A stretch of DNA of 64,000 nucleotides from Lophium mytilinum (lineage: Eukaryota), in assembly GCA_010093605.1 (NCBI GenBank), contig MU004188.1, positions 1,813,918 through 1,877,917 on the forward strand. The letters are read 5' to 3'. The translations under genes and the position numbers were made by a program. Under the pieces are notes generated by a model. The model was not told where the DNA came from. It did no database searches and saw only the letters and a list, made by a program, of their open reading frames with translations. Of this stretch, positions 1 through 64,000 are shown piece after piece. The first letter of the stretch is position 1; each line of letters starts with the position of its first letter.

Positions 1-663
1 CCTCCCACCACCAACTTCTCGAAAGACGAGCAATTCGACATCGCAGCATTAAAGAGCTTACGAGATATGACCACGCCCGCCCTCGGCAGCCCCTCTATCC
101 CGGACACCACGAGACGCGCGTATACAGCCAATCTCTTCGCAAACTCCCTTATCCATGCGACCGAGCCTGGCGAGATCCCACCCCCCGGCACTGGCCCGCT
201 CACAGATCTCTATAAACCCCGCTACGGCCGCACAGCCGACCCGCCGCCCGCTCTCCGCACGCGCATGGCATACGTTTGCCTCGCCGAGCTCGTGTCTCTT
301 GTGTCCGTCCACGATAGCAGCGTCGAGCGCGTCAAGCTCTCGCAGGCGGCAGCGCCATACTTCATTCTCCGCGCGGCGCTGCCACTGAAGGCGTATATTG
401 CGGACCAGCCGCTTAGGGGCCGCATGCCCCAGCCGGAGAGCCAGAAGCGGGAGTTGCTGGAAGTGGTGAGGGCGATGAAGGGGATGGAGTGTGAGCCCAG
501 GGCTATTCCGGATGCGGAGGGGGTGAGTGCGCCGATGAAGAAGCATTTGGTGAGGCTATTTCCGCTGGTTTGTTCGGCGATTAGGGTCGCGAGGGGGGAT
601 GGAGAGGTCAGTGGGGAGTTGATTGGGTTGGTGGAAGGGGTGGGGGAGGAGTTTGGGGTGTAG
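1..663 (+). CDS. MON2: Mon2 (endosomal/Golgi Sec7-related protein), C-terminal part; 5' end outside the window
   Basis: Frame is open from base 1 to TAG at 663. The motif AAPYFILRAALPLKAYIADQPLRGRMPQPESQKRELL resembles the C-terminus of Pezizomycotina Mon2. Confidence 0.75.
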   Translation, partial: PPTTNFSKDEQFDIAALKSLRDMTTPALGSPSIPDTTRRAYTANLFANSLIHATEPGEIPPPGTGPLTDLYKPRYGRTADPPPALRTRMAYVCLAELVSLVSVHDSSVERVKLSQAAAPYFILRAALPLKAYIADQPLRGRMPQPESQKRELLEVVRAMKGMECEPRAIPDAEGVSAPMKKHLVRLFPLVCSAIRVARGDGEVSGELIGLVEGVGEEFGV

Positions 664-1846
664 ATGAGGGAGAGGAGGAGTAAGAGGGAGGATGGAGTCT
701 GGTGCGAATGGAGGTTGGTCTCGAGAGAGGTCGAGTGACGGGAAACTAAGAAATATATCCCAGCCCGAAAATATTGGACACGTGTCAAGCACCGAGGAAG
801 TGACACCGCGTGATTATCACAGTAGAAACAACCACGCCGTGCGGGCTCCCCAAAAGAATGCGAATCAGAAAGTGTAGAGCACTAAGCAAGCAACACTGCG
901 GGAAAATAAAAGCATTTTCCTAAACCAGATGGACGTCAGGTTCAATGGTGTAGAGTCTAGAGAAAGGCACACCACGTCCATTACTCCCACGAGCAACTAC
1001 GACGCGTGATCATCTTATTTCAGATGGTTCGTCGGGATGAAATTGCAGAGCAAAGAGAGAGTGACATCGCTTGGTTGCACTTATCACGCCAGGGACCTCT
1101 AGATTGAGACAGCCACATTATATAGTCCTATATAAGTGTAGAGCACTGAGGAAGGAACGTCGCGTAGTTCTTTCTACACACAGAAGCAACCACGTTTTGT
1201 AACTCTTGTTGGGTTCAGATATTCAGGTTGAAAAGTGTGAAGTCCAAAAGAAGTAACATCGCGTGGTTGAAAGTGGTAGAAGTATCAACATACATAACTC
1301 CATCTCGTGGCTTCTATACTCTAAAAGACCCCTAAACCTGCATGAGTCGATCATGGGGCGTTGCGATTACACCGAATTTTTGGAAGGGACAAAATGGTGG
1401 CTTTTAATGGCCGATGGGCTTGCATCAACTCGTTTTGCTGGTTACTTTTTGATTCGCTGGTAACACTCAGTACCCTGGGAAATAAGAATGTGGCCCTTCA
1501 AAAGATAGCCCAATTCACATAGTCTTGATCTTCGACGGCCTACAAGAACGTAAAAGCTCCGGTGTAGACAGTGGCTTGGATATGGCAACGCAAGGGCTGT
1601 ATTCTTTCTCTCTCAACACCAGTGTAAGGAGCAGCCCAATTAGCGAGTGTTTAATTAGTAAAAATGCAGTTCAACTTCTACCGCATTAAAGTCAACATCT
1701 ACTGAAGATGTGAAATTCAGATGAGGGACTAAGTCGGATATAGCAGTGTTCGTACTTCACTATTGCTCGCCCAATCCCACTGTCAGGAGTAGCTCCACCT
1801 GCAAGTAGCCGCCCAGTCGAAAGGAAGTCTGTCTTCCACCGCGCCA

Positions 1847-3525
1847 TCACATCAGCCCCCTCGTCGCCTCCTCACTCTCCCCCATCCACTTCGCCAACAC
1901 ATCTCGATCCCGAACCCGAATCCCCACTTTAAACTTCCGCGGCTCCATCGTCAAGCTCGTCGGAATCGCATTCGCCTGCAGGCAGTCCAGAACAGGCATA
2001 TCCGCTTCCTCCTTCGGACTCACAAACTCAAACGCGGATATCAGCCGCACGAAAGCGACATACAGCTCCCGATTTGCGAGATGGCTACCGGCGCACATGC
2101 GGCTGCCGGCGCCGTAGCCGTAGTGCGGTGTCCCGCCCTCACCGACGTCTAGGAACCGCTCCGGGATGAAGCTCTCGGGGTCTTTGAAGTGGGAGGCGTC
2201 GTAGTCGGCTGCATAGGCGTTCATGTAGAAGGTTGTGCCCGCAGGGATGGTGGTGTTGTTGTACTCGATGGGTTTTACGGACACGCGCGGTAGGCAGATA
2301 GGGATGACGGTCCAGTAGCGGAGGGTTTCTTTGACCAGGGCGGAGATGTAGGGGATTTTCTCTTCCGTGAGACAGGTGTGCCAGGCGTCGTTGGAGGGGT
2401 AGACGGATTGGATGGCGGAGTAGGCGGTGCGTTGGATATGGGCGTAGGAAGGGGAAGAGAGCAGGGCGATGAGCATGATCAGGTTTCCAGGAACGGTGTC
2501 TAGGCCGGCGGAGACCATAGTCAGGCAGATGGAATTGATTTCGTCTAGGGTAGGCATGTTAAATTAAGCTAAAGAGTGAGTATTGGTAAAGGGAGGGGTG
2601 GGATTAAGTGGACATACCTTCGTTCAGTTTTGCATCGGGGTCTTTGAGCACGTTGCCAGTGATACAGGGTTTGTCTGTTCCATTAGCAATTTGCGATTTC
2701 AGCATGCCGAGGAGCTTAGTGAGGTAGACGTCGCGGCGGACGCGGTATTCAGCTGCTTCGTTGTTGCGGCTGGGCCATAGCCTTAGAAGAGGAATGTAAT
2801 CTTGCCAGTTATTGCTTGTGCTTCTGAAGTTTGATACTGCGCGCTCTACATCACAGATTTCTCTCAGGAGTTCGTCGTCTTTGTCGCCGTCGATGCGAAT
2901 GCCGTAGTTGAGTGACAGGGAGGTGTTAAGGGCGTAGCGCTGGAAGTATGGAATTGGGTCTACGTCAATTTGGCCATATTTGCTATCTTCGAGTAATTCT
3001 TTAATGCTGACATTAGACTCGAGGTCGATGATCGGCATGTAAGATTGTACTGCAGGACGATTGAGCGCCGTGGCTGCGGCCTTCCGCCTCTGCTTGCAGG
3101 ACTCATCCCAGGGAGAAGTGCCGATAGTGTACCCTTGACTACTCGACACTATCTTGTGAAAGGTGTGTAGGGTGGGTCGTGAGATCAGCGCTGATTGATT
3201 CGTGATCCAGATATGCTTCACCGACTCAAATGTATTCGCGAAGACGATTCTCTGTGGTTGTGTGAGCACCGAAGTGAGGCGAGCTGTTTGAGAATGTAAC
3301 ACGTACACGATTGCCCATTCGGACTTGGAAAACTGGTCCATACTGCTTCACCCAGCCTTGAGCTACTTTGGCATGGCTGCTTCCAAGCTGGAGCAGATTT
3401 CCAAATATTGGTACTCCGGGTATTTCAGGGAGTCCGTGGATCTTTGGGATATCCGTACGGTTAAAGCAACGAACTAGAAGATAGACAACTGCAATGGCAG
3501 TCAAGGCAAGGACTTGAAGGGTCAT
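1847..3525 (-). CDS. phacA: Cytochrome P450 phenylacetate 2-hydroxylase (CYP504A-like), 3 exons (3525-3307, 3251-2618, 2544-1847)
   Basis: N-terminal membrane anchor, GLPEIPGVPIFGNLLQLG, I-helix SAGLDT, ETLR, PERF and heme motif YGYGAGSRMCAG. It closely resembles A. nidulans PhacA as I recall it. GT-AG introns restore the frame. Confidence 0.92.
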
Positions 3526-4735
3526 CCTGAGGGGAGCTCTGCTTGAGAAATAGCAAGAGAAGAAGGCAAGAACGTGAGCAGAAGTCTATGATGTTGTTCC
3601 CAGGCAAGTCAAGTGTCGAATGTGGAAGTAGCAAACAATCTTGGATGCTGTATTTGTAGAGAGCAAAAACATATCGTACAACAAGATAACAGAAAGCTAG
3701 GAAATACTTGAAATTTGAACCAAATATCGATGTGGATACGCTGTGCCGGTACAGCTCTGACAGAAACCTATTCCGCAGTAGCAGCGCTGTGCTATAGCGG
3801 GTAGCCATCAATCTGGTGACCAGTCTGACATGCAGACACCACGGCGTTGTTCCGTCTGGTATGTGATTCATGGCACTTCTCCGCTTTGTCGAGGGTCTCC
3901 GCATTCAATTCACTCCACTGCGGAATCTTCACCGCGCGCTACCCCCGCAGATCTACGACTAGTCTCCTAGCGGCTTTATTCTTCGTCAGGGGTCGGAAAT
4001 TGCTCCACATGCTGAGGTTGGCAGAGATATTTGGAAATTCCAGATTCGCCGGTTGCCCGAGAAGAAGATGTTTTTTCAGCCCTGAAAAAAAATGAAACTC
4101 AAGCGTCCGCGGAACATCACCTATCTACGTAAACAACCTTAGAGGATAAGAATAACCAGCGGACTACCTTCAACTGACCTTCCTTGTGAAGAACAGCTTG
4201 GATTAGACACGATGTCGGTCATAAGTGCCTAGTACCCTGCGAGTTCACATTTGCAGGAATACTCAGTTTTTAGGCGTCTGTTGAAGGGCTAGTCGATGGC
4301 TCGATGCGTTTATGCTTCATCTCAATCAAAATAAGACGCAGTCTGAGCCAAAAGGCTTGCTCTATACGCCCTGTAAATATGGATGACAGCCTCGTAAACA
4401 AGCGTGAGTGTAGATGGAGGCGAGCTGCGACGTGGTGTTGTGGCTTAGAATCATGCCTGCAGCTCAGCCTTCAGCCAGCTGGCAGTCGATTCTCGACTGC
4501 CGCTCTTTCTTCAGCCTCCTCGCTTCTTTCCCATCACACTTCATCGCACACTCTCTGCTATCGAGGTTACTCAGAACTCTCGTACAGCCTCCAGTCAACG
4601 AAGGATAGTATGTAGCTCTAGCTGCTCCTTGGCCTTTTACTCCACCCGGTAGACCCCACATACTGGCTAACCAACCGTTTCGTTGCTTGGACTTGTTGAT
4701 CTCCTGCCATACTTGAGGGAGAGAATACGCAGATA

Positions 4736-7135
4736 ATGGAGGTTATCCATAGAGGTCAGCATGCGCCGACAGTAGACACGAATGAATATCCCAACGGAAC
4801 GAGTGTTCCACCAAAGCCAACAGGGGATTCAAAGCAGACGAAAGGAGAGGATCTAACTTTCGGTCATTCATTTAATTTTAATCTATCCCCCAGGCAATCA
4901 AAACCTGTCGACACCATATCTGAATTCGAGAGGGACTTTCCCCCCGTGCCAGCAGAAGATCTTGAATACGACAGGTTGGATACCGACAGCGACAGTGACA
5001 GCGACGTCTCTGTCATCAATGATCCCATATCTTCGTCACCTCAGCGCAGCATGCATTTGTCCACTGAGCAAGCAAAAGCTCATGGCGAGAAAGACAGTCA
5101 CGAAAATGATTTCCAAAGCCCCATTTCAGCTGGACGAAAGGATAGGAAGACAGATCACATTGAATTCACATCGCAGCCCATGTCGTGGATGAACAAGGCT
5201 AAGGGATTCCATCCCTTGCGGTCAGAGGCCTCTACGCCGGGCTCGCCATCATCTATCGATAACCCCCGCTTGCTCGAGACCGTCGAGGAAGCGATTCGGC
5301 GCCTAATTCTTCCCGAGTTGAACGCTCTGAAGGAAGAGCGACTAAAAGAGGAGCAACAGAACCAGCAGAGTTCACAAGAAAGCGCGTATGATGGTGATCT
5401 GTCTACAAGCTCACTTGGGCCCTCGAGTAGGCGGCTCTCAATGGCTTCTGACATCTCAAGCTTACCGGCTTCAGAATCAGCACAAGCCCCGTTGATCAAT
5501 GCTGCGTTATCAAGTCAATTAGCAACAGCTCGGACTCCCGAAGATATTAATACGGAGAGCTTTTTCACGTCACATGCACTTAATGATGACAGCGATATTG
5601 AGGATTTCCTTCAAAAAGCAAGCACCTGGGGAAGCTTTCCACATAGTCGGATTTCGAAGTCTATCTTGCCTCCACGTAACGGCGATTTGCCAGCTCCTGC
5701 TCTCCGCGAGCCGAGAGATGGTCTCTCTAATGAATATGTCAAGAACTTCTTTATCCGCAAAAAGGTCTCAATTGATGAGAAAGGCTCGGTCAAAGATGCT
5801 TTCGGGAGGGTAGTCGGGAAAGCTGCGGAAGACGACGAAGGAGCCTGGTGGTCCTATGCAAGACGGATGACAATGACACTGAACGGCGACGTGTTCGACG
5901 CTGATGGGGACCTCATTGGTGTCTGCGAAGTCCTCTCCGAAACGGCAAAAGAACGCACCGACGAAGCCGGACAAAGCTCCACCACGTATAGCGATGCTCT
6001 TAACGAAGCCGAGAGCCTGATACTCGAGCCTCACGAATTCAAAGCCTTGGTGACGGACCGCAAGGACATCGCAGCCGAATGCGGTCTCGACGTAGGCCAC
6101 ACAGTCCTCGATCGCTCCTCGCAAGACTCCCTGATCGTTTCCGGCTGCCTTGGTCATGGGTCTTTGGGCATCGTGGAGGAAGTGCGTAGACCAACGTTCA
6201 AGAGCTTTGTCCGAAAGCGGGTTCAGCTTCCATACCGCCAACGGAAAAGACGTCTACAGATTATCCAGGAAGAGGCGAAAGTACTGGAGGACCTGTGCCA
6301 TCCACATATCGTTCAGATTATAGGATCCTATGAAGACCATACATACGGCAGTAAGCAATTTTATTGCCTGCTTATGTCGCCGGTTGGAGAGAGTGACCTT
6401 CAGGCCTTCATGGATGAGCTTGGAGCTCGTGAGCCAACAGAAGTGGAGATCCGCTGGTTGATGGACTGGTTCCCATGCCTGACCTCTGCGTTAGCATACA
6501 TGCACGATCAAGGGGTTCGGCATCAGGACATAAAGCCGTCGAATATCGTCCATCGAGGCTCACAGATCTTTTTCACGGATTTCAGCTCCTCGTCGCGCTT
6601 CAAGATCGGCCACACCACCTCTACCGAGAACCCAGCTCGGACATCGGCCATGTACGCTGCCCCTGAAATGCTTGACTACCTACAGGATGATGGCACACTG
6701 AGCAAGCATGGTCGAGCTGCCGATATTTTCTCCCTAGGATGCGTCTTTTCGGAGATGGCGACAATAATTGGACATAAGCTCGGTTTGAGGAAGTCCATCA
6801 ATGAGTTTCAGGATTTCCTGCTAGCACTACCACATGGCCGACGTCAAAGCAACGCCTCAGACGTAGCCCGAGTCATGCTTACATACAGCCGAGTCACAGA
6901 CAGGATCGCTCTATGGTTTGAGCAACAGGCAAACCTGAACGATGTCTTCAAAGGCGTAATCGCGCCGATGCTACGCCTTTCGCGGGAAGAGAGAACTGAT
7001 GCGCATGAGGTAATGTATAATCTTTTCCAATTGGACGAAAATGTTTTCAGAGAAAGCAAGGGCACAGAGTATCTCTGGAGCCCCTGCAACTGCCATCGAC
7101 TGGGCGGAAATCTTGAAAAGGTTAACAGTGGTTGA
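4736..7135 (+). CDS. Intronless Ser/Thr protein kinase with a long low-complexity N-terminus (fungal-specific, non-RD)
   Basis: 799-aa ORF with LGHGSLGIV (Gly loop), VRK, HQDIKPSN, TDFSSS (DFG variant), YAAPE and ADIFSLGCVFSEM. Confidence 0.85.
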   Translation: MEVIHRGQHAPTVDTNEYPNGTSVPPKPTGDSKQTKGEDLTFGHSFNFNLSPRQSKPVDTISEFERDFPPVPAEDLEYDRLDTDSDSDSDVSVINDPISSSPQRSMHLSTEQAKAHGEKDSHENDFQSPISAGRKDRKTDHIEFTSQPMSWMNKAKGFHPLRSEASTPGSPSSIDNPRLLETVEEAIRRLILPELNALKEERLKEEQQNQQSSQESAYDGDLSTSSLGPSSRRLSMASDISSLPASESAQAPLINAALSSQLATARTPEDINTESFFTSHALNDDSDIEDFLQKASTWGSFPHSRISKSILPPRNGDLPAPALREPRDGLSNEYVKNFFIRKKVSIDEKGSVKDAFGRVVGKAAEDDEGAWWSYARRMTMTLNGDVFDADGDLIGVCEVLSETAKERTDEAGQSSTTYSDALNEAESLILEPHEFKALVTDRKDIAAECGLDVGHTVLDRSSQDSLIVSGCLGHGSLGIVEEVRRPTFKSFVRKRVQLPYRQRKRRLQIIQEEAKVLEDLCHPHIVQIIGSYEDHTYGSKQFYCLLMSPVGESDLQAFMDELGAREPTEVEIRWLMDWFPCLTSALAYMHDQGVRHQDIKPSNIVHRGSQIFFTDFSSSSRFKIGHTTSTENPARTSAMYAAPEMLDYLQDDGTLSKHGRAADIFSLGCVFSEMATIIGHKLGLRKSINEFQDFLLALPHGRRQSNASDVARVMLTYSRVTDRIALWFEQQANLNDVFKGVIAPMLRLSREERTDAHEVMYNLFQLDENVFRESKGTEYLWSPCNCHRLGGNLEKVNSG

Positions 7136-7159
7136 GAAGATTGTGAATTTGGTAGACGG

Positions 7160-8501
7160 CTACAACTTTAAAGCTGGCTCGATAATGCCTACGCAGTCCC
7201 CAAAACCAACCAGAGCGCCATCGTCAGATCCACAGACTCCTGTGATGGTTACCTCATCTCCATCCTCGAGGAATCTCCGCTCTTCTTCTCCAGAAAGCTT
7301 GATGGAGACCTTCCCGTTTGCGGTTTGCTCGAGCAAGCTCCCTCGCTCTGATGGCTCCAACCCACTTATAGTTCCAGAGCCCAAGAGGTCTCCAACTTGA
7401 AGAGGACAGCCGGTGATGGAGTGGTGCGTAAGCATTTGAGGAAATGACCATAAAAGATTTCGTGAACTTGTCCTGCAAATAGTGCTGGACTGGCCGGATG
7501 ATGCTATTTATGGTCAACACTGCCAAAGTCTTACGCCGTTAGCACCTACTTTTGAGATCAACTTGCAGCTTGATATCGTACACGCTCTCTGCATTCTTCT
7601 CTTGGAGATATGGCAGAATCTGGGTATCATTCTCTAGACCTTTCACCAGGAACGGCTCCAATGCATCAGCCAGTACGACCCACGCACTGATCGAAGTCCC
7701 AAAGTTCTTCGCATTAAATGGTCCCAGGGGGACATACTCCCATGCCTGAACGTCTCTGGCTGACCAATCGTTCATCAGGACGACACCGAAGAGACTGTCT
7801 TGCGCTTTTGAGATTGGAACGGGCTCGCCCATGCGGTTTGCTCTGCAGACAAAGGCTCCAAGCTCCAACTCGATGTCCAGCTTTCGGCATGGCGAGAGAC
7901 TCGGTAGCTTCTGTTCGGCAGCAGGGTTCTCCAGGATCTGGCCGTTTGGTCTACGTATCGGCGTCCCAGACACGACTACGGAAGAAGCACGGCCATGGTA
8001 ACCAACGGGGAGATGTTTGTAATTCGGTTGCAAGGCATTTGCAGGGCCTCGGAATAGCACGCCTACGTTGTACGCATGATTCAAGCCCGCGTAGAAGTCG
8101 GTGTAGTCTCCGATTTTGAAGGGCAGATGCGTCTGCACTTCTTTTAGGGGAAATATTGCTTGCTTCTGCAAGCTTGAATTGGTCTTGAGGACCTCTGGGT
8201 AGGGAGTGTCCTTGACAAAGACGCTCTGGATGTATTTGCGAACAACGGCGTGGATTGGTCGGCCTAATGTGGCAAAAGCATTGAGTGTAGGCTGCGAGAA
8301 GACAGCTTGGTGAGGCTGAATGGTAGAGAGGGCAGAGAAGCCATTGTTTGCCGCGAAGATGGCTAGGTCAAGGGCGTGGTTTCCAATAGCTATTGCAACG
8401 TGTGGTGTCGTTGATGAAGTACTAGATATGATGCCGAAGGGGATGTTGGCTAAAGAAAAGTGCGAACCCCTTGGTATATCGAACCAGGAGTGGGAAGACA
8501 T
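7160..8501 (-). CDS. fahA: Fumarylacetoacetase, 2 exons
   Basis: FSLANIPFG, GDYTDFYA, PVGYHGRASS, LDIELELG, MNDWSARDVQAWEYVPLGPF and GDLLGSGTISG. A GTAGGT...TAG intron near 7548-7505 joins DLK to TSSGQSSTICRTSSRNLLWSFPQMLTHH. Confidence 0.95.
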
Positions 8502-8790
8502 GATGAGCGAGTATAGGATGAATACGGCGATTAGATTAGTGAATAAACATGCAACGAGCCGCGCAATTCTTTACATCATTGCAACAAGGTTGCGGCCGGC
8601 GACTAGCGGCTGGCAGCGGAGGTGAGCGAGTGGGTCTGGAGCAGACTTGGTGTGGAGATGCCTGTGCAAATCACGGGCGGAAGCATTCCGTCGTCACACG
8701 GCCTGCTCAACTCCAGCTTCTTCTCCACCTTCCTCCCCCAGCGTCCGCCAGTAGCCGTCCGACGTGTGCTGTAGCTGCCACAACTGCGCT

Positions 8791-9048
8791 ATGGCTACAC
8801 GGCTTGTATCCGCGCCTCTTCCTGCCTACGACGACCCCCATACGCCCCTGCATCCTAGAAAACCGCTGGCTGGCCTGCTGAAGCACATATCTTTTGTCCG
8901 CAAGCGTCCCAGGCACCACATCCCCCTCACTGAAAGAAACCTGACGCAGTTCTTCAACCCGGACTACTGCGACGAGCACGATGCCTTCCACCCAGTTCGC
9001 CCTCAAAGAAAAATATCGATACCTGAATGGCTTCAACTCCTACCATGA
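8791..9048 (+). other. Out-of-frame upstream ORF (85 aa) overlapping the hmgA start codon
   Basis: ATG at 8791 in strong context (gctATGG), open to TGA at 9046-9048. It overlaps the hmgA ATG (8981) in a different frame. Confidence 0.4.
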
Positions 9049-10454
9049 GTATGGGCCGCCAAGCATCGAGTTGCGTTCGGATCACTGATCGTGTGCAGGT
9101 CTGAAGCTATAGAGGGAGCTCTACCCGTCGGCGCCAACTCCCCACAGCAGCCCCCGTATGGCCTGTACGCAGAGAAGCTGTCTGGGACGGCCTTCACAGC
9201 TCCACGGCACGAGAACCAGCAGTCTTGGTTATATCGAATCCTGCCCTCCTCCGCGCATGCGCCGTACGAAGCTCGAGAATCTGCTACATATAATACAAAC
9301 CCGGAGAACAAGCCACATGAGAAGATCCACCACATCCCCAACCAGCTGCGATGGGATCCATTCGACATGGACGAGACCGTCGACTGGGTCCATTCTTTGC
9401 ATCTCGTCGCTGGAGCCGGAGACCCGACGATGAAGACTGGCATCGGCATCTTCATCTTCGCGGCTGGGAAAGACATGGATCCACATGAAGCCTTTTACTC
9501 CGCAGACGGCGACTTCCTCATCGTTCCCCAGCACGGCGTTCTAGACATCCAAACCGAGCTAGGCAGACTCCTTGTCCGGCCCAACGAAATATGCGTGATA
9601 CCCCGCGGCATCAGATACCGAGTCACTCTCCCATACGGGCCAGTCCGCGGCTACATCCTCGAGCTCTACCAAGGCCACTTCCAGCTCCCGGAGCTCGGTC
9701 CCATCGGCTCAAACTGTCTCGCCAACGCGCGCGACTTCCAAACCCCCGTGGCTGCTTTCGACGAAGACACCAGCACGACATGGCACGTCCTCTCCAAATT
9801 CGCCGGCCACCTCTTCAGCGCAAAGCAATCACATACCCCGTTCGACGTCGTCGCCTGGCACGGGCTCTACTACCCCTACAAATACGACCTCGGCCGCTTC
9901 AACACCCTCGGCAGCATCTCCTACGACCACCCCGACCCCTCCATCTTCACGGTTCTCACCGCGCCGTCAGACCACCCCGGCACCGCGGTAGCGGACTTCG
10001 TCATCTTCCCCCCTCGATGGCTGGTAGCAGAAGATACGTTCCGGCCACCATGGTATCACAGGTCCGTAAAACTAACACCTAACCCCTTTTCCTAACACAC
10101 TTGACTAACATGTATACTAGGAACACAATGTCCGAGTTCATGGGCCTCATCCACGGTCAATACGACGCCAAAACCGGCGGCGGCTTCCAACCCGCCGGCG
10201 CGAGTCTGCACAACGTGATGAGCGCCCACGGGCCCGACGCCGCGACGCACTCGAAAGCGTCGAACGCGGCGCTGCAGCCCGCGAAAGTCGGCGAGGGCAG
10301 CATGGCGTTTATGTTTGAGAGCTGCTACATGGTCGGCGTGACGGAGTGGGGGCTCAAGAAGTGCAGGAAGGTGCAAGAGGACTACAATGCTGAGAGTTGG
10401 GAGGGGTTGGAGGTGCGGTTTCGGAGGCCGGAGACAAGTGAAAACCCGGAGTAG
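8981..10454 (+). CDS. hmgA: Homogentisate 1,2-dioxygenase, 3 exons (8981-9048, 9099-10061, ~10121-10454)
   Basis: [90 protein letters not shown] and [14 protein letters not shown]. Confidence 0.95.
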
Positions 10455-10461
10455 TGGGTAC

Positions 10462-11303
10462 CAGCGACAATGTTATAAGGCTGGGTACATGGGTTCGCCA
10501 CTGCTTGGGGTAGCCCAATAGGATGTCGTAGATCTGAAGGAGATGTAGAGGTTTAGATAGTGCAGATTAGATTGCGTCTTGACTGGTTGGCTGTTCAGTA
10601 GCCAGGCTCCCCCCTACAGTGGCGTCCAGTGAGCAAGACTTGAGTCAAGCAGCGATGAATTTGTGTGCCCAGATTTATGATAAAGTCTGGGCACGCTGGT
10701 TTGACATTGCTTGAGGCACCTCCTCCTAATCTCAAAGATCTAAAGGTAATATAGAGGTTTAAGCACTGTATATAGAGTGCCTCTTAACTAGATAGCTATC
10801 CAGCAGGCAGGCTCCCCCCTACAGTGGTGTTGGCTTAACAATAGTAAAGCTTGTTCAGTTGAAGATGCGACATGAACTGTAATAGTCGACGCAATAAGAA
10901 TCAGACTACCTCTTGACACAGTGGTCACCGACTAGCGGGGCCACCCCCTACAGTGGCGTCAAGTCAGCAATACTCTGCTAAGCAATAGCAGATCTGTGTG
11001 TCACAGGAAATCAAAGATCCAAAGGCGATGTAGAGTTCTAAGCAGTGCAGATTAGACTACCTTTAAACCAGATAGCCGTCTAGCAGCCAGGCTACCCCTC
11101 ACAGTGGTGTTGGCTTAACAAGACTAGTGCTTGCTCAGTTGAATATGCGACTTAACATGTAATATTTCGCGCAATGAGAATTAGACTACCTCTTAACACG
11201 GTGGTCACCGACTAGCGGGGCCACCCCCTACAGTGGCGTCAAGTAAGCAATATAGAAGCCAAGTAGTATCAATCTATATACTTAGACTTATGGCTTCATA
11301 CTA
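10462..11303 (+). mobile_element. Head-to-tail/internally amplified array of a Tc1/mariner-type MITE
   Basis: 10462-10680 is colinear with the reverse complement of 59527-59741. There are five copies of a CCCC(C)TACAGTGG(C/T)GT-like core and a ~279-bp duplicated block (10732 and 11011). Degenerate TIRs lie at both ends, with TA after 11303. Confidence 0.75.
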
Positions 11304-11344
11304 TACTTGCAATTAATGGACTTCATTGCTCAGATCATAATGCT

Positions 11345-12770
11345 CTACTCGGCATCCTCTTCAAGCTGGTCGCCGAATTTCGCCAACCGCGCCTCCTCCT
11401 CGGCGTCATCACGCTTTCCGATGGTCCGCCTGAACTTTTCGGTCCCGTCCGCGATAGAAGCCTTGATGACACGGCGATCGAAGTTCCTACCATTCATGAG
11501 TTTGACGCATGCGTCAGCCGCTTCGACGCTGGAGAATCTGACAGTGGCGATCCCGTCCTGCTCGAGATCGAAGACGGTCACGTTGGCGACGGTGCCGAGG
11601 TCCTTGAATTTCTCCTCACACTCGTCCATAATGTCGGTCTTGATCTCTTTGAGCGCGTCTGGGTCCTCTGCAAGTCCCTCGAGCGTGAACATATTCGTCA
11701 GAACGACCATCTTGTCGTACTTGCTGGCCGCTTTTGGCTGTGGGGACTCTTCATCATCGTCCCAATCCATCAGCTTCCTGTGAGATGTTAGACTTTTCTG
11801 GCTTGACCTGTAGTCTGAATTACGCACGCGTTCAGTTTCTCGAGATTCTTGACGATTCGGTTCTTCTCCTTGCCGACTTTGACAGTCTTCTTCTTTTGTT
11901 TCTTGTACTTGGTCTCCGCGACGGTGACGCGGATGATGCCGGGAGGGCCCTTCTGTCCGATACGGAAGTCAGACTCATCGGCCATTTCAATGGCCAACTG
12001 GACGGATTCTGGGCGGTGGTACACGATAAGGGCATCACCCTTGAAGTTGCCGTCGTCGTCGGTGTACAGCTTGACCCGGGGATTTCCGGTCTCCGTAGAG
12101 AGAGCAATGACGCCGTAACGGGCGAATTCAGTCGAAATTTCTTCCTCAGTCGCATCAGGGGGAAGTCCTGTGACGTAGACCGCGCAGTTCGGCTTCTCCG
12201 CGCGCTCAGCCTTCTCAGCCTTCTTACGCTTGGCGCCCTGAAGTGGCAACATTGTTAGCTGCGATGACAGTGTCTTGAGTGGACTGGGGTACTTACGGTC
12301 TCGTCGTTCTCCTCGCTCTTGCGCTTGTTTGGGGGGTTGTGGGTAAGAGCACTGTGGGACTCGCGGAGCTCGCGTAGCCCGTCCGACTCGACAGCATCTT
12401 GATACTGGCGGATACGCTCCGCGTCAATCAAGTCATCGGACGGATTCTCATGCTGGTATTGAGAATAAAAATCTTCATCACCAAACTGTTCCTCCTCACC
12501 GGCCTGTGTTCAGGAAAGATTAAAATGCCGTCCAGAGAGAGCAGCGCGTTTCGCGTATCATAGATGCATCATGCCGGTATCGGCTACACGGGATGCCAGT
12601 CTCTGACGAGGAGTACGTGCCTTGATAGTCCAACGGGCTGGATCTCCTCCGTACTCCCATTCTTCTCCATTCTCATCCTCGAGGCAATAGTTGCCTTGGA
12701 TCTTGTCCCGGTAAACACGGACGTCGCTCTCGAATTCCTCAGCCGTGCGCGGGAAGGGTTTTACAACCAT
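11345..12770 (-). CDS. CUS2: U2 snRNP-associated splicing factor (Cus2/Uap2/HTATSF1 family), RRM + UHM, 4 exons (12770-12621, 12503-12297, 12237-11828, 11777-11345)
   Basis: NCAVYVTGLPPDAT, PRVKLYTDDDGNFKGDALIVY, KLMDWDDD, VVLTNMFT and LMNGRNFDRR. The first intron has a GC donor. Confidence 0.85.
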
Positions 12771-13027
12771 CCTGGAGAATGTCTGCTATTTCGTAGTATG
12801 CTGAAAGACCACGGACTGCGAGCTCTGGCTGGCCTTGATAGTGTTAGACTCAATGGGGGAATCTCTTTTGCACCTCGCTGTGCAGTTGTAAATGCTTAAG
12901 GATTTAATGTGTGTTTCTGGTGAGGTTGTGGTGGTTCAGAGGAAGCTGGACGCTCTAGGCAGGATATAAGGTTAGAATGTCGCCAAGGCGCTAGCTGGCT
13001 AGGTCAGCTGCTCATTGGCCACCTTCC

Positions 13028-13279
13028 TCGTGCACCTGTTATAGAAATCCGTACACTCGTTTACCACTGTCTGAGGAGCCTCAGCGTATTTTCAGCGTTC
13101 CGAATCAGAGAAAAGTACAGCAGTTTGGACTACCAGTAAATTTGCGAGGCTGCTCCAGACAGTGTCAACATGGTGTACACAGATTAATAGTGTATCCGCT
13201 GCCTGCGGCTTCTAATAGTACTTGGGGGCACCTCAAACAATGGTAGGAAAGTGTACGGATATCTATGGCAAAGCACCTC
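13028..13279. mobile_element. Degenerate MITE copy or copies of the same family
   Basis: Inverted arms ATAGAAATCCGTACAC / GTGTACGGATATCTAT, with adjacent sub-terminal motifs (TTACCACTGTCTGAGGAGCC; GGCACCTCAAACAATGGTA). Confidence 0.45.
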
Positions 13280-13538
13280 ACATCTAGTTGTCCCTTGGAC
13301 CGTCGTGGCGCAACGCTCGGAATTTTTTGTTGAACACACTGTGTAAAGTGTCAGTCTGACACCGTTTGAGGTGGCCCACAAGGCTTTTAGTCTTCTCAAA
13401 ACTGTCCTTTTCTAATCTCTTATAATGTACTACAGGACCCCAGGCGGTGCTAGGCTAGTGTATGAAAGGCCTAGAGGGCATGTATTGCTTAAGTATTTTG
13501 CTGCAGCTCTTATTACTTGAAGCTTTCTATTACTTGTA

Positions 13539-13763
13539 CATATAGGCCATAAGTTTCTGCACACGGATACCACTACTTAATGGCCGCTTTTGCAACCTGG
13601 ACGCCACTGTCAGGGGCGGCCCCATTGCGAGGATTCCTCTTGGTTAAAAGGAGGCTTAGATCACGCAGTGCAAAACTGGACATGACACCTACGTCGTGGT
13701 CTCCCCACAGGGGCACTCCTGGCAGTGGCAACCGAGTGTGCACAGAGTTCTAGCCTGTTACTG
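13539..13763 (-). mobile_element. Full-length ~225-bp MITE copy
   Basis: TA|CATATAGGCCATAAGTTTCTGCACAC ... GTGTGCACAGAGTTCTAGCCTGTTACTG|TA. The internal GACGCCACTGTCAGGGGCGGCC matches the family core. Confidence 0.65.
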
Positions 13764-14174
13764 TATTCTTATCGATATCGTAGAGCTAAATGCAACGGGC
13801 AAGGGACTGAGACGGTCAAGCTCAAAGGAGAAGCATACTGGTAGAAATACATTCATTACAGGACGTGATTTTTGGTAAATCGCCCACCAAGATCTCTAGA
13901 CATAGTTTGCGGCGGCATCCCAGAACCTGGCTCTGCCACTCAGGCAAACGATTGATCCAGAATGCTTCCCAGCGCGTGGACTAAGACAAGGAAATAGTTC
14001 GCAAGAGTAGTGGATCTTCTCAGAGATCGTTCAAACAAGTCTTTCGCAAATCTTTGCAGCCGCTCCATTACACAAAAGGTTTATCGCCGATACGCCTAGC
14101 ACCCTACAGTTACATCCAAAACACCTGTAGAAGTGCACCCAAAAGAGCCGAAGGTTGAAGCGAAGTGCTCAATG

Positions 14175-15980
14175 CTAATGCTGGAGGAAATGGCCTGCGG
14201 AATCAACCGAGTCGTGATTCTTCTCGTGCTGTGGTCCGCCCGCCATGTTGTGTTGATCGTCCGACTGCGACAAGTCATCTTCTTCATCGTCGGTGACCTT
14301 CACCTCGCGGGTGAGCTCGACGTAGTCATACTATTGCATGATTAGTGTCGGTTTGAGTAATTAAGGGGCACTAGAAGACTTACAGCAAATTCGCCAATCT
14401 CCACATCGTCAATACCAAGGATCTCTTCTTCTTCGGTAGCACGAAGTTTCAGAGCCGGCACAAATTTTCCAATGCCGTCCAAGCAGCCCAGGATGATGCA
14501 GGTTCCGCCAAACGAGTAAACACCTCCAGAGATCGAGTCAGCTAGCTGGTAAGCGAGCTGAATCCAGTGGTGGTTCAACCAGCCACCGTCGATGTGGCTA
14601 AAGCCATCGAGATGCGCTATGTAGTCCCTACAGGGTGTTAGTGTTCTAATCCTTAAAGCCAATCGGAGTGTACATACGCAGCGAAGAAGGCAGTAAGGAT
14701 GTTGCCAACGAAACCACCAACGGCATGAACAGCGAAGATGTCTAGAGCATCGTCACAACGAAGGAAGTACTTCAGCTTCGTAGCGTAGTTGCAAGCAATG
14801 CCACCGCAGACACCGTAGACGACCGCCGACCAGGCGGGGACGTAACCCGATCCCGGTGTGATTGCCACCAGTCCAGCTATCACCCCAGAGCAGAAGCCCA
14901 CGGTAGACCACTTACGTTCCAGACGGTAATCGACCAAGCACCAAGTCATGCCACCAACACACGCAGCCAGGTTGGTGACAACGGCAGCCATGACAGCGCG
15001 GAGGTTGGCGGACAAGGCTGAACCGGCGTTGAAGCCGAACCACCCCACCCAGAGGAAAACAGTGCCGATGACGATGTGGGTGACGTTGTGCGGGCGGTAG
15101 TTGAGCTCCTGAGTACCATGGCCCCTCCTCTTTCCGAGCATGTAGGAGTAAGCCAGTGCCGCAGTGCCGGAGGAGATATGGACAGGGGTTCCTCCAGCAA
15201 AGTCCAGGCCGCCCATCTTGTACACCCAGCCCTGAGGATTCCAGGTCCAGCAGGCGATCGGGTCGTAGATGACAGTGGTCCAGACAAACATGTAGATGAT
15301 ACAGGGCAGCATTTTGCCGCGCTCGGCGACAGCACCAACAGCTAAAGCAACACTGCACATCTGCGGTTAGGTATGCCCGGTGCTTTTCTCAGAGGAAGAA
15401 CCTACGTGATGGCGGCGAACATGCCCTGATACACAGCGAATAGCAAGTCGGGAATGCGGACGCTGCCGACGGAGGGGGCCGCGAGGACATCTTTGAAGCC
15501 GAAGTTATCTAGGGCTCCGATGTACTTTCCCGCCTTGTGGGAGAAAGTCAGGGAGTAGCCCCAGAAGAACCATTGGAAAGATACGACTGCAGTGGCCATG
15601 ACGGACAGCCATAACAGTGACAAGGCGGACTTCCGCCTCGCCAGACCAGAGTAGAAGAAGCTGCATTGAGTCAGATATGTGAGCTTGTGACTCTGAGAGC
15701 TGAGACTGCTCGGGGAGCTGCTTACCCAACACCTGGAATCATGAGCAAGACGAGTGCGGTGGAGGTTATCATCCATGCGATATCGCCCGCCTGTCATCAC
15801 GAGTCAGCCACGGCAATTGAGGGGAATCACGCGAGCTTCGCGCTACAGCTGGAGAGGGCGTACATTGTAGAACACGTTGAGGTCGTAGAGCAGCGAGTCG
15901 CCGCCGGTCGCGATGGAGCCATTGTTGAAGGGCTGGAGGGGAACATAGGGAAGAGGCTGGGGGTCTGTTGCTTCGGCCAT
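14175..15980 (-). CDS. Ammonium transporter (Amt/Mep family, MeaA-like), multi-exon
   Basis: GDIAWMITSTALVLLMIPGVG, FAVYQGMFAAIT, LDFAGGTPVHISSG, LWVGWFGFNAGS, DDALDIFAVHAVGG (twin His) and GIDDVEIGEFAYDYVE. Confidence 0.93.
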
Positions 15981-18900
15981 GGCGAACTACGGACACGGCC
16001 TGGAGAGAGCGGTGCGAGCCAGTTTCTCAATAATGCAGCAACGGAGGGTCGGCGTCAAGTCACTTGGTGGTTCCCAGAGAGTGGTTCTGGGTCCTGAAGG
16101 ATGCGAAGGGTCCGGTGGGTGAGAAACGGGCGGCGGTTCGTCGTGTTAGTGAGGGGGCTGGCGTTCAGGGATGCGGAGCGAGGGCTTGGCGTGCAGAATC
16201 GTCGCGGGTTGATGCCAGGAGACTTCCAGCAGCAGCCGTGTCTTAGTGTCGGGCGCCGTCCGGGCGTTGGGGATTGATATACGTCGGGCCTGGAGGAGGT
16301 GAGGTGTGCAGCCAGCGAGAATGCAGCACGGCTGGGAATCAGGGGCCGTGTCCTATTTCAACGACGGACGGGTGCCCTTGATCGCAGGGCAGGGCTCCAC
16401 CAAAGCTACGGCACCACCCACTGACCACCACACGGCTGGGTGGCCTGGCGGGCTGGCCATTCGCCGGGCGGCGTAGTAGGCGTGGCGGACGGTGGGGGAC
16501 AACTGCGCCAGATGCGTGACACCGGCAGCGGCCTGGCGCCATCTCGCGATCCAGCTCGGGACTGCCAATCGGGCCCGCGGGATGCCGTGGACGCAGGCCG
16601 GGACCGTGTTTGCGTGAGTCGAGTGCGCTGCTCGTGTGCGTGTTGCATGCGTGCGCGGCGCCGGCTGCACTTTGTTTGTGGTGGAGCAGAAGACGCCGTC
16701 GACGACTCCCGGGCGTGCCAATGTGCTGTGCCAGTGTGCCAGTGTGCCAGTATCAGGGCGGCCAAGAGCTGCGCTCGCATTGCCGCTGGCGTCCGCTCCT
16801 ATCAGGCGGCCGGTGATGGGTGACATTTTGAAAGAAGAAATGTCCTTATCGCAGTGTCCCGCCCGCCAAGCCTATACTAAGCTTTCCGACCCTGGAGACC
16901 GGCCGGATTGGCTCTGAACCTTGAAGGCCTGCGCCGTTGCCGGGAGCACACGGCCGCTGTCGCCGTATTCAACGCCAGCCCGCTGCAATATGCCCAGATA
17001 CCCTCGCCAGAACTGCAATCAACACTCGCCGGAGAGGCTGCTGCCTCTCTCTGGCTGCTGGCCCTTCTCTTGGCCACGGGCTATGGGCGAGTTTCGCGAG
17101 CATCTCCAGCGAATTTTGCGAAACGGCCCTTTTGTGGCTTCCTCTAAGGCCCTAGAGGCGCTCCCTACGCCCTACCTCCCACCCCACCCCCTCTACATAG
17201 CCCACCACCCCACACATCCCGCAGCGTCGAAACGAGGCTCTATTCCGGCTTGCGAACTCCAACAGTGCGCGTTTGCCATGCGCCTCACTAGCCATCTCCT
17301 GCAGTAGCGACCCCGACGGCGTGGAGAAAGGGTCCCTCTCCATGCTTCACCTGCGCGTCCATATTGCTTTTCTCCTCCAAAATGCACCCCTGCCGTTATA
17401 TGTAGCAGATTCTCTCCCAGCACTCCCCCTCTGGCCTCAAGTCCTCCTCATTCCCTTTCTCCTCCACCATTTGTCGCAACTTCGCGCTCCGTCTTCTGGG
17501 GTAAGCGATGCGGTGCAGCGATAAGAAAACACCGCTGCTTCATTGGTGTCTGGAAACGAGAAGGCGGCGCAGGCAGACTCACACCACGCACCGGACTTCG
17601 TGACCGGGCCCCGACGATCTCGAGACTCTGGGGTACGGCAGCCAGCCCTCTCCGTCTCGTGTCACTGCGTCTGTTCCCGTACGCGATCGAATAAAAAGCC
17701 AAGCTTCTTACCTAGAGGTCAGCAATCCATCTACCCCCCCGCAGGCCTGCCTCAGAAGCAGCCAATTTCCGAGTGCCTCAAAGTTGGCAACCTTCTTGTC
17801 GCCGCGCCCCTCTCATGTCGTGCCGGACCGCCCATCACTGTCTGTGACATGCTGGAGCCGCCTCTGTAGCAGCCAGAGAGGGTGCGTACAGAACGGAAGG
17901 TCGCACAGGATGCTTGTTCGCCCAGCCAACCAGCCCACAACGTCCGGCAAAGCCGGGTAACACGCCCTTTGAGCGCGAGACTGGATGAAGTCGTAAGTGT
18001 GAGTGTGTACAGCGTTGCACTGAACCGCTGGAGAAAATCCCAGCGCCTCCACTCAAATCCCGCTGTCTACTTCCCGCCCCCAGCATCGTGTCGTTGACGC
18101 CCCCCCGCCATCTGGACCGTGACCGCGTTTCCTCTGTTTCACAGACGCGGCTCCTAGGTGCTACAGATGGTTGTCATTCGCACGTCTCCGTCCAACGTCG
18201 CTGTGCCACTGGCGCCGCGAACTTTTCCCGATTCCATCTCCTAGTATAACAGAACGAGGTTCCGTCACTCTACCCCTTGAGGCCTAGAAAGTCGAAGCTC
18301 AAGGCGGACTGATCTACACAGGCAATCTGGCGGGAGTCGCTCAAAGCAATATAAGATCCGGATTACGGTAGGAAAGCTAGTGCGGGCTCCCCCGAAGCAG
18401 CGGTATGCAAGCTGCGCTGTCTTCACGCTGCGTTCGCCAGAAGCGGATGCAGGAACGTAGTGACCCATACACGACGGCAGAGCGTCTGATGATGCTGTCC
18501 GGAGACCTCCCAGTGTCGCGACAGGAAGCACTGCTCGCATCTGGCATCCAACGAAGCCAGCATTGCGAGTGCGTATGCGAAGATGATGATGGCCGTGAAC
18601 GTTGTGATCGGTGAGGACGTGCGACATGCCAAATTTAGGTAAAGAGCCGCGTAGGCCCACATGATCCGCATGCTACGGTGGGGCCGTCGATCGTGTCGAA
18701 GGCGGCGAGGAAGGTGCGTGGAACGAATCTTAAACCGATATTCTTCCTGTATCCTTCTGTGCTTCGAGCATTGATTTTCAGTGACTTTCATTTACTGCGA
18801 AGGCGGCGGTACGTTCACCACGACCATTGCTTCTCCCAGGCTCCCTGCGAACCTTAGACCTTCTTTTCCAGCATTTCAGTTCTTTAATCATAAAGCCCAG

Positions 18901-21179
18901 AGTTTCGTCAGTACTGTTGTCGTAGTAATCAGCATCTTGCTCCAACTCGTAGAGCGATGTAGTAAACTGTCAACGTAGACTATGCAGGCAACTGTGCCGC
19001 CAAGGAAACATTCATTCAGTATACTGAAAATCACCCTGGCCTGACTCCGGCCCGGTCCGGAGAAATACAGTGGTGGCGTGTCGTTGGATGTTAGAGCGTT
19101 CGGTGCTTTACGGAAGATTGGCCGTTGTTGCAACCTTCCTCATCTGTGCGGTTCGAGATAGAGCCCCTTCCGAAGACCACGGCAAGTTTCTAAACTGTTT
19201 AGAGTTCAAGACCGAAACGGAGACTTCATGCTCGGAGCTTTCGTATGCCGAAAGGTCTGTTGAGGCAGCTTGAAGGGGGCCATAGAAGTGTCTCCTGAGA
19301 GATGACTAGGCGGTAATGTGTTTCTTTCTAGTGTCTAGGAAACAGCAACCTCATGTCGCTCTTTCCGTCTTTCCTTGCGCTATCAGTCATGCTTTCCGGA
19401 GCAATTGTGATTGTGACGATATTTGGCTCGGGGGAAAGTTGCGCAAGTGTTCTGCTAACTCTCATGCAGTCTCTCTATGACCAAGCCATTATAGTAATTT
19501 GTATAGTCTGGCTCGTCTCTGAGTAGCTAGTCAGCGTATAGTCAATATCACGCACAGCTACTCAGCAAACCGCGTTAATCGATCTGCTACTTTGAATCAT
19601 GGACGACACAGCCAAAGACGCTGGGTGATTGATGGAGAGAAACCGCGAGGTCGAAGGAGCGTGTCCTGGCTTACACTTCTCTAGACGACATTCCGGTTAC
19701 AGCTTACCCTGCAAGCTACACGTCTTGCAGCAAGCATTGATCAGAGACGAGCTCGAGGTTTGGGCAAGGCCGGTTTTCTCAGTGACGGAGCCGGGATCTC
19801 GTTCGTCGTTGGGGAGTCTAGCTTTTTCCGGGTCCTGTATACTTGATGAGAGAACCTAGAGCCTTCAGGTATGTGGGCTGAAAGGAGGCTAATGATAGCA
19901 GGTGCTTCAAGCCAGGGCCATGCCGATGGCCATATTCCCACTACTTACATCCACGTGCACCATTTTAGCAACATCATGGGAAATGCTTCTGGGTGTCGAT
20001 ATCCCTATATTGGATTCTTAACAAGTGTGAGACTGGAAATATTGTCAGTAAATTATTGTCATCCTTGTTCCCAGGACATGTAGCCCTGTGCGTCCCAAGT
20101 AGACTTGATAGTGTCGATCTTTAATTGAGTAGCGACCCCCAACAGCCTTGTGGATAGGCTCTTTCTTGACATCCCACGAGCGATAGGGCTGTCACCCGGA
20201 CCAAAGACTAGCGGGGAGCGGAGCCAACATCAAACCATGAATTTTAAGAGGCGAAGATCGGGGGATATTGATGGAGATTAAGATGGTCCAGAACATTTTT
20301 TCTCCCCGCTGAAAAGGCAGGATTGGATTGGTCGAGCGGGAAACCCCACGAGTTCTAATTTCAGCCCCACACGCAGATTCGGATTGACAGATAAACGATT
20401 CTAATGGACAAGGGGCCTGGCAGGGGAACTTTTCGTTAAATAGGTTTGACACTGGGGTCTGCAATTCCGGACTTCTTGCGTCCGAATTTTGGGAGATAGC
20501 CGCTCTCGCCCCTATCAACAAATTCGTAAGCTACGGGCGAGTTGAGATGAGGCCGGTTTTGACGCCGACGCCGACGCTGGAGCTAGGTGCTAGTTGCATA
20601 GTATTTGGGTGGTTCTCCTCGTTTCGAGGGGATATGCATTTGCAGGTTACGCGTGGTAGACAGCTTCTTTTAGTGATAGACAGGTAGAGTGTTAATATAC
20701 AGCAGTGGGCAGTCTGTGAGTTGCTGTCTTGGACTATTGAAAAGCTGCATCGGATGCTAGTCTGGACGGAATCCTTCTAGGCACTACGCAGTAGTTCTCG
20801 TCGGCTCTCTGGCATGGTCAATATCAGTCTTGTCTAGCCGATGAACAAACATATGTGAACCAAATGCCACTTGCAGTCTGGACACGGCGCTTTTATATGT
20901 AGAGTCAACGAAGCAAGAGAGGCCGGGGTAGGGCAGTGGGAGGCGAAACCTGGAAGCAACCTGGGAGCTCTGCGAGGCAAGGAACAGGGCACGGGTGAAC
21001 ACGAGAGAGTGAGGCCATCAAAACCAACCTCAGAACGCGTCTCGAAACTTCAGCGTCGCCATCGGTGAAGCTCTCGTGTTCTTTGTTCGAACGGCCTCTG
21101 ATACTCCACATCGCACCGCCACACCCCGTTCTCCACTCGCGAGCCCAAGGGCAGCATTTGCCGATCCATCCTCGTCATC

Positions 21180-24100
21180 ATGAGTGATCCCTCTCGCGGC
21201 GTGCGCTTCACCACCGCCCATGCCGACACCTCCTTCGACACGCGCTTCGACACCCAAAGCCTGCCAGTGATGGAGGCCCAAGATATTGTCGCGCACGACT
21301 CCGGCTCGGGCTCGTCTGGCGACTCGGATCAGGAGGGCCCTCTCGGCCACGGCCATCGCCACGACTCCATCGGCGACGCGGCGCCCCAGTATCAGTTTGC
21401 GCCCGCCATGTCCACCACGCCGCTCGAAGAAATCCCTCCGGTTAATGGCAATAGTGCTGGCTATGGCTGGTCAGCACCGCCCGCTCCCTTCCGCAGGGGC
21501 ACGGCTACGGCGACGAATGGAGGATTTGAAAACCCTCCCCCCATCCAGACCAACGGCATGACCGCAGCCCGTACGGCGCGGCCCGGCGCCGTGAGGACGC
21601 CCTCAAATGCTTATGCGCCTGCGCGTCGGCCAGGCCAGTTCCCCGTCAACACAAATGGGGGTCGCCATAGGAACTCGTCGACGAATCGGTCCCGGCGGAA
21701 TAATCCTAACGCAGAATATCGCGCGCAGGAGAAGGCATATGTGCAGCGGATACGGCAGGAAAACGAGCAAGACGAATTCTTCACGGACCTGCGGACTCCT
21801 AGCATCGGCTATAGCACAGAAGACTCGGAAACCGACGAGGAGTCTCCCTCGACGGCAGACTATATCGAAAACGACCCCTACGACCAGGAGACCCTGCTAT
21901 ACTACGGCAATAATGATATGCTGCCGTCAGTGGAGGAGCTCAAAATACCAGCAAATCGCGAGAGGCTGGAGTGGCATTCGATGCTGGCCAGCGTCTTGAC
22001 GGGAGACGTTGTCAAGCAGGAAAAGAAGAGGTTGATTGGAAGCACCGAGCAGCAAGGCGACAACAGCTTGAAAGCCGAAATTTGGATTGGTGTCAGGGCC
22101 AGGGTCTGCGGACGGACTTTACAAGCACAACGGCGGGTGGTCGAGGATGGGAGATCTCAAATCAAGGCCAGCATCGAAGCTATAGTATCTTTCGAGATCA
22201 AAGGCGAGGCTGAAGCCGGCCAATCAGCCACCCAGCAGGTGGAGGAAGTGGTAAAGAAGATTGAAAAGTGCGAGAACCTCTATCCGACAAGACTTGCCCT
22301 AGAAACTGCTCACCCCAGGGCAGCATCTACAGGCTACAAGGAGAGTTGTGAAGCGGTTATTGCTTGGCATAACACTACTCAGCTCATCAACACCGAGCTA
22401 GGCATATTGAGGAGCTGGGTAGGAAATGACGAGCTCGACTTCTCGAAACCTCGGAACTCCAGCAACGATAGCCATCTGACGGACGATGCCTCCTTCATTG
22501 ACAGGATTTTGAAAGAAGATGGACTTAAATCACTTCAAGGCGAAAACAACCTTCTAGTTGGATTGAACAAGGTGATCAACAAGGCAAAGGCCACGCTTAT
22601 TGCGAATGCCTCTGCGTTTGCGGATCGACATCTGCCACCATACATCGAGGAGCTACTCACTCTGATTAACTTCCCGTCTCGCCTCGTCCAGGAGATCATC
22701 AAAATGCGGCTTTCGTACGCCAAGAAGATCAAGGACCCCGCTCAACAAGGCATCATGATGGCGGAGCAGATGATTTCACAGTTCCAGATCCTTCTCACGC
22801 TTGCAACCAAGATCAAGGAAGCTTACACAATCGTTTCCCAACCCGAGCGGGGCTGGGAGCCACCGCCTTGTATCGAAGAAAATTTCGACAACGTTGTTTT
22901 AGACGCTCTGAAGTTTTACTTCAAGATGCTGAATTGGAAACTGTCCGCGAACAAAAACACTTTCAAGGAGGCCGAAATTCTTGAGCAGGAGTGGGAGTTT
23001 TCGAACAAGCTTGGAAGACGGTTAGAAGGCGGAGACGTCGAGGTTGCAGAACAGTTCAGGTGAGATTATGAGAGTCTCATGATATTTGACAAGGCTAATG
23101 TGCAATCCAGTTCTCTTACCTCCAAATCATTGGCACGTCTGACTGGTCACTTCGAGAAAGAGCTTCAAAGGCGCCCAGAAGAGGTTGCGGGAGCTGAAAT
23201 GGATAAGCGCTACAAGCAGATTCTGGATTCCGTACGAGTACGCCAAAGGAAGCTTTTCCGATTCTCGAGAATCCTCACGCAACGATTCGAAAACTGCACA
23301 GAGTATAACCTCAACATTGATCCCATGCAGCTCAATGATCTGTACGATGCTCTCGTCATGTCTGGTCATTTTCTGGTCGAAACTCATGGCGGCGATAACT
23401 TTGGACTATACATCCTGGCTTCTCCAGCTTTGGAGGGCCGACCAGCAGACATACAGTCATTGCTCACTACTTGCTATCACGCCGAAGACAATCCGGAGGA
23501 CCCTTCCAACCCTTACGTTCTCATCCTTAAACCTGAAGATCCAATGTTCTGGTCAGGACGGAACTTAGCGGCCGACATCCGCGAGCCTCACCTAGATCTC
23601 AAGACCAGCCGTCTACGACTCATTGCCGATGGCTCACAGCAACGTTTGGCAAATGCGAATGCAACTTTCATGCAAGCGATTGGCGTGGACCTCACCAAGC
23701 TCATTGAACAGAGGGCCAACCTACCTCGAGTCAACCAAGAACTCCAAAAGATCAAGAAAACGGCGTACAAGCTGTCCAACACCATCATGGACAGTGTGGA
23801 GATTATCCGAAAGCAGACTGTGGGCTTAGAATGCCAGGAACTCATCCAGACCTGCTTCGCCTTCGCCACAGAATTTGGTCAGCGTTCGGTCTACTACATG
23901 GACCACAATCGACGGGCGCTGAATAACCTCAAGCTTACGAGACTCGCGTTGGACTGGGTGAGCTTCATTTGCGATGATTGCGTTGCATCCGATCGCAAGA
24001 CGTTCCGATGGGCTGTCGTAGCCCTAGAGTTTGCAATGATGATGACTCGCGGACAAAACATACTGTCCATCAGCGAAGGAGAGTATGCGAAATTGCGAGC

Positions 24101-25407
24101 GAAAGTAGCCGGGTGCATGTCTTTGCTCATCTCGCATTTCGATATTATGGGAGCACGATCCACAATTGCGGCACAGGCAGAGAAACAACGTATGGACGCG
24201 ATGATTGGGAAGCTCAGACTTGACGTTAGCCGCTTGAAGGACGACGAAGAGTCTGTTCGCTTGGTTCAAGAGCAGTGGCTTGAGCAACTCAACGAAATCG
24301 ATGAATTCAGAAAGCAAAAGGAGGCAGAGAGACAGGCACTCGGACGAGTTCTGGAAGACTCCAACGAGGCAGACCGAGCACTAACTTATCTGTCCTCCTC
24401 TGCTACCAACGTTACGCTGCGATGGCAGCAGGGTCAATTCGTTGGCGGAGGTACCTTCGGCTCCGTCTATGCTGCGATGAACCTGGACTCCGGCCATTTG
24501 ATGGCTGTCAAAGAAATCCGTCTACAAGACCCGCAACTCATCCCTACTATTGTAGCCCAAATCCGAGATGAGATGGGTGTACTACAAGTTCTGGACCACC
24601 CCAACATCGTATCGTACTACGGTATCGAGCCTCACAGAGACAAGGTTTACATATTCATGGAGTACTGCTCAGGTGGTTCTCTCGCCGGACTATTGGAACA
24701 TGGGAGAATTGAGGATGAAACTGTCATTATGGTCTACGCTCTGCAGATGTTGGAGGGTCTCGCGTATCTTCACGAGAGTGGTGTCGTCCATCGCGACATC
24801 AAACCTGAGAGTAAGTTTCATGACAATCGATACTCGTTGCTTTACTAACTTCAAGGCAGACATTCTCCTAGATCACAACGGAGTAATCAAATTCGTGGAT
24901 TTTGGAGCAGCTAAGGTGATTGCTAGACAAGGCAAGACCCTTGCAGCTGAGCACGCCAACACGCGCCAAGGGCGGCAGAAGTCCATGACCGGCACTCCAA
25001 TGTACATGTCCCCGGAGGTCATTCGCGGACAGAACCTCGGCCGTCATGGTGCAGTCGACATCTGGTCCCTAGGATGCGTCATCCTCGAAATGGCCACCGG
25101 TCGACGCCCCTGGGCCAGCCTAGACAACGAGTGGGCCATCATGTACAACATCGCCCAAGGAAATCCTCCACAGCTCCCAACCAAGGAGCAGTTGAGCGAG
25201 CAGGGTATCGATTTCTTGAACCGATCCTTCGAGCGCGATCCCTCGACCCGGGCATCGGCGGTCGAGTTGCTCCAACACGACTGGATCATGTCTCTGCGTG
25301 CGCAGCTCTCCCTAGAGCCTCAGACGCCGCAGACACCCAGCGACACGTCGAGCAACGCAGGTAGTTTCCATACCTCACGACAAAACTCGGAAATCTACAG
25401 CGCATAA
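21180..25407 (+). CDS. SSK2: HOG-pathway MAP kinase kinase kinase Ssk2/SskB, 3 exons
   Basis: RERLEWHSMLASVLTGDVV, FICDDCVASDRKTFRWAVVALEFAM, WQQGQFVGGGTFGSVY, HRDIKPE|NILL, DFG and GTPMYMSPE. Introns at ~23060-23110 and ~24811-24858. Confidence 0.95.
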
Positions 25408-26985
25408 TTTCCTTTTTTGTTTCCCTCCTAGCTGACCGCTTCTCTTGCCTTACAGCTTCTCCTTCGCTTTGTCGGCCTCGGCCTCAGAGCCCGCAGTTCT
25501 TGTAGGTTGCAAGGCGAGATGGAGTGGTTGGCTGTGTACATCCAAGCTGTATACTGCGTGGCATTAAAATTGGGTTCCGCATGATTGACTGAGCATGGTG
25601 TTGTGCTTGCATTAGCGATGGCGTTCGTTTGGGGTTCTCTGTCTTCCTGGGACTTTTGTCTAGGTAGCGGCCGTCGATGTTCGACGGTAGCATTCGTTAC
25701 AGCACACGTATCAAGTAGTCTATTTTTTGGTTCACGTACAAAGCAACGATTGTCCTTGGGTGACGTGGGCTTGTTCAGAGGGGAGGATACATCGAGTCAC
25801 ATAATCGACTACTTAATTCAATTGTAATTTACGAGAAGTGTGTGTGTATGAGTGACGATTAGGGCCGAATAGAGAATACGAGAAATAGCGAGGGTCTAAG
25901 TAGTTAGGTGATGACATCTGGATAGCGGATTCCTTAGGAGGTCGTCGTCCGTCATCGGATGAAATATGTTCCAGAAGGAACCGAACCGGACCACTACGCA
26001 CGTAAATTTGGAAACCTTAAAGACTCCACCACCGGGTCGGGATCTTGGTAGAAACACGAACCCCGTTTGTCACAAGGCACATCCCATGACGAAGATCTAC
26101 CCGACCGAGTCTACGGGTCGAAAGCCATAAACAAGGACTACCTCGAATCTACTCAAATCAATCTCCCTGCAAGCTTACAACACCACGCCTTCCACACTTG
26201 CCGGATCCTCGAGTGCGCCCTTTCGTGTCCGCGTGTGCAGGTCTCGGCAAGTGCTCCGGTCAGACAAACTCTCTCGGGGGGCCAGGTGATGAGCCCATCC
26301 CATCCCATCTCCACCAACAGCGGCACCACGGCAGTTCTCTGGGCGGACAGTCGGAGCAACACCGCTCAGCGTGCGAAGCTTGCTCGATGGCCCACCCAGC
26401 ACCCTCGCCTCAGACGTGGCCCTGGTAAATTGCATCCTGAGCCTCGGTCAAACGCCAGCGGAGCTTGCCCACACGCAGCCTAAACACTACCGCATCGGCC
26501 TGGCGCCGGCGACGGGTATCGGCTCTGCGTGTTGTGGCGGCAGGGAAGCCTGCGCCGGTACCGTTCAAGCGGGAGATCCATGCGGCCAACTGCCCAAAAC
26601 GATGATGTAAGTGGGTAGCAACCCTTGAGCAGGTGCGGCTTCGCCGGGCCGGGCCCAGTTATTGTCGCCCAATCGTCGCTGTTGCGCGTGCTGAGAGTGG
26701 GGCCTGGCATGATGCCTTTATCGCGGATTCGCGAAAACTGATGCTCGGCCGAGTCGAGAAGAGTGGGTTTGTTTTGGGCTGCAGCAGGGCTGGAAGTTGG
26801 AGGGGGGTGTGCCCTGATTGATCTTTTGCTAGTGAATTGTTTATTAATGGACTGAGAGCCTGCAACATTTATTCCCGGTCTTTCGCCCTCTATTCTGTTG
26901 CTTGCTCCTTGTGGGCTTCGCTTTCTTCTCCTCTCTCACACTTTTTTTTCGTTTCTTCTTCACTCGGTGAGGTTCTGCTAGTAGA

Positions 26986-29182
26986 ATGGAGAAATCAGGC
27001 GCCGATGTCGAGTCAGGCCAGCCTGGCCAGGGGCCTAATACCATCTCGCACTGGAAGATGTTGCTCGACCAGGGTGTTGTGACACCGCAGATGCTAAACT
27101 ACGACTGGGAGGGTAGTGGCACAGAAGAGGATCCATTTGTGGTTGTCTGGATGGAGGACGACCCAAGGAACCCCATGAGGTGGCAACCTATGAAGAAGTG
27201 GATAAGTTGTCTGGTTATGGCATTTGCGACACTTGCTGTATCTTTCTGTTCTTCTGCGTTTTCTGGAGGTACGCATGTTTCTACTGGTAAACCAGACAAG
27301 CACTTGAGACTGACTACTCTCCAGGTATCAGACAGCTCATAGTAGAATTCAACTCCAGCCAAGAAGTAATCACCCTCGGTCTCTCATTCTTCGTTCTCGG
27401 ATTCGCCCTCGGCCCCCTCCTCTGGGCTCCTCTCAGCGAGCTATACGGGCGCCAAACCACCTTCTTCGTCACTTTTATGGCCTTCGCTGCCTTCAACGCC
27501 GGATGTGCTGGAGCACAAAACACATGGACGATCCTGATTCTTAGGTTCTTCGGAGGCTCCTTCGGGAGCAGCCCCCTCACAAACGCGGGCGGAGTCGTGG
27601 CGGATTTGTTCAATGCAAAGGATCGGGGGCTCGCCATGAGCTTGTTCAGTCTTGCGCCATTCATGGGACCTGTATTAGGGCCACTTGTTGGTGGATTCTT
27701 GGGCATGACGGAGGGCTGGAGGTGGGTCGAAGGTCTCATGGCAATCTTCTCCGGAATCATCTGGATCGGAGGGATTATGCTTGTACCTGAGACTTACCCT
27801 CCGGTGTTGTTGAGAAAGCGGGCACAAAAGCTTTCGAAAATCACCGGCAAGGTGTACAGATCGAGGTATGTTTCCCCTTTTTCGTTTGCAGTATTAGGCA
27901 TTGAGCCTGCGTACTCGGTTACCACTGTTTGAGTGTCACTTTTGGGAGCCAGACATCACTGTAAATCCTATGGGGACACCTCTGGCAGTGACAAATCAGT
28001 GTGCATAGACTCATGGCCCGTCACTGTATATTACACAGCTCTAACTTCAATCAGGGGTGATATTGATCAAGGCACAATCACAGCCTCCGAGGCATTCTCC
28101 ACCGGTTTGAAACGACCTTGGATCCTTTTGTTCCGCGAGCCGATTGTCCTTCTCCTCTCCGTTTACATGGCTATCATTTACGGCACACTCTATATGCTCT
28201 TTGGCGCCTATCCAATCGTTTATCAGCAGGATCGAGGCTGGAGCGAAGGTATTGGCGGTCTGCCGTTCGTTGGCGTTGCAGTCGGTAAGTTACCCTTCTC
28301 AACTGCAGTCGCAAATACTCATCGCATATAGGCATGATCCTCGCACTAGTGTACTCGATCTTCTACGACGACCGCCGCTACCAAAAGGCCGTAGTCAAAG
28401 GCGGCGGCTTCGCAACCCCAGAGGACCGTCTACCACCCGTCATGGTAGCTGGGTGCGTCCTACCCATCGGGCTCTTCTGGTTCGCCTGGACGAACTACCC
28501 ATCTTTCCCCTGGGCCGCCAGCGTATGCGCAGGTATTCCCTTCGGATTCGGCATGGTCTTAGTTTTCCTCGGCGTCATGAACTATCTCATCGACGCTTAC
28601 ACGATCTTCGCAGCCTCCGTGCTAGCCGCAAACTCAGTCCTGCGGTCGCTTTTCGGTGCGGCCTTTCCGCTGTTTACTACCCAGATGTACCGCAACCTAG
28701 GCATCCACTGGGCCTCTTCCATCCCTGCGTTCTTGGCACTCATGTGCCTCCCCTTCCCCTTCCTGTTCTATAAATACGGCGGCCCCATCAGGTTACGCTG
28801 CAAGTATGCCGCGCAGGCCGACGCCTTCATGAAGAAGATGCGCGGCCAAGTCCCTGCTTCGAACGAGACCTCCGACCGCGAAGACGAAGAAGACCGCGAG
28901 AAAGACGCCGAGAAGGACATCGAGAAGGAGGAAGACGCCGAGCAGCAGGCGGTAGACTACTCGTGGGAAGAGGAGGCGGAGCCACACTTCGAGAGGATCA
29001 AGACGGCGCATTCCGCGCGGAGTCATAGACCGGAGGAGATCAATGATAATCCCTACGCGATCGATCGCGTGAATACGAGGGAGAGCTTCAGGAGTGGGCA
29101 CTCGAAGCCGGAAGGGTCGAGGGCGAGGTCGAGGTCGTTTACGAGGGTGCATAGTAAGACGAGGCCGGTGAGCAGGAAGTAG
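26986..29182 (+). CDS. MFS multidrug/polyamine:H+ antiporter (DHA1 family), 4 exons
   Basis: DDPRNPMRW, GPLLWAPLSELYGR, LRFFGGSFGSSPLTNAGGVVAD, PETYPPVLL, RPWILLFREPIV, PEDRL and NYLIDAY. Confidence 0.92.
27889..28026. mobile_element. Internally deleted MITE (138 bp) inside intron 2 of the MFS gene
   Basis: CAGTATTAGGCATTGAGCCTGCGTAC... / ...GTGTGCATAGACTCATGGCCCGTCACTG|TA. The right ~55 bp aligns with 59687-59743. Confidence 0.65.
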
Positions 29183-30553
29183 AGGTGTGGTAATTGGGGC
29201 TTCTGGGTGGGGAGGAGCGCTGGGATGGGTGGGCTCTTTCGATGTGCGTTCAAGCGTTTCATTTGGGTCTGGAATTGTGCGCGTGGGATTGGTATAGAAA
29301 GGTCGCAAGACTCGGCCCTGGGGTTTGACGTGGTGAGGAGGATATTATTACATCGACGATATACCCTTAGAGAGTCGTGGAAAATGGAAGAGATGATGGA
29401 AAAATGTGAATCTATAACGCCGCTTTTCCGGTTTCGTGAACCCTCATGATTACATTCGGAGGGATACTAGAGGAGTGACTGTTCTCTCTTTGGGATCGAC
29501 AGACTTACTTGCTGACCTTACAAAGGTAAAAGGTATGGTTTTCACCCCTCAGGCCACTCCAGCTCCATAACTCCCTCCCAGCCCTGCACATAAGTACAAC
29601 TTTCGGTCGACAGGCTAGCTCTGTTCGTCATTTCTTTGCTGTTTCGTCCCGCAGGCTGTTTACGGTCACCTCATGCGCCTTGACCGTAAGCGCAGCCACT
29701 GAGGCGCGGGCGCCGGTTAGAATAGCCATAGGCATAGACGGCTTTGACTCTAGATTCGGATTTGGTACGGGATCGACTGGGCGAACATTACATGCTCAAA
29801 GATGATTGGTTCGAACGTAGTCCGATCCATCAGCTGGTGCTGGAGAGGTTATGTAGCTACCGTTGGCGAAAGTAGGCTCGGTTCAAATCTCACGAGATGA
29901 AGGGTTTACTCACTAGCTCGATCACGTTTCTGAAAATATTTTCATTGAAGCACCCCCAGTAGTGACAAACACATGCACACGCATGGCAACTTCTTTTACA
30001 CATTTCCATGCCACTATGCATTTGCCCCTTGGGAAGACCTAACTCGAGGCTGGTCTCGAAACTCCGTTCGCCAGGCCGCGTATCCGGTTGCAGATTACAG
30101 TGATTTAACGCGGAAGGGTTGGGAAGTTCAAATTGAAAATAGTTAGTAAGAGGCTCTCTTGGAAGGAAATAAATTCCATTACTCTATAGCAAAGAAGTTC
30201 ACGACTAATATGGAAGGATGACTCTGGAACAACTTTCTGGACTAATGAACTGAGGGAACATGCTTTTAACAAGTCAAACAATATGTGAGATGGAAAGTTG
30301 AAGTTCCGGCTTGAGATGAAGTCAACTTAGGATGCCAAGGCTGACTAAATTGGACCCACTTCGAATTCCGTGATGGAGATCATCTTCAATCAACGACTCC
30401 TCAATCTGTCCGGTATCTACGGGGTAGACGTTTTCAAACTTCTCTCTACCGCCCTTCCATAGCGCAACAGTGGTCGCCTACCACAACCTACAAAATCTAC
30501 CACGCCGCGAAGCTCCGCTTAGCCACAGCGAACATCAACCATACCCACCGAAG

Positions 30554-31037
30554 ATGACGCTGATATCTACGTCTCTCAACGGCTTGGGCCTTGTGCTCCT
30601 GACTCACGCGTACGTCCTTCTCATACTTCTCCTGCAAACCCGCTAACAATGCCCAGCGTCTACTCTGCCCACGAGCACTCCCTCCTTCCCACGACCGCAG
30701 CCCTCCCTCTCGACATCACCATCGAGCTTCTAGCCGCGGTCCTACTTCTATGCATTGGAATCGTGCTCGCGTCGCCAGACCTCAAGCCGATAAAATGGAG
30801 CGTGTGGGGTGGGAAGCTGTCGCGAGAGGAGCACAAGGCCGCGGAGAAGGCGGGGGATGTCACTGAACGGGATCCGTATGAGCAGTTGGATGTTCGAAGG
30901 GGGTTTTTAGATATTAGGGTGAGTGCTTTCATTCAACAAGATTGAGGGGGGGTCACGGCACGAAAGCTAACATGTGTGGTGTACAGAGCAAGAGGCAGGA
31001 CTTCGCGGATTGGGTTCGTGAGGGAGCTACGAAGTGA
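30554..31037 (+). CDS. EMC5: ER membrane complex subunit 5 / MMgT family, 3 exons
   Basis: MTLISTSLNGLGLVLLTHA|VYSAHEH...LPLDITIE...RRGFLDIR|SKRQDFADW. Confidence 0.85.
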
Positions 31038-31380
31038 CCTGAGATGCACTGAACGGCTTGTAAGTTTCGTATCAATTGGCGCCTAGAATCATGGCTAATA
31101 GAATCACAAGATATCATAACCGCCGTTGTATAGAGCGGGTTATCAAAATATATATTTTCCTCATAAGTCTTGTTTGCTTCTTATATGATGGGTACTGTGC
31201 CTTTCCGCATGCCCGCTAAACACCAGAGAAACCCAAAATACTGCCTGTCTGGGACGGCGTGCTCCCCGGTTGTATCAATTTCCTTTCTCTCGTCTCCATT
31301 TCGCCTTTTCCCATGTTCCAGCTATCAGATTCAGCATTCCCATGCTGAGTGAGCAAACCCCAATCAAGACCCCCATCCCC

Positions 31381-32271
31381 TCAGGCACTCCCAACCATCT
31401 GATCCACCTCCGCCGTCTGACACAACCGCCTCCGGCACCCCCAACACGCCGCCTGCGCCTCCGCATCTACATCCACATCTCTTAATCTCTCCTCCTTCAA
31501 CCCCATCCCCGTCTCCTCTCCCACCACAACCCCACTCACCCACCACGCCGCCGCACACACAATCTCCATCACCAGCGCCACCTCCGCCTCCTCGCGCGGC
31601 GCATAGATCATGATAAACTCCTTCGGCACAAACCGCCGCATCCACCCCCCCTTCGCCAACGGGTGTCTCTCGCCCCACCCATTCTCGATCACCACTTTAG
31701 CGTCCGCGGGGTGCAGCGTCATATGCAAACTCCCATCGCTCGGGTGCGCGTGGCATACCTCGCCCCCGCATGTGCGCGTGATGGGGGTTACGGCGAAGAG
31801 GCCAGCGCTGTGCTTCTCGAAGCAACTTGTCTTCTCAACGAGGGCGTTCTTCGGGTGCGCGGTGAGCTCCCGCATGGCCGTGGACAGGCGCAGATAGATG
31901 GGGAGGCTGGATTTCTGGTCCATTTGCCGCTGGGGTGCGATGCCGCGGATCGTAGGACGGGTGCCGGTGCGGGGCGGCAGGTGTTTGAGGTAGCCGGTTT
32001 GCGGGCGGAAATGGGAGGGGATCGGGGCTGGGGCGTGGACGTTGCGGAGGGCGATGAGGGAGAGGAGTTTGATTTTGAGGTAGCCTAGGGGTGTGGAGGG
32101 GGTGCCGCCGGGACCGAGCGCTTTGAAGGCGCGGTAGTCGAGGGTTAGGAGGTAGAGGGCGTAGAAGGGGAGGGCGAGGAAGACGAGTCGTAGGGCGAGC
32201 TCTGTAGTGGGGTTGTGGAGGGAGGTTGTGAGACCCCATGTCGGAGCGAGAGATGAGATAGGCGCCTCCAT
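31381..32271 (-). CDS. Fungal luciferase (Luz)-like / DUF5519 domain protein with an N-terminal TM helix
   Basis: DYRAFKALGPGGTPST, RPTIRGIAPQRQ, EVCHAHPSDGSLHMTLHPADAKVVIENGWGERHPLA and IYAPR. Confidence 0.78.
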   Translation of the reverse strand: MEAPISSLAPTWGLTTSLHNPTTELALRLVFLALPFYALYLLTLDYRAFKALGPGGTPSTPLGYLKIKLLSLIALRNVHAPAPIPSHFRPQTGYLKHLPPRTGTRPTIRGIAPQRQMDQKSSLPIYLRLSTAMRELTAHPKNALVEKTSCFEKHSAGLFAVTPITRTCGGEVCHAHPSDGSLHMTLHPADAKVVIENGWGERHPLAKGGWMRRFVPKEFIMIYAPREEAEVALVMEIVCAAAWWVSGVVVGEETGMGLKEERLRDVDVDAEAQAACWGCRRRLCQTAEVDQMVGSA

Positions 32272-33859
32272 AGTGGGTGTTGGACCGCCAAATAGGTCTG
32301 GAGTTGCTGAGGTGAGGGTCAGATTGAGGATACCGCCGTGTGAAAGTGTGATTGAGGTATCTACGCACGAACTGAGGGAGGAGGAGAGGCGCTGGTGGGG
32401 ATGATTCAAAGCTTTCCGAACTATCAATTGGATGCCTGGTGTTCAAGCAGAGGCACTTCTTCTGTCCTAGCTCAATTGAGTGCCTGCCTAGCTTCCGAAA
32501 TCAATTGATCGCCTATTGACCTCACAGCTCACGAAGTTGAACAAAAGAAGAGGATCGTGAGAACCCCGAAACCCAAACAAATCCCCACCCACGCCTTTAA
32601 GGAAAATCAGGCGACCGATACCCGTACGCGCCTCACAGCCTCCCATTGGCCCCTCGCCCTCACCACAGCGTGCCAATCAATAACTTGTGAGACCTTGTGA
32701 CGTTCGCCCATCCAGCAGCCGTCCCGTGTCCCCTACGCTGCGGGCCAGCCTAACCCTCTTCAGCCGCCCTTCAACGTCCCCTCCCCGCCCCCAATCCACT
32801 TACAACGCCCCCTTGCCGCATCAAAACGGCCCTTCAAACCCTCTAGCTCCCGCAATGGCACTGTAACGCTATCCACCCAGCAGTTTTCAGCTCCCCGGAA
32901 GCAAAACCCGCTGTGACAACTTTCCACGTCGCGGGCTCCGCTGGCAGTGCTCGGATCACCTGCAGCATAGCCGACCCTTCCAGGGCAGCAGCGCGCGGGA
33001 AGGCTCTGCGGTCTGCGGTCTGCGCTTCTGGGCTGGTGACATGGTGACTTCGTCACGCTGCGTGCCCGCCTATGGGCGACGATCCCGATTGCCTTGATGG
33101 TCGCCCGCGTGCTGAGCTCAGCTGGGAATTGTGGAGCCCGCTGGGGATTCTTGCTGGTGTTTGTGCGGAGTTCATTGGCTGGAAGTGGTCAGGCCACGGC
33201 GTTGTTGGGTGTCAATTGCTCCAGCTACGATTGCGGTCTGGAGGCAATGCGAGGCGAGAGTCATGGGTTTGTTTGCCTGATTGAGGGGCGAGGGGAGGAG
33301 GGCATATGGATACAAGATTGTGGGGACGGAGTGGCTCCGGAAATCTTGGGAACAGAATCTCAATTCAATTGTCTAATGTTTTGTCTTTCCTGTGATTAGT
33401 TCTGTTCATGTTTGCATTTATAGAATAGGACGAGGTGATAAAGATTTAGCATGAGGGTTCAGTTGTCAGTAGGTCTCGCAAGATCAGTGAGTCCGTGAGC
33501 TTGACAACAGTCTCTAGTAGTATTCTCTTCAACCTATCAAGACAAACTCTTACGATATCTTCGTTCACCGGTCATTGTTTGGTCAAGTTCCTGCAACTCC
33601 ATCAGCTCTATCCACTTGGCTAGGTGTTCAAGCATGTGGACAGTCCTCATTGGAGGTTGTGCTCCAATCTGCTGCAGGGTTCCAATATCGACCCACGTGA
33701 GCTATTCCCTCATTTGACCGTGACATGCCCACTATGGACCATCCGAGAAGTGGGGGTAAACTCTGCAGAACCTCACTGCAGGTTCGATTATCGTGCATGG
33801 CATATAGATACACCGTCCTAATGCTTATTGGTTGACCTATCTGATCCGACCCAAACCCC

Positions 33860-35943
33860 CTAGAGTTTCACGCTCTTGACGAGCCCAGGCTTTATGCCCG
33901 TCAACTCGCCCTTGTACCCTCCTCTCCCCTCGCCTCCAGAGTAGACCGCCTTCTGGGACTTCAGCTTCTTCTTCTTCGCATCGTACGCCATTCGTTTCTT
34001 CACTCGGGGACTGTGACGTATTAGCTATGTGATGCGTAGGCTGAAACTTTGGAATGTGCAAACTTACTTTCTGACCTCCTTCTTGCGATGTGGCGTTAAA
34101 CCCTTGTTCTTCTGAATCTGGTAGGTGATCTTGCGTTTACCATCTGCACCGATCTGCTCCGTCTCGACCACCCGGCCACCTTCCCGAGCCGCGAGGGCGC
34201 GCGCTGCTGCAAGGTCGGTCTTCACAGACTTCTTCTCTTTGCTGCGTGCAGCGACCAGGTCATAGTACTCGTCGTCACTGCCTCCCTCCTTGCCACGTAT
34301 GTCCTGTACCTGTCGGCGGTCCTCGTCGTCGCTGTCGCCGCCAAGTTCAGCACCGGGTCCCTTTCTCATGTTGCCTCTCTTCTCAGCCTCCGCCTGAAGT
34401 CTGAGCTGCCGGTCCCGGAAACGCTCACGGTGAGGGATATCAGCATCACCGCCTTGATCCCGCCCAGCTGCGCCTCGTTTGATGGCCTTTTGGGCAATTT
34501 GGGAAGTGTAGAATCGAAGACTCTTCTTCTTCTTAGCCTTCTCAGCGAGTTCATGAGCAGTGAGCTCAGTCTCGTCGCCGAAGTCGGAGTCTTCTGCATT
34601 GCCTGTGGCAACATCTGATTTGCTCGATTTTGGCCTGCTAGTCTTTCGAAGGGCACTCTTATCGGTCAGGGACGCAAGAGCAGCAAGTTCCTCCTCTGTC
34701 TGGCGGATCTTTTCAGCACGACGTGCTTCCGCTTCGGCCTGGGCTACTTCAGCGGCTCGCTGTGCCTTGGTCTTCTTTACTTTCTGGGGCCTCTTCTCAG
34801 CAGTAAGGCCCTTGCTCGTTTTGCCATTCAGGGTAACATCAGGTGCCGAGTCATCTTCTTCCTCAATGGATGAAAGCTCCCCGCTGTGGGTAGCATCCAC
34901 CATAGGATCTGCCGTATTGATTCCCTTGACTTTTGACCATAGCTGTCGACACTGTACAAGGCTTTCCATTACTGGATGATCTCGCAACTCAGCAGGAGAC
35001 TTGGCTGTTTGTGCAGAACCATTCAGGTCTGACGTAGAGGTGAGAAGGGCGAAGTACATAGCAATAGCTGCTAGATATGCTGCGAGCGCCTGGTACTTGA
35101 ATACTGCCATCGGGGGTCGTTTGGATGGATAAGATTCTCTGGCGTGGCCATTATGTCCTTTACGGAGTCGTAGTAGGGTTTCTGAGGCATTTGCAGCCAG
35201 AGCCAACTCGTCGTGAAGTGGTTGAAGATCCAAGAACTCCTTTGCTAAATGATCGAACTCGGGGTACCGGGTTTTCAATACCCGTAGGCGTTCTTCGGCT
35301 CCCATATCGTCTGTGATTGTGAGTTGTGGCAATACCTCTGTCACCACATCGCCGTCTCCGTCCTCGGCGAGCTTGGCCTCTTCGGCATCTTGACCCAGCC
35401 ATTCGTCCGCATCGAATGCAAAGTCTGCTTCGCTCATGCTTTGCAGTTGCTTCTGTTGTATCCGACGGGCTTCGGCTTCTTCATCTAGTGCATCTTGCTC
35501 TGTTTCGATCGCGTCGGCATTGTAGTAATCCTTCTTTGATGGACCCCAGCCCTCTTCATCCTCCTCTTCCTGCTGCCTCTTGTCCATGTCTATGTCGTCT
35601 GACATGTCATCATCCTCATCTTCCTCTGGGTCTTCGTCCTCGTCCCCAGATATCGCTAAAACTTCTTCATCCGATGGCTGTAGGAACTCGTCTAGGGGTT
35701 CTAGTTAGTAGCTATTCTTGGGCAAGTCCACAGATTTATCATACCCTCTTCGTTCCACTTTCTCCTCCGCTTGGCATCGGGTGCCTCGTCCAGCAATACC
35801 TTGTCCTGGTTGATATGGAACTCATCCTCAGAGTCGGCGACGTCTTCGTAGGTGGTGATGTTGAGCTTCGAATTCTCTTTCTGTGCAGTCTTGCTACCAT
35901 TCTGCCCAAACGGCTGGCCGCCAGCTTTCCGCTTCTTCGCCAT
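33860..35943 (-). CDS. SAS10: SSU processome component Sas10/Utp3, 3 exons
   Basis: [68 protein letters not shown]...[18 protein letters not shown]. Confidence 0.92.
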
Positions 35944-36145
35944 TGTTACTGACGTTGGGTTCTGCTTCGAAGCTGGTAGGTTAAATTTTCCTAGAGCTTC
36001 GGCGAAATCGGACTCCGCTCCGGCGGTGACGTTAGCGCCAATCCCTTTTGCTGACGCGACAGGGATTCGCAACACGCTTCTTCATTTGTCCAGGTCTGGC
36101 TGGGGGCATATCAGCACCCAATTTCATTCACTCTCTCCTTTCTCA

Positions 36146-37327
36146 ATGGCTCTAGGTATTGTCGGGGCTTCTATTTGTCTACTTGTGTTTCTTGCAGTTC
36201 TATCACTAGACATCATGGGCTTTCTGTCGTGGAAAAACCAGTTCCCTGTGGATGGAAAGGTAAGTTTGTATGAAATGGTAGAATTGATTCTTATAACTAA
36301 TCCTACGATAGACCGTCCTCCTTACCGGCGGCTCCCAGGGAATGGGTAGAGGATTGGGCAAGCTACTCGCACATAAAGGCGCAAACGTAATCATCGTAGC
36401 GCGAGACATCAAGAAGCTACAAGCAGCAGTTGAATATATCTCTGTCCGAAGCCTCATCTCACCTCCCGATACAAGTCTTAACACTCCCAGGCCGCCGCCA
36501 AAAGCCAGACCCAGCGATTTCACTACATCGCTGCCGATGTCACCTCAGAGGCAGAGAACATCCGCATTCTCGAGGAAGCGACGGCGTGGAACAATGGCCA
36601 AACCCCCGAAATCGTGTGGGCGAATGCCGGCGCTGCAAAGCCTGGCCTATTCCTCGAAACACCCCTCGAGACAATGCGCAAGCAGATGGACATAAACTAC
36701 TGGGCGGCTGTCTACTTGGCGCACACGACTTTCAAGAGCTGGCTGTACCCCTCTGACGCTTCGGCTCATAGCGCGACGACCCAACCTCCGCGTCACTTCA
36801 TCATTACCTCATCCAGTGTCGCTTGGTGCAATATCGCTGGGTATGGCACGTATGGACCAGCCAAAGCTGCTCTACGCTCTATCTCGGACTCGCTGCGCTC
36901 GGAATTGAACCTTTATAACGGCGCTCGGCGCTCCACTGCTACAACCACTAAACCGGCTCCCTACGACGTCAAGATCCATACTGTATACCCGGGGTCCATT
37001 CTTTCTCCTGGCCTCGAGCTGGAGAACCAATCGAAACACCCGGTCACACATATACTAGAAGAGTCGGATCCACACCAGACAGAGGATCAAGTTGCAGCTG
37101 CGGCGATAAAAGGGCTAGAAAGAGGCGATTATATGATCGCGACGAATTGGTTAGGACAGCTCATGAGAGTGAGTGGGATGCAAGGGAGCCCTAGGGATAG
37201 CTTGCTTTGGGATACAGTTGGGCAATGCATTACGAGCATTGCGTGGTTGTTTATTGGACCCGACATGGAGGGCAAAGTGTGGAATTGGGGGAAGAAGAAC
37301 GGCATGCCTGCCGCGCCAAAATCTTGA
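36146..37327 (+). CDS. TSC10: 3-ketodihydrosphingosine reductase (SDR), 3 exons
   Basis: N-terminal TM segment, NQFPVDGK|TVLLTGGSQGMG, WANAG, INYW and YGPAK (YxxxK). Divergent from SAS10, about 200 bp apart. Confidence 0.85.
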
Positions 37328-37833
37328 GTGGAATTGAAATCCTCGACCTGATAGTGTAGCGCTCAATGGTTTGTATCATCTCTCACCGAGGGTTGGTCTT
37401 CGTTTCTCAAAAAGTCAAGCGAAGTCAATCTTCATATCTATATTACCTCATAAATTCCTGAACACAACATCAACTCATCTCATAACCATATATCACTGCA
37501 ACCTTAGGAAGATCTTGTCTGATTGTATCAATTGTTTTTGATTTCTCGCCAATGCGGCGGATGCTATATACCAATTTTCTGCAGTCTAGCATCGCACTGA
37601 TAGCCAGCCCGCCCACCCCCCCATCCGTCGAACAATTACAATTACCCCCGCATACCCAATGCAGGAACCCTAGACCGACCGATGGTATTGACCGAAGCTC
37701 CGAAACTCGCAAATGATGCAACGCTTATCAAGACATTTGAAGCCAAGCCGCACGCCCTTCTTCCCGAACGCAATGCCCGCTCCGAGCCCTTTTAGTGTGA
37801 AGAGAAAACAATAGAGGAACATGGCCGACACGC

Positions 37834-38391
37834 TTATAGGAACACAGCCATGAACGCACCAACACCAACCACGGCACCGCTCAGCGCCTGCATCGTCGCC
37901 GCGGCACCGGTGCTCGTGCCCGTCGCCGCGCCAGTGCCGCTCGCGCCAGTCGCCTTGCCGCCAGTCGGCGTAGCGGTGGTGTGGCCCTTGCTGTCTGTCA
38001 GCACCTGGGAGCTGCTGCTGGCCTTGGGGGCCAGCACGCTGGTGGTACCGTTGCCCACGCTGACGACGAGAGTGGTGGTGGAGTTGGTGCCCTGGCCCTG
38101 CACGACGGTGTTGAAGCCGGATGCGAGGGCGGGGAGGGTCGCGACGGCGGGTTGGGAGGTGATGACGGCGGGCTGGGTGGTGACGACGGCGGGTTGCGAG
38201 GTCACGACGCTCCACTGGCCAGTGACAACGCCGCCGGAGCCGGTGATGGAGAGGAGGGAGGTGTTGGGGTTGTCGTTGGAGACGACGGAGGCGGAGGAGG
38301 AGGCGGCGGAGGCGGCGGAGGCGGAGGCAGAGTCCTGCGCGAGGGCCGCGGCGGCGAGGAAGGGGATGGAGAGGATGGTTGAGGCGCGCAT
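37834..38391 (-). CDS. Secreted Ser/Thr/Ala-rich GPI-anchored cell-wall protein with short (V/I)T(S/T)QPA repeats
   Basis: Signal peptide MRASTILSIPFLAAAALA, repeats VVTSQPA-VVTTQPA-VITSQPA and a hydrophobic C-terminal GPI signal. Confidence 0.8.
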   Translation of the reverse strand: MRASTILSIPFLAAAALAQDSASASAASAASSSASVVSNDNPNTSLLSITGSGGVVTGQWSVVTSQPAVVTTQPAVITSQPAVATLPALASGFNTVVQGQGTNSTTTLVVSVGNGTTSVLAPKASSSSQVLTDSKGHTTATPTGGKATGASGTGAATGTSTGAAATMQALSGAVVGVGAFMAVFL

Positions 38392-40777
38392 CTTGATTGG
38401 GTTGTGTGGGTGGTTGTGAGGTTGGTTGTTTGGTTGGTGAGTGAAGTGTATAGGTTGATGAACGAAAGTAGTGAACGGTTTGTTTGTTTATGTAGAGTAA
38501 CTTCGAGCTTGCAGTGATGATGAGAGCAACAGAAGAAGAGGACACACAACCTTCTTTAATACTTCCCACAAGTGGTCAGAGCAGAGAGAGCCGCAGCGAA
38601 AGGAGGCCGGACGCGAGACTAATAGAGGCCCGTGTTGATGCCCTTTCCCCCTGCGCCACCCCAGCTCCTAGCAACGGACGCCCCCAGCCCGCGCACTGCG
38701 AACACGTAATTATAGGTATCCACCATTTCTGCCGCTTCGCACGCCCAGTCAAACCTCCCCGTGGAGATTTAATGGCCGAACTCGTCTCTCGCATGCAACC
38801 CTCTCGTCGTTGCGTGCTCACGGGGAGCCGTCGCTGCGTCGCGATGCGCGGGATCGAGTGGTTGCTAGGCTGCTGGAGAGGCGGGTTGCGCTGGCCAGCC
38901 TCGCACCAACAACGCGTTTCGAAATTTCTAGCACTGAGGCGGGGAAACGCTAGAGAATGAACCAGCCCAGCCAGCCCGCCACCGTTTGCTTCGTTACTGC
39001 GGGAACAGCCTCCGGCATGGCAACCCCTTCTCCCATCAACCCAACCCGCTGTGAAGAGGTTGGGTAACGGCAGCTGGCAGCAAAGAAGGGAATTAGGGAC
39101 GGGGAGGAAAAAAACAGCAGCCCCCTTTTTTGCGCCGACGTGACATCCACCAACCCGTCACCGCGGTACGAAGTGACCCTTGGACCCTCGTTCCTCAGCG
39201 CACAATGCAGGGGGTATGCGTATCCCGCCGCGGTTCTAAGAATAGAATGTGCAGGATCTGCGCTCGGGCGCCGGGAGGGACGAGATTTGTATGCAGCTAG
39301 CGTGCTTTGGGGATGGTGTGCTGTGCCACCGCGGAAGAATTGGCGATGGCGAGTGGTGAGGGGGCTCGGGTGGGGCTTGCCACATTCCAATAGTTTCGTT
39401 GGAGATATTTCTGTTGTATCGATTGTGCGGTATAGTGTATGCAGCGAGGCTTTTGGGATGGTGGTGTGGTGGATCGCGGGACCTCGTGTTCGGCACCTGA
39501 TGGTTTCTTGGGGAGCGGAAGGATGGTGTCAGCGCTCGTGGTGTTAGGCGTGCGCATTGCGCGGCTGTCTTTGATGTTTGCGATTGATGAGGGCTTAGAG
39601 GGAAGTCGAGGAAAGGGCCCCATTTCGGAACTCAAGGTGCCAACTGCGGGGACAAAGGTTGACCGGTTCGCACAGCCTTTTGTGCTACGGAGGGGAGGTT
39701 AGGTAGCGTAAGCACGATTGTGGGGTTCTCTAAATAATTGCTTCTTTCATTTCTTAAATTGAAGCCGAATCATGGGTATTCCTATCTAGCTATTCTCTTG
39801 AGGGAGAGGATACAAAATACGACCGCAAAGATCTTAGGCGCCTAGTTATCAAGCCAGATGGTATATGAATAGCTTTCATTCCTTGGTAAGTATCTGTTGG
39901 GATAGTTCTCCACAAAGAGCTTCCATGAGCCCACATGAAGAGCAGGCATACCTAGTAGGATTAGCATGACACACCTTATGAATCAGGCCTCCAGTTCCCA
40001 AGACGCGTCACGCATTGCGATGAAGGGAGGCCTGAAGGCTTAGAGCAATAAGAGTAAACCAAGACGTGGCTGACGGTGTCGAAACTTCGTAGATAAGACT
40101 ACCCATATTAAGTGACAGGTTCAGCCTGGTTGTGGTAAAACTGGGTAAGGGAGAAGCTTACAGTGATTGTAGAAAGAGTAAATGTAAGGCTGCTTCCAGG
40201 TGAAGTTCTTTGTACTATTCATTAACAGGGACCTCGGCGAAAGGCTAATTTGGACACTGAAGTTTCGTTGCTAGAGCATGGGGCTGTAATCGGACTTAAG
40301 GAGCACGTTTGGAGTTTTGTAACTGCGACGTCTTGGGGTGCTCCAAGGAAAAACTCTTGCGATGGACGCGGTTCTCTAAATTGGAGTGCGATTTGGACCA
40401 TGAGATAGGATCGCGAGACTTGAAAACTGAGTATCAGACTTGTGGAATGAGGTTTGAGTTTCATGGACAAAAGCGCTGTCCAGGGGTGCTTCAACATCAC
40501 AAGGTTCTTACCAAGCCGAAGTACAAGGAAGTCCTGCAATAGACGCAGCAGTCTAGGACAAGACAGTTGCAATACTGTTTGAATTTCTTTCTTCTTTGAT
40601 TGTAGGTATTATCCATTCATTCCACATCCTCCATCATAATCCCATATCCATCAGCATCCACTTCCCTCTTTTACACCTCATTACCAGTAATATGTACAAC
40701 ATAAGAAAGCTCCAAACCTGACTCATTCGTCATGCCAAGCAGCATCAAGCCACAGCCTCTAGTCCACACCCGTCACA

Positions 40778-41671
40778 TCAAACCAGCGCAGCTAGCAGCC
40801 CAAACACCGCAAGCCCCCACGACCTCTCCCTGGTACTCGCCGCGGCCTGCATATTCTCGAATGGGCTGCCATTATCCGATGGCCCCGCCTTCTTCGAGCT
40901 CGACGTCGACGTGGCCGTCTGCTCTGCCTTCTGTGGCCCCGTCGTCGTAGCCGCCGCCGCGGTACTGCTATCCAGCGGACTCGCAGACATCACAAGCGTG
41001 CTCTGCTCAAAAGTCGTAGTTTCATCATCTCCACCCCCCGCCACACTCGTTTCCGGCTTCCCGTAAACCACCGTGCTAGGCTCCACAACCACGGGGATGA
41101 TCACGTAGACCGTCGAGCCCTGGCTATCTGTTCTCGTTTCTGTGATCGTAGACGTATATGTACTCGTGATGTAGTCCTGGCTTTTATCGGTGTGGTGGTG
41201 CTTCTCCGAAGCGGGTTTCGCGGTGGATATCGCTTTGGCGGAAGCGGTTTGCGTAGCGCAATTTTCTGCACTTTTGATGATGGAGTTGGGGATAGGTTGC
41301 TTGACGGTGTCGCAGAGCAATTCAAGCGGCCCCAGGAAGAGCTGCACGTCCATGTTGTCTGAGTCGCAGTCGGAGCGCGCGCAGGAGACCGTGTCGGTTA
41401 GGAAGGTGCCTTTGCTTGCTTTGCAAATGCCTGTGCGTCCCAAGATCAGTATTTAGTACTTCGTGTACGCGCTATAACCAAAGCGAGCGTATAAACGCGT
41501 CTCGAAAATTGGAAAAAGCGTACATGGCAGGTCCCATCCGTCGCAATTTAGATTCGTGTCCGCGACGCACGAGCGCCAGCATTTTGGTAGGCTGTCTACG
41601 AAGCCCGAGTCTGCGGATACTGAGACGACGAGCGCGAAGGCTGAGAGGAGGGAAAGGCGTGAGAGGAGCAT
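40778..41671 (-). CDS. CFEM-domain, probably GPI-anchored, secreted protein, 2 exons
   Basis: Signal peptide, then LPKCWRSC...NC.GWDLPC|ICK...VSC...DC...LLC in CFEM-like Cys spacing, a Ser/Thr stalk and a hydrophobic tail. Confidence 0.78.
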
Positions 41672-42671
41672 CTTCGCGCGAGCCTCACTCTCACGGAGAG
41701 GACGCTTCCCAGATTCCAGTGGGGCCAACCAGGCTGAAAAGCAATCAATAGATAGACACGCAAAAGAACGAACGTCAATAGATGACGAGAGAGAAAGAAA
41801 CAGGTGAGGTTGTAGTACAGCACAGCTAGCAACACTACCTAGAAACAGGCTCCAAGGCTGTGCAGCAAGCCCCGTGTTCTGGTGAGCTGAGAGGCAAGCA
41901 TCACCTCGGCCTGCCTGCACTATCTTGCAGCTGGCCTCTCATAGCCAACGGCGAGCCCAGTCCAGCCCCGAGTTTGTTTCTGATCTCCGCCCCCGACGAT
42001 CCTGTCATAACGCGGCGTAGCCATGCACTCGCCGACCCGGGAAAGGCGGCGATCGGTTGTGTTTCAGGCTGTCGGATCTTGGCTCCAGTTGCCGCGAGAT
42101 TTCGGCTGCAGGTGCGTGATTGGGTCGCTGGACGGCCGGTGCTGGCTTTGGGTTTAGGGCCTCTTTTGACGTCAATTTTAAAGCTGCAGGGGCACGAGGG
42201 TTTTGATATTTGCATGAACTTCGTGATATTGCATTTTCGATCTTGGTAGCCGCATGTGTATGCCATTGGTGTATTATTAATTGAACAACACATCCTGATA
42301 CAAGCTGTGAAATCCATTCTGGGCAATACGAGATGAACCAACCGACGAAAGACCTGCTGAGACGGCGGCATATGAGGACCTTTGGGAGTCGTTCAACCAG
42401 AGTTACCTAGCCCTCGTCATTAGCCTGGCACGCTGGGCATGGAATAGGTGTCACATCCAGCATGTGTTCTGTCTCGTGCGGTCGTGCGTATAGCTGTCTG
42501 CCACTGCTTGGAGTGCTTCAACAATCTCCCTTACAGCCCAAAGCTAAGAGTCATTATCTCATTAATATTTTTAAGAAGGCATTGAAGCACCACAAACAGC
42601 GGCAGACACATGTATAAAAGCTATTGATAGAGGCGTACAGCTATACATGACGCAACAATGTACCAAGTACT

Positions 42672-43525
42672 TCAAGAGCAAGAGCAGAGATCTCCTTCTT
42701 CGTACTCTATGGCGCGTCCTTTCCATTCCAGGAGCCTATCCTTGCCGCAAGAAGTGCAGCAAAGTGCCTTTTGGAAAATTTTGAAATTTTCCGTCAGTCC
42801 TTTGCCAACTCCAACATAGCAGTCCCTGCTGAACTCTCCAATCTCCGCTAGTAGCTTCTGGATCGGGCTTTCACGGTCTTGTTTGGAGATTTTTTCTTGG
42901 AAGGAGACCATGATATTGACCACATAATCACGGAGTCCACGGTCGCTTGAGGGAGTACTTTCGTAGATAGCGCGTACAACATCCGGAAAGTATTCCTGCT
43001 CCCACTCGGAGCTCACAAAGCAACAAAAACGACCTAGGGCATGTTCTTGGAGGCTAGGAATTTCGTACTTGTGGCCGATCCCGTAAACCGCAACTTCGTG
43101 GAGGGCTCGGAGACGCTCTGAGGTTGCGCCCTTCGGACACGGATAACTGGCAGTATAGGCAAATTCGAGCATCGCCCTGACGGCGTCAGAGTCGTCGTGA
43201 CTGAGGTCTATCACGCCGTCTGTAGCTTCCTATACGATGTTATCAGCTTCGTCCTCTGGTTACAATGCATTAGGTCTACGGCCCCACAGATATAGCTTAC
43301 TTTGAATCCAGAGCTACAAGCCTTATCAAAGAATCTGACCTGAGAGCAGAGAATAACTCGGTGAGCTTTGAAGGAAATTTCGCCGCAACGGATCTCGAGA
43401 TCGCTGTACTTGTCGGAGTTCATGAAGCTGCGGCATTTGGTCAGCTTGTTTACTGCGAAGCGCGACCTTTTGAGAAGCACTTACTCTGACACATCAAGGC
43501 GGATGCCCTGATCCGACGACATCAT
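42672..43525 (-). CDS. BTB/POZ domain protein (copy 1), 3 exons
   Basis: FMNSDKYSDLEIRCGEISFKAHRVILCSQVRFFDKACSSGFK|EATDGVIDLSHDD...VYGIGHKYEI...IYESTPSSDRGLRD. Confidence 0.85.
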
Positions 43526-44139
43526 AGAATACTGCAGCCACCACGGCTGTGCTTTATGGTGGAGGCGAAAGATTGTGGTGTTGAAAGAGTCGAAGACGGC
43601 GAAGAAGTCACAAACAAGTGAGGTAGAAAGAACACACGTGGGGCGCCGATAGCGCGGTCAATCGAGGTGAATAGACGGAGGAGGATTTTGTCATCAGTGA
43701 AGTGGAATCGCAGCGGCCAATGCCTCAGTCGCCACCCCAGTGCGCCGCCGTCTGAGGTGGCTCGGCGAGTTTTCGGACTGCGCAGACGCCTTTTGTTCGC
43801 ATGTTCGAAAAGAGGTTGAGGCACCACACGCGGCGGCAAGAAGGTGTATGCAGATCTGTAACGAGATTTTGAACGAGAAGGAAAGAAGGGAGCCGAATTT
43901 TGGAAGTCGACGTGATTTTAATGTTATAGTAAGAAAGGAATTGGGATGGGCACTCGATCATTAGATCGACGTGTCTGGACAACACCACATAGCAATAGGA
44001 TATAGCAAGATGCTAACCAGAGATTCTTTAACAATCTGATCCGCCTGCGATGACCCACTAGTCTCGTCGGAATCATCGATCCTAGCAGCGACACCCTTCG
44101 TTTTCAGTCGAGCAATGTCCTAGCACTAGCCCAAGCGCC

Positions 44140-44996
44140 TCATTCACAGCCAACGCAACTCCTCTCCACCAGCTCCACGAAGCCGCTCAAAGGCACCTCA
44201 CCTCCATTCGCGGTATACTTATCTTCGCAAATGTAGCATACGTAGACTGTCTCGAATTTCTTCACATCCTTATCATATAGCTTGCTCATATGAACGAAGC
44301 AATCGCTCGCAAAATCTGGAATTTCGGCCATCATCGCCCGAAGTGGGCTGTTACCCTCTTGCTGGATAATGCTGGAGTGGTTGTCGCCGGCGATGCTAAC
44401 CATCATATCGCGCAGTCCACGATCGCTCGTGTGTGTAGATTCGTAGACTTCCCGGACTATGTCGGCGAACCAATCCGCCTTTCCCATATCGTGAAGGAAA
44501 GTTCTAGTTCGATTCTTGGCTATCGCCTTGAGCACCGTAATTTCGTATTTCGAAGCAATTGCGTAGACATTGACGTGGTGCAGCATTTGGGCACATGCCT
44601 TTGGTACTGGTGATGAGGTCTGAACTTCGGGAGTCGTGTAGGTAGAAGTGTACGCATATTCCAGCATCGACGCGACGGCGGCAGCGTTGTCGTGGCTGAG
44701 GTCAATCACACCCTCTGTGGCTTCCTAGATGGATTGTCGTCAGTGCCATCCTTGAGATCACAATGTTTACAAGCTTACCATGAAACCCAAGCTGCAGGCT
44801 TTGTCGAAGAACTTGATCTGGGGGCATAGAACCATCCGGTGAACCATGTAGGTGGTGTCGTTGCAGCGGACCTCGAGGTCGCTATATTTCGCAGAGTTCA
44901 TGTAACTTTCACGGTTAGCGAAAGCGCGATAGAAAGCAGGGCTTGGGTAGAAGCTTACCCTGATACGTCGAGCTGTATGAGCTTAGGAGCCGACAT
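44140..44996 (-). CDS. BTB/POZ domain protein (copy 2), 3 exons
   Basis: YMNSAKYSDLEVRCNDTTYMVHRMVLCPQIKFFDKACSLGFM|EATEGVIDLSHD...VYESTHTSDRGLRD. Intron positions match copy 1. Confidence 0.85.
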
Positions 44997-45348
44997 TTTT
45001 ACTACAGTAGCTAGATGAAGCCTTCCCTTATGTGAATGGTGACCGAGGTGAGGTGTTCTGCGGAGAGTGTAGAGGATTGCGTAGAAGAACCAGAAAGTAG
45101 AGAGGGCTGTTTGCGGCTAGCGTGCCTGAATTTTCGTGACCGCCAATGCACACAAGTTCATCCAGAGGAAAGTGCACTCAGTTAGAACCGTTTCACTGTA
45201 GGAACAAGCGATAGAGGATTCTATCAAGAGCAAATTGCTACTCCACTAATCAAAAGCATATACAGAAAAAACTTTCGCCTTCCTACATCTAAGGCTATAC
45301 TCCCTATAGCAACGATCACTGCCCTGCGCGCCGCCATCAGGTGATCGA

Positions 45349-46020
45349 TTAATGAGATAGCTGCCCGCGGACGGCACCCGATACGGCCAGGCTAGAATGC
45401 ACATCAGTGAAGAAAGCCTCTGGGTTTTCCTCGATCTGCTTGACGTGGAATCCATCCGCGGTGTCAACGCCCATAGCCAGGACACCAGTCTTGAACGGGC
45501 CTTTCAAGCAGCCCACACTGTTACGGACAGGTCCATCACCCATCGGATTCGGGAACGCAAGTCTGTGTGTATGTATCAGCATTTGCCTACTATCTGGGTG
45601 AGGCGATTGGAGGACATCCATACCTAGGTGGTCCAGCTTTGCCTTTGGGGCCTTGGTGGATGTGCGTGGCAGTCTTCGCAGGGCTCACGTACTCACCCTT
45701 GAAGCCCTTCAAAGTGATGTTGTAGCAAATGACATTGTCCTTGGAGTTGATGCCGTAGTTGTAGTAGCCAATGGCGCCCTTAAGACCGCCGGTAGCAACG
45801 CTGACATTGCTGAGGAAAGCTGTAAGTGCCTGCTCTCGGCTTCAGATACTGCGGGACCTTACCTTACGACCTGCTCGGGGGTCGCGATGACGTTATAGGT
45901 GGAGGTGAACTCGAAGACCTCCTTCTGGTGCTTGCCCTTCCAGGACTTGTCATGCTTGCCCCAGGTGGGGATTGCGGCGGCGGTGAGGGCCAAAGCGAAG
46001 GTGATCAAAGCGGTCTTCAT
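45349..46020 (-). CDS. Small secreted CHRD-domain protein, 3 exons
   Basis: Signal peptide MKTALITFALALTAAA, then ICYNITL...TATHIHQGPKGKAGPPR|LAFPNP...FFTDVHSSLAVSGAVRGQL. Confidence 0.8.
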
Positions 46021-47965
46021 TGTGATGATTGTAAAACTTGGGGGCAGTTCAAATGTGGAGAGGGTTGAGATAGTATTGCAAGAAAGTGCTCAAGTCATTT
46101 TAATGTAGAATGAATTTGAAGGATGGGATGAAGACGTTTTATAGTAAATCTTTGCCCTACAAACACTACTCTTCTCACAAGAGCATTACGCAACACGCCA
46201 CAAAGCTGCCCGTTCATTGCTCCTTAGCTCTCAGAGAGCCTTCTTTTAATAACGTAGGAAGGCTAAAGTCCAATTGAGAGGCTGGGTTGGCTACTTGGCG
46301 ACAGCGGAATATCTTGGCGGAAGGGCTGGAGAACTTGGCGGATCCGAATTGAGCGTCCACGTGCACTTGGAAGTGCTGAGATGGACTTTCAAATTAGAGG
46401 TCCAATCGGTAGGCTTCCGACAATATATTTTCGAAGAGGAAGATGAAGCTGGGCGAGGAATAGTGCGGGAATGTCTAGATCCGGTAGACTGTAGCCAAGA
46501 CCATCGTGGCGGAGCAGTTAGGTTAACTTCGCAGATCATCTGCATTAACCCTAAAGCTGCGAAGCTTGAGAGGAATCTGATGGCTAGACTTTCATTCGGA
46601 GCATTCAGTGACGATGGAGGCGCCTAAGGATTCTCTCGCCATCTGCCGGACGAAATATGAAAACCTTAGGTTGCTTGGAGAGTTGGCAAGATATCTCCAA
46701 GGGCTCAGTTCGCATATTGGCAAAACCGGAAGCTCCTTGGGCGTGATCTGGTGGGGTTGTGGCATGTCGAATGGTCCTGTCTCCTTGACTTAGGCGCGAA
46801 ACGAGTCGCGCGAAAAGGAAGATAAATGCGGACAAAAGCTCGACCAACATCTACTCTTTAACAACGAGAGGAAATGAACACCCTGGCTCATCCTGACTGG
46901 TCTTCTGTGCTTTCTGGCTTGATAGCTCGTTCGGGGCTTTATTTCCCCAAAACCTCATACAAGCGATGGAGCCCTTCACCGCCACTTTAGCAACCCACAT
47001 TAGAATTAGTAGACCCACGAATTCATCTCGACCGCGCCCTCGCACAATGGATGTATTTCAGACTTCATATAGACCTCAGACGTGAGAAATAACGAGGGAC
47101 AAAAGAAAAGGTTGGCATTCTCATGCTTCTTGGAGGACTAATATCCCGTGACTCTTCGCTCATACCTAGTCTTGAGTCACATCTGCGGAACTTGATAAAA
47201 TGAGGCAGAGAAAGAGGTTGAAAATGCGTTCGCGAGGGTTCAAGACTTCTGAGCGGTAGTGTGGTGGTCCCAAGGTTGAGTTCCCACGCCGTCGTGCACC
47301 CCAGAAGGACACCGCGGACTGCCACCTGGGCATGAGGTCATAGACAGCAAGACGCCTTTGCCCATGCCGCATGGAGCTGAAAGCCCAAAGTCCGAATGAG
47401 CAAGACCCTTGCATAAACTTACACGTTCTGGGGCCATATTGGAGCGTTTCTGACAGGTACCCGCCGCTGCTCACCTATCGAATCCACGAGCAACTGCAGG
47501 GCCGTCTGATGAGGGGACAGATCGGACTGGGCTTGCATCAGCCCTGCGCCCCACGCTGATCGGATTGGGCGCAGTCACGCGGCATCAAGTGCGAGTCGTG
47601 AACGAGCTGCTTGATCCAGCCGAATCACACAACAATGAGGTTGTCAACGGGAGTAACGAGAGTGTCGAGACGGCTCCGAAGAAGCTCGGCGAGAAAGAGG
47701 TGATCTCAGGTAAGTCGGCCGAGAAGGCCTATTTGCACTTGTCGTCTATTGGAGCAGGCATCTCACAGGGACGGATGCCGGAAGCGCCGGTCTTTTCGGT
47801 GGTGGGCATCGACGGCCATGACGCCTGCACCCCAGGGCTGCCTGCACCACTACGGTGGCTCTCTTTCTTCTGCCATGCTTCTGGACTGACCCAATCCACA
47901 AAGACCCCTCCACATTCTATAACCACCGCCCGTTAAAATCAAGTTATACGAAGCACCACCACATC

Positions 47966-48894
47966 ATGCCTATTCGCAATCCCTTCCGCAAAGCTCCCGG
48001 CGGCGTCGAGCTGCAAGAAGAGAATCAACGGCCGGGTGCGGACCGGGGTTTCCAGCAGACACCAGTCAACGGGACCAAGCCCGTCGAGATCAAAGAACCG
48101 ACCGAGTATAAACTCAGTGGTAAGTAAGACATGAACCGCGTCGCTATTACCTGCGCGGTTTAGTGGGGTGACGATAAAGAATTCACGCTTACGCTTCACA
48201 GAAATCAACGATAGTGGAGTTTATCTTCCGGTACAGTGCCCAAATCGTCCTCTATGTAACTCGAGGACACAATTAAGTGCCAGGAATGTATGCGCTGATA
48301 CATAGTTTCGCAGCCCTCGCCTCCCGAGAAGCCCAGCTTCTGGCACAGCAAATCCAATGCTTCAACCACATCGTCGAACCACCGGAGCATGCTAAGTGAG
48401 ACTGAGCCGTTCAGTATCTCAAGAGAGTCATTCGACTCCTACAGGAGATCCTTTGTATGTATAGGTCCCCTCTGCTTGGTTCTTATCCGCTTACACCAAC
48501 TGTACAGGACATCTCCGCCCGCTCCCCAATCCCCGATTGCACCGGTGAAGGGCGTCTCCGCCAAAGCCTCGACTCTCGTCGCAACCAATACATACCGCGG
48601 TCTTCGTTCCAGGACCGCCGCATCGACTGCCCCGATGCCACTGCCGAAGAAGGCTTCGAAGAAGTCGGGCTAAACGACGAGCCGAAGCCAGTCAAGAAGA
48701 GGGGTCTCTTCGCTCGCTTTGGCGACAACTCGGATGCGACGGTCAATACTAGCAACGAAAGGCCAGCATCGAGCCACCACTCGTTCCACTTCACAGGCCG
48801 CAAGAGGGGCCAAAGCGGCCAGGGCGCCGAGCTGAGAAGCATGGGCGACAAGCTTCCAAGTGTGCGCACTGATGTTCCGGTTGAGGCTCGCTGA
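47966..48894 (+). CDS. Small Pezizomycotina-type hypothetical protein, 4 exons including a 29-nt exon (48202-48230)
   Basis: MPIRNPFRK...EYKLS|EINDSGVYLP|PSPPEK...EPFSISRESFDSYRRSF|DISARSP...FEEVGLNDEPK. Canonical splice sites keep the frame. Confidence 0.75.
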
Positions 48895-49834
48895 GCGCAG
48901 CCAAATTTAATGATAATGCATATGTGGGGTTGGGTTTTCCCTTTGAGTCAAGAGGAGGGAACGGCGTTTTGGATCAATCTATACCTGTCGCTGCAGGACA
49001 TTTCTTGAGAGGTCACTTTTCCCAAAGTGCATTGCTATCGCTCCGCTGCATTCGGGGGATGCGATATCGGTACGTTTGTAGTTATACTTAATGAATGAAT
49101 TTTAATGGTTTGATGAGAAGGGGTTTCGATGATTTGAGTTGCGTCTATTGCTTCATAAACTGCATAGCGTGCATATCACTTTACTTGGATCCATTGATCA
49201 CAGAAAGCTACCGCAGAAATCTAGATCAATTGGCCACCAAATCTACATTTATTGTCTGCGTTGATCGTTCGACAAACATCACATCCTAAGGTCTTTTTCA
49301 TCAACCAAGAGTAGCAATTCGTACCAGTCGTGAATCTTAGTCGATAGTAAATCCTGATACAAGTAATCCAATATTGTGAAAGGCTGTACAATCCCACTAG
49401 ACAGAACACAGACATGGACGTTAAGTGAGACTCCATGACTGATAGAGAATTTTGGATAGCATCAGTCAACAGCGAAGCCGAGGCTTGAGGCAAACTTTTC
49501 AGTTTGATTCTGGCCTGATGATAGATGATCAAGAAGGTGTCTGATCCGTGGTTGGAGTGGAAGATCGGGAACTCTCGGATCCAATGGCGAATCTTGAGAA
49601 CATCCATCACGTGATAGTTTTCTTGCGGTGGGACAGTGATTCGGTAGCACTATGTCAAACACACGAAGAGCAGTCAGCTGAGCACATTGAGTTTGAATTT
49701 AAGCCTCAAGATGGCTGGTAAGGATATTGGATTTGCTCGTGGACGAAAATGAAGCTTGAAGCATCTAGATCGCAGCCCCCTCACTTAGTGACAGTCTAGT
49801 ATATATCATTTAATTTCACATAGGTTCTTCTAAT

Positions 49835-49939
49835 GGCAAGGTGGCCGAGTGGTTATGGCGTTACGTTTAGGTACGAGCATCCCTGCTCATTTACTATCCG
49901 TAATTCGAAAGAGCGTGGGTTCGATCCCCACCCTTGTCA
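49835..49939 (+). tRNA. tRNA-Leu(TAG) with a 26-nt intron (49872-49897)
   Basis: Acceptor stem GGCAAGG/CCTTGTC-A, A box TGGCCGAGTGG, anticodon stem TTACG/CGTAA around TT-TAG-G, variable arm, T arm GTGGG-TTCGATC-CCCAC and a downstream T run. Confidence 0.93.
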
Positions 49940-50312
49940 ATGCATTCTCTTTTTGCTTTTGGATAGTCCTGAGCTATGCTTCGCATCCTTTTTGCCCTTT
50001 GTTTCCTTGCTTGTGCTAGTTGAGACTTTCTTTATGGTGGTGGAAAGGCTGTGGGGTGGAGATTGGTAGGGTCCATGGATTCATGCGTTAAAATGCTGAT
50101 TAGCGAACAACTAGAACACCAAAAGGCAACCGTAATATTCGAGAGTACATTCAAGACATCAGTAGTCGAGACTTAAGGGCAGTGAGAGAGTCTATGCTCT
50201 ACTTAGAGAGTAGTAGCGCTACTGCGGGTAGCGAGTGGTAGAAAGAGCGTCTTATACCATCCCTGATATTCAACCAAAGCATCAAGCAACGCAAACAAAA
50301 CGCAACCCTGCA

Positions 50313-51305
50313 CTACTTCTTCACCCTAATCCCAAGCAGTTTTTCTGCATTCTTGTACGCAATCCCGTCGTATTCTGCCTGAGTGACCAACCCACTCGCC
50401 TTCAAATCCGCAAGAAAATTCCTTCCAGCCTCATTCTCAGAAAATGGATACCCGACCGAAAACATGATCCGATCCGCTGGCATGGTATTCACCAAGCAGG
50501 ACATCGGTGCCAACGAGAACATCCCGCTCGTCGTCACCCAGATGTTGTTGTACCATACCTCCCCAAAGTCCCGGCAAGGCTTCTCCCGCCACCACTGGGT
50601 GAGATTGACAATGCGATCGAGGACGAATGGGATCGTTTGGCCCATTTGACCGATGATGATCTTGAGACGGGGGAAGCGGTCGAACACTCCTGCGGCGAAG
50701 AGGCGGAGAACGCAGATTGCGACTTCAGAGTGTGCGCCGAGGTCGAAGGTGGCAATGTGGTGAGCGATGCTTTCTGGGTAGTTACCCCGGTAGTATTGAA
50801 GGTGTTGAGAGCTTGGGTAGTGGGATTGGATGTAGAGCGGTATGTCGAACTGCTCTGCGGCCGCAAAAATGGGCCGAAATTGTTCAGCGTCTAGGAACTC
50901 GCCGTTGTGGTGGTGATTTATCATTCCCCCAACGAATTTCAGCTTCGAGGTGCACCGAACGAGTTCATGTGCAGCCTCTGTTGGATTGTCGAGAGATAGG
51001 AGAGCGAAAGCTGAAAAGCGCGTAGGTTTGCTCAAGATGACGGAGTGGAGAGCGTCGTTCGCTTTGTGGCATGCAGTAGGTGGACAGTTCACAGGGACGT
51101 GAGAGAGGACCTGCATTGGGATGCTAGCAGCGCGCATATGCTGGATCCGTGAAGACCCGACATTTTTCAGTTTCTCGAGGTACTTCGGCTCAAGGAGGGC
51201 ATAGTAGGCGGAGTCTTGCGGCGAGACAGAGACTACGTCGCTGAAGATGATCTGCTCCTCTAGGGCGATTATTGGGAGAGGTGCGGCGTCCGAGACAGGC
51301 TTCAT
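50313..51305 (-). CDS. Amidohydrolase-2 family (aromatic-acid decarboxylase/ACMSD-like) protein with substituted metal ligands
   Basis: Intact 330-aa ORF: IIALEEQ, ANDAL, AAHELVRC, PLYIQSHYP, GVFDRFPRLKIIIGQMGQ, NIWVTTSGMF, DRIMFSVGYPF and IAYKNAEKLL. Confidence 0.85.
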   Translation of the reverse strand: MKPVSDAAPLPIIALEEQIIFSDVVSVSPQDSAYYALLEPKYLEKLKNVGSSRIQHMRAASIPMQVLSHVPVNCPPTACHKANDALHSVILSKPTRFSAFALLSLDNPTEAAHELVRCTSKLKFVGGMINHHHNGEFLDAEQFRPIFAAAEQFDIPLYIQSHYPSSQHLQYYRGNYPESIAHHIATFDLGAHSEVAICVLRLFAAGVFDRFPRLKIIIGQMGQTIPFVLDRIVNLTQWWREKPCRDFGEVWYNNIWVTTSGMFSLAPMSCLVNTMPADRIMFSVGYPFSENEAGRNFLADLKASGLVTQAEYDGIAYKNAEKLLGIRVKK

Positions 51306-52213
51306 GTACCGACGTGTGAGGATTCGGTGTAGTAGAAATAGACCGGGCTAATAATGAAGTAGAAACGACAGAGAAGATAGTTCTGATCCACGGCGTGGAC
51401 TTAGAGATATTGGCTAGTACATCTGCACGCATTAGGGCACGTATGACGCAAGAAGTGTCCCGAGGTCGTGCCTGACTCTTTCACTACGGCTTTAAAGTTC
51501 AACTCAGGCTTTACCCTTGATATTTACTGGAAAGGAAGATGAAGATGTGAAGCATGTGGATAATGATAGATTAACAATTGTGATAACTCACGGTCACTGC
51601 CCCGGACTCGCGGGCTGGTTGGAACCGAAATATCCAGTAGATCAGATAGAATGTGACACAAGACCAAAGGCTCCATTAGCTTGACAAAAGCTGTCTGGCC
51701 CTGCCAATATAGACAACATAGACCACTGCCTAAGTATTTAGAGCTGTCACCCCTTTAGAATACATTAGGCATACCCTTGGAAGGTCTCCCAACTGACTGA
51801 AAACTTGCAAGAGATGGGCCAAAGTGCACTGTTACTCAAGAGTAGCTTTATTTCTCTCTTAGAGTTGAGAGATCATTATGTCGAGGTGTAAGAGTGGAGA
51901 AGATCGAGCACGATGGGAGTTTGATTACTGCACGGACCCACACGAACCTAGATCGAACGGCAATCCCTCCGACCTCCCGTTGCTCTCTTCCCATCCCACT
52001 CTTCACTTATCCGTCGACTCGGCCCTATTCCCGTACTCAGCTAATTGGTGATGGACCCAAACCTAACTCGGAGTGTCCGCAATGGACGCCTTAGCCTCGA
52101 TCTCCTTCGCTCTTTGACTTTCAGTCCGACCCAACCTCCTTACAAATATAGAATTCGAAGTCTGCTGATATCGAGTACGTCCTATGTCAAACAACTCTTA
52201 TAGTGCAATTGGG

Positions 52214-54489
52214 ATGATGCATGATGATCATCCTGAAGCACCTCGAGCGAAACGGCAGAGAGTTTCCGCCTGCCAACGGTGCCGACATAGAAAGGTGCCC
52301 TAGCGATAAGCATTGCCTCACCCCTCAGTATAGATAACTGACAAGGCCTAGCAAAAATGTGATGATGAAAGACCCTGCAGCAACTGCGTCAGATCAGGGA
52401 AATCATGCAATGAGCCCGGGCCGCAGTCAGGATTAGAGTATGCCAACGTCCATTATCAACGCTCGCGTTTCATACAACTGACGCTACACATCCTAGATCT
52501 ATTCAGGTACTGACGGAAAAGCTGGCGCGATTGGAGGAAACTAATAGTCGACTTCAAAATGGAGAAAACTCCACTGTGCGCGCTTCAAGTGGCAGCATCC
52601 TGTCCCCAAGTGTATCGGAGTCGTCTCCAAAGCTCTTCGATGCAGATTCCGCGTCAAGCCAAATGAATCTGCCGTTTCAGCCGGATCTCGATCATAGCTT
52701 AGGCCGAAATGCCCCAGCTATAGGGCTTTTAGCGACCTTTTCACAATTACAAACGACTACAGTGTCCGAAGGCCGTCGAGAAATTCATGTTCTAGGACGC
52801 ATTGAGCCAGGATTGCCTCCGGACGTTATAAGCATGCTACTGAACACCTACTACACCAGAATCCACTGTCGATACCCCTTTCTCTACTTCCAAGAATTGC
52901 TAGACACGGTGCAGCAATGGCAAGAAGCTGCTGAAAGGCGAGCTCACGAGTATACTTCCACCGCATCTATTCCAACGAAGCGCCCAGAGCTTTGGAAAGG
53001 ATTCTTCGTCAACATGGTGCTCTCAATTGGCCTTCTGCTGCAAAAAGACGCTGGCTTCCAAAGCAACTTGTCTCATCATGCATACTATCGACTGGCAGTC
53101 ACACGGTTTCTATCACACGTTTTTGCACATACAGAGCGCCTGATTCATCTACAGGCGTACCTGCTTCTTGCAATGCATGCACTGCACAGCCCTTCTACGG
53201 AAAAGATCATCTCCGTTGCCTCCGCAACAATGCGATACTGTGTCATGGCCCACCTCCATCTCGCTGAGAGAGAGCCAGATCAGCCAGGCGCAGCCCGGGT
53301 ACGATCACAGATTAGAAGACGGGTCTTCTGGTCTGCCTACGCATTGGATCGAGTTGTCGGGACCATGTTCGACCTTCCATTCTCCGTGCCAGACGATCAG
53401 ATCACGGTTTCCATGTATGCCAACGTGGACGATAGTCAACTCTGGGAGTGGTGCAATTCAGCAAGCAGAGAGGACACTGAAGAGCCAGAATCGCTTCACA
53501 CTAGCGTCTCCTATGCAATGCATGTTGTTTATTGCAGACAGCTACAATCGGAGATACTTAACCACACTTTACATCGCGACTTCGAAACGAGATCTGATCA
53601 TCGACTTGACTGGCGCCAGCGCATCTTGGACGAGTTGGACCAATGGAAATCATCGTGCCATCGCTTCGCTGACGCAAAATCCAAGTCCTATACCAGTGGG
53701 CATTGGCTTGGAATGATCTACAACTTCAGCCTCGCGATACTCTTTCGGCCCACCAAATCGAGTGTCCGAGGGCCTGCTGGAGACTGGACCGTGAAGGCCT
53801 GCACACAAGCATGTCTGACTTTTCGAAAATTGCAGCGCGAAGGATCCATCTCCGAGCCTTGGATGGGGCTCATTGGTCAGTTCAAATGTGGGATAACTCT
53901 TCTGTATTGCTTCTTCGCTACCCCACCTGCATACCGAACCGATGCCTTCGATTCCCCAGACACTTTAGAGGCAATCCGCGCTTGCAGCAACATACTTTCC
54001 ATCATTGCGGAAAGATGGCCGCAATCACAATGTCTAAGAGACGTCTTTGACATCGTTGCGCGAGAGATACCGCTAGTAGATCGGCCGCCTATTCCGCGCA
54101 TGGGACATGCGGATTACGAAAGGGGAGCTTATTCTTCTCCGCAACACATGCGCGAAGACTCCGCGAAAGCACTGGAGGATAAAATGGCTGAGCTGGACCT
54201 CATCGTCGTCCACCGTGACACTCTTCGAATGCTAGATGAAATGATGCATGAAGACTTCCCGCGCCCTGCCGAGTCGGTGAGGTCAGAAGTCCTCTCGATT
54301 CAGACTACCGAACACCCAGTGAATCAACAGAACTCGTCTGGACAACCCGGACTCAATTTCCACGTCGTACCTGCACGCGACACACCGGTAGCGTCTCTGA
54401 GCCCATCTATCGACCACTTCATGGACCCTTCTTTGGAACTCAGCTCTACAATGCTTGGATTTCCAGGGGAATTCGAACCCGGTTGGTGA
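52214..54489 (+). CDS. Zn(II)2Cys6 transcription factor with a fungal-specific TF domain, 3 exons
   Basis: SACQRCRHRK|QKCDDERPCSNCVRSGKSC, IHCRYPFL and RRRVFWSAYALDR...DLPFSVPDDQI. Confidence 0.9.
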
Positions 54490-54546
54490 GATAGCAGTGC
54501 TTATACATTCCTAAAAGAACTATACGACTTTTCAACAGTGTCATTT

Positions 54547-56625
54547 CTACGATGTGGTCGCCTCCGTTCCTGTTATCTCGACCCCAGCAACCACATCAAA
54601 GAATGCGTCGGCCAGATATCCGCCGCGTGCTGTTGGTTTTCCGTACTTTTATAAAGTCAGCTCTCAGCTCCAAGCAGGTAGTCCTCTATTACTTACCTTG
54701 TCCGTTGCCATACCCGCTATAGCTGGCTTTGACACTTCACGCGTATACCCCGCGATGCCCATCTCCTTGAACCGAGAAGCAAACTGTCTGGCATGGAGAG
54801 AGAGACCTTGCGTGTTCCAGACTGGCTGAACCTACGCCGGGGGATGAGCATTTTTACCAGCTGTCATAACCAGCAACATTGCACATACCTGCCATACAAC
54901 GCCCATCTTGGCAATATCGGCGGGAAAACTCTCGAATTCTTCTTGCGTATAGCCCGCTTTCAAGAAGTCGTACGCACCCATGTAACCAAATCCGAAAAGA
55001 CGATTTGGAAAAACCTTGCGGACCTCGCTATGAAACTCGAACATATCCTTTTTGTCTAATCGTTACCAGATCGCATCAGCTTCGTACTGTTCGAGATATT
55101 GCGAGCCAGCTCGCTCAACAAGCCTGCAACGTGGATGGGTGTCTTACTCGGCTTGTCCTGTCGGCTCCACGTTACGTCTCCCAAAGGCGCTGCTAGTATC
55201 GCACGCTCGATAACAGCTTTTGTACTCCATTGCCACATGTACTGGCCCAATGGTGTCCGCGGGAGTTCCCAATCCCACACAATATCTTCTACGAGGATCC
55301 GCTTCGATATGTTTCTCCGTTCCATCAATGGTGTTATCTTTGCCGTTACCTCTGCTAGGTACGCGCTGAACTGCTCTGGCGTCGCTTTTTGCTTGACGGC
55401 ATCGTCGAAAGTCATAACACCTGCGGAAGCTTTCCATTCCTTTTTCACATTCAAATAGGATTTTCCAATGGACTTGCCTTCCTCAACTGCGAAATTGAAG
55501 GGCTTAATGAGTGTTGTTGCACCAAGCACGTATGGGTGGTCCCGCGGGTCAAGCACGCTTCGAGGAACACAAAAATTAGCAAGCGATCATGCTGCAGCTA
55601 GCCTCTGGACTGCATATCTCACCTCGTTATGAACTCTGCGTTGTCTGAGTCACATCGGCATAGAAGCATTGTATCCGCGCTTTATTCTCAAATTAGCTAC
55701 CCTGCACCAAGAGATCCTACTTTTTCTCAAACTGCGGAGGACCTACCCCATAACATCGAAAGTCATCCGGATTGTTGTAAGCCGCGAAAGATACTCGGAC
55801 GTGGGTACGATCGTTCTACCCTCACCGTTGGTGAACTTCTTCAATCCCATGGCCTATTCATGCTCATTAGCAAACGAAGACCAGAAACCAGGGAACTTCC
55901 TGAAACATACAAGATCATCAATATGTATCATGGCCACACCGGACTCCACGAAGCTCCTTGCAGCCTTCATACAACCAGTCAGGGTGCCGAACCCCATGTC
56001 AGCGTCGGCGACAATAGGCTGCAGATAGTCGATGCATTCCAGGCCCTCGCGGTCCTTCTCGTCAAATCGCATCCGAAGTTGTGTCTGACGCTGGTCTTGG
56101 AAGAGTTGCGTGTTGAAGATTCGCTTCACGACGCTTGGTACCAGATCCGCAGGATAATCAGCATGATCTTCTCCTGGCCACGAGGCCTGTGATATTCCAC
56201 ACATGGCACCTAAACCACTTAGAAATTGAGTATTCGGATCAACAAGATCGAATTCGTTTACCAGAAACATAGACTGTCTGCATGAACTTGGCTGTTTCTT
56301 TGACTATCATAGGATCCACCATTCCAAACGTCAGTTCATATGTGCCGTTGGCATTGTGGTCGTTCAGTATCTGCCACAACTTGCGCGCTTGAGTACTAGA
56401 CGAATATTCGACTTTGAAACCAATATTTCGGAGAGCAGCAATGGACTTGGCAGTATACGGACTATTGTTGTCATTAGTCTTTCGGTTGCATCGAGTTGAG
56501 ATCGGTTCTTGTTACCGCTTGATGCCCTTCTGCCGGTCAGTCTGCCACCAATTTTCGATTGATTTTACCTCCGCTTCAAAAGCTGCATTTTCGGCCTTCG
56601 TATCCGAGTATTTTGGCTGGGACAT
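54547..56625 (-). CDS. Divergent isocitrate-lyase-superfamily protein lacking the KKCGH catalytic motif, 9 exons
   Basis: FEAEVKSIENWW...IKR|PYTA, TVYVSG, DHADYP, PIVADADMGFG, GVAMIHIDDL|AMGLKKFTNGEGRTIVPTSEY, RCD, DPRDHPYVLGAT, WDWELPRTPLG and GGYLAD. Confidence 0.85.
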
Positions 56626-57225
56626 GTTTGAGGATCTTTAGTGTTTCGCTGAAAGCTTTAATGTCTTAGTCTCGACGTGCGGAGAGTCAAAACCCAGAAG
56701 GCATCTGGTTTCGAGGGGTACTACTCCTCTTAAACTACGTATACAAATCCTATCTTAGCTGTACAGGGTATCACTTGACGTATCGGCCACTAAGGTACGC
56801 ACGGTATTTTGCGGGGCGAGATTTATGGGCCCAAAGAATTCGTGGTAATGGCGATAGAGTGCGATAGGATTTTAGCAGCTACCGAAATCTTCGGCAAGCG
56901 GTCCGACGAGGCCGATGAGCATCAGGCGCCATTCAGCGAGTCAACCGCACCCTGACGTGGGCAAACTGTAATTCTACTACTGACGACTAGCTGCGGGACA
57001 CAAGTGTATCCGAAATTCTCTGGACGTCGTGTGATCCTCGATGCCAATGTTCTATCCATACTTTATACAGCCACGGGGAATCCAACCTCAGGTACTATAA
57101 CCCAAAGTCCTTGCGCTGTTTATTATTTGACATAAAAACTTTCGAATCCTTCTTTCTCAAATATATACTCTCTTCGTGTCCAATACACAGTCTATTGGAA
57201 TTTGTTCAATCGCTATTCGTCAAAG

Positions 57226-58716
57226 ATGGGTTCTTTCACCCAAGACGCGGAACTGCCTCACATCAATCTCCAACTCGGCTGGCCGACTCCGTCTCTTTTC
57301 GCAAGGGAGCAGCTATTAAAAGGTTCTCAAAGCATACTGTCCTCTCCGGCTGAAACGGCGCTCGCCCTGGTTTACGGGCCCCACCCCGGCTACATCCCTT
57401 TACGCAAAGAGGTCGCAAAATGGCTTAGTGAGATCTATTCTCCAGCTTCTGGCCCGATAGACTTTTCAAGAATCATAATCAGTAATGGCGCCTCATGCAA
57501 CCTCGCGAACATTCTTCAAAAGTTCGCTGACGCGACGTATACTCGACGAATTTTCATGGTAGAGCCGACTTACTTTTTGGCTTGCCCTATATTTGAAGAT
57601 GGAGGATTCAAGGGTAAGCTTCAAGGCATACCGGAGGATGCCGAAGAAGGCCTGGATATTGAGTATCTGAGAAGAGTGCTCCAAGAAGCAGAAAGCGAGC
57701 GAGCGAAGGCCGTTCCGAACCCCGACGACGACGTCCCGCGTCTCAAAACTGGTCCAAATTTTCCACACGTATACAAATATATCGTCTACATGGTGCCGAC
57801 TTATTCCAATCCGAGTGCAAAAACGATGTCTCTGCATCGAAGGAAGCAAGTAGTAGAGCTTGCGAGGGAATACGACGCTTTGGTAGTCACAGACGACGTC
57901 TATGACATGCTCAGTTGGCCTGCGGACCCGGCGTTGCCAGATGATGCCGTAGGTCCTATCCCACCTCGACTTGTAGACCTGGATCGAAGCATGCCTGGAC
58001 GCAGTGATTTCGGTAACACTGTCAGCAACGGCTCCTTCTCCAAGATCGTCGGGCCAGGTGTGCGTGTTGGCTGGGCGGAGAGTACAAAGGCGTTTGCTGA
58101 TTTACTGGGCGAAGTGTTCGTTTTTCCACCTTCTATGATTTTATAGTCCTACATCTCCTATACAATTCTAGCTAATATGATGCACAGAGGCTCTTCTTCT
58201 TCCGGCGGTAACCCTGGCCAATTGTCTTCTATGTTCGTCCACCACATGCTTGCAGCAGGGACACTACAAACACACATAAAGAATGAGCTCATCCCAACTT
58301 ACCGCAAGCGCTATTACGTTCTCATGTCTGCTATCCGCAAGGACCTTGTGCCATTGGGTATCGAAATAGAAGTCGGAGCTCCGTATCAGACATCCGACAG
58401 CTCTCAGACCACTTATACTGAGACAGTGGGCGGCTTTTTCACCTACCTGCGTCTTCCGCCCGGCATGCCTTTCGCAAGGGAGGTTGCCGCACATGCAATG
58501 GAGAAATACAATCTCAAGGTCGCCTTTGGACACATGTTCAAGGTCTGGGGAGACAATGAATCAACCACTAAGGCGGAGTCACCGCGGGGATTCGGTCACT
58601 GCGTACGGCTGTGCTGGGCGTGGCATACTGAGGAAGAGTTGATACAAGGAGTGAGAAGACTAGCGAGCGTGATATTGGAGATGCGAGAAGGTGCCGGTGC
58701 AAGCAACGGCATATGA
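57226..58716 (+). CDS. PLP-dependent aminotransferase class I/II (YER152C-like), 2 exons
   Basis: INLQLGWP, YGPHPGY, EPTYFLACPIFED, VPTYSNP, TDDVYD, GSFSKIVGPGVRVGW (PLP Lys) and RLCWAW. Confidence 0.9.
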
Positions 58717-59364
58717 GCTGGTTTGTGGCTGTTGAGAAACTGTGAGATCATACAGAATCGATCTCTTTCAACTTCAACGACATCATAAAGAAATCTGCAC
58801 CATTCGTTCAAGCCTTCCTATCAAGAATGGTCTGACGCGTTGTCTACGTTCGCCTCTAGACGAAGCATGATCAAACGCGGTTCGGAACACTTCCTCTTCC
58901 GCAGTCAGCAAAATTTGAAATAACGCAGCTACAAAACTCGGAACTGATGTGCGATTGACTTGCATCATGCGTGGGCAGGATAAACGTTGCTTCGCCGACA
59001 GCTCCGATTCTCTACTATGGCCATCGGCGCTTTCGGCGAGAATGCCAAGACCAGAAAGTGGATCGGGAGTGCTCCGAGTGAACCTCCCCCTTATCCCGCA
59101 GCGATGTAGTTCCAAGACCCACGACGGCGGGCATTAGGAGATGCCAAGCCTGGAATATCCCTGCTATCAGTGCTGAAGGTACTATACTCAACATGCATCG
59201 AGTAAGTAGATTTCAATCATCTCAAAGTCTTGGTGCTCCGTCCAAGATTCATATTTCTCTTTCTTTCTCCTGACTTATGAGTAATCCAAGTTGTGTCAAA
59301 CCTTGAGCTTTCCGTCTTTGATTTTCCTCAGCTGGCTTCCCGACCAGAACGTTGTTTCAACATC

Positions 59365-59526
59365 ATGGCAGCCACCACCCATGATAACAGGGATGTCAAG
59401 GACCTCACTGTCGTTGAAGGAGATGATGGCGTCTCTCAAAAAGAGATGGACTAGTCATGAAGCTTAACAAAGATGCTGACGAGGGTGCAGCTTATGCGGA
59501 CTACTTCCATGGGGAGGATGCATATA
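59365..59526 (+). pseudogene. Possible frameshifted 5' remnant of an MFS transporter gene, ending at the MITE
   Basis: MAATTHDNRDVKDLTVVEGDDGVSQK, a frameshift, then DGLVMKLNKDADEGAAYADYFHGEDAY(T). It resembles Dal5-type permease N-termini by eye only. Confidence 0.25.
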
Positions 59527-59741
59527 CAGTACTTAGCCATAAGTCAGGGCACACAGACTCGTTACAGCTTGGCTCCAGCTTGCCGACTCAACAGCACTGT
59601 TCGGGGTAGCCTGGTCGCTGAGCAGCCAGATAGTCAAGAGATAGTCTAATCTGTAGTGCTTGAACCTCGACATCGCGAGAATCTTGTGGGGGTCCCCAAG
59701 CAGTGGCGAACTAGTGTGCCCAGACTTATGGTCTGTCACTG
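59527..59741 (-). mobile_element. Best-preserved 215-bp Tc1/mariner-type MITE
   Basis: TA|CAGTACTTAGCCATAAGTCAGGGCACAC ... GTGTGCCCAGACTTATGGTCTGTCACTG|TA: ~28-bp imperfect TIRs, TA on both sides and no coding capacity. Confidence 0.8.
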
Positions 59742-60715
59742 TACGGTGTCCCGCATTATGGTGTCTGCAACACGATGTATATGGACCCTTTCCTTTTGCT
59801 TGTGGGTTCGATTCGCGCTGGGGAAGCCTTTGATTTTTTACTTTACGATAAGTGTAAAGGTGAATAAGTAGAGGACGAAGGAGTAGGATTGGTGCCTATA
59901 AAAGGGCAAACTTACCTAGCTCCCGAGCCTACCGGCTCTCGACCCCTAGATAAAGAAGTATGAATTCTTATGAGAGATCCGTACACTGTTGTTTGCCAAC
60001 ACACATTACATCACCAGAGAAATACGGATTATTATTACATTTTTTTTTCTCATTCGCTGACGATCTAGACAAGCGCGTCTACACAAACAACTAATCTACG
60101 CCATCTGCATAAGCCCGCACCACCCAGATCGCGTTATCAGGAGAGGAGATGGAATAACCAGGGTATTGTACACACACACGCACACACCGCTCTTGCAAAA
60201 CCAACTCTTCCGACATCAACGCAACATCAGTACTAGCCCAGGAAACGCCATCAAGGTTCCCATATAATTTACAGCCGTTGTAAAACCATCAGTTCCCAGC
60301 CCGCTGGTATGCAAGCCGGCAACCGTTTGTTGTTGGTATTGTTCTGCGTTTTCCGCAGAAACATGCTTCGATCTCGTTCCCCAGGCACACACCACCGGAT
60401 CGACCGACCCATCCGAGTAACACCGTGTCATCGATTAGGATTCCGGTATTCCGCGCCAAAATCAAGACAGATCCATATAACGCCGGCGCTTCGAAAAGGG
60501 TATCCCGGAAGAAGAATCCAGGAAAGAGAAACAGCGCTCGACAAAACCCCGGGTCCGGCTGCGCCCATGACATTTTCACCTGCCTGCATAAACCGAGCAG
60601 GGGCGAGGGTATGGAGCCGTCTTGTGAACCCAAAAACCAGGACCATGAAAACAAATAGGAAGAGCGAAAATAGCAAATGCAGAAATCTAAACCGAGGGGA
60701 AGTAGCTAGGGTAGG

Positions 60716-63700
60716 CTAAGCCGAAGCTTCGCCGGTAGGGTTGACGGCCGGTCGACCGCCACCGACAAGCTCAAGGATCTTGCCGGCGACGGCAGCTGGG
60801 TAGCCGCGTGAGAGACCCTCGTTGACGACGGCCATGGCGCTGTTGCGATCCTCGACGGCCATGAAGGCGCGAGTCATGGCTTCATAGGTGCTGGGTTCGC
60901 GCTTGTCGACGGACACGTTGTCGTAGATGGCCTTGGCCTTCTCAATGTTCTTGGTCAGTGCCCATCCGTGGATCAGAGAGTTGGCGATATAAGGCGTCAT
61001 GTCAACACCACGGCGCCTCATGTCTTGAAGAATGTTCTCGGTGTCGGCGATCTGGTGGTTGGCGACCATGGCTTCAAAGAGAGCTTGGTAGAGGCAGGCC
61101 TGAGGACGGATGCGGTGGTCGGCAAGGACGGTGTCGAAGAGTTTCCTGGCTCCGGCCATGTCGTGTAGAACGCATCCCTTGGCATGAATCAGGGACGAGT
61201 AGTGAACGGCTTCTGGAATACCACCAGACTGTCGGATCTGAGCAAGGATAGCCTCGGCGGCTTCCATATCCACAGGCTCAAGGGTAGCGTGGGTATCGAT
61301 GAGGAGCTTATAAGTGTGGGTCGTGGGCTCGATCTTCTTAGATCGCATGCGCTCGTAGTAAGCGAGAACCTTGCCGCGATCGCGCTTGGTGGTGAGGAAG
61401 AATTGCATCAAGCTGTGGTATGGCGCTGGCCTAGGCTTGTAGTTGGGCATGCCCTCCATCTCTTCGAAGAGTTCCTCGGCAAACTTCTCGTCGCTTACAC
61501 GGCAGAGAGCATTGACGATGGTTCCGTAGGTGACGCTGGTTGGGCGAATACCAAGGTTGCGCATTTCCGAGAAGTAGAAGAGGCAGTCATCAATACGTCG
61601 AGCCTTGCCAAGCTTGCCAATCAAGGCGTTGTACAAGAAAGAAGACGGTTCAACACCCTCGGTTTTAGCGCGGAGGAAGATCTTGACCGCCTCCGTGGCT
61701 TCGTCGAAGGTCTTGGTGGATTCCTTTAGGGTCGTGATGTAAAGTCCGAAGGTATTGGCAGAGGGTGCTGCACCCATCTCAAGCAAGTCCTGGTGGTATT
61801 GGGCAGCAAGACCACGTTGTCCGGTGGTCAAGCAAGCAGCGACCATGGCATCCAAGATGGTAACCCAGCCGTATCTCACGATTCTGTATTGAGGAAGCAG
61901 AGGGACGTCTTGCTTGGCAAGGGCTAGGATATCGTGAGCCAGATTGAGACGGTCTTCCTTAGCAGCAGCAGTGATGAGTTTGGCGTATGTGAAGAATCGA
62001 GGATGTCTACCGGCACGACGCATGTTCTTAAACTTCATCAAAGCCTCGTTCAAGTGTGACGATGATCGACCGTGAGTCTTTTCGAGCAAGTCAGTGACGG
62101 CGACGGATCCCTTGTTGTCGGTGGTAGCCGCATATGGATCGAAAGAGTCTTCATAGGCGGGAGTTGCAGGGATGGGTGCCGGGTGAGCGAAGTTTGGGTA
62201 CTGAGCTGGTGCGTAAACGGGTTCTGGTGCAGGGTGCTTGTAGCTATACCATCGATGCTGGAGGTCAGGACGATCAAGCTTCACGAGAACCTGCTCCACC
62301 AGCGAAGACGTTAGTTGCTCGGTAGGCGTACCACTGGAAGCGACAACTTCCAACAGATGAGCAAAGCGTGCTGCGTGGCCGACATCGATGACAGAAGTGT
62401 TGAGAATCATTCCTGATTGGACCTGCATGAGAAGCGTAAGATCTTTCCAGTGGAGCTGAGCAATTCCATCGGGACCCATTCCGGCGAGGAGATGGGCCGC
62501 AACTGGCGTAACGAGACCACCATTCTCAATCATGGTCCACATGAGTTCCATGGTAGCCCGTACGGGGAGGAAGATTGCTCGCTTTTCCATGAACTGACCA
62601 ATGACTTCAACGGCTTCATCGATCTGCTCAACAATCTCCATCTTCGCTTGATTAGACTGATTCTGGGAGTCTCGGATGCGGGAGAACATCTGTCGGCTCT
62701 GGCGGAGACCTTGTTCGGACTGACCACTACCAATAAGACCGATGGTGTGCATGGTAGTGAACTCGATGAACTGAGGCTTGGTGATGGAGAACTCCAAGAG
62801 CTTCCAGAACGACTCTGCGGCCTCGATGTTGCCATTACGGACGTGCATGGCGCCCATAGCCATAGCTACACGGGACAAGTCAGTATTATCAGGGAGTTCT
62901 TGGAAGGCCTTCGTAGCAATATCGATGTTGTTGGTGTCAGCAGCGCGGATGCTGATGGCTGCCATAGCGATAGTCCGAGCTTCAGCGCCCAGCTTTTCAG
63001 CCTGATCCAAAGCCTCGGTGAACGATAGGTTCCTCACAGCTTCTGGAACAAAGGCCTTTAGACCCACAATATCTCGTAGGGGTGCTGCCTCTGCCGGATC
63101 CAACAGAGCTTCTTCAATCTTGGATAAGAACTTTTGACCTCCTTCGGTTCTGCCGCAGATGACATATGCTTTGATCAAAGAGGCGTATACGTCGTTATCC
63201 TTGCGTGACAAGGAGATGTCTCCGTTATCATTCGCAATTGCCAAGGCCTTGTACTCGTCGTAGCACTCAACGGCACTCCGTAGATCACCGCACTTGCCGA
63301 AGGCGTGAATCATGGGGACGAACATGTCAGCACACGGAATAACATTTCTGCTTTCCATATGCGCAAAGATCCGGACCATATCCTCAACACGGTCAGACTC
63401 GGCGCAGGCTGATACTAGCACTCTGTACGTCATTTCGTCAAAAGAGCGGGACAACTTGTTCACTGTTGCAACATCGAACAGCTTCACGGCGTAGCTTAGG
63501 GAGTCGTCCTCGCCCAATATTTCGTATTCGGTCGCGTTGGAGTGAAGCATGAATCGGCCCTCCTCTTCCATACCGCCATATCGGGTTCTCTTTTCTTCTA
63601 ATTCCTGTTTCATAGACATCACCTCCAACGACCGGATTGATAGAACCTCAATCAGCGTAGAGTATGTCACGGTATCGGGAGAAACTCCGCGGCGGAGCAT

Positions 63701-64000
63701 GTTCGAGTAGACATCGAGAGCTTTGGGAACCACCTGGTGCTTGGACTTGGGAAGCTTGATGGCAGCCGAAAGAAGCGCATTGTAAGCAGATGTCGACGGC
63801 TTAACGCCAGTGCGGAGCATCGACTCGAAAACAGCTGGAATCTCGGCATAGTGGTGGCCTTCGGCGAGCTTGTTGAGCTGCTCGGTGTAAACATCAATCT
63901 CCGAAACACTGGTGGCTAGGCTTGAACCAGTACGGCTCAGGGGTAGAGAGGAGGCGACCTCGGACTCAACAGCAGGAGACTTCGCCACCACCTCCTCTAC
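60716..64000 (-). CDS. Pentatricopeptide-repeat protein, probably mitochondrial (Ppr5-like); 5' end outside the window
   Basis: Multiple PPR motifs (PSTSAYNALL, PDTVTYSTLI, PSSFLYNALIGKLGKARR, PTSVTYGTIVNALC, PTTHTYKLLI) in an open frame of more than 1090 aa. Confidence 0.88.
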   Translation of the reverse strand, partial: VEEVVAKSPAVESEVASSLPLSRTGSSLATSVSEIDVYTEQLNKLAEGHHYAEIPAVFESMLRTGVKPSTSAYNALLSAAIKLPKSKHQVVPKALDVYSNMLRRGVSPDTVTYSTLIEVLSIRSLEVMSMKQELEEKRTRYGGMEEEGRFMLHSNATEYEILGEDDSLSYAVKLFDVATVNKLSRSFDEMTYRVLVSACAESDRVEDMVRIFAHMESRNVIPCADMFVPMIHAFGKCGDLRSAVECYDEYKALAIANDNGDISLSRKDNDVYASLIKAYVICGRTEGGQKFLSKIEEALLDPAEAAPLRDIVGLKAFVPEAVRNLSFTEALDQAEKLGAEARTIAMAAISIRAADTNNIDIATKAFQELPDNTDLSRVAMAMGAMHVRNGNIEAAESFWKLLEFSITKPQFIEFTTMHTIGLIGSGQSEQGLRQSRQMFSRIRDSQNQSNQAKMEIVEQIDEAVEVIGQFMEKRAIFLPVRATMELMWTMIENGGLVTPVAAHLLAGMGPDGIAQLHWKDLTLLMQVQSGMILNTSVIDVGHAARFAHLLEVVASSGTPTEQLTSSLVEQVLVKLDRPDLQHRWYSYKHPAPEPVYAPAQYPNFAHPAPIPATPAYEDSFDPYAATTDNKGSVAVTDLLEKTHGRSSSHLNEALMKFKNMRRAGRHPRFFTYAKLITAAAKEDRLNLAHDILALAKQDVPLLPQYRIVRYGWVTILDAMVAACLTTGQRGLAAQYHQDLLEMGAAPSANTFGLYITTLKESTKTFDEATEAVKIFLRAKTEGVEPSSFLYNALIGKLGKARRIDDCLFYFSEMRNLGIRPTSVTYGTIVNALCRVSDEKFAEELFEEMEGMPNYKPRPAPYHSLMQFFLTTKRDRGKVLAYYERMRSKKIEPTTHTYKLLIDTHATLEPVDMEAAEAILAQIRQSGGIPEAVHYSSLIHAKGCVLHDMAGARKLFDTVLADHRIRPQACLYQALFEAMVANHQIADTENILQDMRRRGVDMTPYIANSLIHGWALTKNIEKAKAIYDNVSVDKREPSTYEAMTRAFMAVEDRNSAMAVVNEGLSRGYPAAVAGKILELVGGGRPAVNPTGEASA

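Follow-up and report, generated by a model that had tools for sequence, protein, structure and literature searches.

A three-gene locus of Lophium mytilinum is a probable reduced form of a larger conserved fungal cluster containing a non-canonical isocitrate lyase-like gene

A 64,000-nucleotide stretch of Lophium mytilinum contig MU004188.1 (assembly GCA_010093605.1), referred to here as the window, was analyzed. Protein matches of 99-100% agree with this species. The locus described here is a reduced version of a more extensive, conserved type of cluster, a point missed by the initial annotation. The genes retained encode an isocitrate lyase (ICL)-like protein, an aminotransferase and a Zn2Cys6 transcription factor (TF), and together they probably make up a pathway that degrades an acidic amino compound via its 2-oxo acid. 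On balance, with modest confidence, the locus is considered a three-gene form of an old fungal catabolic cluster, in which the MFS importer has been lost to a 25-codon relic. The features of the locus, in window positions, were as follows:

49835-49939, plus strand: tRNA-Leu(TAG) gene with an intron (Rfam RF00005, 48 bits), a boundary feature
50313-51305, minus strand: Amidohydro_2 neighbor gene (PF04909, E 1.8e-26)
52184-54489, plus strand: Zn2Cys6 TF gene of 729 codons with two introns (open reading frame and PF04082)
54547-56625, minus strand: ICL-family gene, non-canonical 'KKFT' clade 1, 527 aa, nine exons (PF00463; mapping of P0003)
56626-57225, no strand: divergent intergenic region of 600 bp, from the ICL-like ATG to the aminotransferase ATG
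57226-58716, plus strand: gene for a class I aminotransferase of fold type I, 472 aa (PF00155; match to P0065)
59457-59531, plus strand: MFS N-terminus relic of 25 codons (tblastx and profile)
59537-59731, no strand: MITE-like inverted repeat (inverted arms; arm matches)

The initial annotation had described a tRNA, an amidohydrolase, a TF, an ICL-like gene, an aminotransferase and a MITE-like repeat, and each was found in its place. The tRNA gene was missed by ARAGORN at default settings and recovered once introns were allowed. The TF and ICL-like genes lie tail to tail with 57 bp between their stops. The ATGs of the ICL-like gene (56625) and the aminotransferase gene (57226) are divergent with 600 bp between them, the region earlier described as their shared promoter. 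No conserved regulatory motif was demonstrable in this 600-bp region. CGG-N10-CCG was present in 11 of 20 intergenic regions, a count made without a background, and no shared promoter motif was established. The 8-mer most shared among intergenic regions proved to lie at the hydantoinase start codon and, like CGG-N10-CCG, was rejected as a promoter motif.

Splicing was read from X1, a single sequencing run, presumed to be RNA, which was kept as contigs and is unsuited to ranking expression. The TF gene runs from an ATG at 52184 to a stop at 54489. Its introns, at about 52293-52349 and 52438-52496, both fall inside the DNA-binding region and were seen as GT..AG joints (52292/52350 and 52437/52497) in spliced X1 contigs. 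Residues 30-56 of the spliced reading carry the Cx2Cx6C...Cx2Cx6-8C motif that defines Zn2Cys6 proteins, and a Fungal_trans domain was also found (PF04082, E 2.4e-17). The TF presumably controls the ICL-like and aminotransferase genes. The aminotransferase was a 100% match to database protein P0065, and its one intron (58116-58187) was confirmed by a spliced X1 contig. It belongs to class I according to PF00155 and to the alignment of its SFSK, NP and DDxY motifs with 1WST; the roles of these motifs, including that of SFSK as the PLP lysine, are assumed here.

The ICL-like gene was mapped on the minus strand as exons at about 56515-56625, 56260-56460, 55911-56207, 55746-55853, 55625-55678, 55149-55559, 54886-55053, 54697-54828 and 54550-54645, followed by the stop codon (54547-54549). 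Once spliced, these exons gave database protein P0003 (527 aa), identical except at junction codons. X1 contigs cross all eight ICL-like introns unspliced, and spliced ICL-like mRNA was therefore not seen in X1; the TF and aminotransferase introns are spliced there. No spliced ICL-like joint occurred among the X1 contigs, and such contigs drop rare forms.

Linkage of the retained genes recurred in other fungi. At least 20 of 62 ICL-like homologues shared a contig with one of the 120 aminotransferase matches listed, a shared contig being judged from identical longest-contig size, which for megabase contigs means the same contig and not adjacency. Locus tags ran consecutively in two ICL-like/aminotransferase pairs (LTR85_000477/000476 and M1834_006901/006900). 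Among 24 ICL-like loci from metagenome DNA, 15 contained the aminotransferase, and the remaining nine lay on contigs of 7.4 kb or less that ended before an aminotransferase could show. Where at least 5 kb was available on both sides, the aminotransferase was found in 11 of 11 loci. A TF homologue adjoined the ICL-like gene in 10 of the 24 related loci, and Zn_clus was detected in the TF homologues of two loci (L003 and L011).

Loci L017 and L018 had the same gene order and strands as the window, and the TFs were 44% identical (E 3e-169). Comparison of the window with L017 by tblastx gave runs of matching segments only over the TF, the ICL-like gene and the aminotransferase, with isolated short matches elsewhere. 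These three genes are thus syntenic in a distant fungus (L017/L018/L025); the three loci are the same sequence, and clade 1 context beyond the pair rests on this one other organism. A bacterial relative was also considered for operon context and rejected: the lone relative among 319 pattern matches was 99.9% identical to fungal locus L017, and is therefore not a true bacterial case.

The ICL-like and aminotransferase genes also share a history. The ICL-like family was monophyletic with support of 100 and formed two clades (FastTree). The aminotransferase tree split with support of 100/100, and this split separated all 14 partners of ICL-like clade 1 from all 12 partners of clade 2. Because the two trees split in parallel, the pair was duplicated together as a unit. 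Conserved linkage despite rearranged gene order fits a fungal metabolic gene cluster. That the genes are chance neighbors without a functional link would suit the amidohydrolase, which is indeed an unrelated neighbor; for the TF, ICL-like and aminotransferase genes this reading is already contradicted by the recurrence of their linkage across many genomes in rearranged order and by the parallel duplication of the pair, and it is considered extremely improbable.

The amidohydrolase gene (open reading frame 50313-51347, minus strand; ATG 51303-51305, stop 50313-50315) was transcribed, with leader introns at 51423-51591 or 51490-51591 and at 51726-51774 seen as GT..AG joints in X1. Its product matched 2DVT and 3NUR at 117-153 bits and has the fold of this ACMSD/gamma-resorcylate decarboxylase branch, but His164 and His218 are replaced by Gln and Asp287 by Gly (2DVT numbering, counted from the alignment). 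It lacks the metal ligands and catalytic residues at these aligned positions and does not qualify as ACMSD-type. Its first motif reads EEQ, which we take to correspond to Glu8/His10, a correspondence drawn from outside the alignment. The label of pseudo-amidohydrolase given earlier was thus apt. A homologue occurred in none of the 24 related loci and there was no synteny with L017. With the aligned residues lost and no homologue in the related loci, the amidohydrolase is a bystander and not the cluster member that had been suggested. Of the metabolic module originally proposed, the linked ICL-like, aminotransferase and TF genes stood, as did the lost transporter described below; membership of the amidohydrolase did not. 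Absence of linkage in other genomes had been named as the result that would speak against the module, and the ICL-like, aminotransferase and TF genes proved to be linked in other fungi.

In metagenomic and Pleosporales DNA, the paralogous ICL-like clade (clade 2) belongs to a cluster of six genes. This cluster comprised: an anion-type MFS, the ICL-like gene, a gamma-glutamyl-peptidase-like hydrolase (GATase-like), the aminotransferase, a fused hydantoinase/oxoprolinase, and a TF. Pfam searches of the 24 related loci gave 17 with the MFS, 14 with the GATase-like gene and nine with the hydantoinase. Three GATase-like matches shared a contig with listed aminotransferase matches, one of these pairs having adjacent tags (Nn.00g000350/360). 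The MFS was of the D-galactonate/anion:cation type (TIGR00893, E 1e-45). The best solved relative of the hydantoinase was an N-methylhydantoinase (E 5.5e-62). For the GATase-like protein it was gamma-glutamyl peptidase 1, the alignment including CFGHQ and QGH..E.

Searches of the window by tblastn found no hydantoinase, GATase-like gene or MFS body at E <0.01. A 60-sequence profile found no GATase-like relic in the window (best E 1.3). A single tblastx match to the hydantoinase region of L004 (E 0.045) was taken as noise, since it was not repeated in close relatives. The MFS had left a trace. The relic corresponds to the opening 25 codons of the anion-type MFS gene of the cluster and matched the N-terminal exon of the MFS in nine loci (tblastx). 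A profile of the MFS N-terminus, built by coordinates from seven loci, matched the relic at E 4.4e-7; among 2404 pieces the runner-up scored 0.55. The possible lost transporter of the initial annotation was therefore real: the MFS belonged to the module and was lost here.

The ICL-like protein belongs to the ICL family by profile (PF00463 on its exons; TIGR01346 at 335 bits, cut-off 275.9) and aligned over its full length with Aspergillus nidulans ICL, 1DQU (E 2.2e-95). It shares with fungal ICL and 2-methylisocitrate lyase the Pfam family, length and acidic metal-site motifs, but differs from them in its active site. The catalytic loop K-K/R-C-G-H is replaced by KKFTNG, SGW by SGA, and WMES by WSRQ. 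Every residue that aligns with the succinate site is replaced (YNLSPSFNW by FGYMGAYDF and the ITLAG motif by VQPVWNTQG). K[KR]CGH was carried by none of the 62 homologues, and the family formed a clade separate from 40 representatives that have KKCGH (FastTree). The profile scores and database names are what recommend the annotated function, isocitrate lyase or mitochondrial 2-methylisocitrate lyase; given the loop, the succinate-site replacements and the separate clade, that function has a very low probability. The roles assigned here to the catalytic-loop, succinate-site and Mg2+-site residues are presumed from literature knowledge of ICL.

The acidic Mg2+-site motifs are kept: ADAD is unchanged and HIED reads HIDD, and these positions were invariant in 16 of 16 aligned homologues, which included one Schizosaccharomyces pombe protein (P0061) and filamentous ascomycetes. 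The Mg2+ site is accordingly predicted to be retained. Also invariant in all 16 were the loop K-K-F-T-x-G-x-G-R-T (its start being K-K/R-F-T when the 16 were compared by loop) and many pocket positions, a pattern that fits selection on an active site. The ICL-like protein could nevertheless be non-catalytic. As a pseudoenzyme, it would serve in binding, sensing or scaffolding while other genes did the chemistry; the loss of the catalytic Cys and of the succinate-site-aligned residues, a sister group with loops more degenerate still, and the missing spliced joint in X1 would agree with this role. The invariance of metal site, loop and pocket argues against it, and it is regarded as quite unlikely.

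Cys-less members occur elsewhere in the PEP mutase/ICL superfamily, among them oxaloacetate decarboxylase and the phosphonopyruvate hydrolase PalA, which is partnered by the aminotransferase PalB. Their chemistry passes via a Mg2+-bound enolate of pyruvate and does not depend on a Cys. The logic of PalA/PalB is like that proposed here (an aminotransferase, a superfamily enzyme, a transporter and a regulator), a resemblance only and not taken as a link to phosphonates; PalA and oxaloacetate decarboxylase belong to the PEP_mutase branch, while the Lophium ICL-like protein belongs to the ICL branch.

In the proposed pathway, for which we infer the catabolic direction, the substrate class and the reaction type, the anion-type MFS would take up an anionic nitrogen compound (step 1). 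The ATP-dependent hydantoinase/oxoprolinase-like enzyme would open a lactam form of the compound (step 2a), and the gamma-glutamyl-peptidase-like Cys-His-Glu hydrolase would remove an amide or gamma-glutamyl group (step 2b), the two enzymes jointly yielding an acidic amino acid. The aminotransferase would convert this to the 2-oxo acid (step 3). In step 4 the ICL-like protein would bind the 2-oxo acid via its retained Mg2+ site and break the bond beta to the keto group (by decarboxylation, retro-aldol or hydrolytic C-X cleavage) through a metal-stabilized enolate. This step would run without a cysteine proton donor, the lack of which sets the protein apart from isocitrate and methylisocitrate lyases. 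The Lophium locus would retain just steps 3 and 4 together with the regulator; all four steps are proposed for the complete paralogous clusters that other fungi carry. Several candidate substrates were weighed without gaining support from a test, namely 2-aminoadipate or its lactam, substituted glutamates or pyroglutamates, 2-oxoglutaramate lactam, phosphonoalanine, cysteate, and carboxyalkyl-hydantoins.

The same genes might instead be biosynthetic, with the ICL-fold enzyme forming a C-C bond to give an unusual 2-oxo acid, which the aminotransferase would turn into a non-proteinogenic amino acid for export by the MFS. Transamination is reversible, MFS proteins can export, and the best NCBIfam match of the aminotransferase was the biosynthetic MppQ, at 94 bits, far under the cut-off of 540. 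Such a module is judged unlikely: the MFS falls among the anion:cation symporters, the further genes found in full clusters encode hydrolytic or ATP-dependent ring-opening types, and no synthase, NRPS or PKS conserved beside the cluster was found by Pfam among the related loci. A further proposal is put forward tentatively, at rather less than an even chance: that the 'KKFT' proteins have a new activity in the ICL/PEP-mutase superfamily and, with the co-duplicated aminotransferase, make up an ancient fungal pathway that extends from fission yeast to the filamentous ascomycetes and serves the use of an acidic nitrogen compound of the lactam, amide or gamma-glutamyl type.

A literature search, which covered papers apart from their supplementary tables, turned up none on the cluster or the enzyme clade, in agreement with the earlier remark that this was not a recognized characterized cluster. 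Partial likenesses were found. The caprolactam pathway of Pseudomonas jessenii uses an ATP-dependent lactamase of the hydantoinase/oxoprolinase family, followed by an aminotransferase (PMC6061476), and the full-cluster hydantoinase matched the caprolactamase A and B models at 155 and 125 bits, against a cut-off of 1000. That pathway is bacterial and is not known to include an ICL-like enzyme, and the window itself has no hydantoinase. The TD-BX tyrosine-degradation clusters of black yeasts carry 'iclBX' and 'mfsBX', so named ICL-family and MFS genes that are clustered in Dothideomycetes and Eurotiomycetes alongside a Zn2Cys6 regulator (PMC3914699), a likeness at the level of gene families. Unlike the TD-BX clusters, the studied loci contained no hppD-like gene by Pfam.

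If the proposal is true, many fungal genes named isocitrate or methylisocitrate lyase, including S. pombe P0061, are mis-annotated, with effects on metabolic models, and the ICL fold gains a reaction type. The conserved cluster would also point to a nutrient or a plant- or soil-derived compound used by fungi; GATase-like matches included wheat, barley and other crop-associated Pleosporales. With one regulator, one importer and four enzymes, the cluster offers an experimental handle.

The MFS relic ends 5 bp before the MITE-like element, a 195-bp repeat whose 36-nt arms are 78% complementary and lie 123 nt apart. No clear target-site duplication was seen at the element. The arm sequence had three matches in the window, against 0.03 expected; two were the element's own arms and the third was one further partial arm. 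In X1 contigs, the depth over the element was raised and loose ends were present.

The transcription factor (TF), the isocitrate-lyase-like (ICL-like) gene and the aminotransferase (AT) of the window formed a real, conserved and apparently so far undescribed module with an uncharacterised ICL-fold enzyme. In protein searches, the ICL-like exon was 99% identical to P0003 and the AT exon 100% identical to P0065, both proteins of Lophium mytilinum (Dothideomycetes) encoded on one contig of 2,239,608 bases. The features of the locus were as follows.

49835-49939 (+), intron-bearing tRNA-Leu(TAG), from Rfam and from ARAGORN with introns allowed
50313-51305 (-), CDS of an Amidohydro_2 gene
52184-54489 (+), Zn2Cys6 TF
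54547-56625 (-), ICL-family gene of nine exons
56626-57225, divergent promoter of 600 bp common to the ICL-like gene and the AT
57226-58716 (+), class I AT
59537-59731, MITE-like inverted repeat
60719-64000 (-), PPR-repeat gene, a long open frame running off the window end (PF13041, PF13812 and others)

ARAGORN at default settings called no tRNA at 49835-49939. Upstream of the tRNA, two ORF pieces (43214-43480 and 44770-44982, minus strand) had weak BTB/POZ matches.

Transcript evidence came from X1, the single public run covering the window, which is stored as contigs and whose RNA label is a guess; these contigs give neither strand nor level, and rare forms are dropped. GT..AG joints in X1 fell exactly on both TF introns and on the AT intron. 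Features and joints together therefore showed the anatomy in the initial annotation to be correct, with each feature in its place. Two minus-strand introns were present in the amidohydrolase leader (51423-51885), so that this gene was seen to be transcribed and spliced. The leader used an alternative donor (joints 51422/51592 vs 51489/51592) and ended ~300 bp from the TF start codon. One X1 contig, 52497-59201, matched the genome colinearly over 52497-58115, running through the shared promoter and every one of the eight ICL-like introns; the introns of the plus-strand TF and AT were spliced out. The contig may stem from plus-strand read-through, or from overlapping transcripts that lie antisense to the ICL-like gene; it shows only that the X1 sample did not have a spliced ICL-like mRNA as its main form. 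The X1 contig over the PPR-repeat frame had a mean depth of ~980, far above that of contigs over the module.

The ICL-like protein aligned over its full length with Aspergillus nidulans ICL (1DQU, E 2.2e-95) and scored above the Pfam and TIGR01346 cut-offs. In the alignment to 1DQU, KKCGH of canonical ICL was replaced by KKFTNG, VSGWQSS by VSGAMCG, WMES by WSRQ, YNLSPSFNW by FGYMGAYDF, and FITLAG by VQPVWN; ADAD was retained, and IHIED was present as IHIDD with its acidic positions retained. Following the ICL literature, we take these motifs to mark the catalytic cysteine along with the succinate and Mg2+ sites. The change to WSRQ brings in a new Arg, and the pocket would be widened. Residues K208, F210, T211, G213, G215, R216 and T217, along with the acidic motifs, were invariant in all 16 aligned homologues, a set that took in both a Schizosaccharomyces pombe protein and proteins of filamentous ascomycetes, and K[KR]CGH occurred in none of 62 ICL-like homologues. 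Judged by its sequence, the protein should not be classed as an isocitrate lyase.

Linkage of the three genes in other fungi, whose absence the initial annotation set as refuting the module, was borne out. For 20 of the 62 ICL-like proteins, the longest contig was equal in size to that of an AT homologue (among the best 120 of 736), equal size indicating the same contig and not adjacency; 11 of these 20 shared contigs were <250 kb. The genomes concerned included Colletotrichum karsti, C. orchidophilum, C. godetiae, C. acutatum, four Xylariales, Cadophora, Karstenula, Lecanosticta, Meristemomyces, Cirrosporium, Neonectria punicea and Geosmithia morbida. Locus tags of the ICL-like gene and AT were consecutive in Meristemomyces (LTR85_000477/000476) and Cirrosporium (M1834_006901/006900).

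Scanned metagenome contigs yielded 24 loci with an ICL-like gene, whose neighbors were assigned by tblastn and Pfam. An orthologous MFS transporter was found at 17 of these loci, an AT at 15, a class I GATase-like gene (GAT) at 14, a TF homologue at 10, and a fused hydantoinase A/B (oxoprolinase-like) gene (HYD) at nine. The nine loci without an AT were contigs of 1.2-7.4 kb that ended short of its expected place; among the 11 loci flanked by 5 kb or more in each direction, an AT was present in 11, a TF in nine and the MFS in nine. Because several loci were near-duplicates (e.g., L002/L003, L005/L006/L007, L012/L013, L017/L018), the independent organisms number fewer than 24, roughly ten. The order HYD- AT+ GAT- MFS+ ICL+ TF- was found in L002, L003 and L011, and parts of it in L004 and L015. 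Other orders included TF- MFS- ICL+ GAT- AT- HYD+ and MFS- ICL+ GAT+ AT- HYD+, with more besides. Gene content was retained though order was rearranged between groups. L003 is near Alternaria, its GATase-like protein being 90% identical to an Alternaria protein, and three GATase-like matches lay on AT-bearing contigs: Neocucurbitaria (Nn.00g000350/360), Lophiotrema nucula and one JGI contig.

Across 1.84 billion representatives, 125 proteins matched at E <=1e-30. Among the best 150 matches, 83 carried a K[KRT]CGH loop, 13 KKFT, 12 another loop, and 42 none recognisable, many of the last being short fragments. A FastTree phylogeny of 68 rows comprised 59 representatives of 400-650 residues (shorter and longer ones excluded) and nine named proteins. 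The KKFT proteins formed one clade of 13 rows (support 100), and its sister (support 97) was a group of 10 more non-canonical sequences with degenerate loops. A KKCGH-type loop was present in 40 of the 42 rows across the midpoint root, which serves for drawing only; the 26 rows of the KKFT half had no such loop. Loops of the sister group (P0319, P0323, P0330, P0332, P0352, P0389, P0395, P0396, P0400 and P0403) were still more degenerate, e.g., KRFDHA and KKTGAK. This group shows that the diversity of Cys-less ICL paralogues goes beyond the KKFT clade.

The KKFT proteins fell into two paralogous clades. Clade 1 (loop KKFTNGEGR, motif WSRQDKP) held the window, L017/L018 and most named matches; clade 2 (loop KKFTVGQGR, motif WARMDxP) held the S. 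pombe protein P0061 together with 22 of the 24 metagenome loci. Mytilinidion resinicola had two ICL-like proteins, P0004 and P0055, one a partial clade 1 sequence (85% identity) and the other from clade 2 (49%). The Lophium ICL-like protein shares 85% identity with that clade 1 copy, and Lophium may likewise carry a full clade 2 cluster elsewhere.

An AT FastTree phylogeny of 32 sequences (16 named partners, 10 from the loci and six lacking partner information; other listed matches omitted) also consisted of two clades, each with support of 100. All 14 AT partners of clade 1 ICL-like genes were on one side of the tree and all 12 partners of clade 2 genes on the opposite side. Sordariomycetes and Dothideomycetes were represented in both AT clades, and Geosmithia morbida had one AT in each, so the split reflects paralogy and not taxonomy. 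As read from the trees, the ICL-like gene and its AT partner were duplicated together, an argument for a functional tie between them.

Two metagenome loci, L017 and L018, carried a clade 1 ICL-like gene in the order AT- ICL+ TF-, with order and strands as in the window. Their TF was 44% identical to the window TF (E 3e-169), and their AT was nearest to the Cadophora AT in the 32-sequence tree. In a tblastx comparison of window positions 44000-64000 with L017, runs of matches occurred only over the TF, the ICL-like gene and the AT, with isolated short matches beyond them. L025, from a prokaryote collection and filed under a Deltaproteobacteria bacterium MAG (NYXK01000116.1, 37342-55334), was 99.9% identical to L017 over 17,993 bases, and its genes were intron-bearing and fungal. 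It is the same fungal sequence as L017, probably placed in the bacterial MAG by a binning error; the clade 1 DNA context accordingly comes from two organisms only. L017/L018 also had a second, distantly related AT ORF (PF00155; 1143-2474 (+) of L017), separated from the module by ~6 kb.

A lost transporter had also been proposed for the window. In a tblastx search of 58717-60720 against the loci, the N-terminal MFS exon was matched in nine loci at 50-68% identity over 17-26 residues. The relic, a remnant of 25 codons, reads MKLNKDADEGAAYADYFHGEDAYTV, with its ATG at 59457. An MFS profile (by coordinates, from seven loci, window excluded) matched the relic ORF piece at E 4.4e-7, the runner-up among 2404 six-frame pieces being at 0.55; relic and profile confirmed the proposal. 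Likeness to the MFS ended at 59531, and the inverted repeat began at 59537. No transporter body followed the relic in the window. The relic and these limits together indicate that the clade 1 module once had the same MFS and that the gene was destroyed here. One GT..AG joint in X1, 59201-59491, skipped 289 bases from the region past the AT to a point within the relic.

The closest solved relatives of the amidohydrolase were 3NUR, gamma-resorcylate decarboxylase, LigW and 2,3-dihydroxybenzoate decarboxylases. In alignments, it had Gln at 2DVT His164 and His218 and Gly at 2DVT Asp287, which makes "pseudo-amidohydrolase" a fair name. Its suggested membership in the module did not hold, as a homologue was found at 0 of the 24 loci and the L017 comparison shows none; the gene is a neighbor.

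The MFS of the fuller clusters matched TIGR00893, the anion:cation symporter type, at E 1e-45, a score under the cut-off. The best solved relative of HYD was N-methylhydantoinase (E 5.5e-62), and HYD matched both caprolactamase subunit models, far under their cut-offs. The GATase-like protein was nearest to plant gamma-glutamyl peptidase 1, with CFGHQ and QGH..E motifs retained, and the AT, its lysine motif retained, grouped with multiple-substrate, 2-aminoadipate, kynurenine and MppQ aminotransferases. These likenesses point to a pathway in which an anionic nitrogen compound would be taken up, an acidic amino acid would be released by hydrolysis or an ATP-driven step, and transamination would convert it to a 2-oxo acid. 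The ICL-fold enzyme would then perform an Mg2+-dependent reaction for which the cysteine is not needed. Such a Cys-independent step would be akin to those of decarboxylases and hydrolases in the superfamily. Of this pathway, the Lophium locus would keep just the final two steps, along with the regulator.

The literature searched, supplements aside, held no account of either the cluster or the KKFT clade. The nearest lead is the "iclBX/mfsBX" pair of the tyrosine clusters termed TD-BX in black yeasts (PMC3914699), which may be related to the module.
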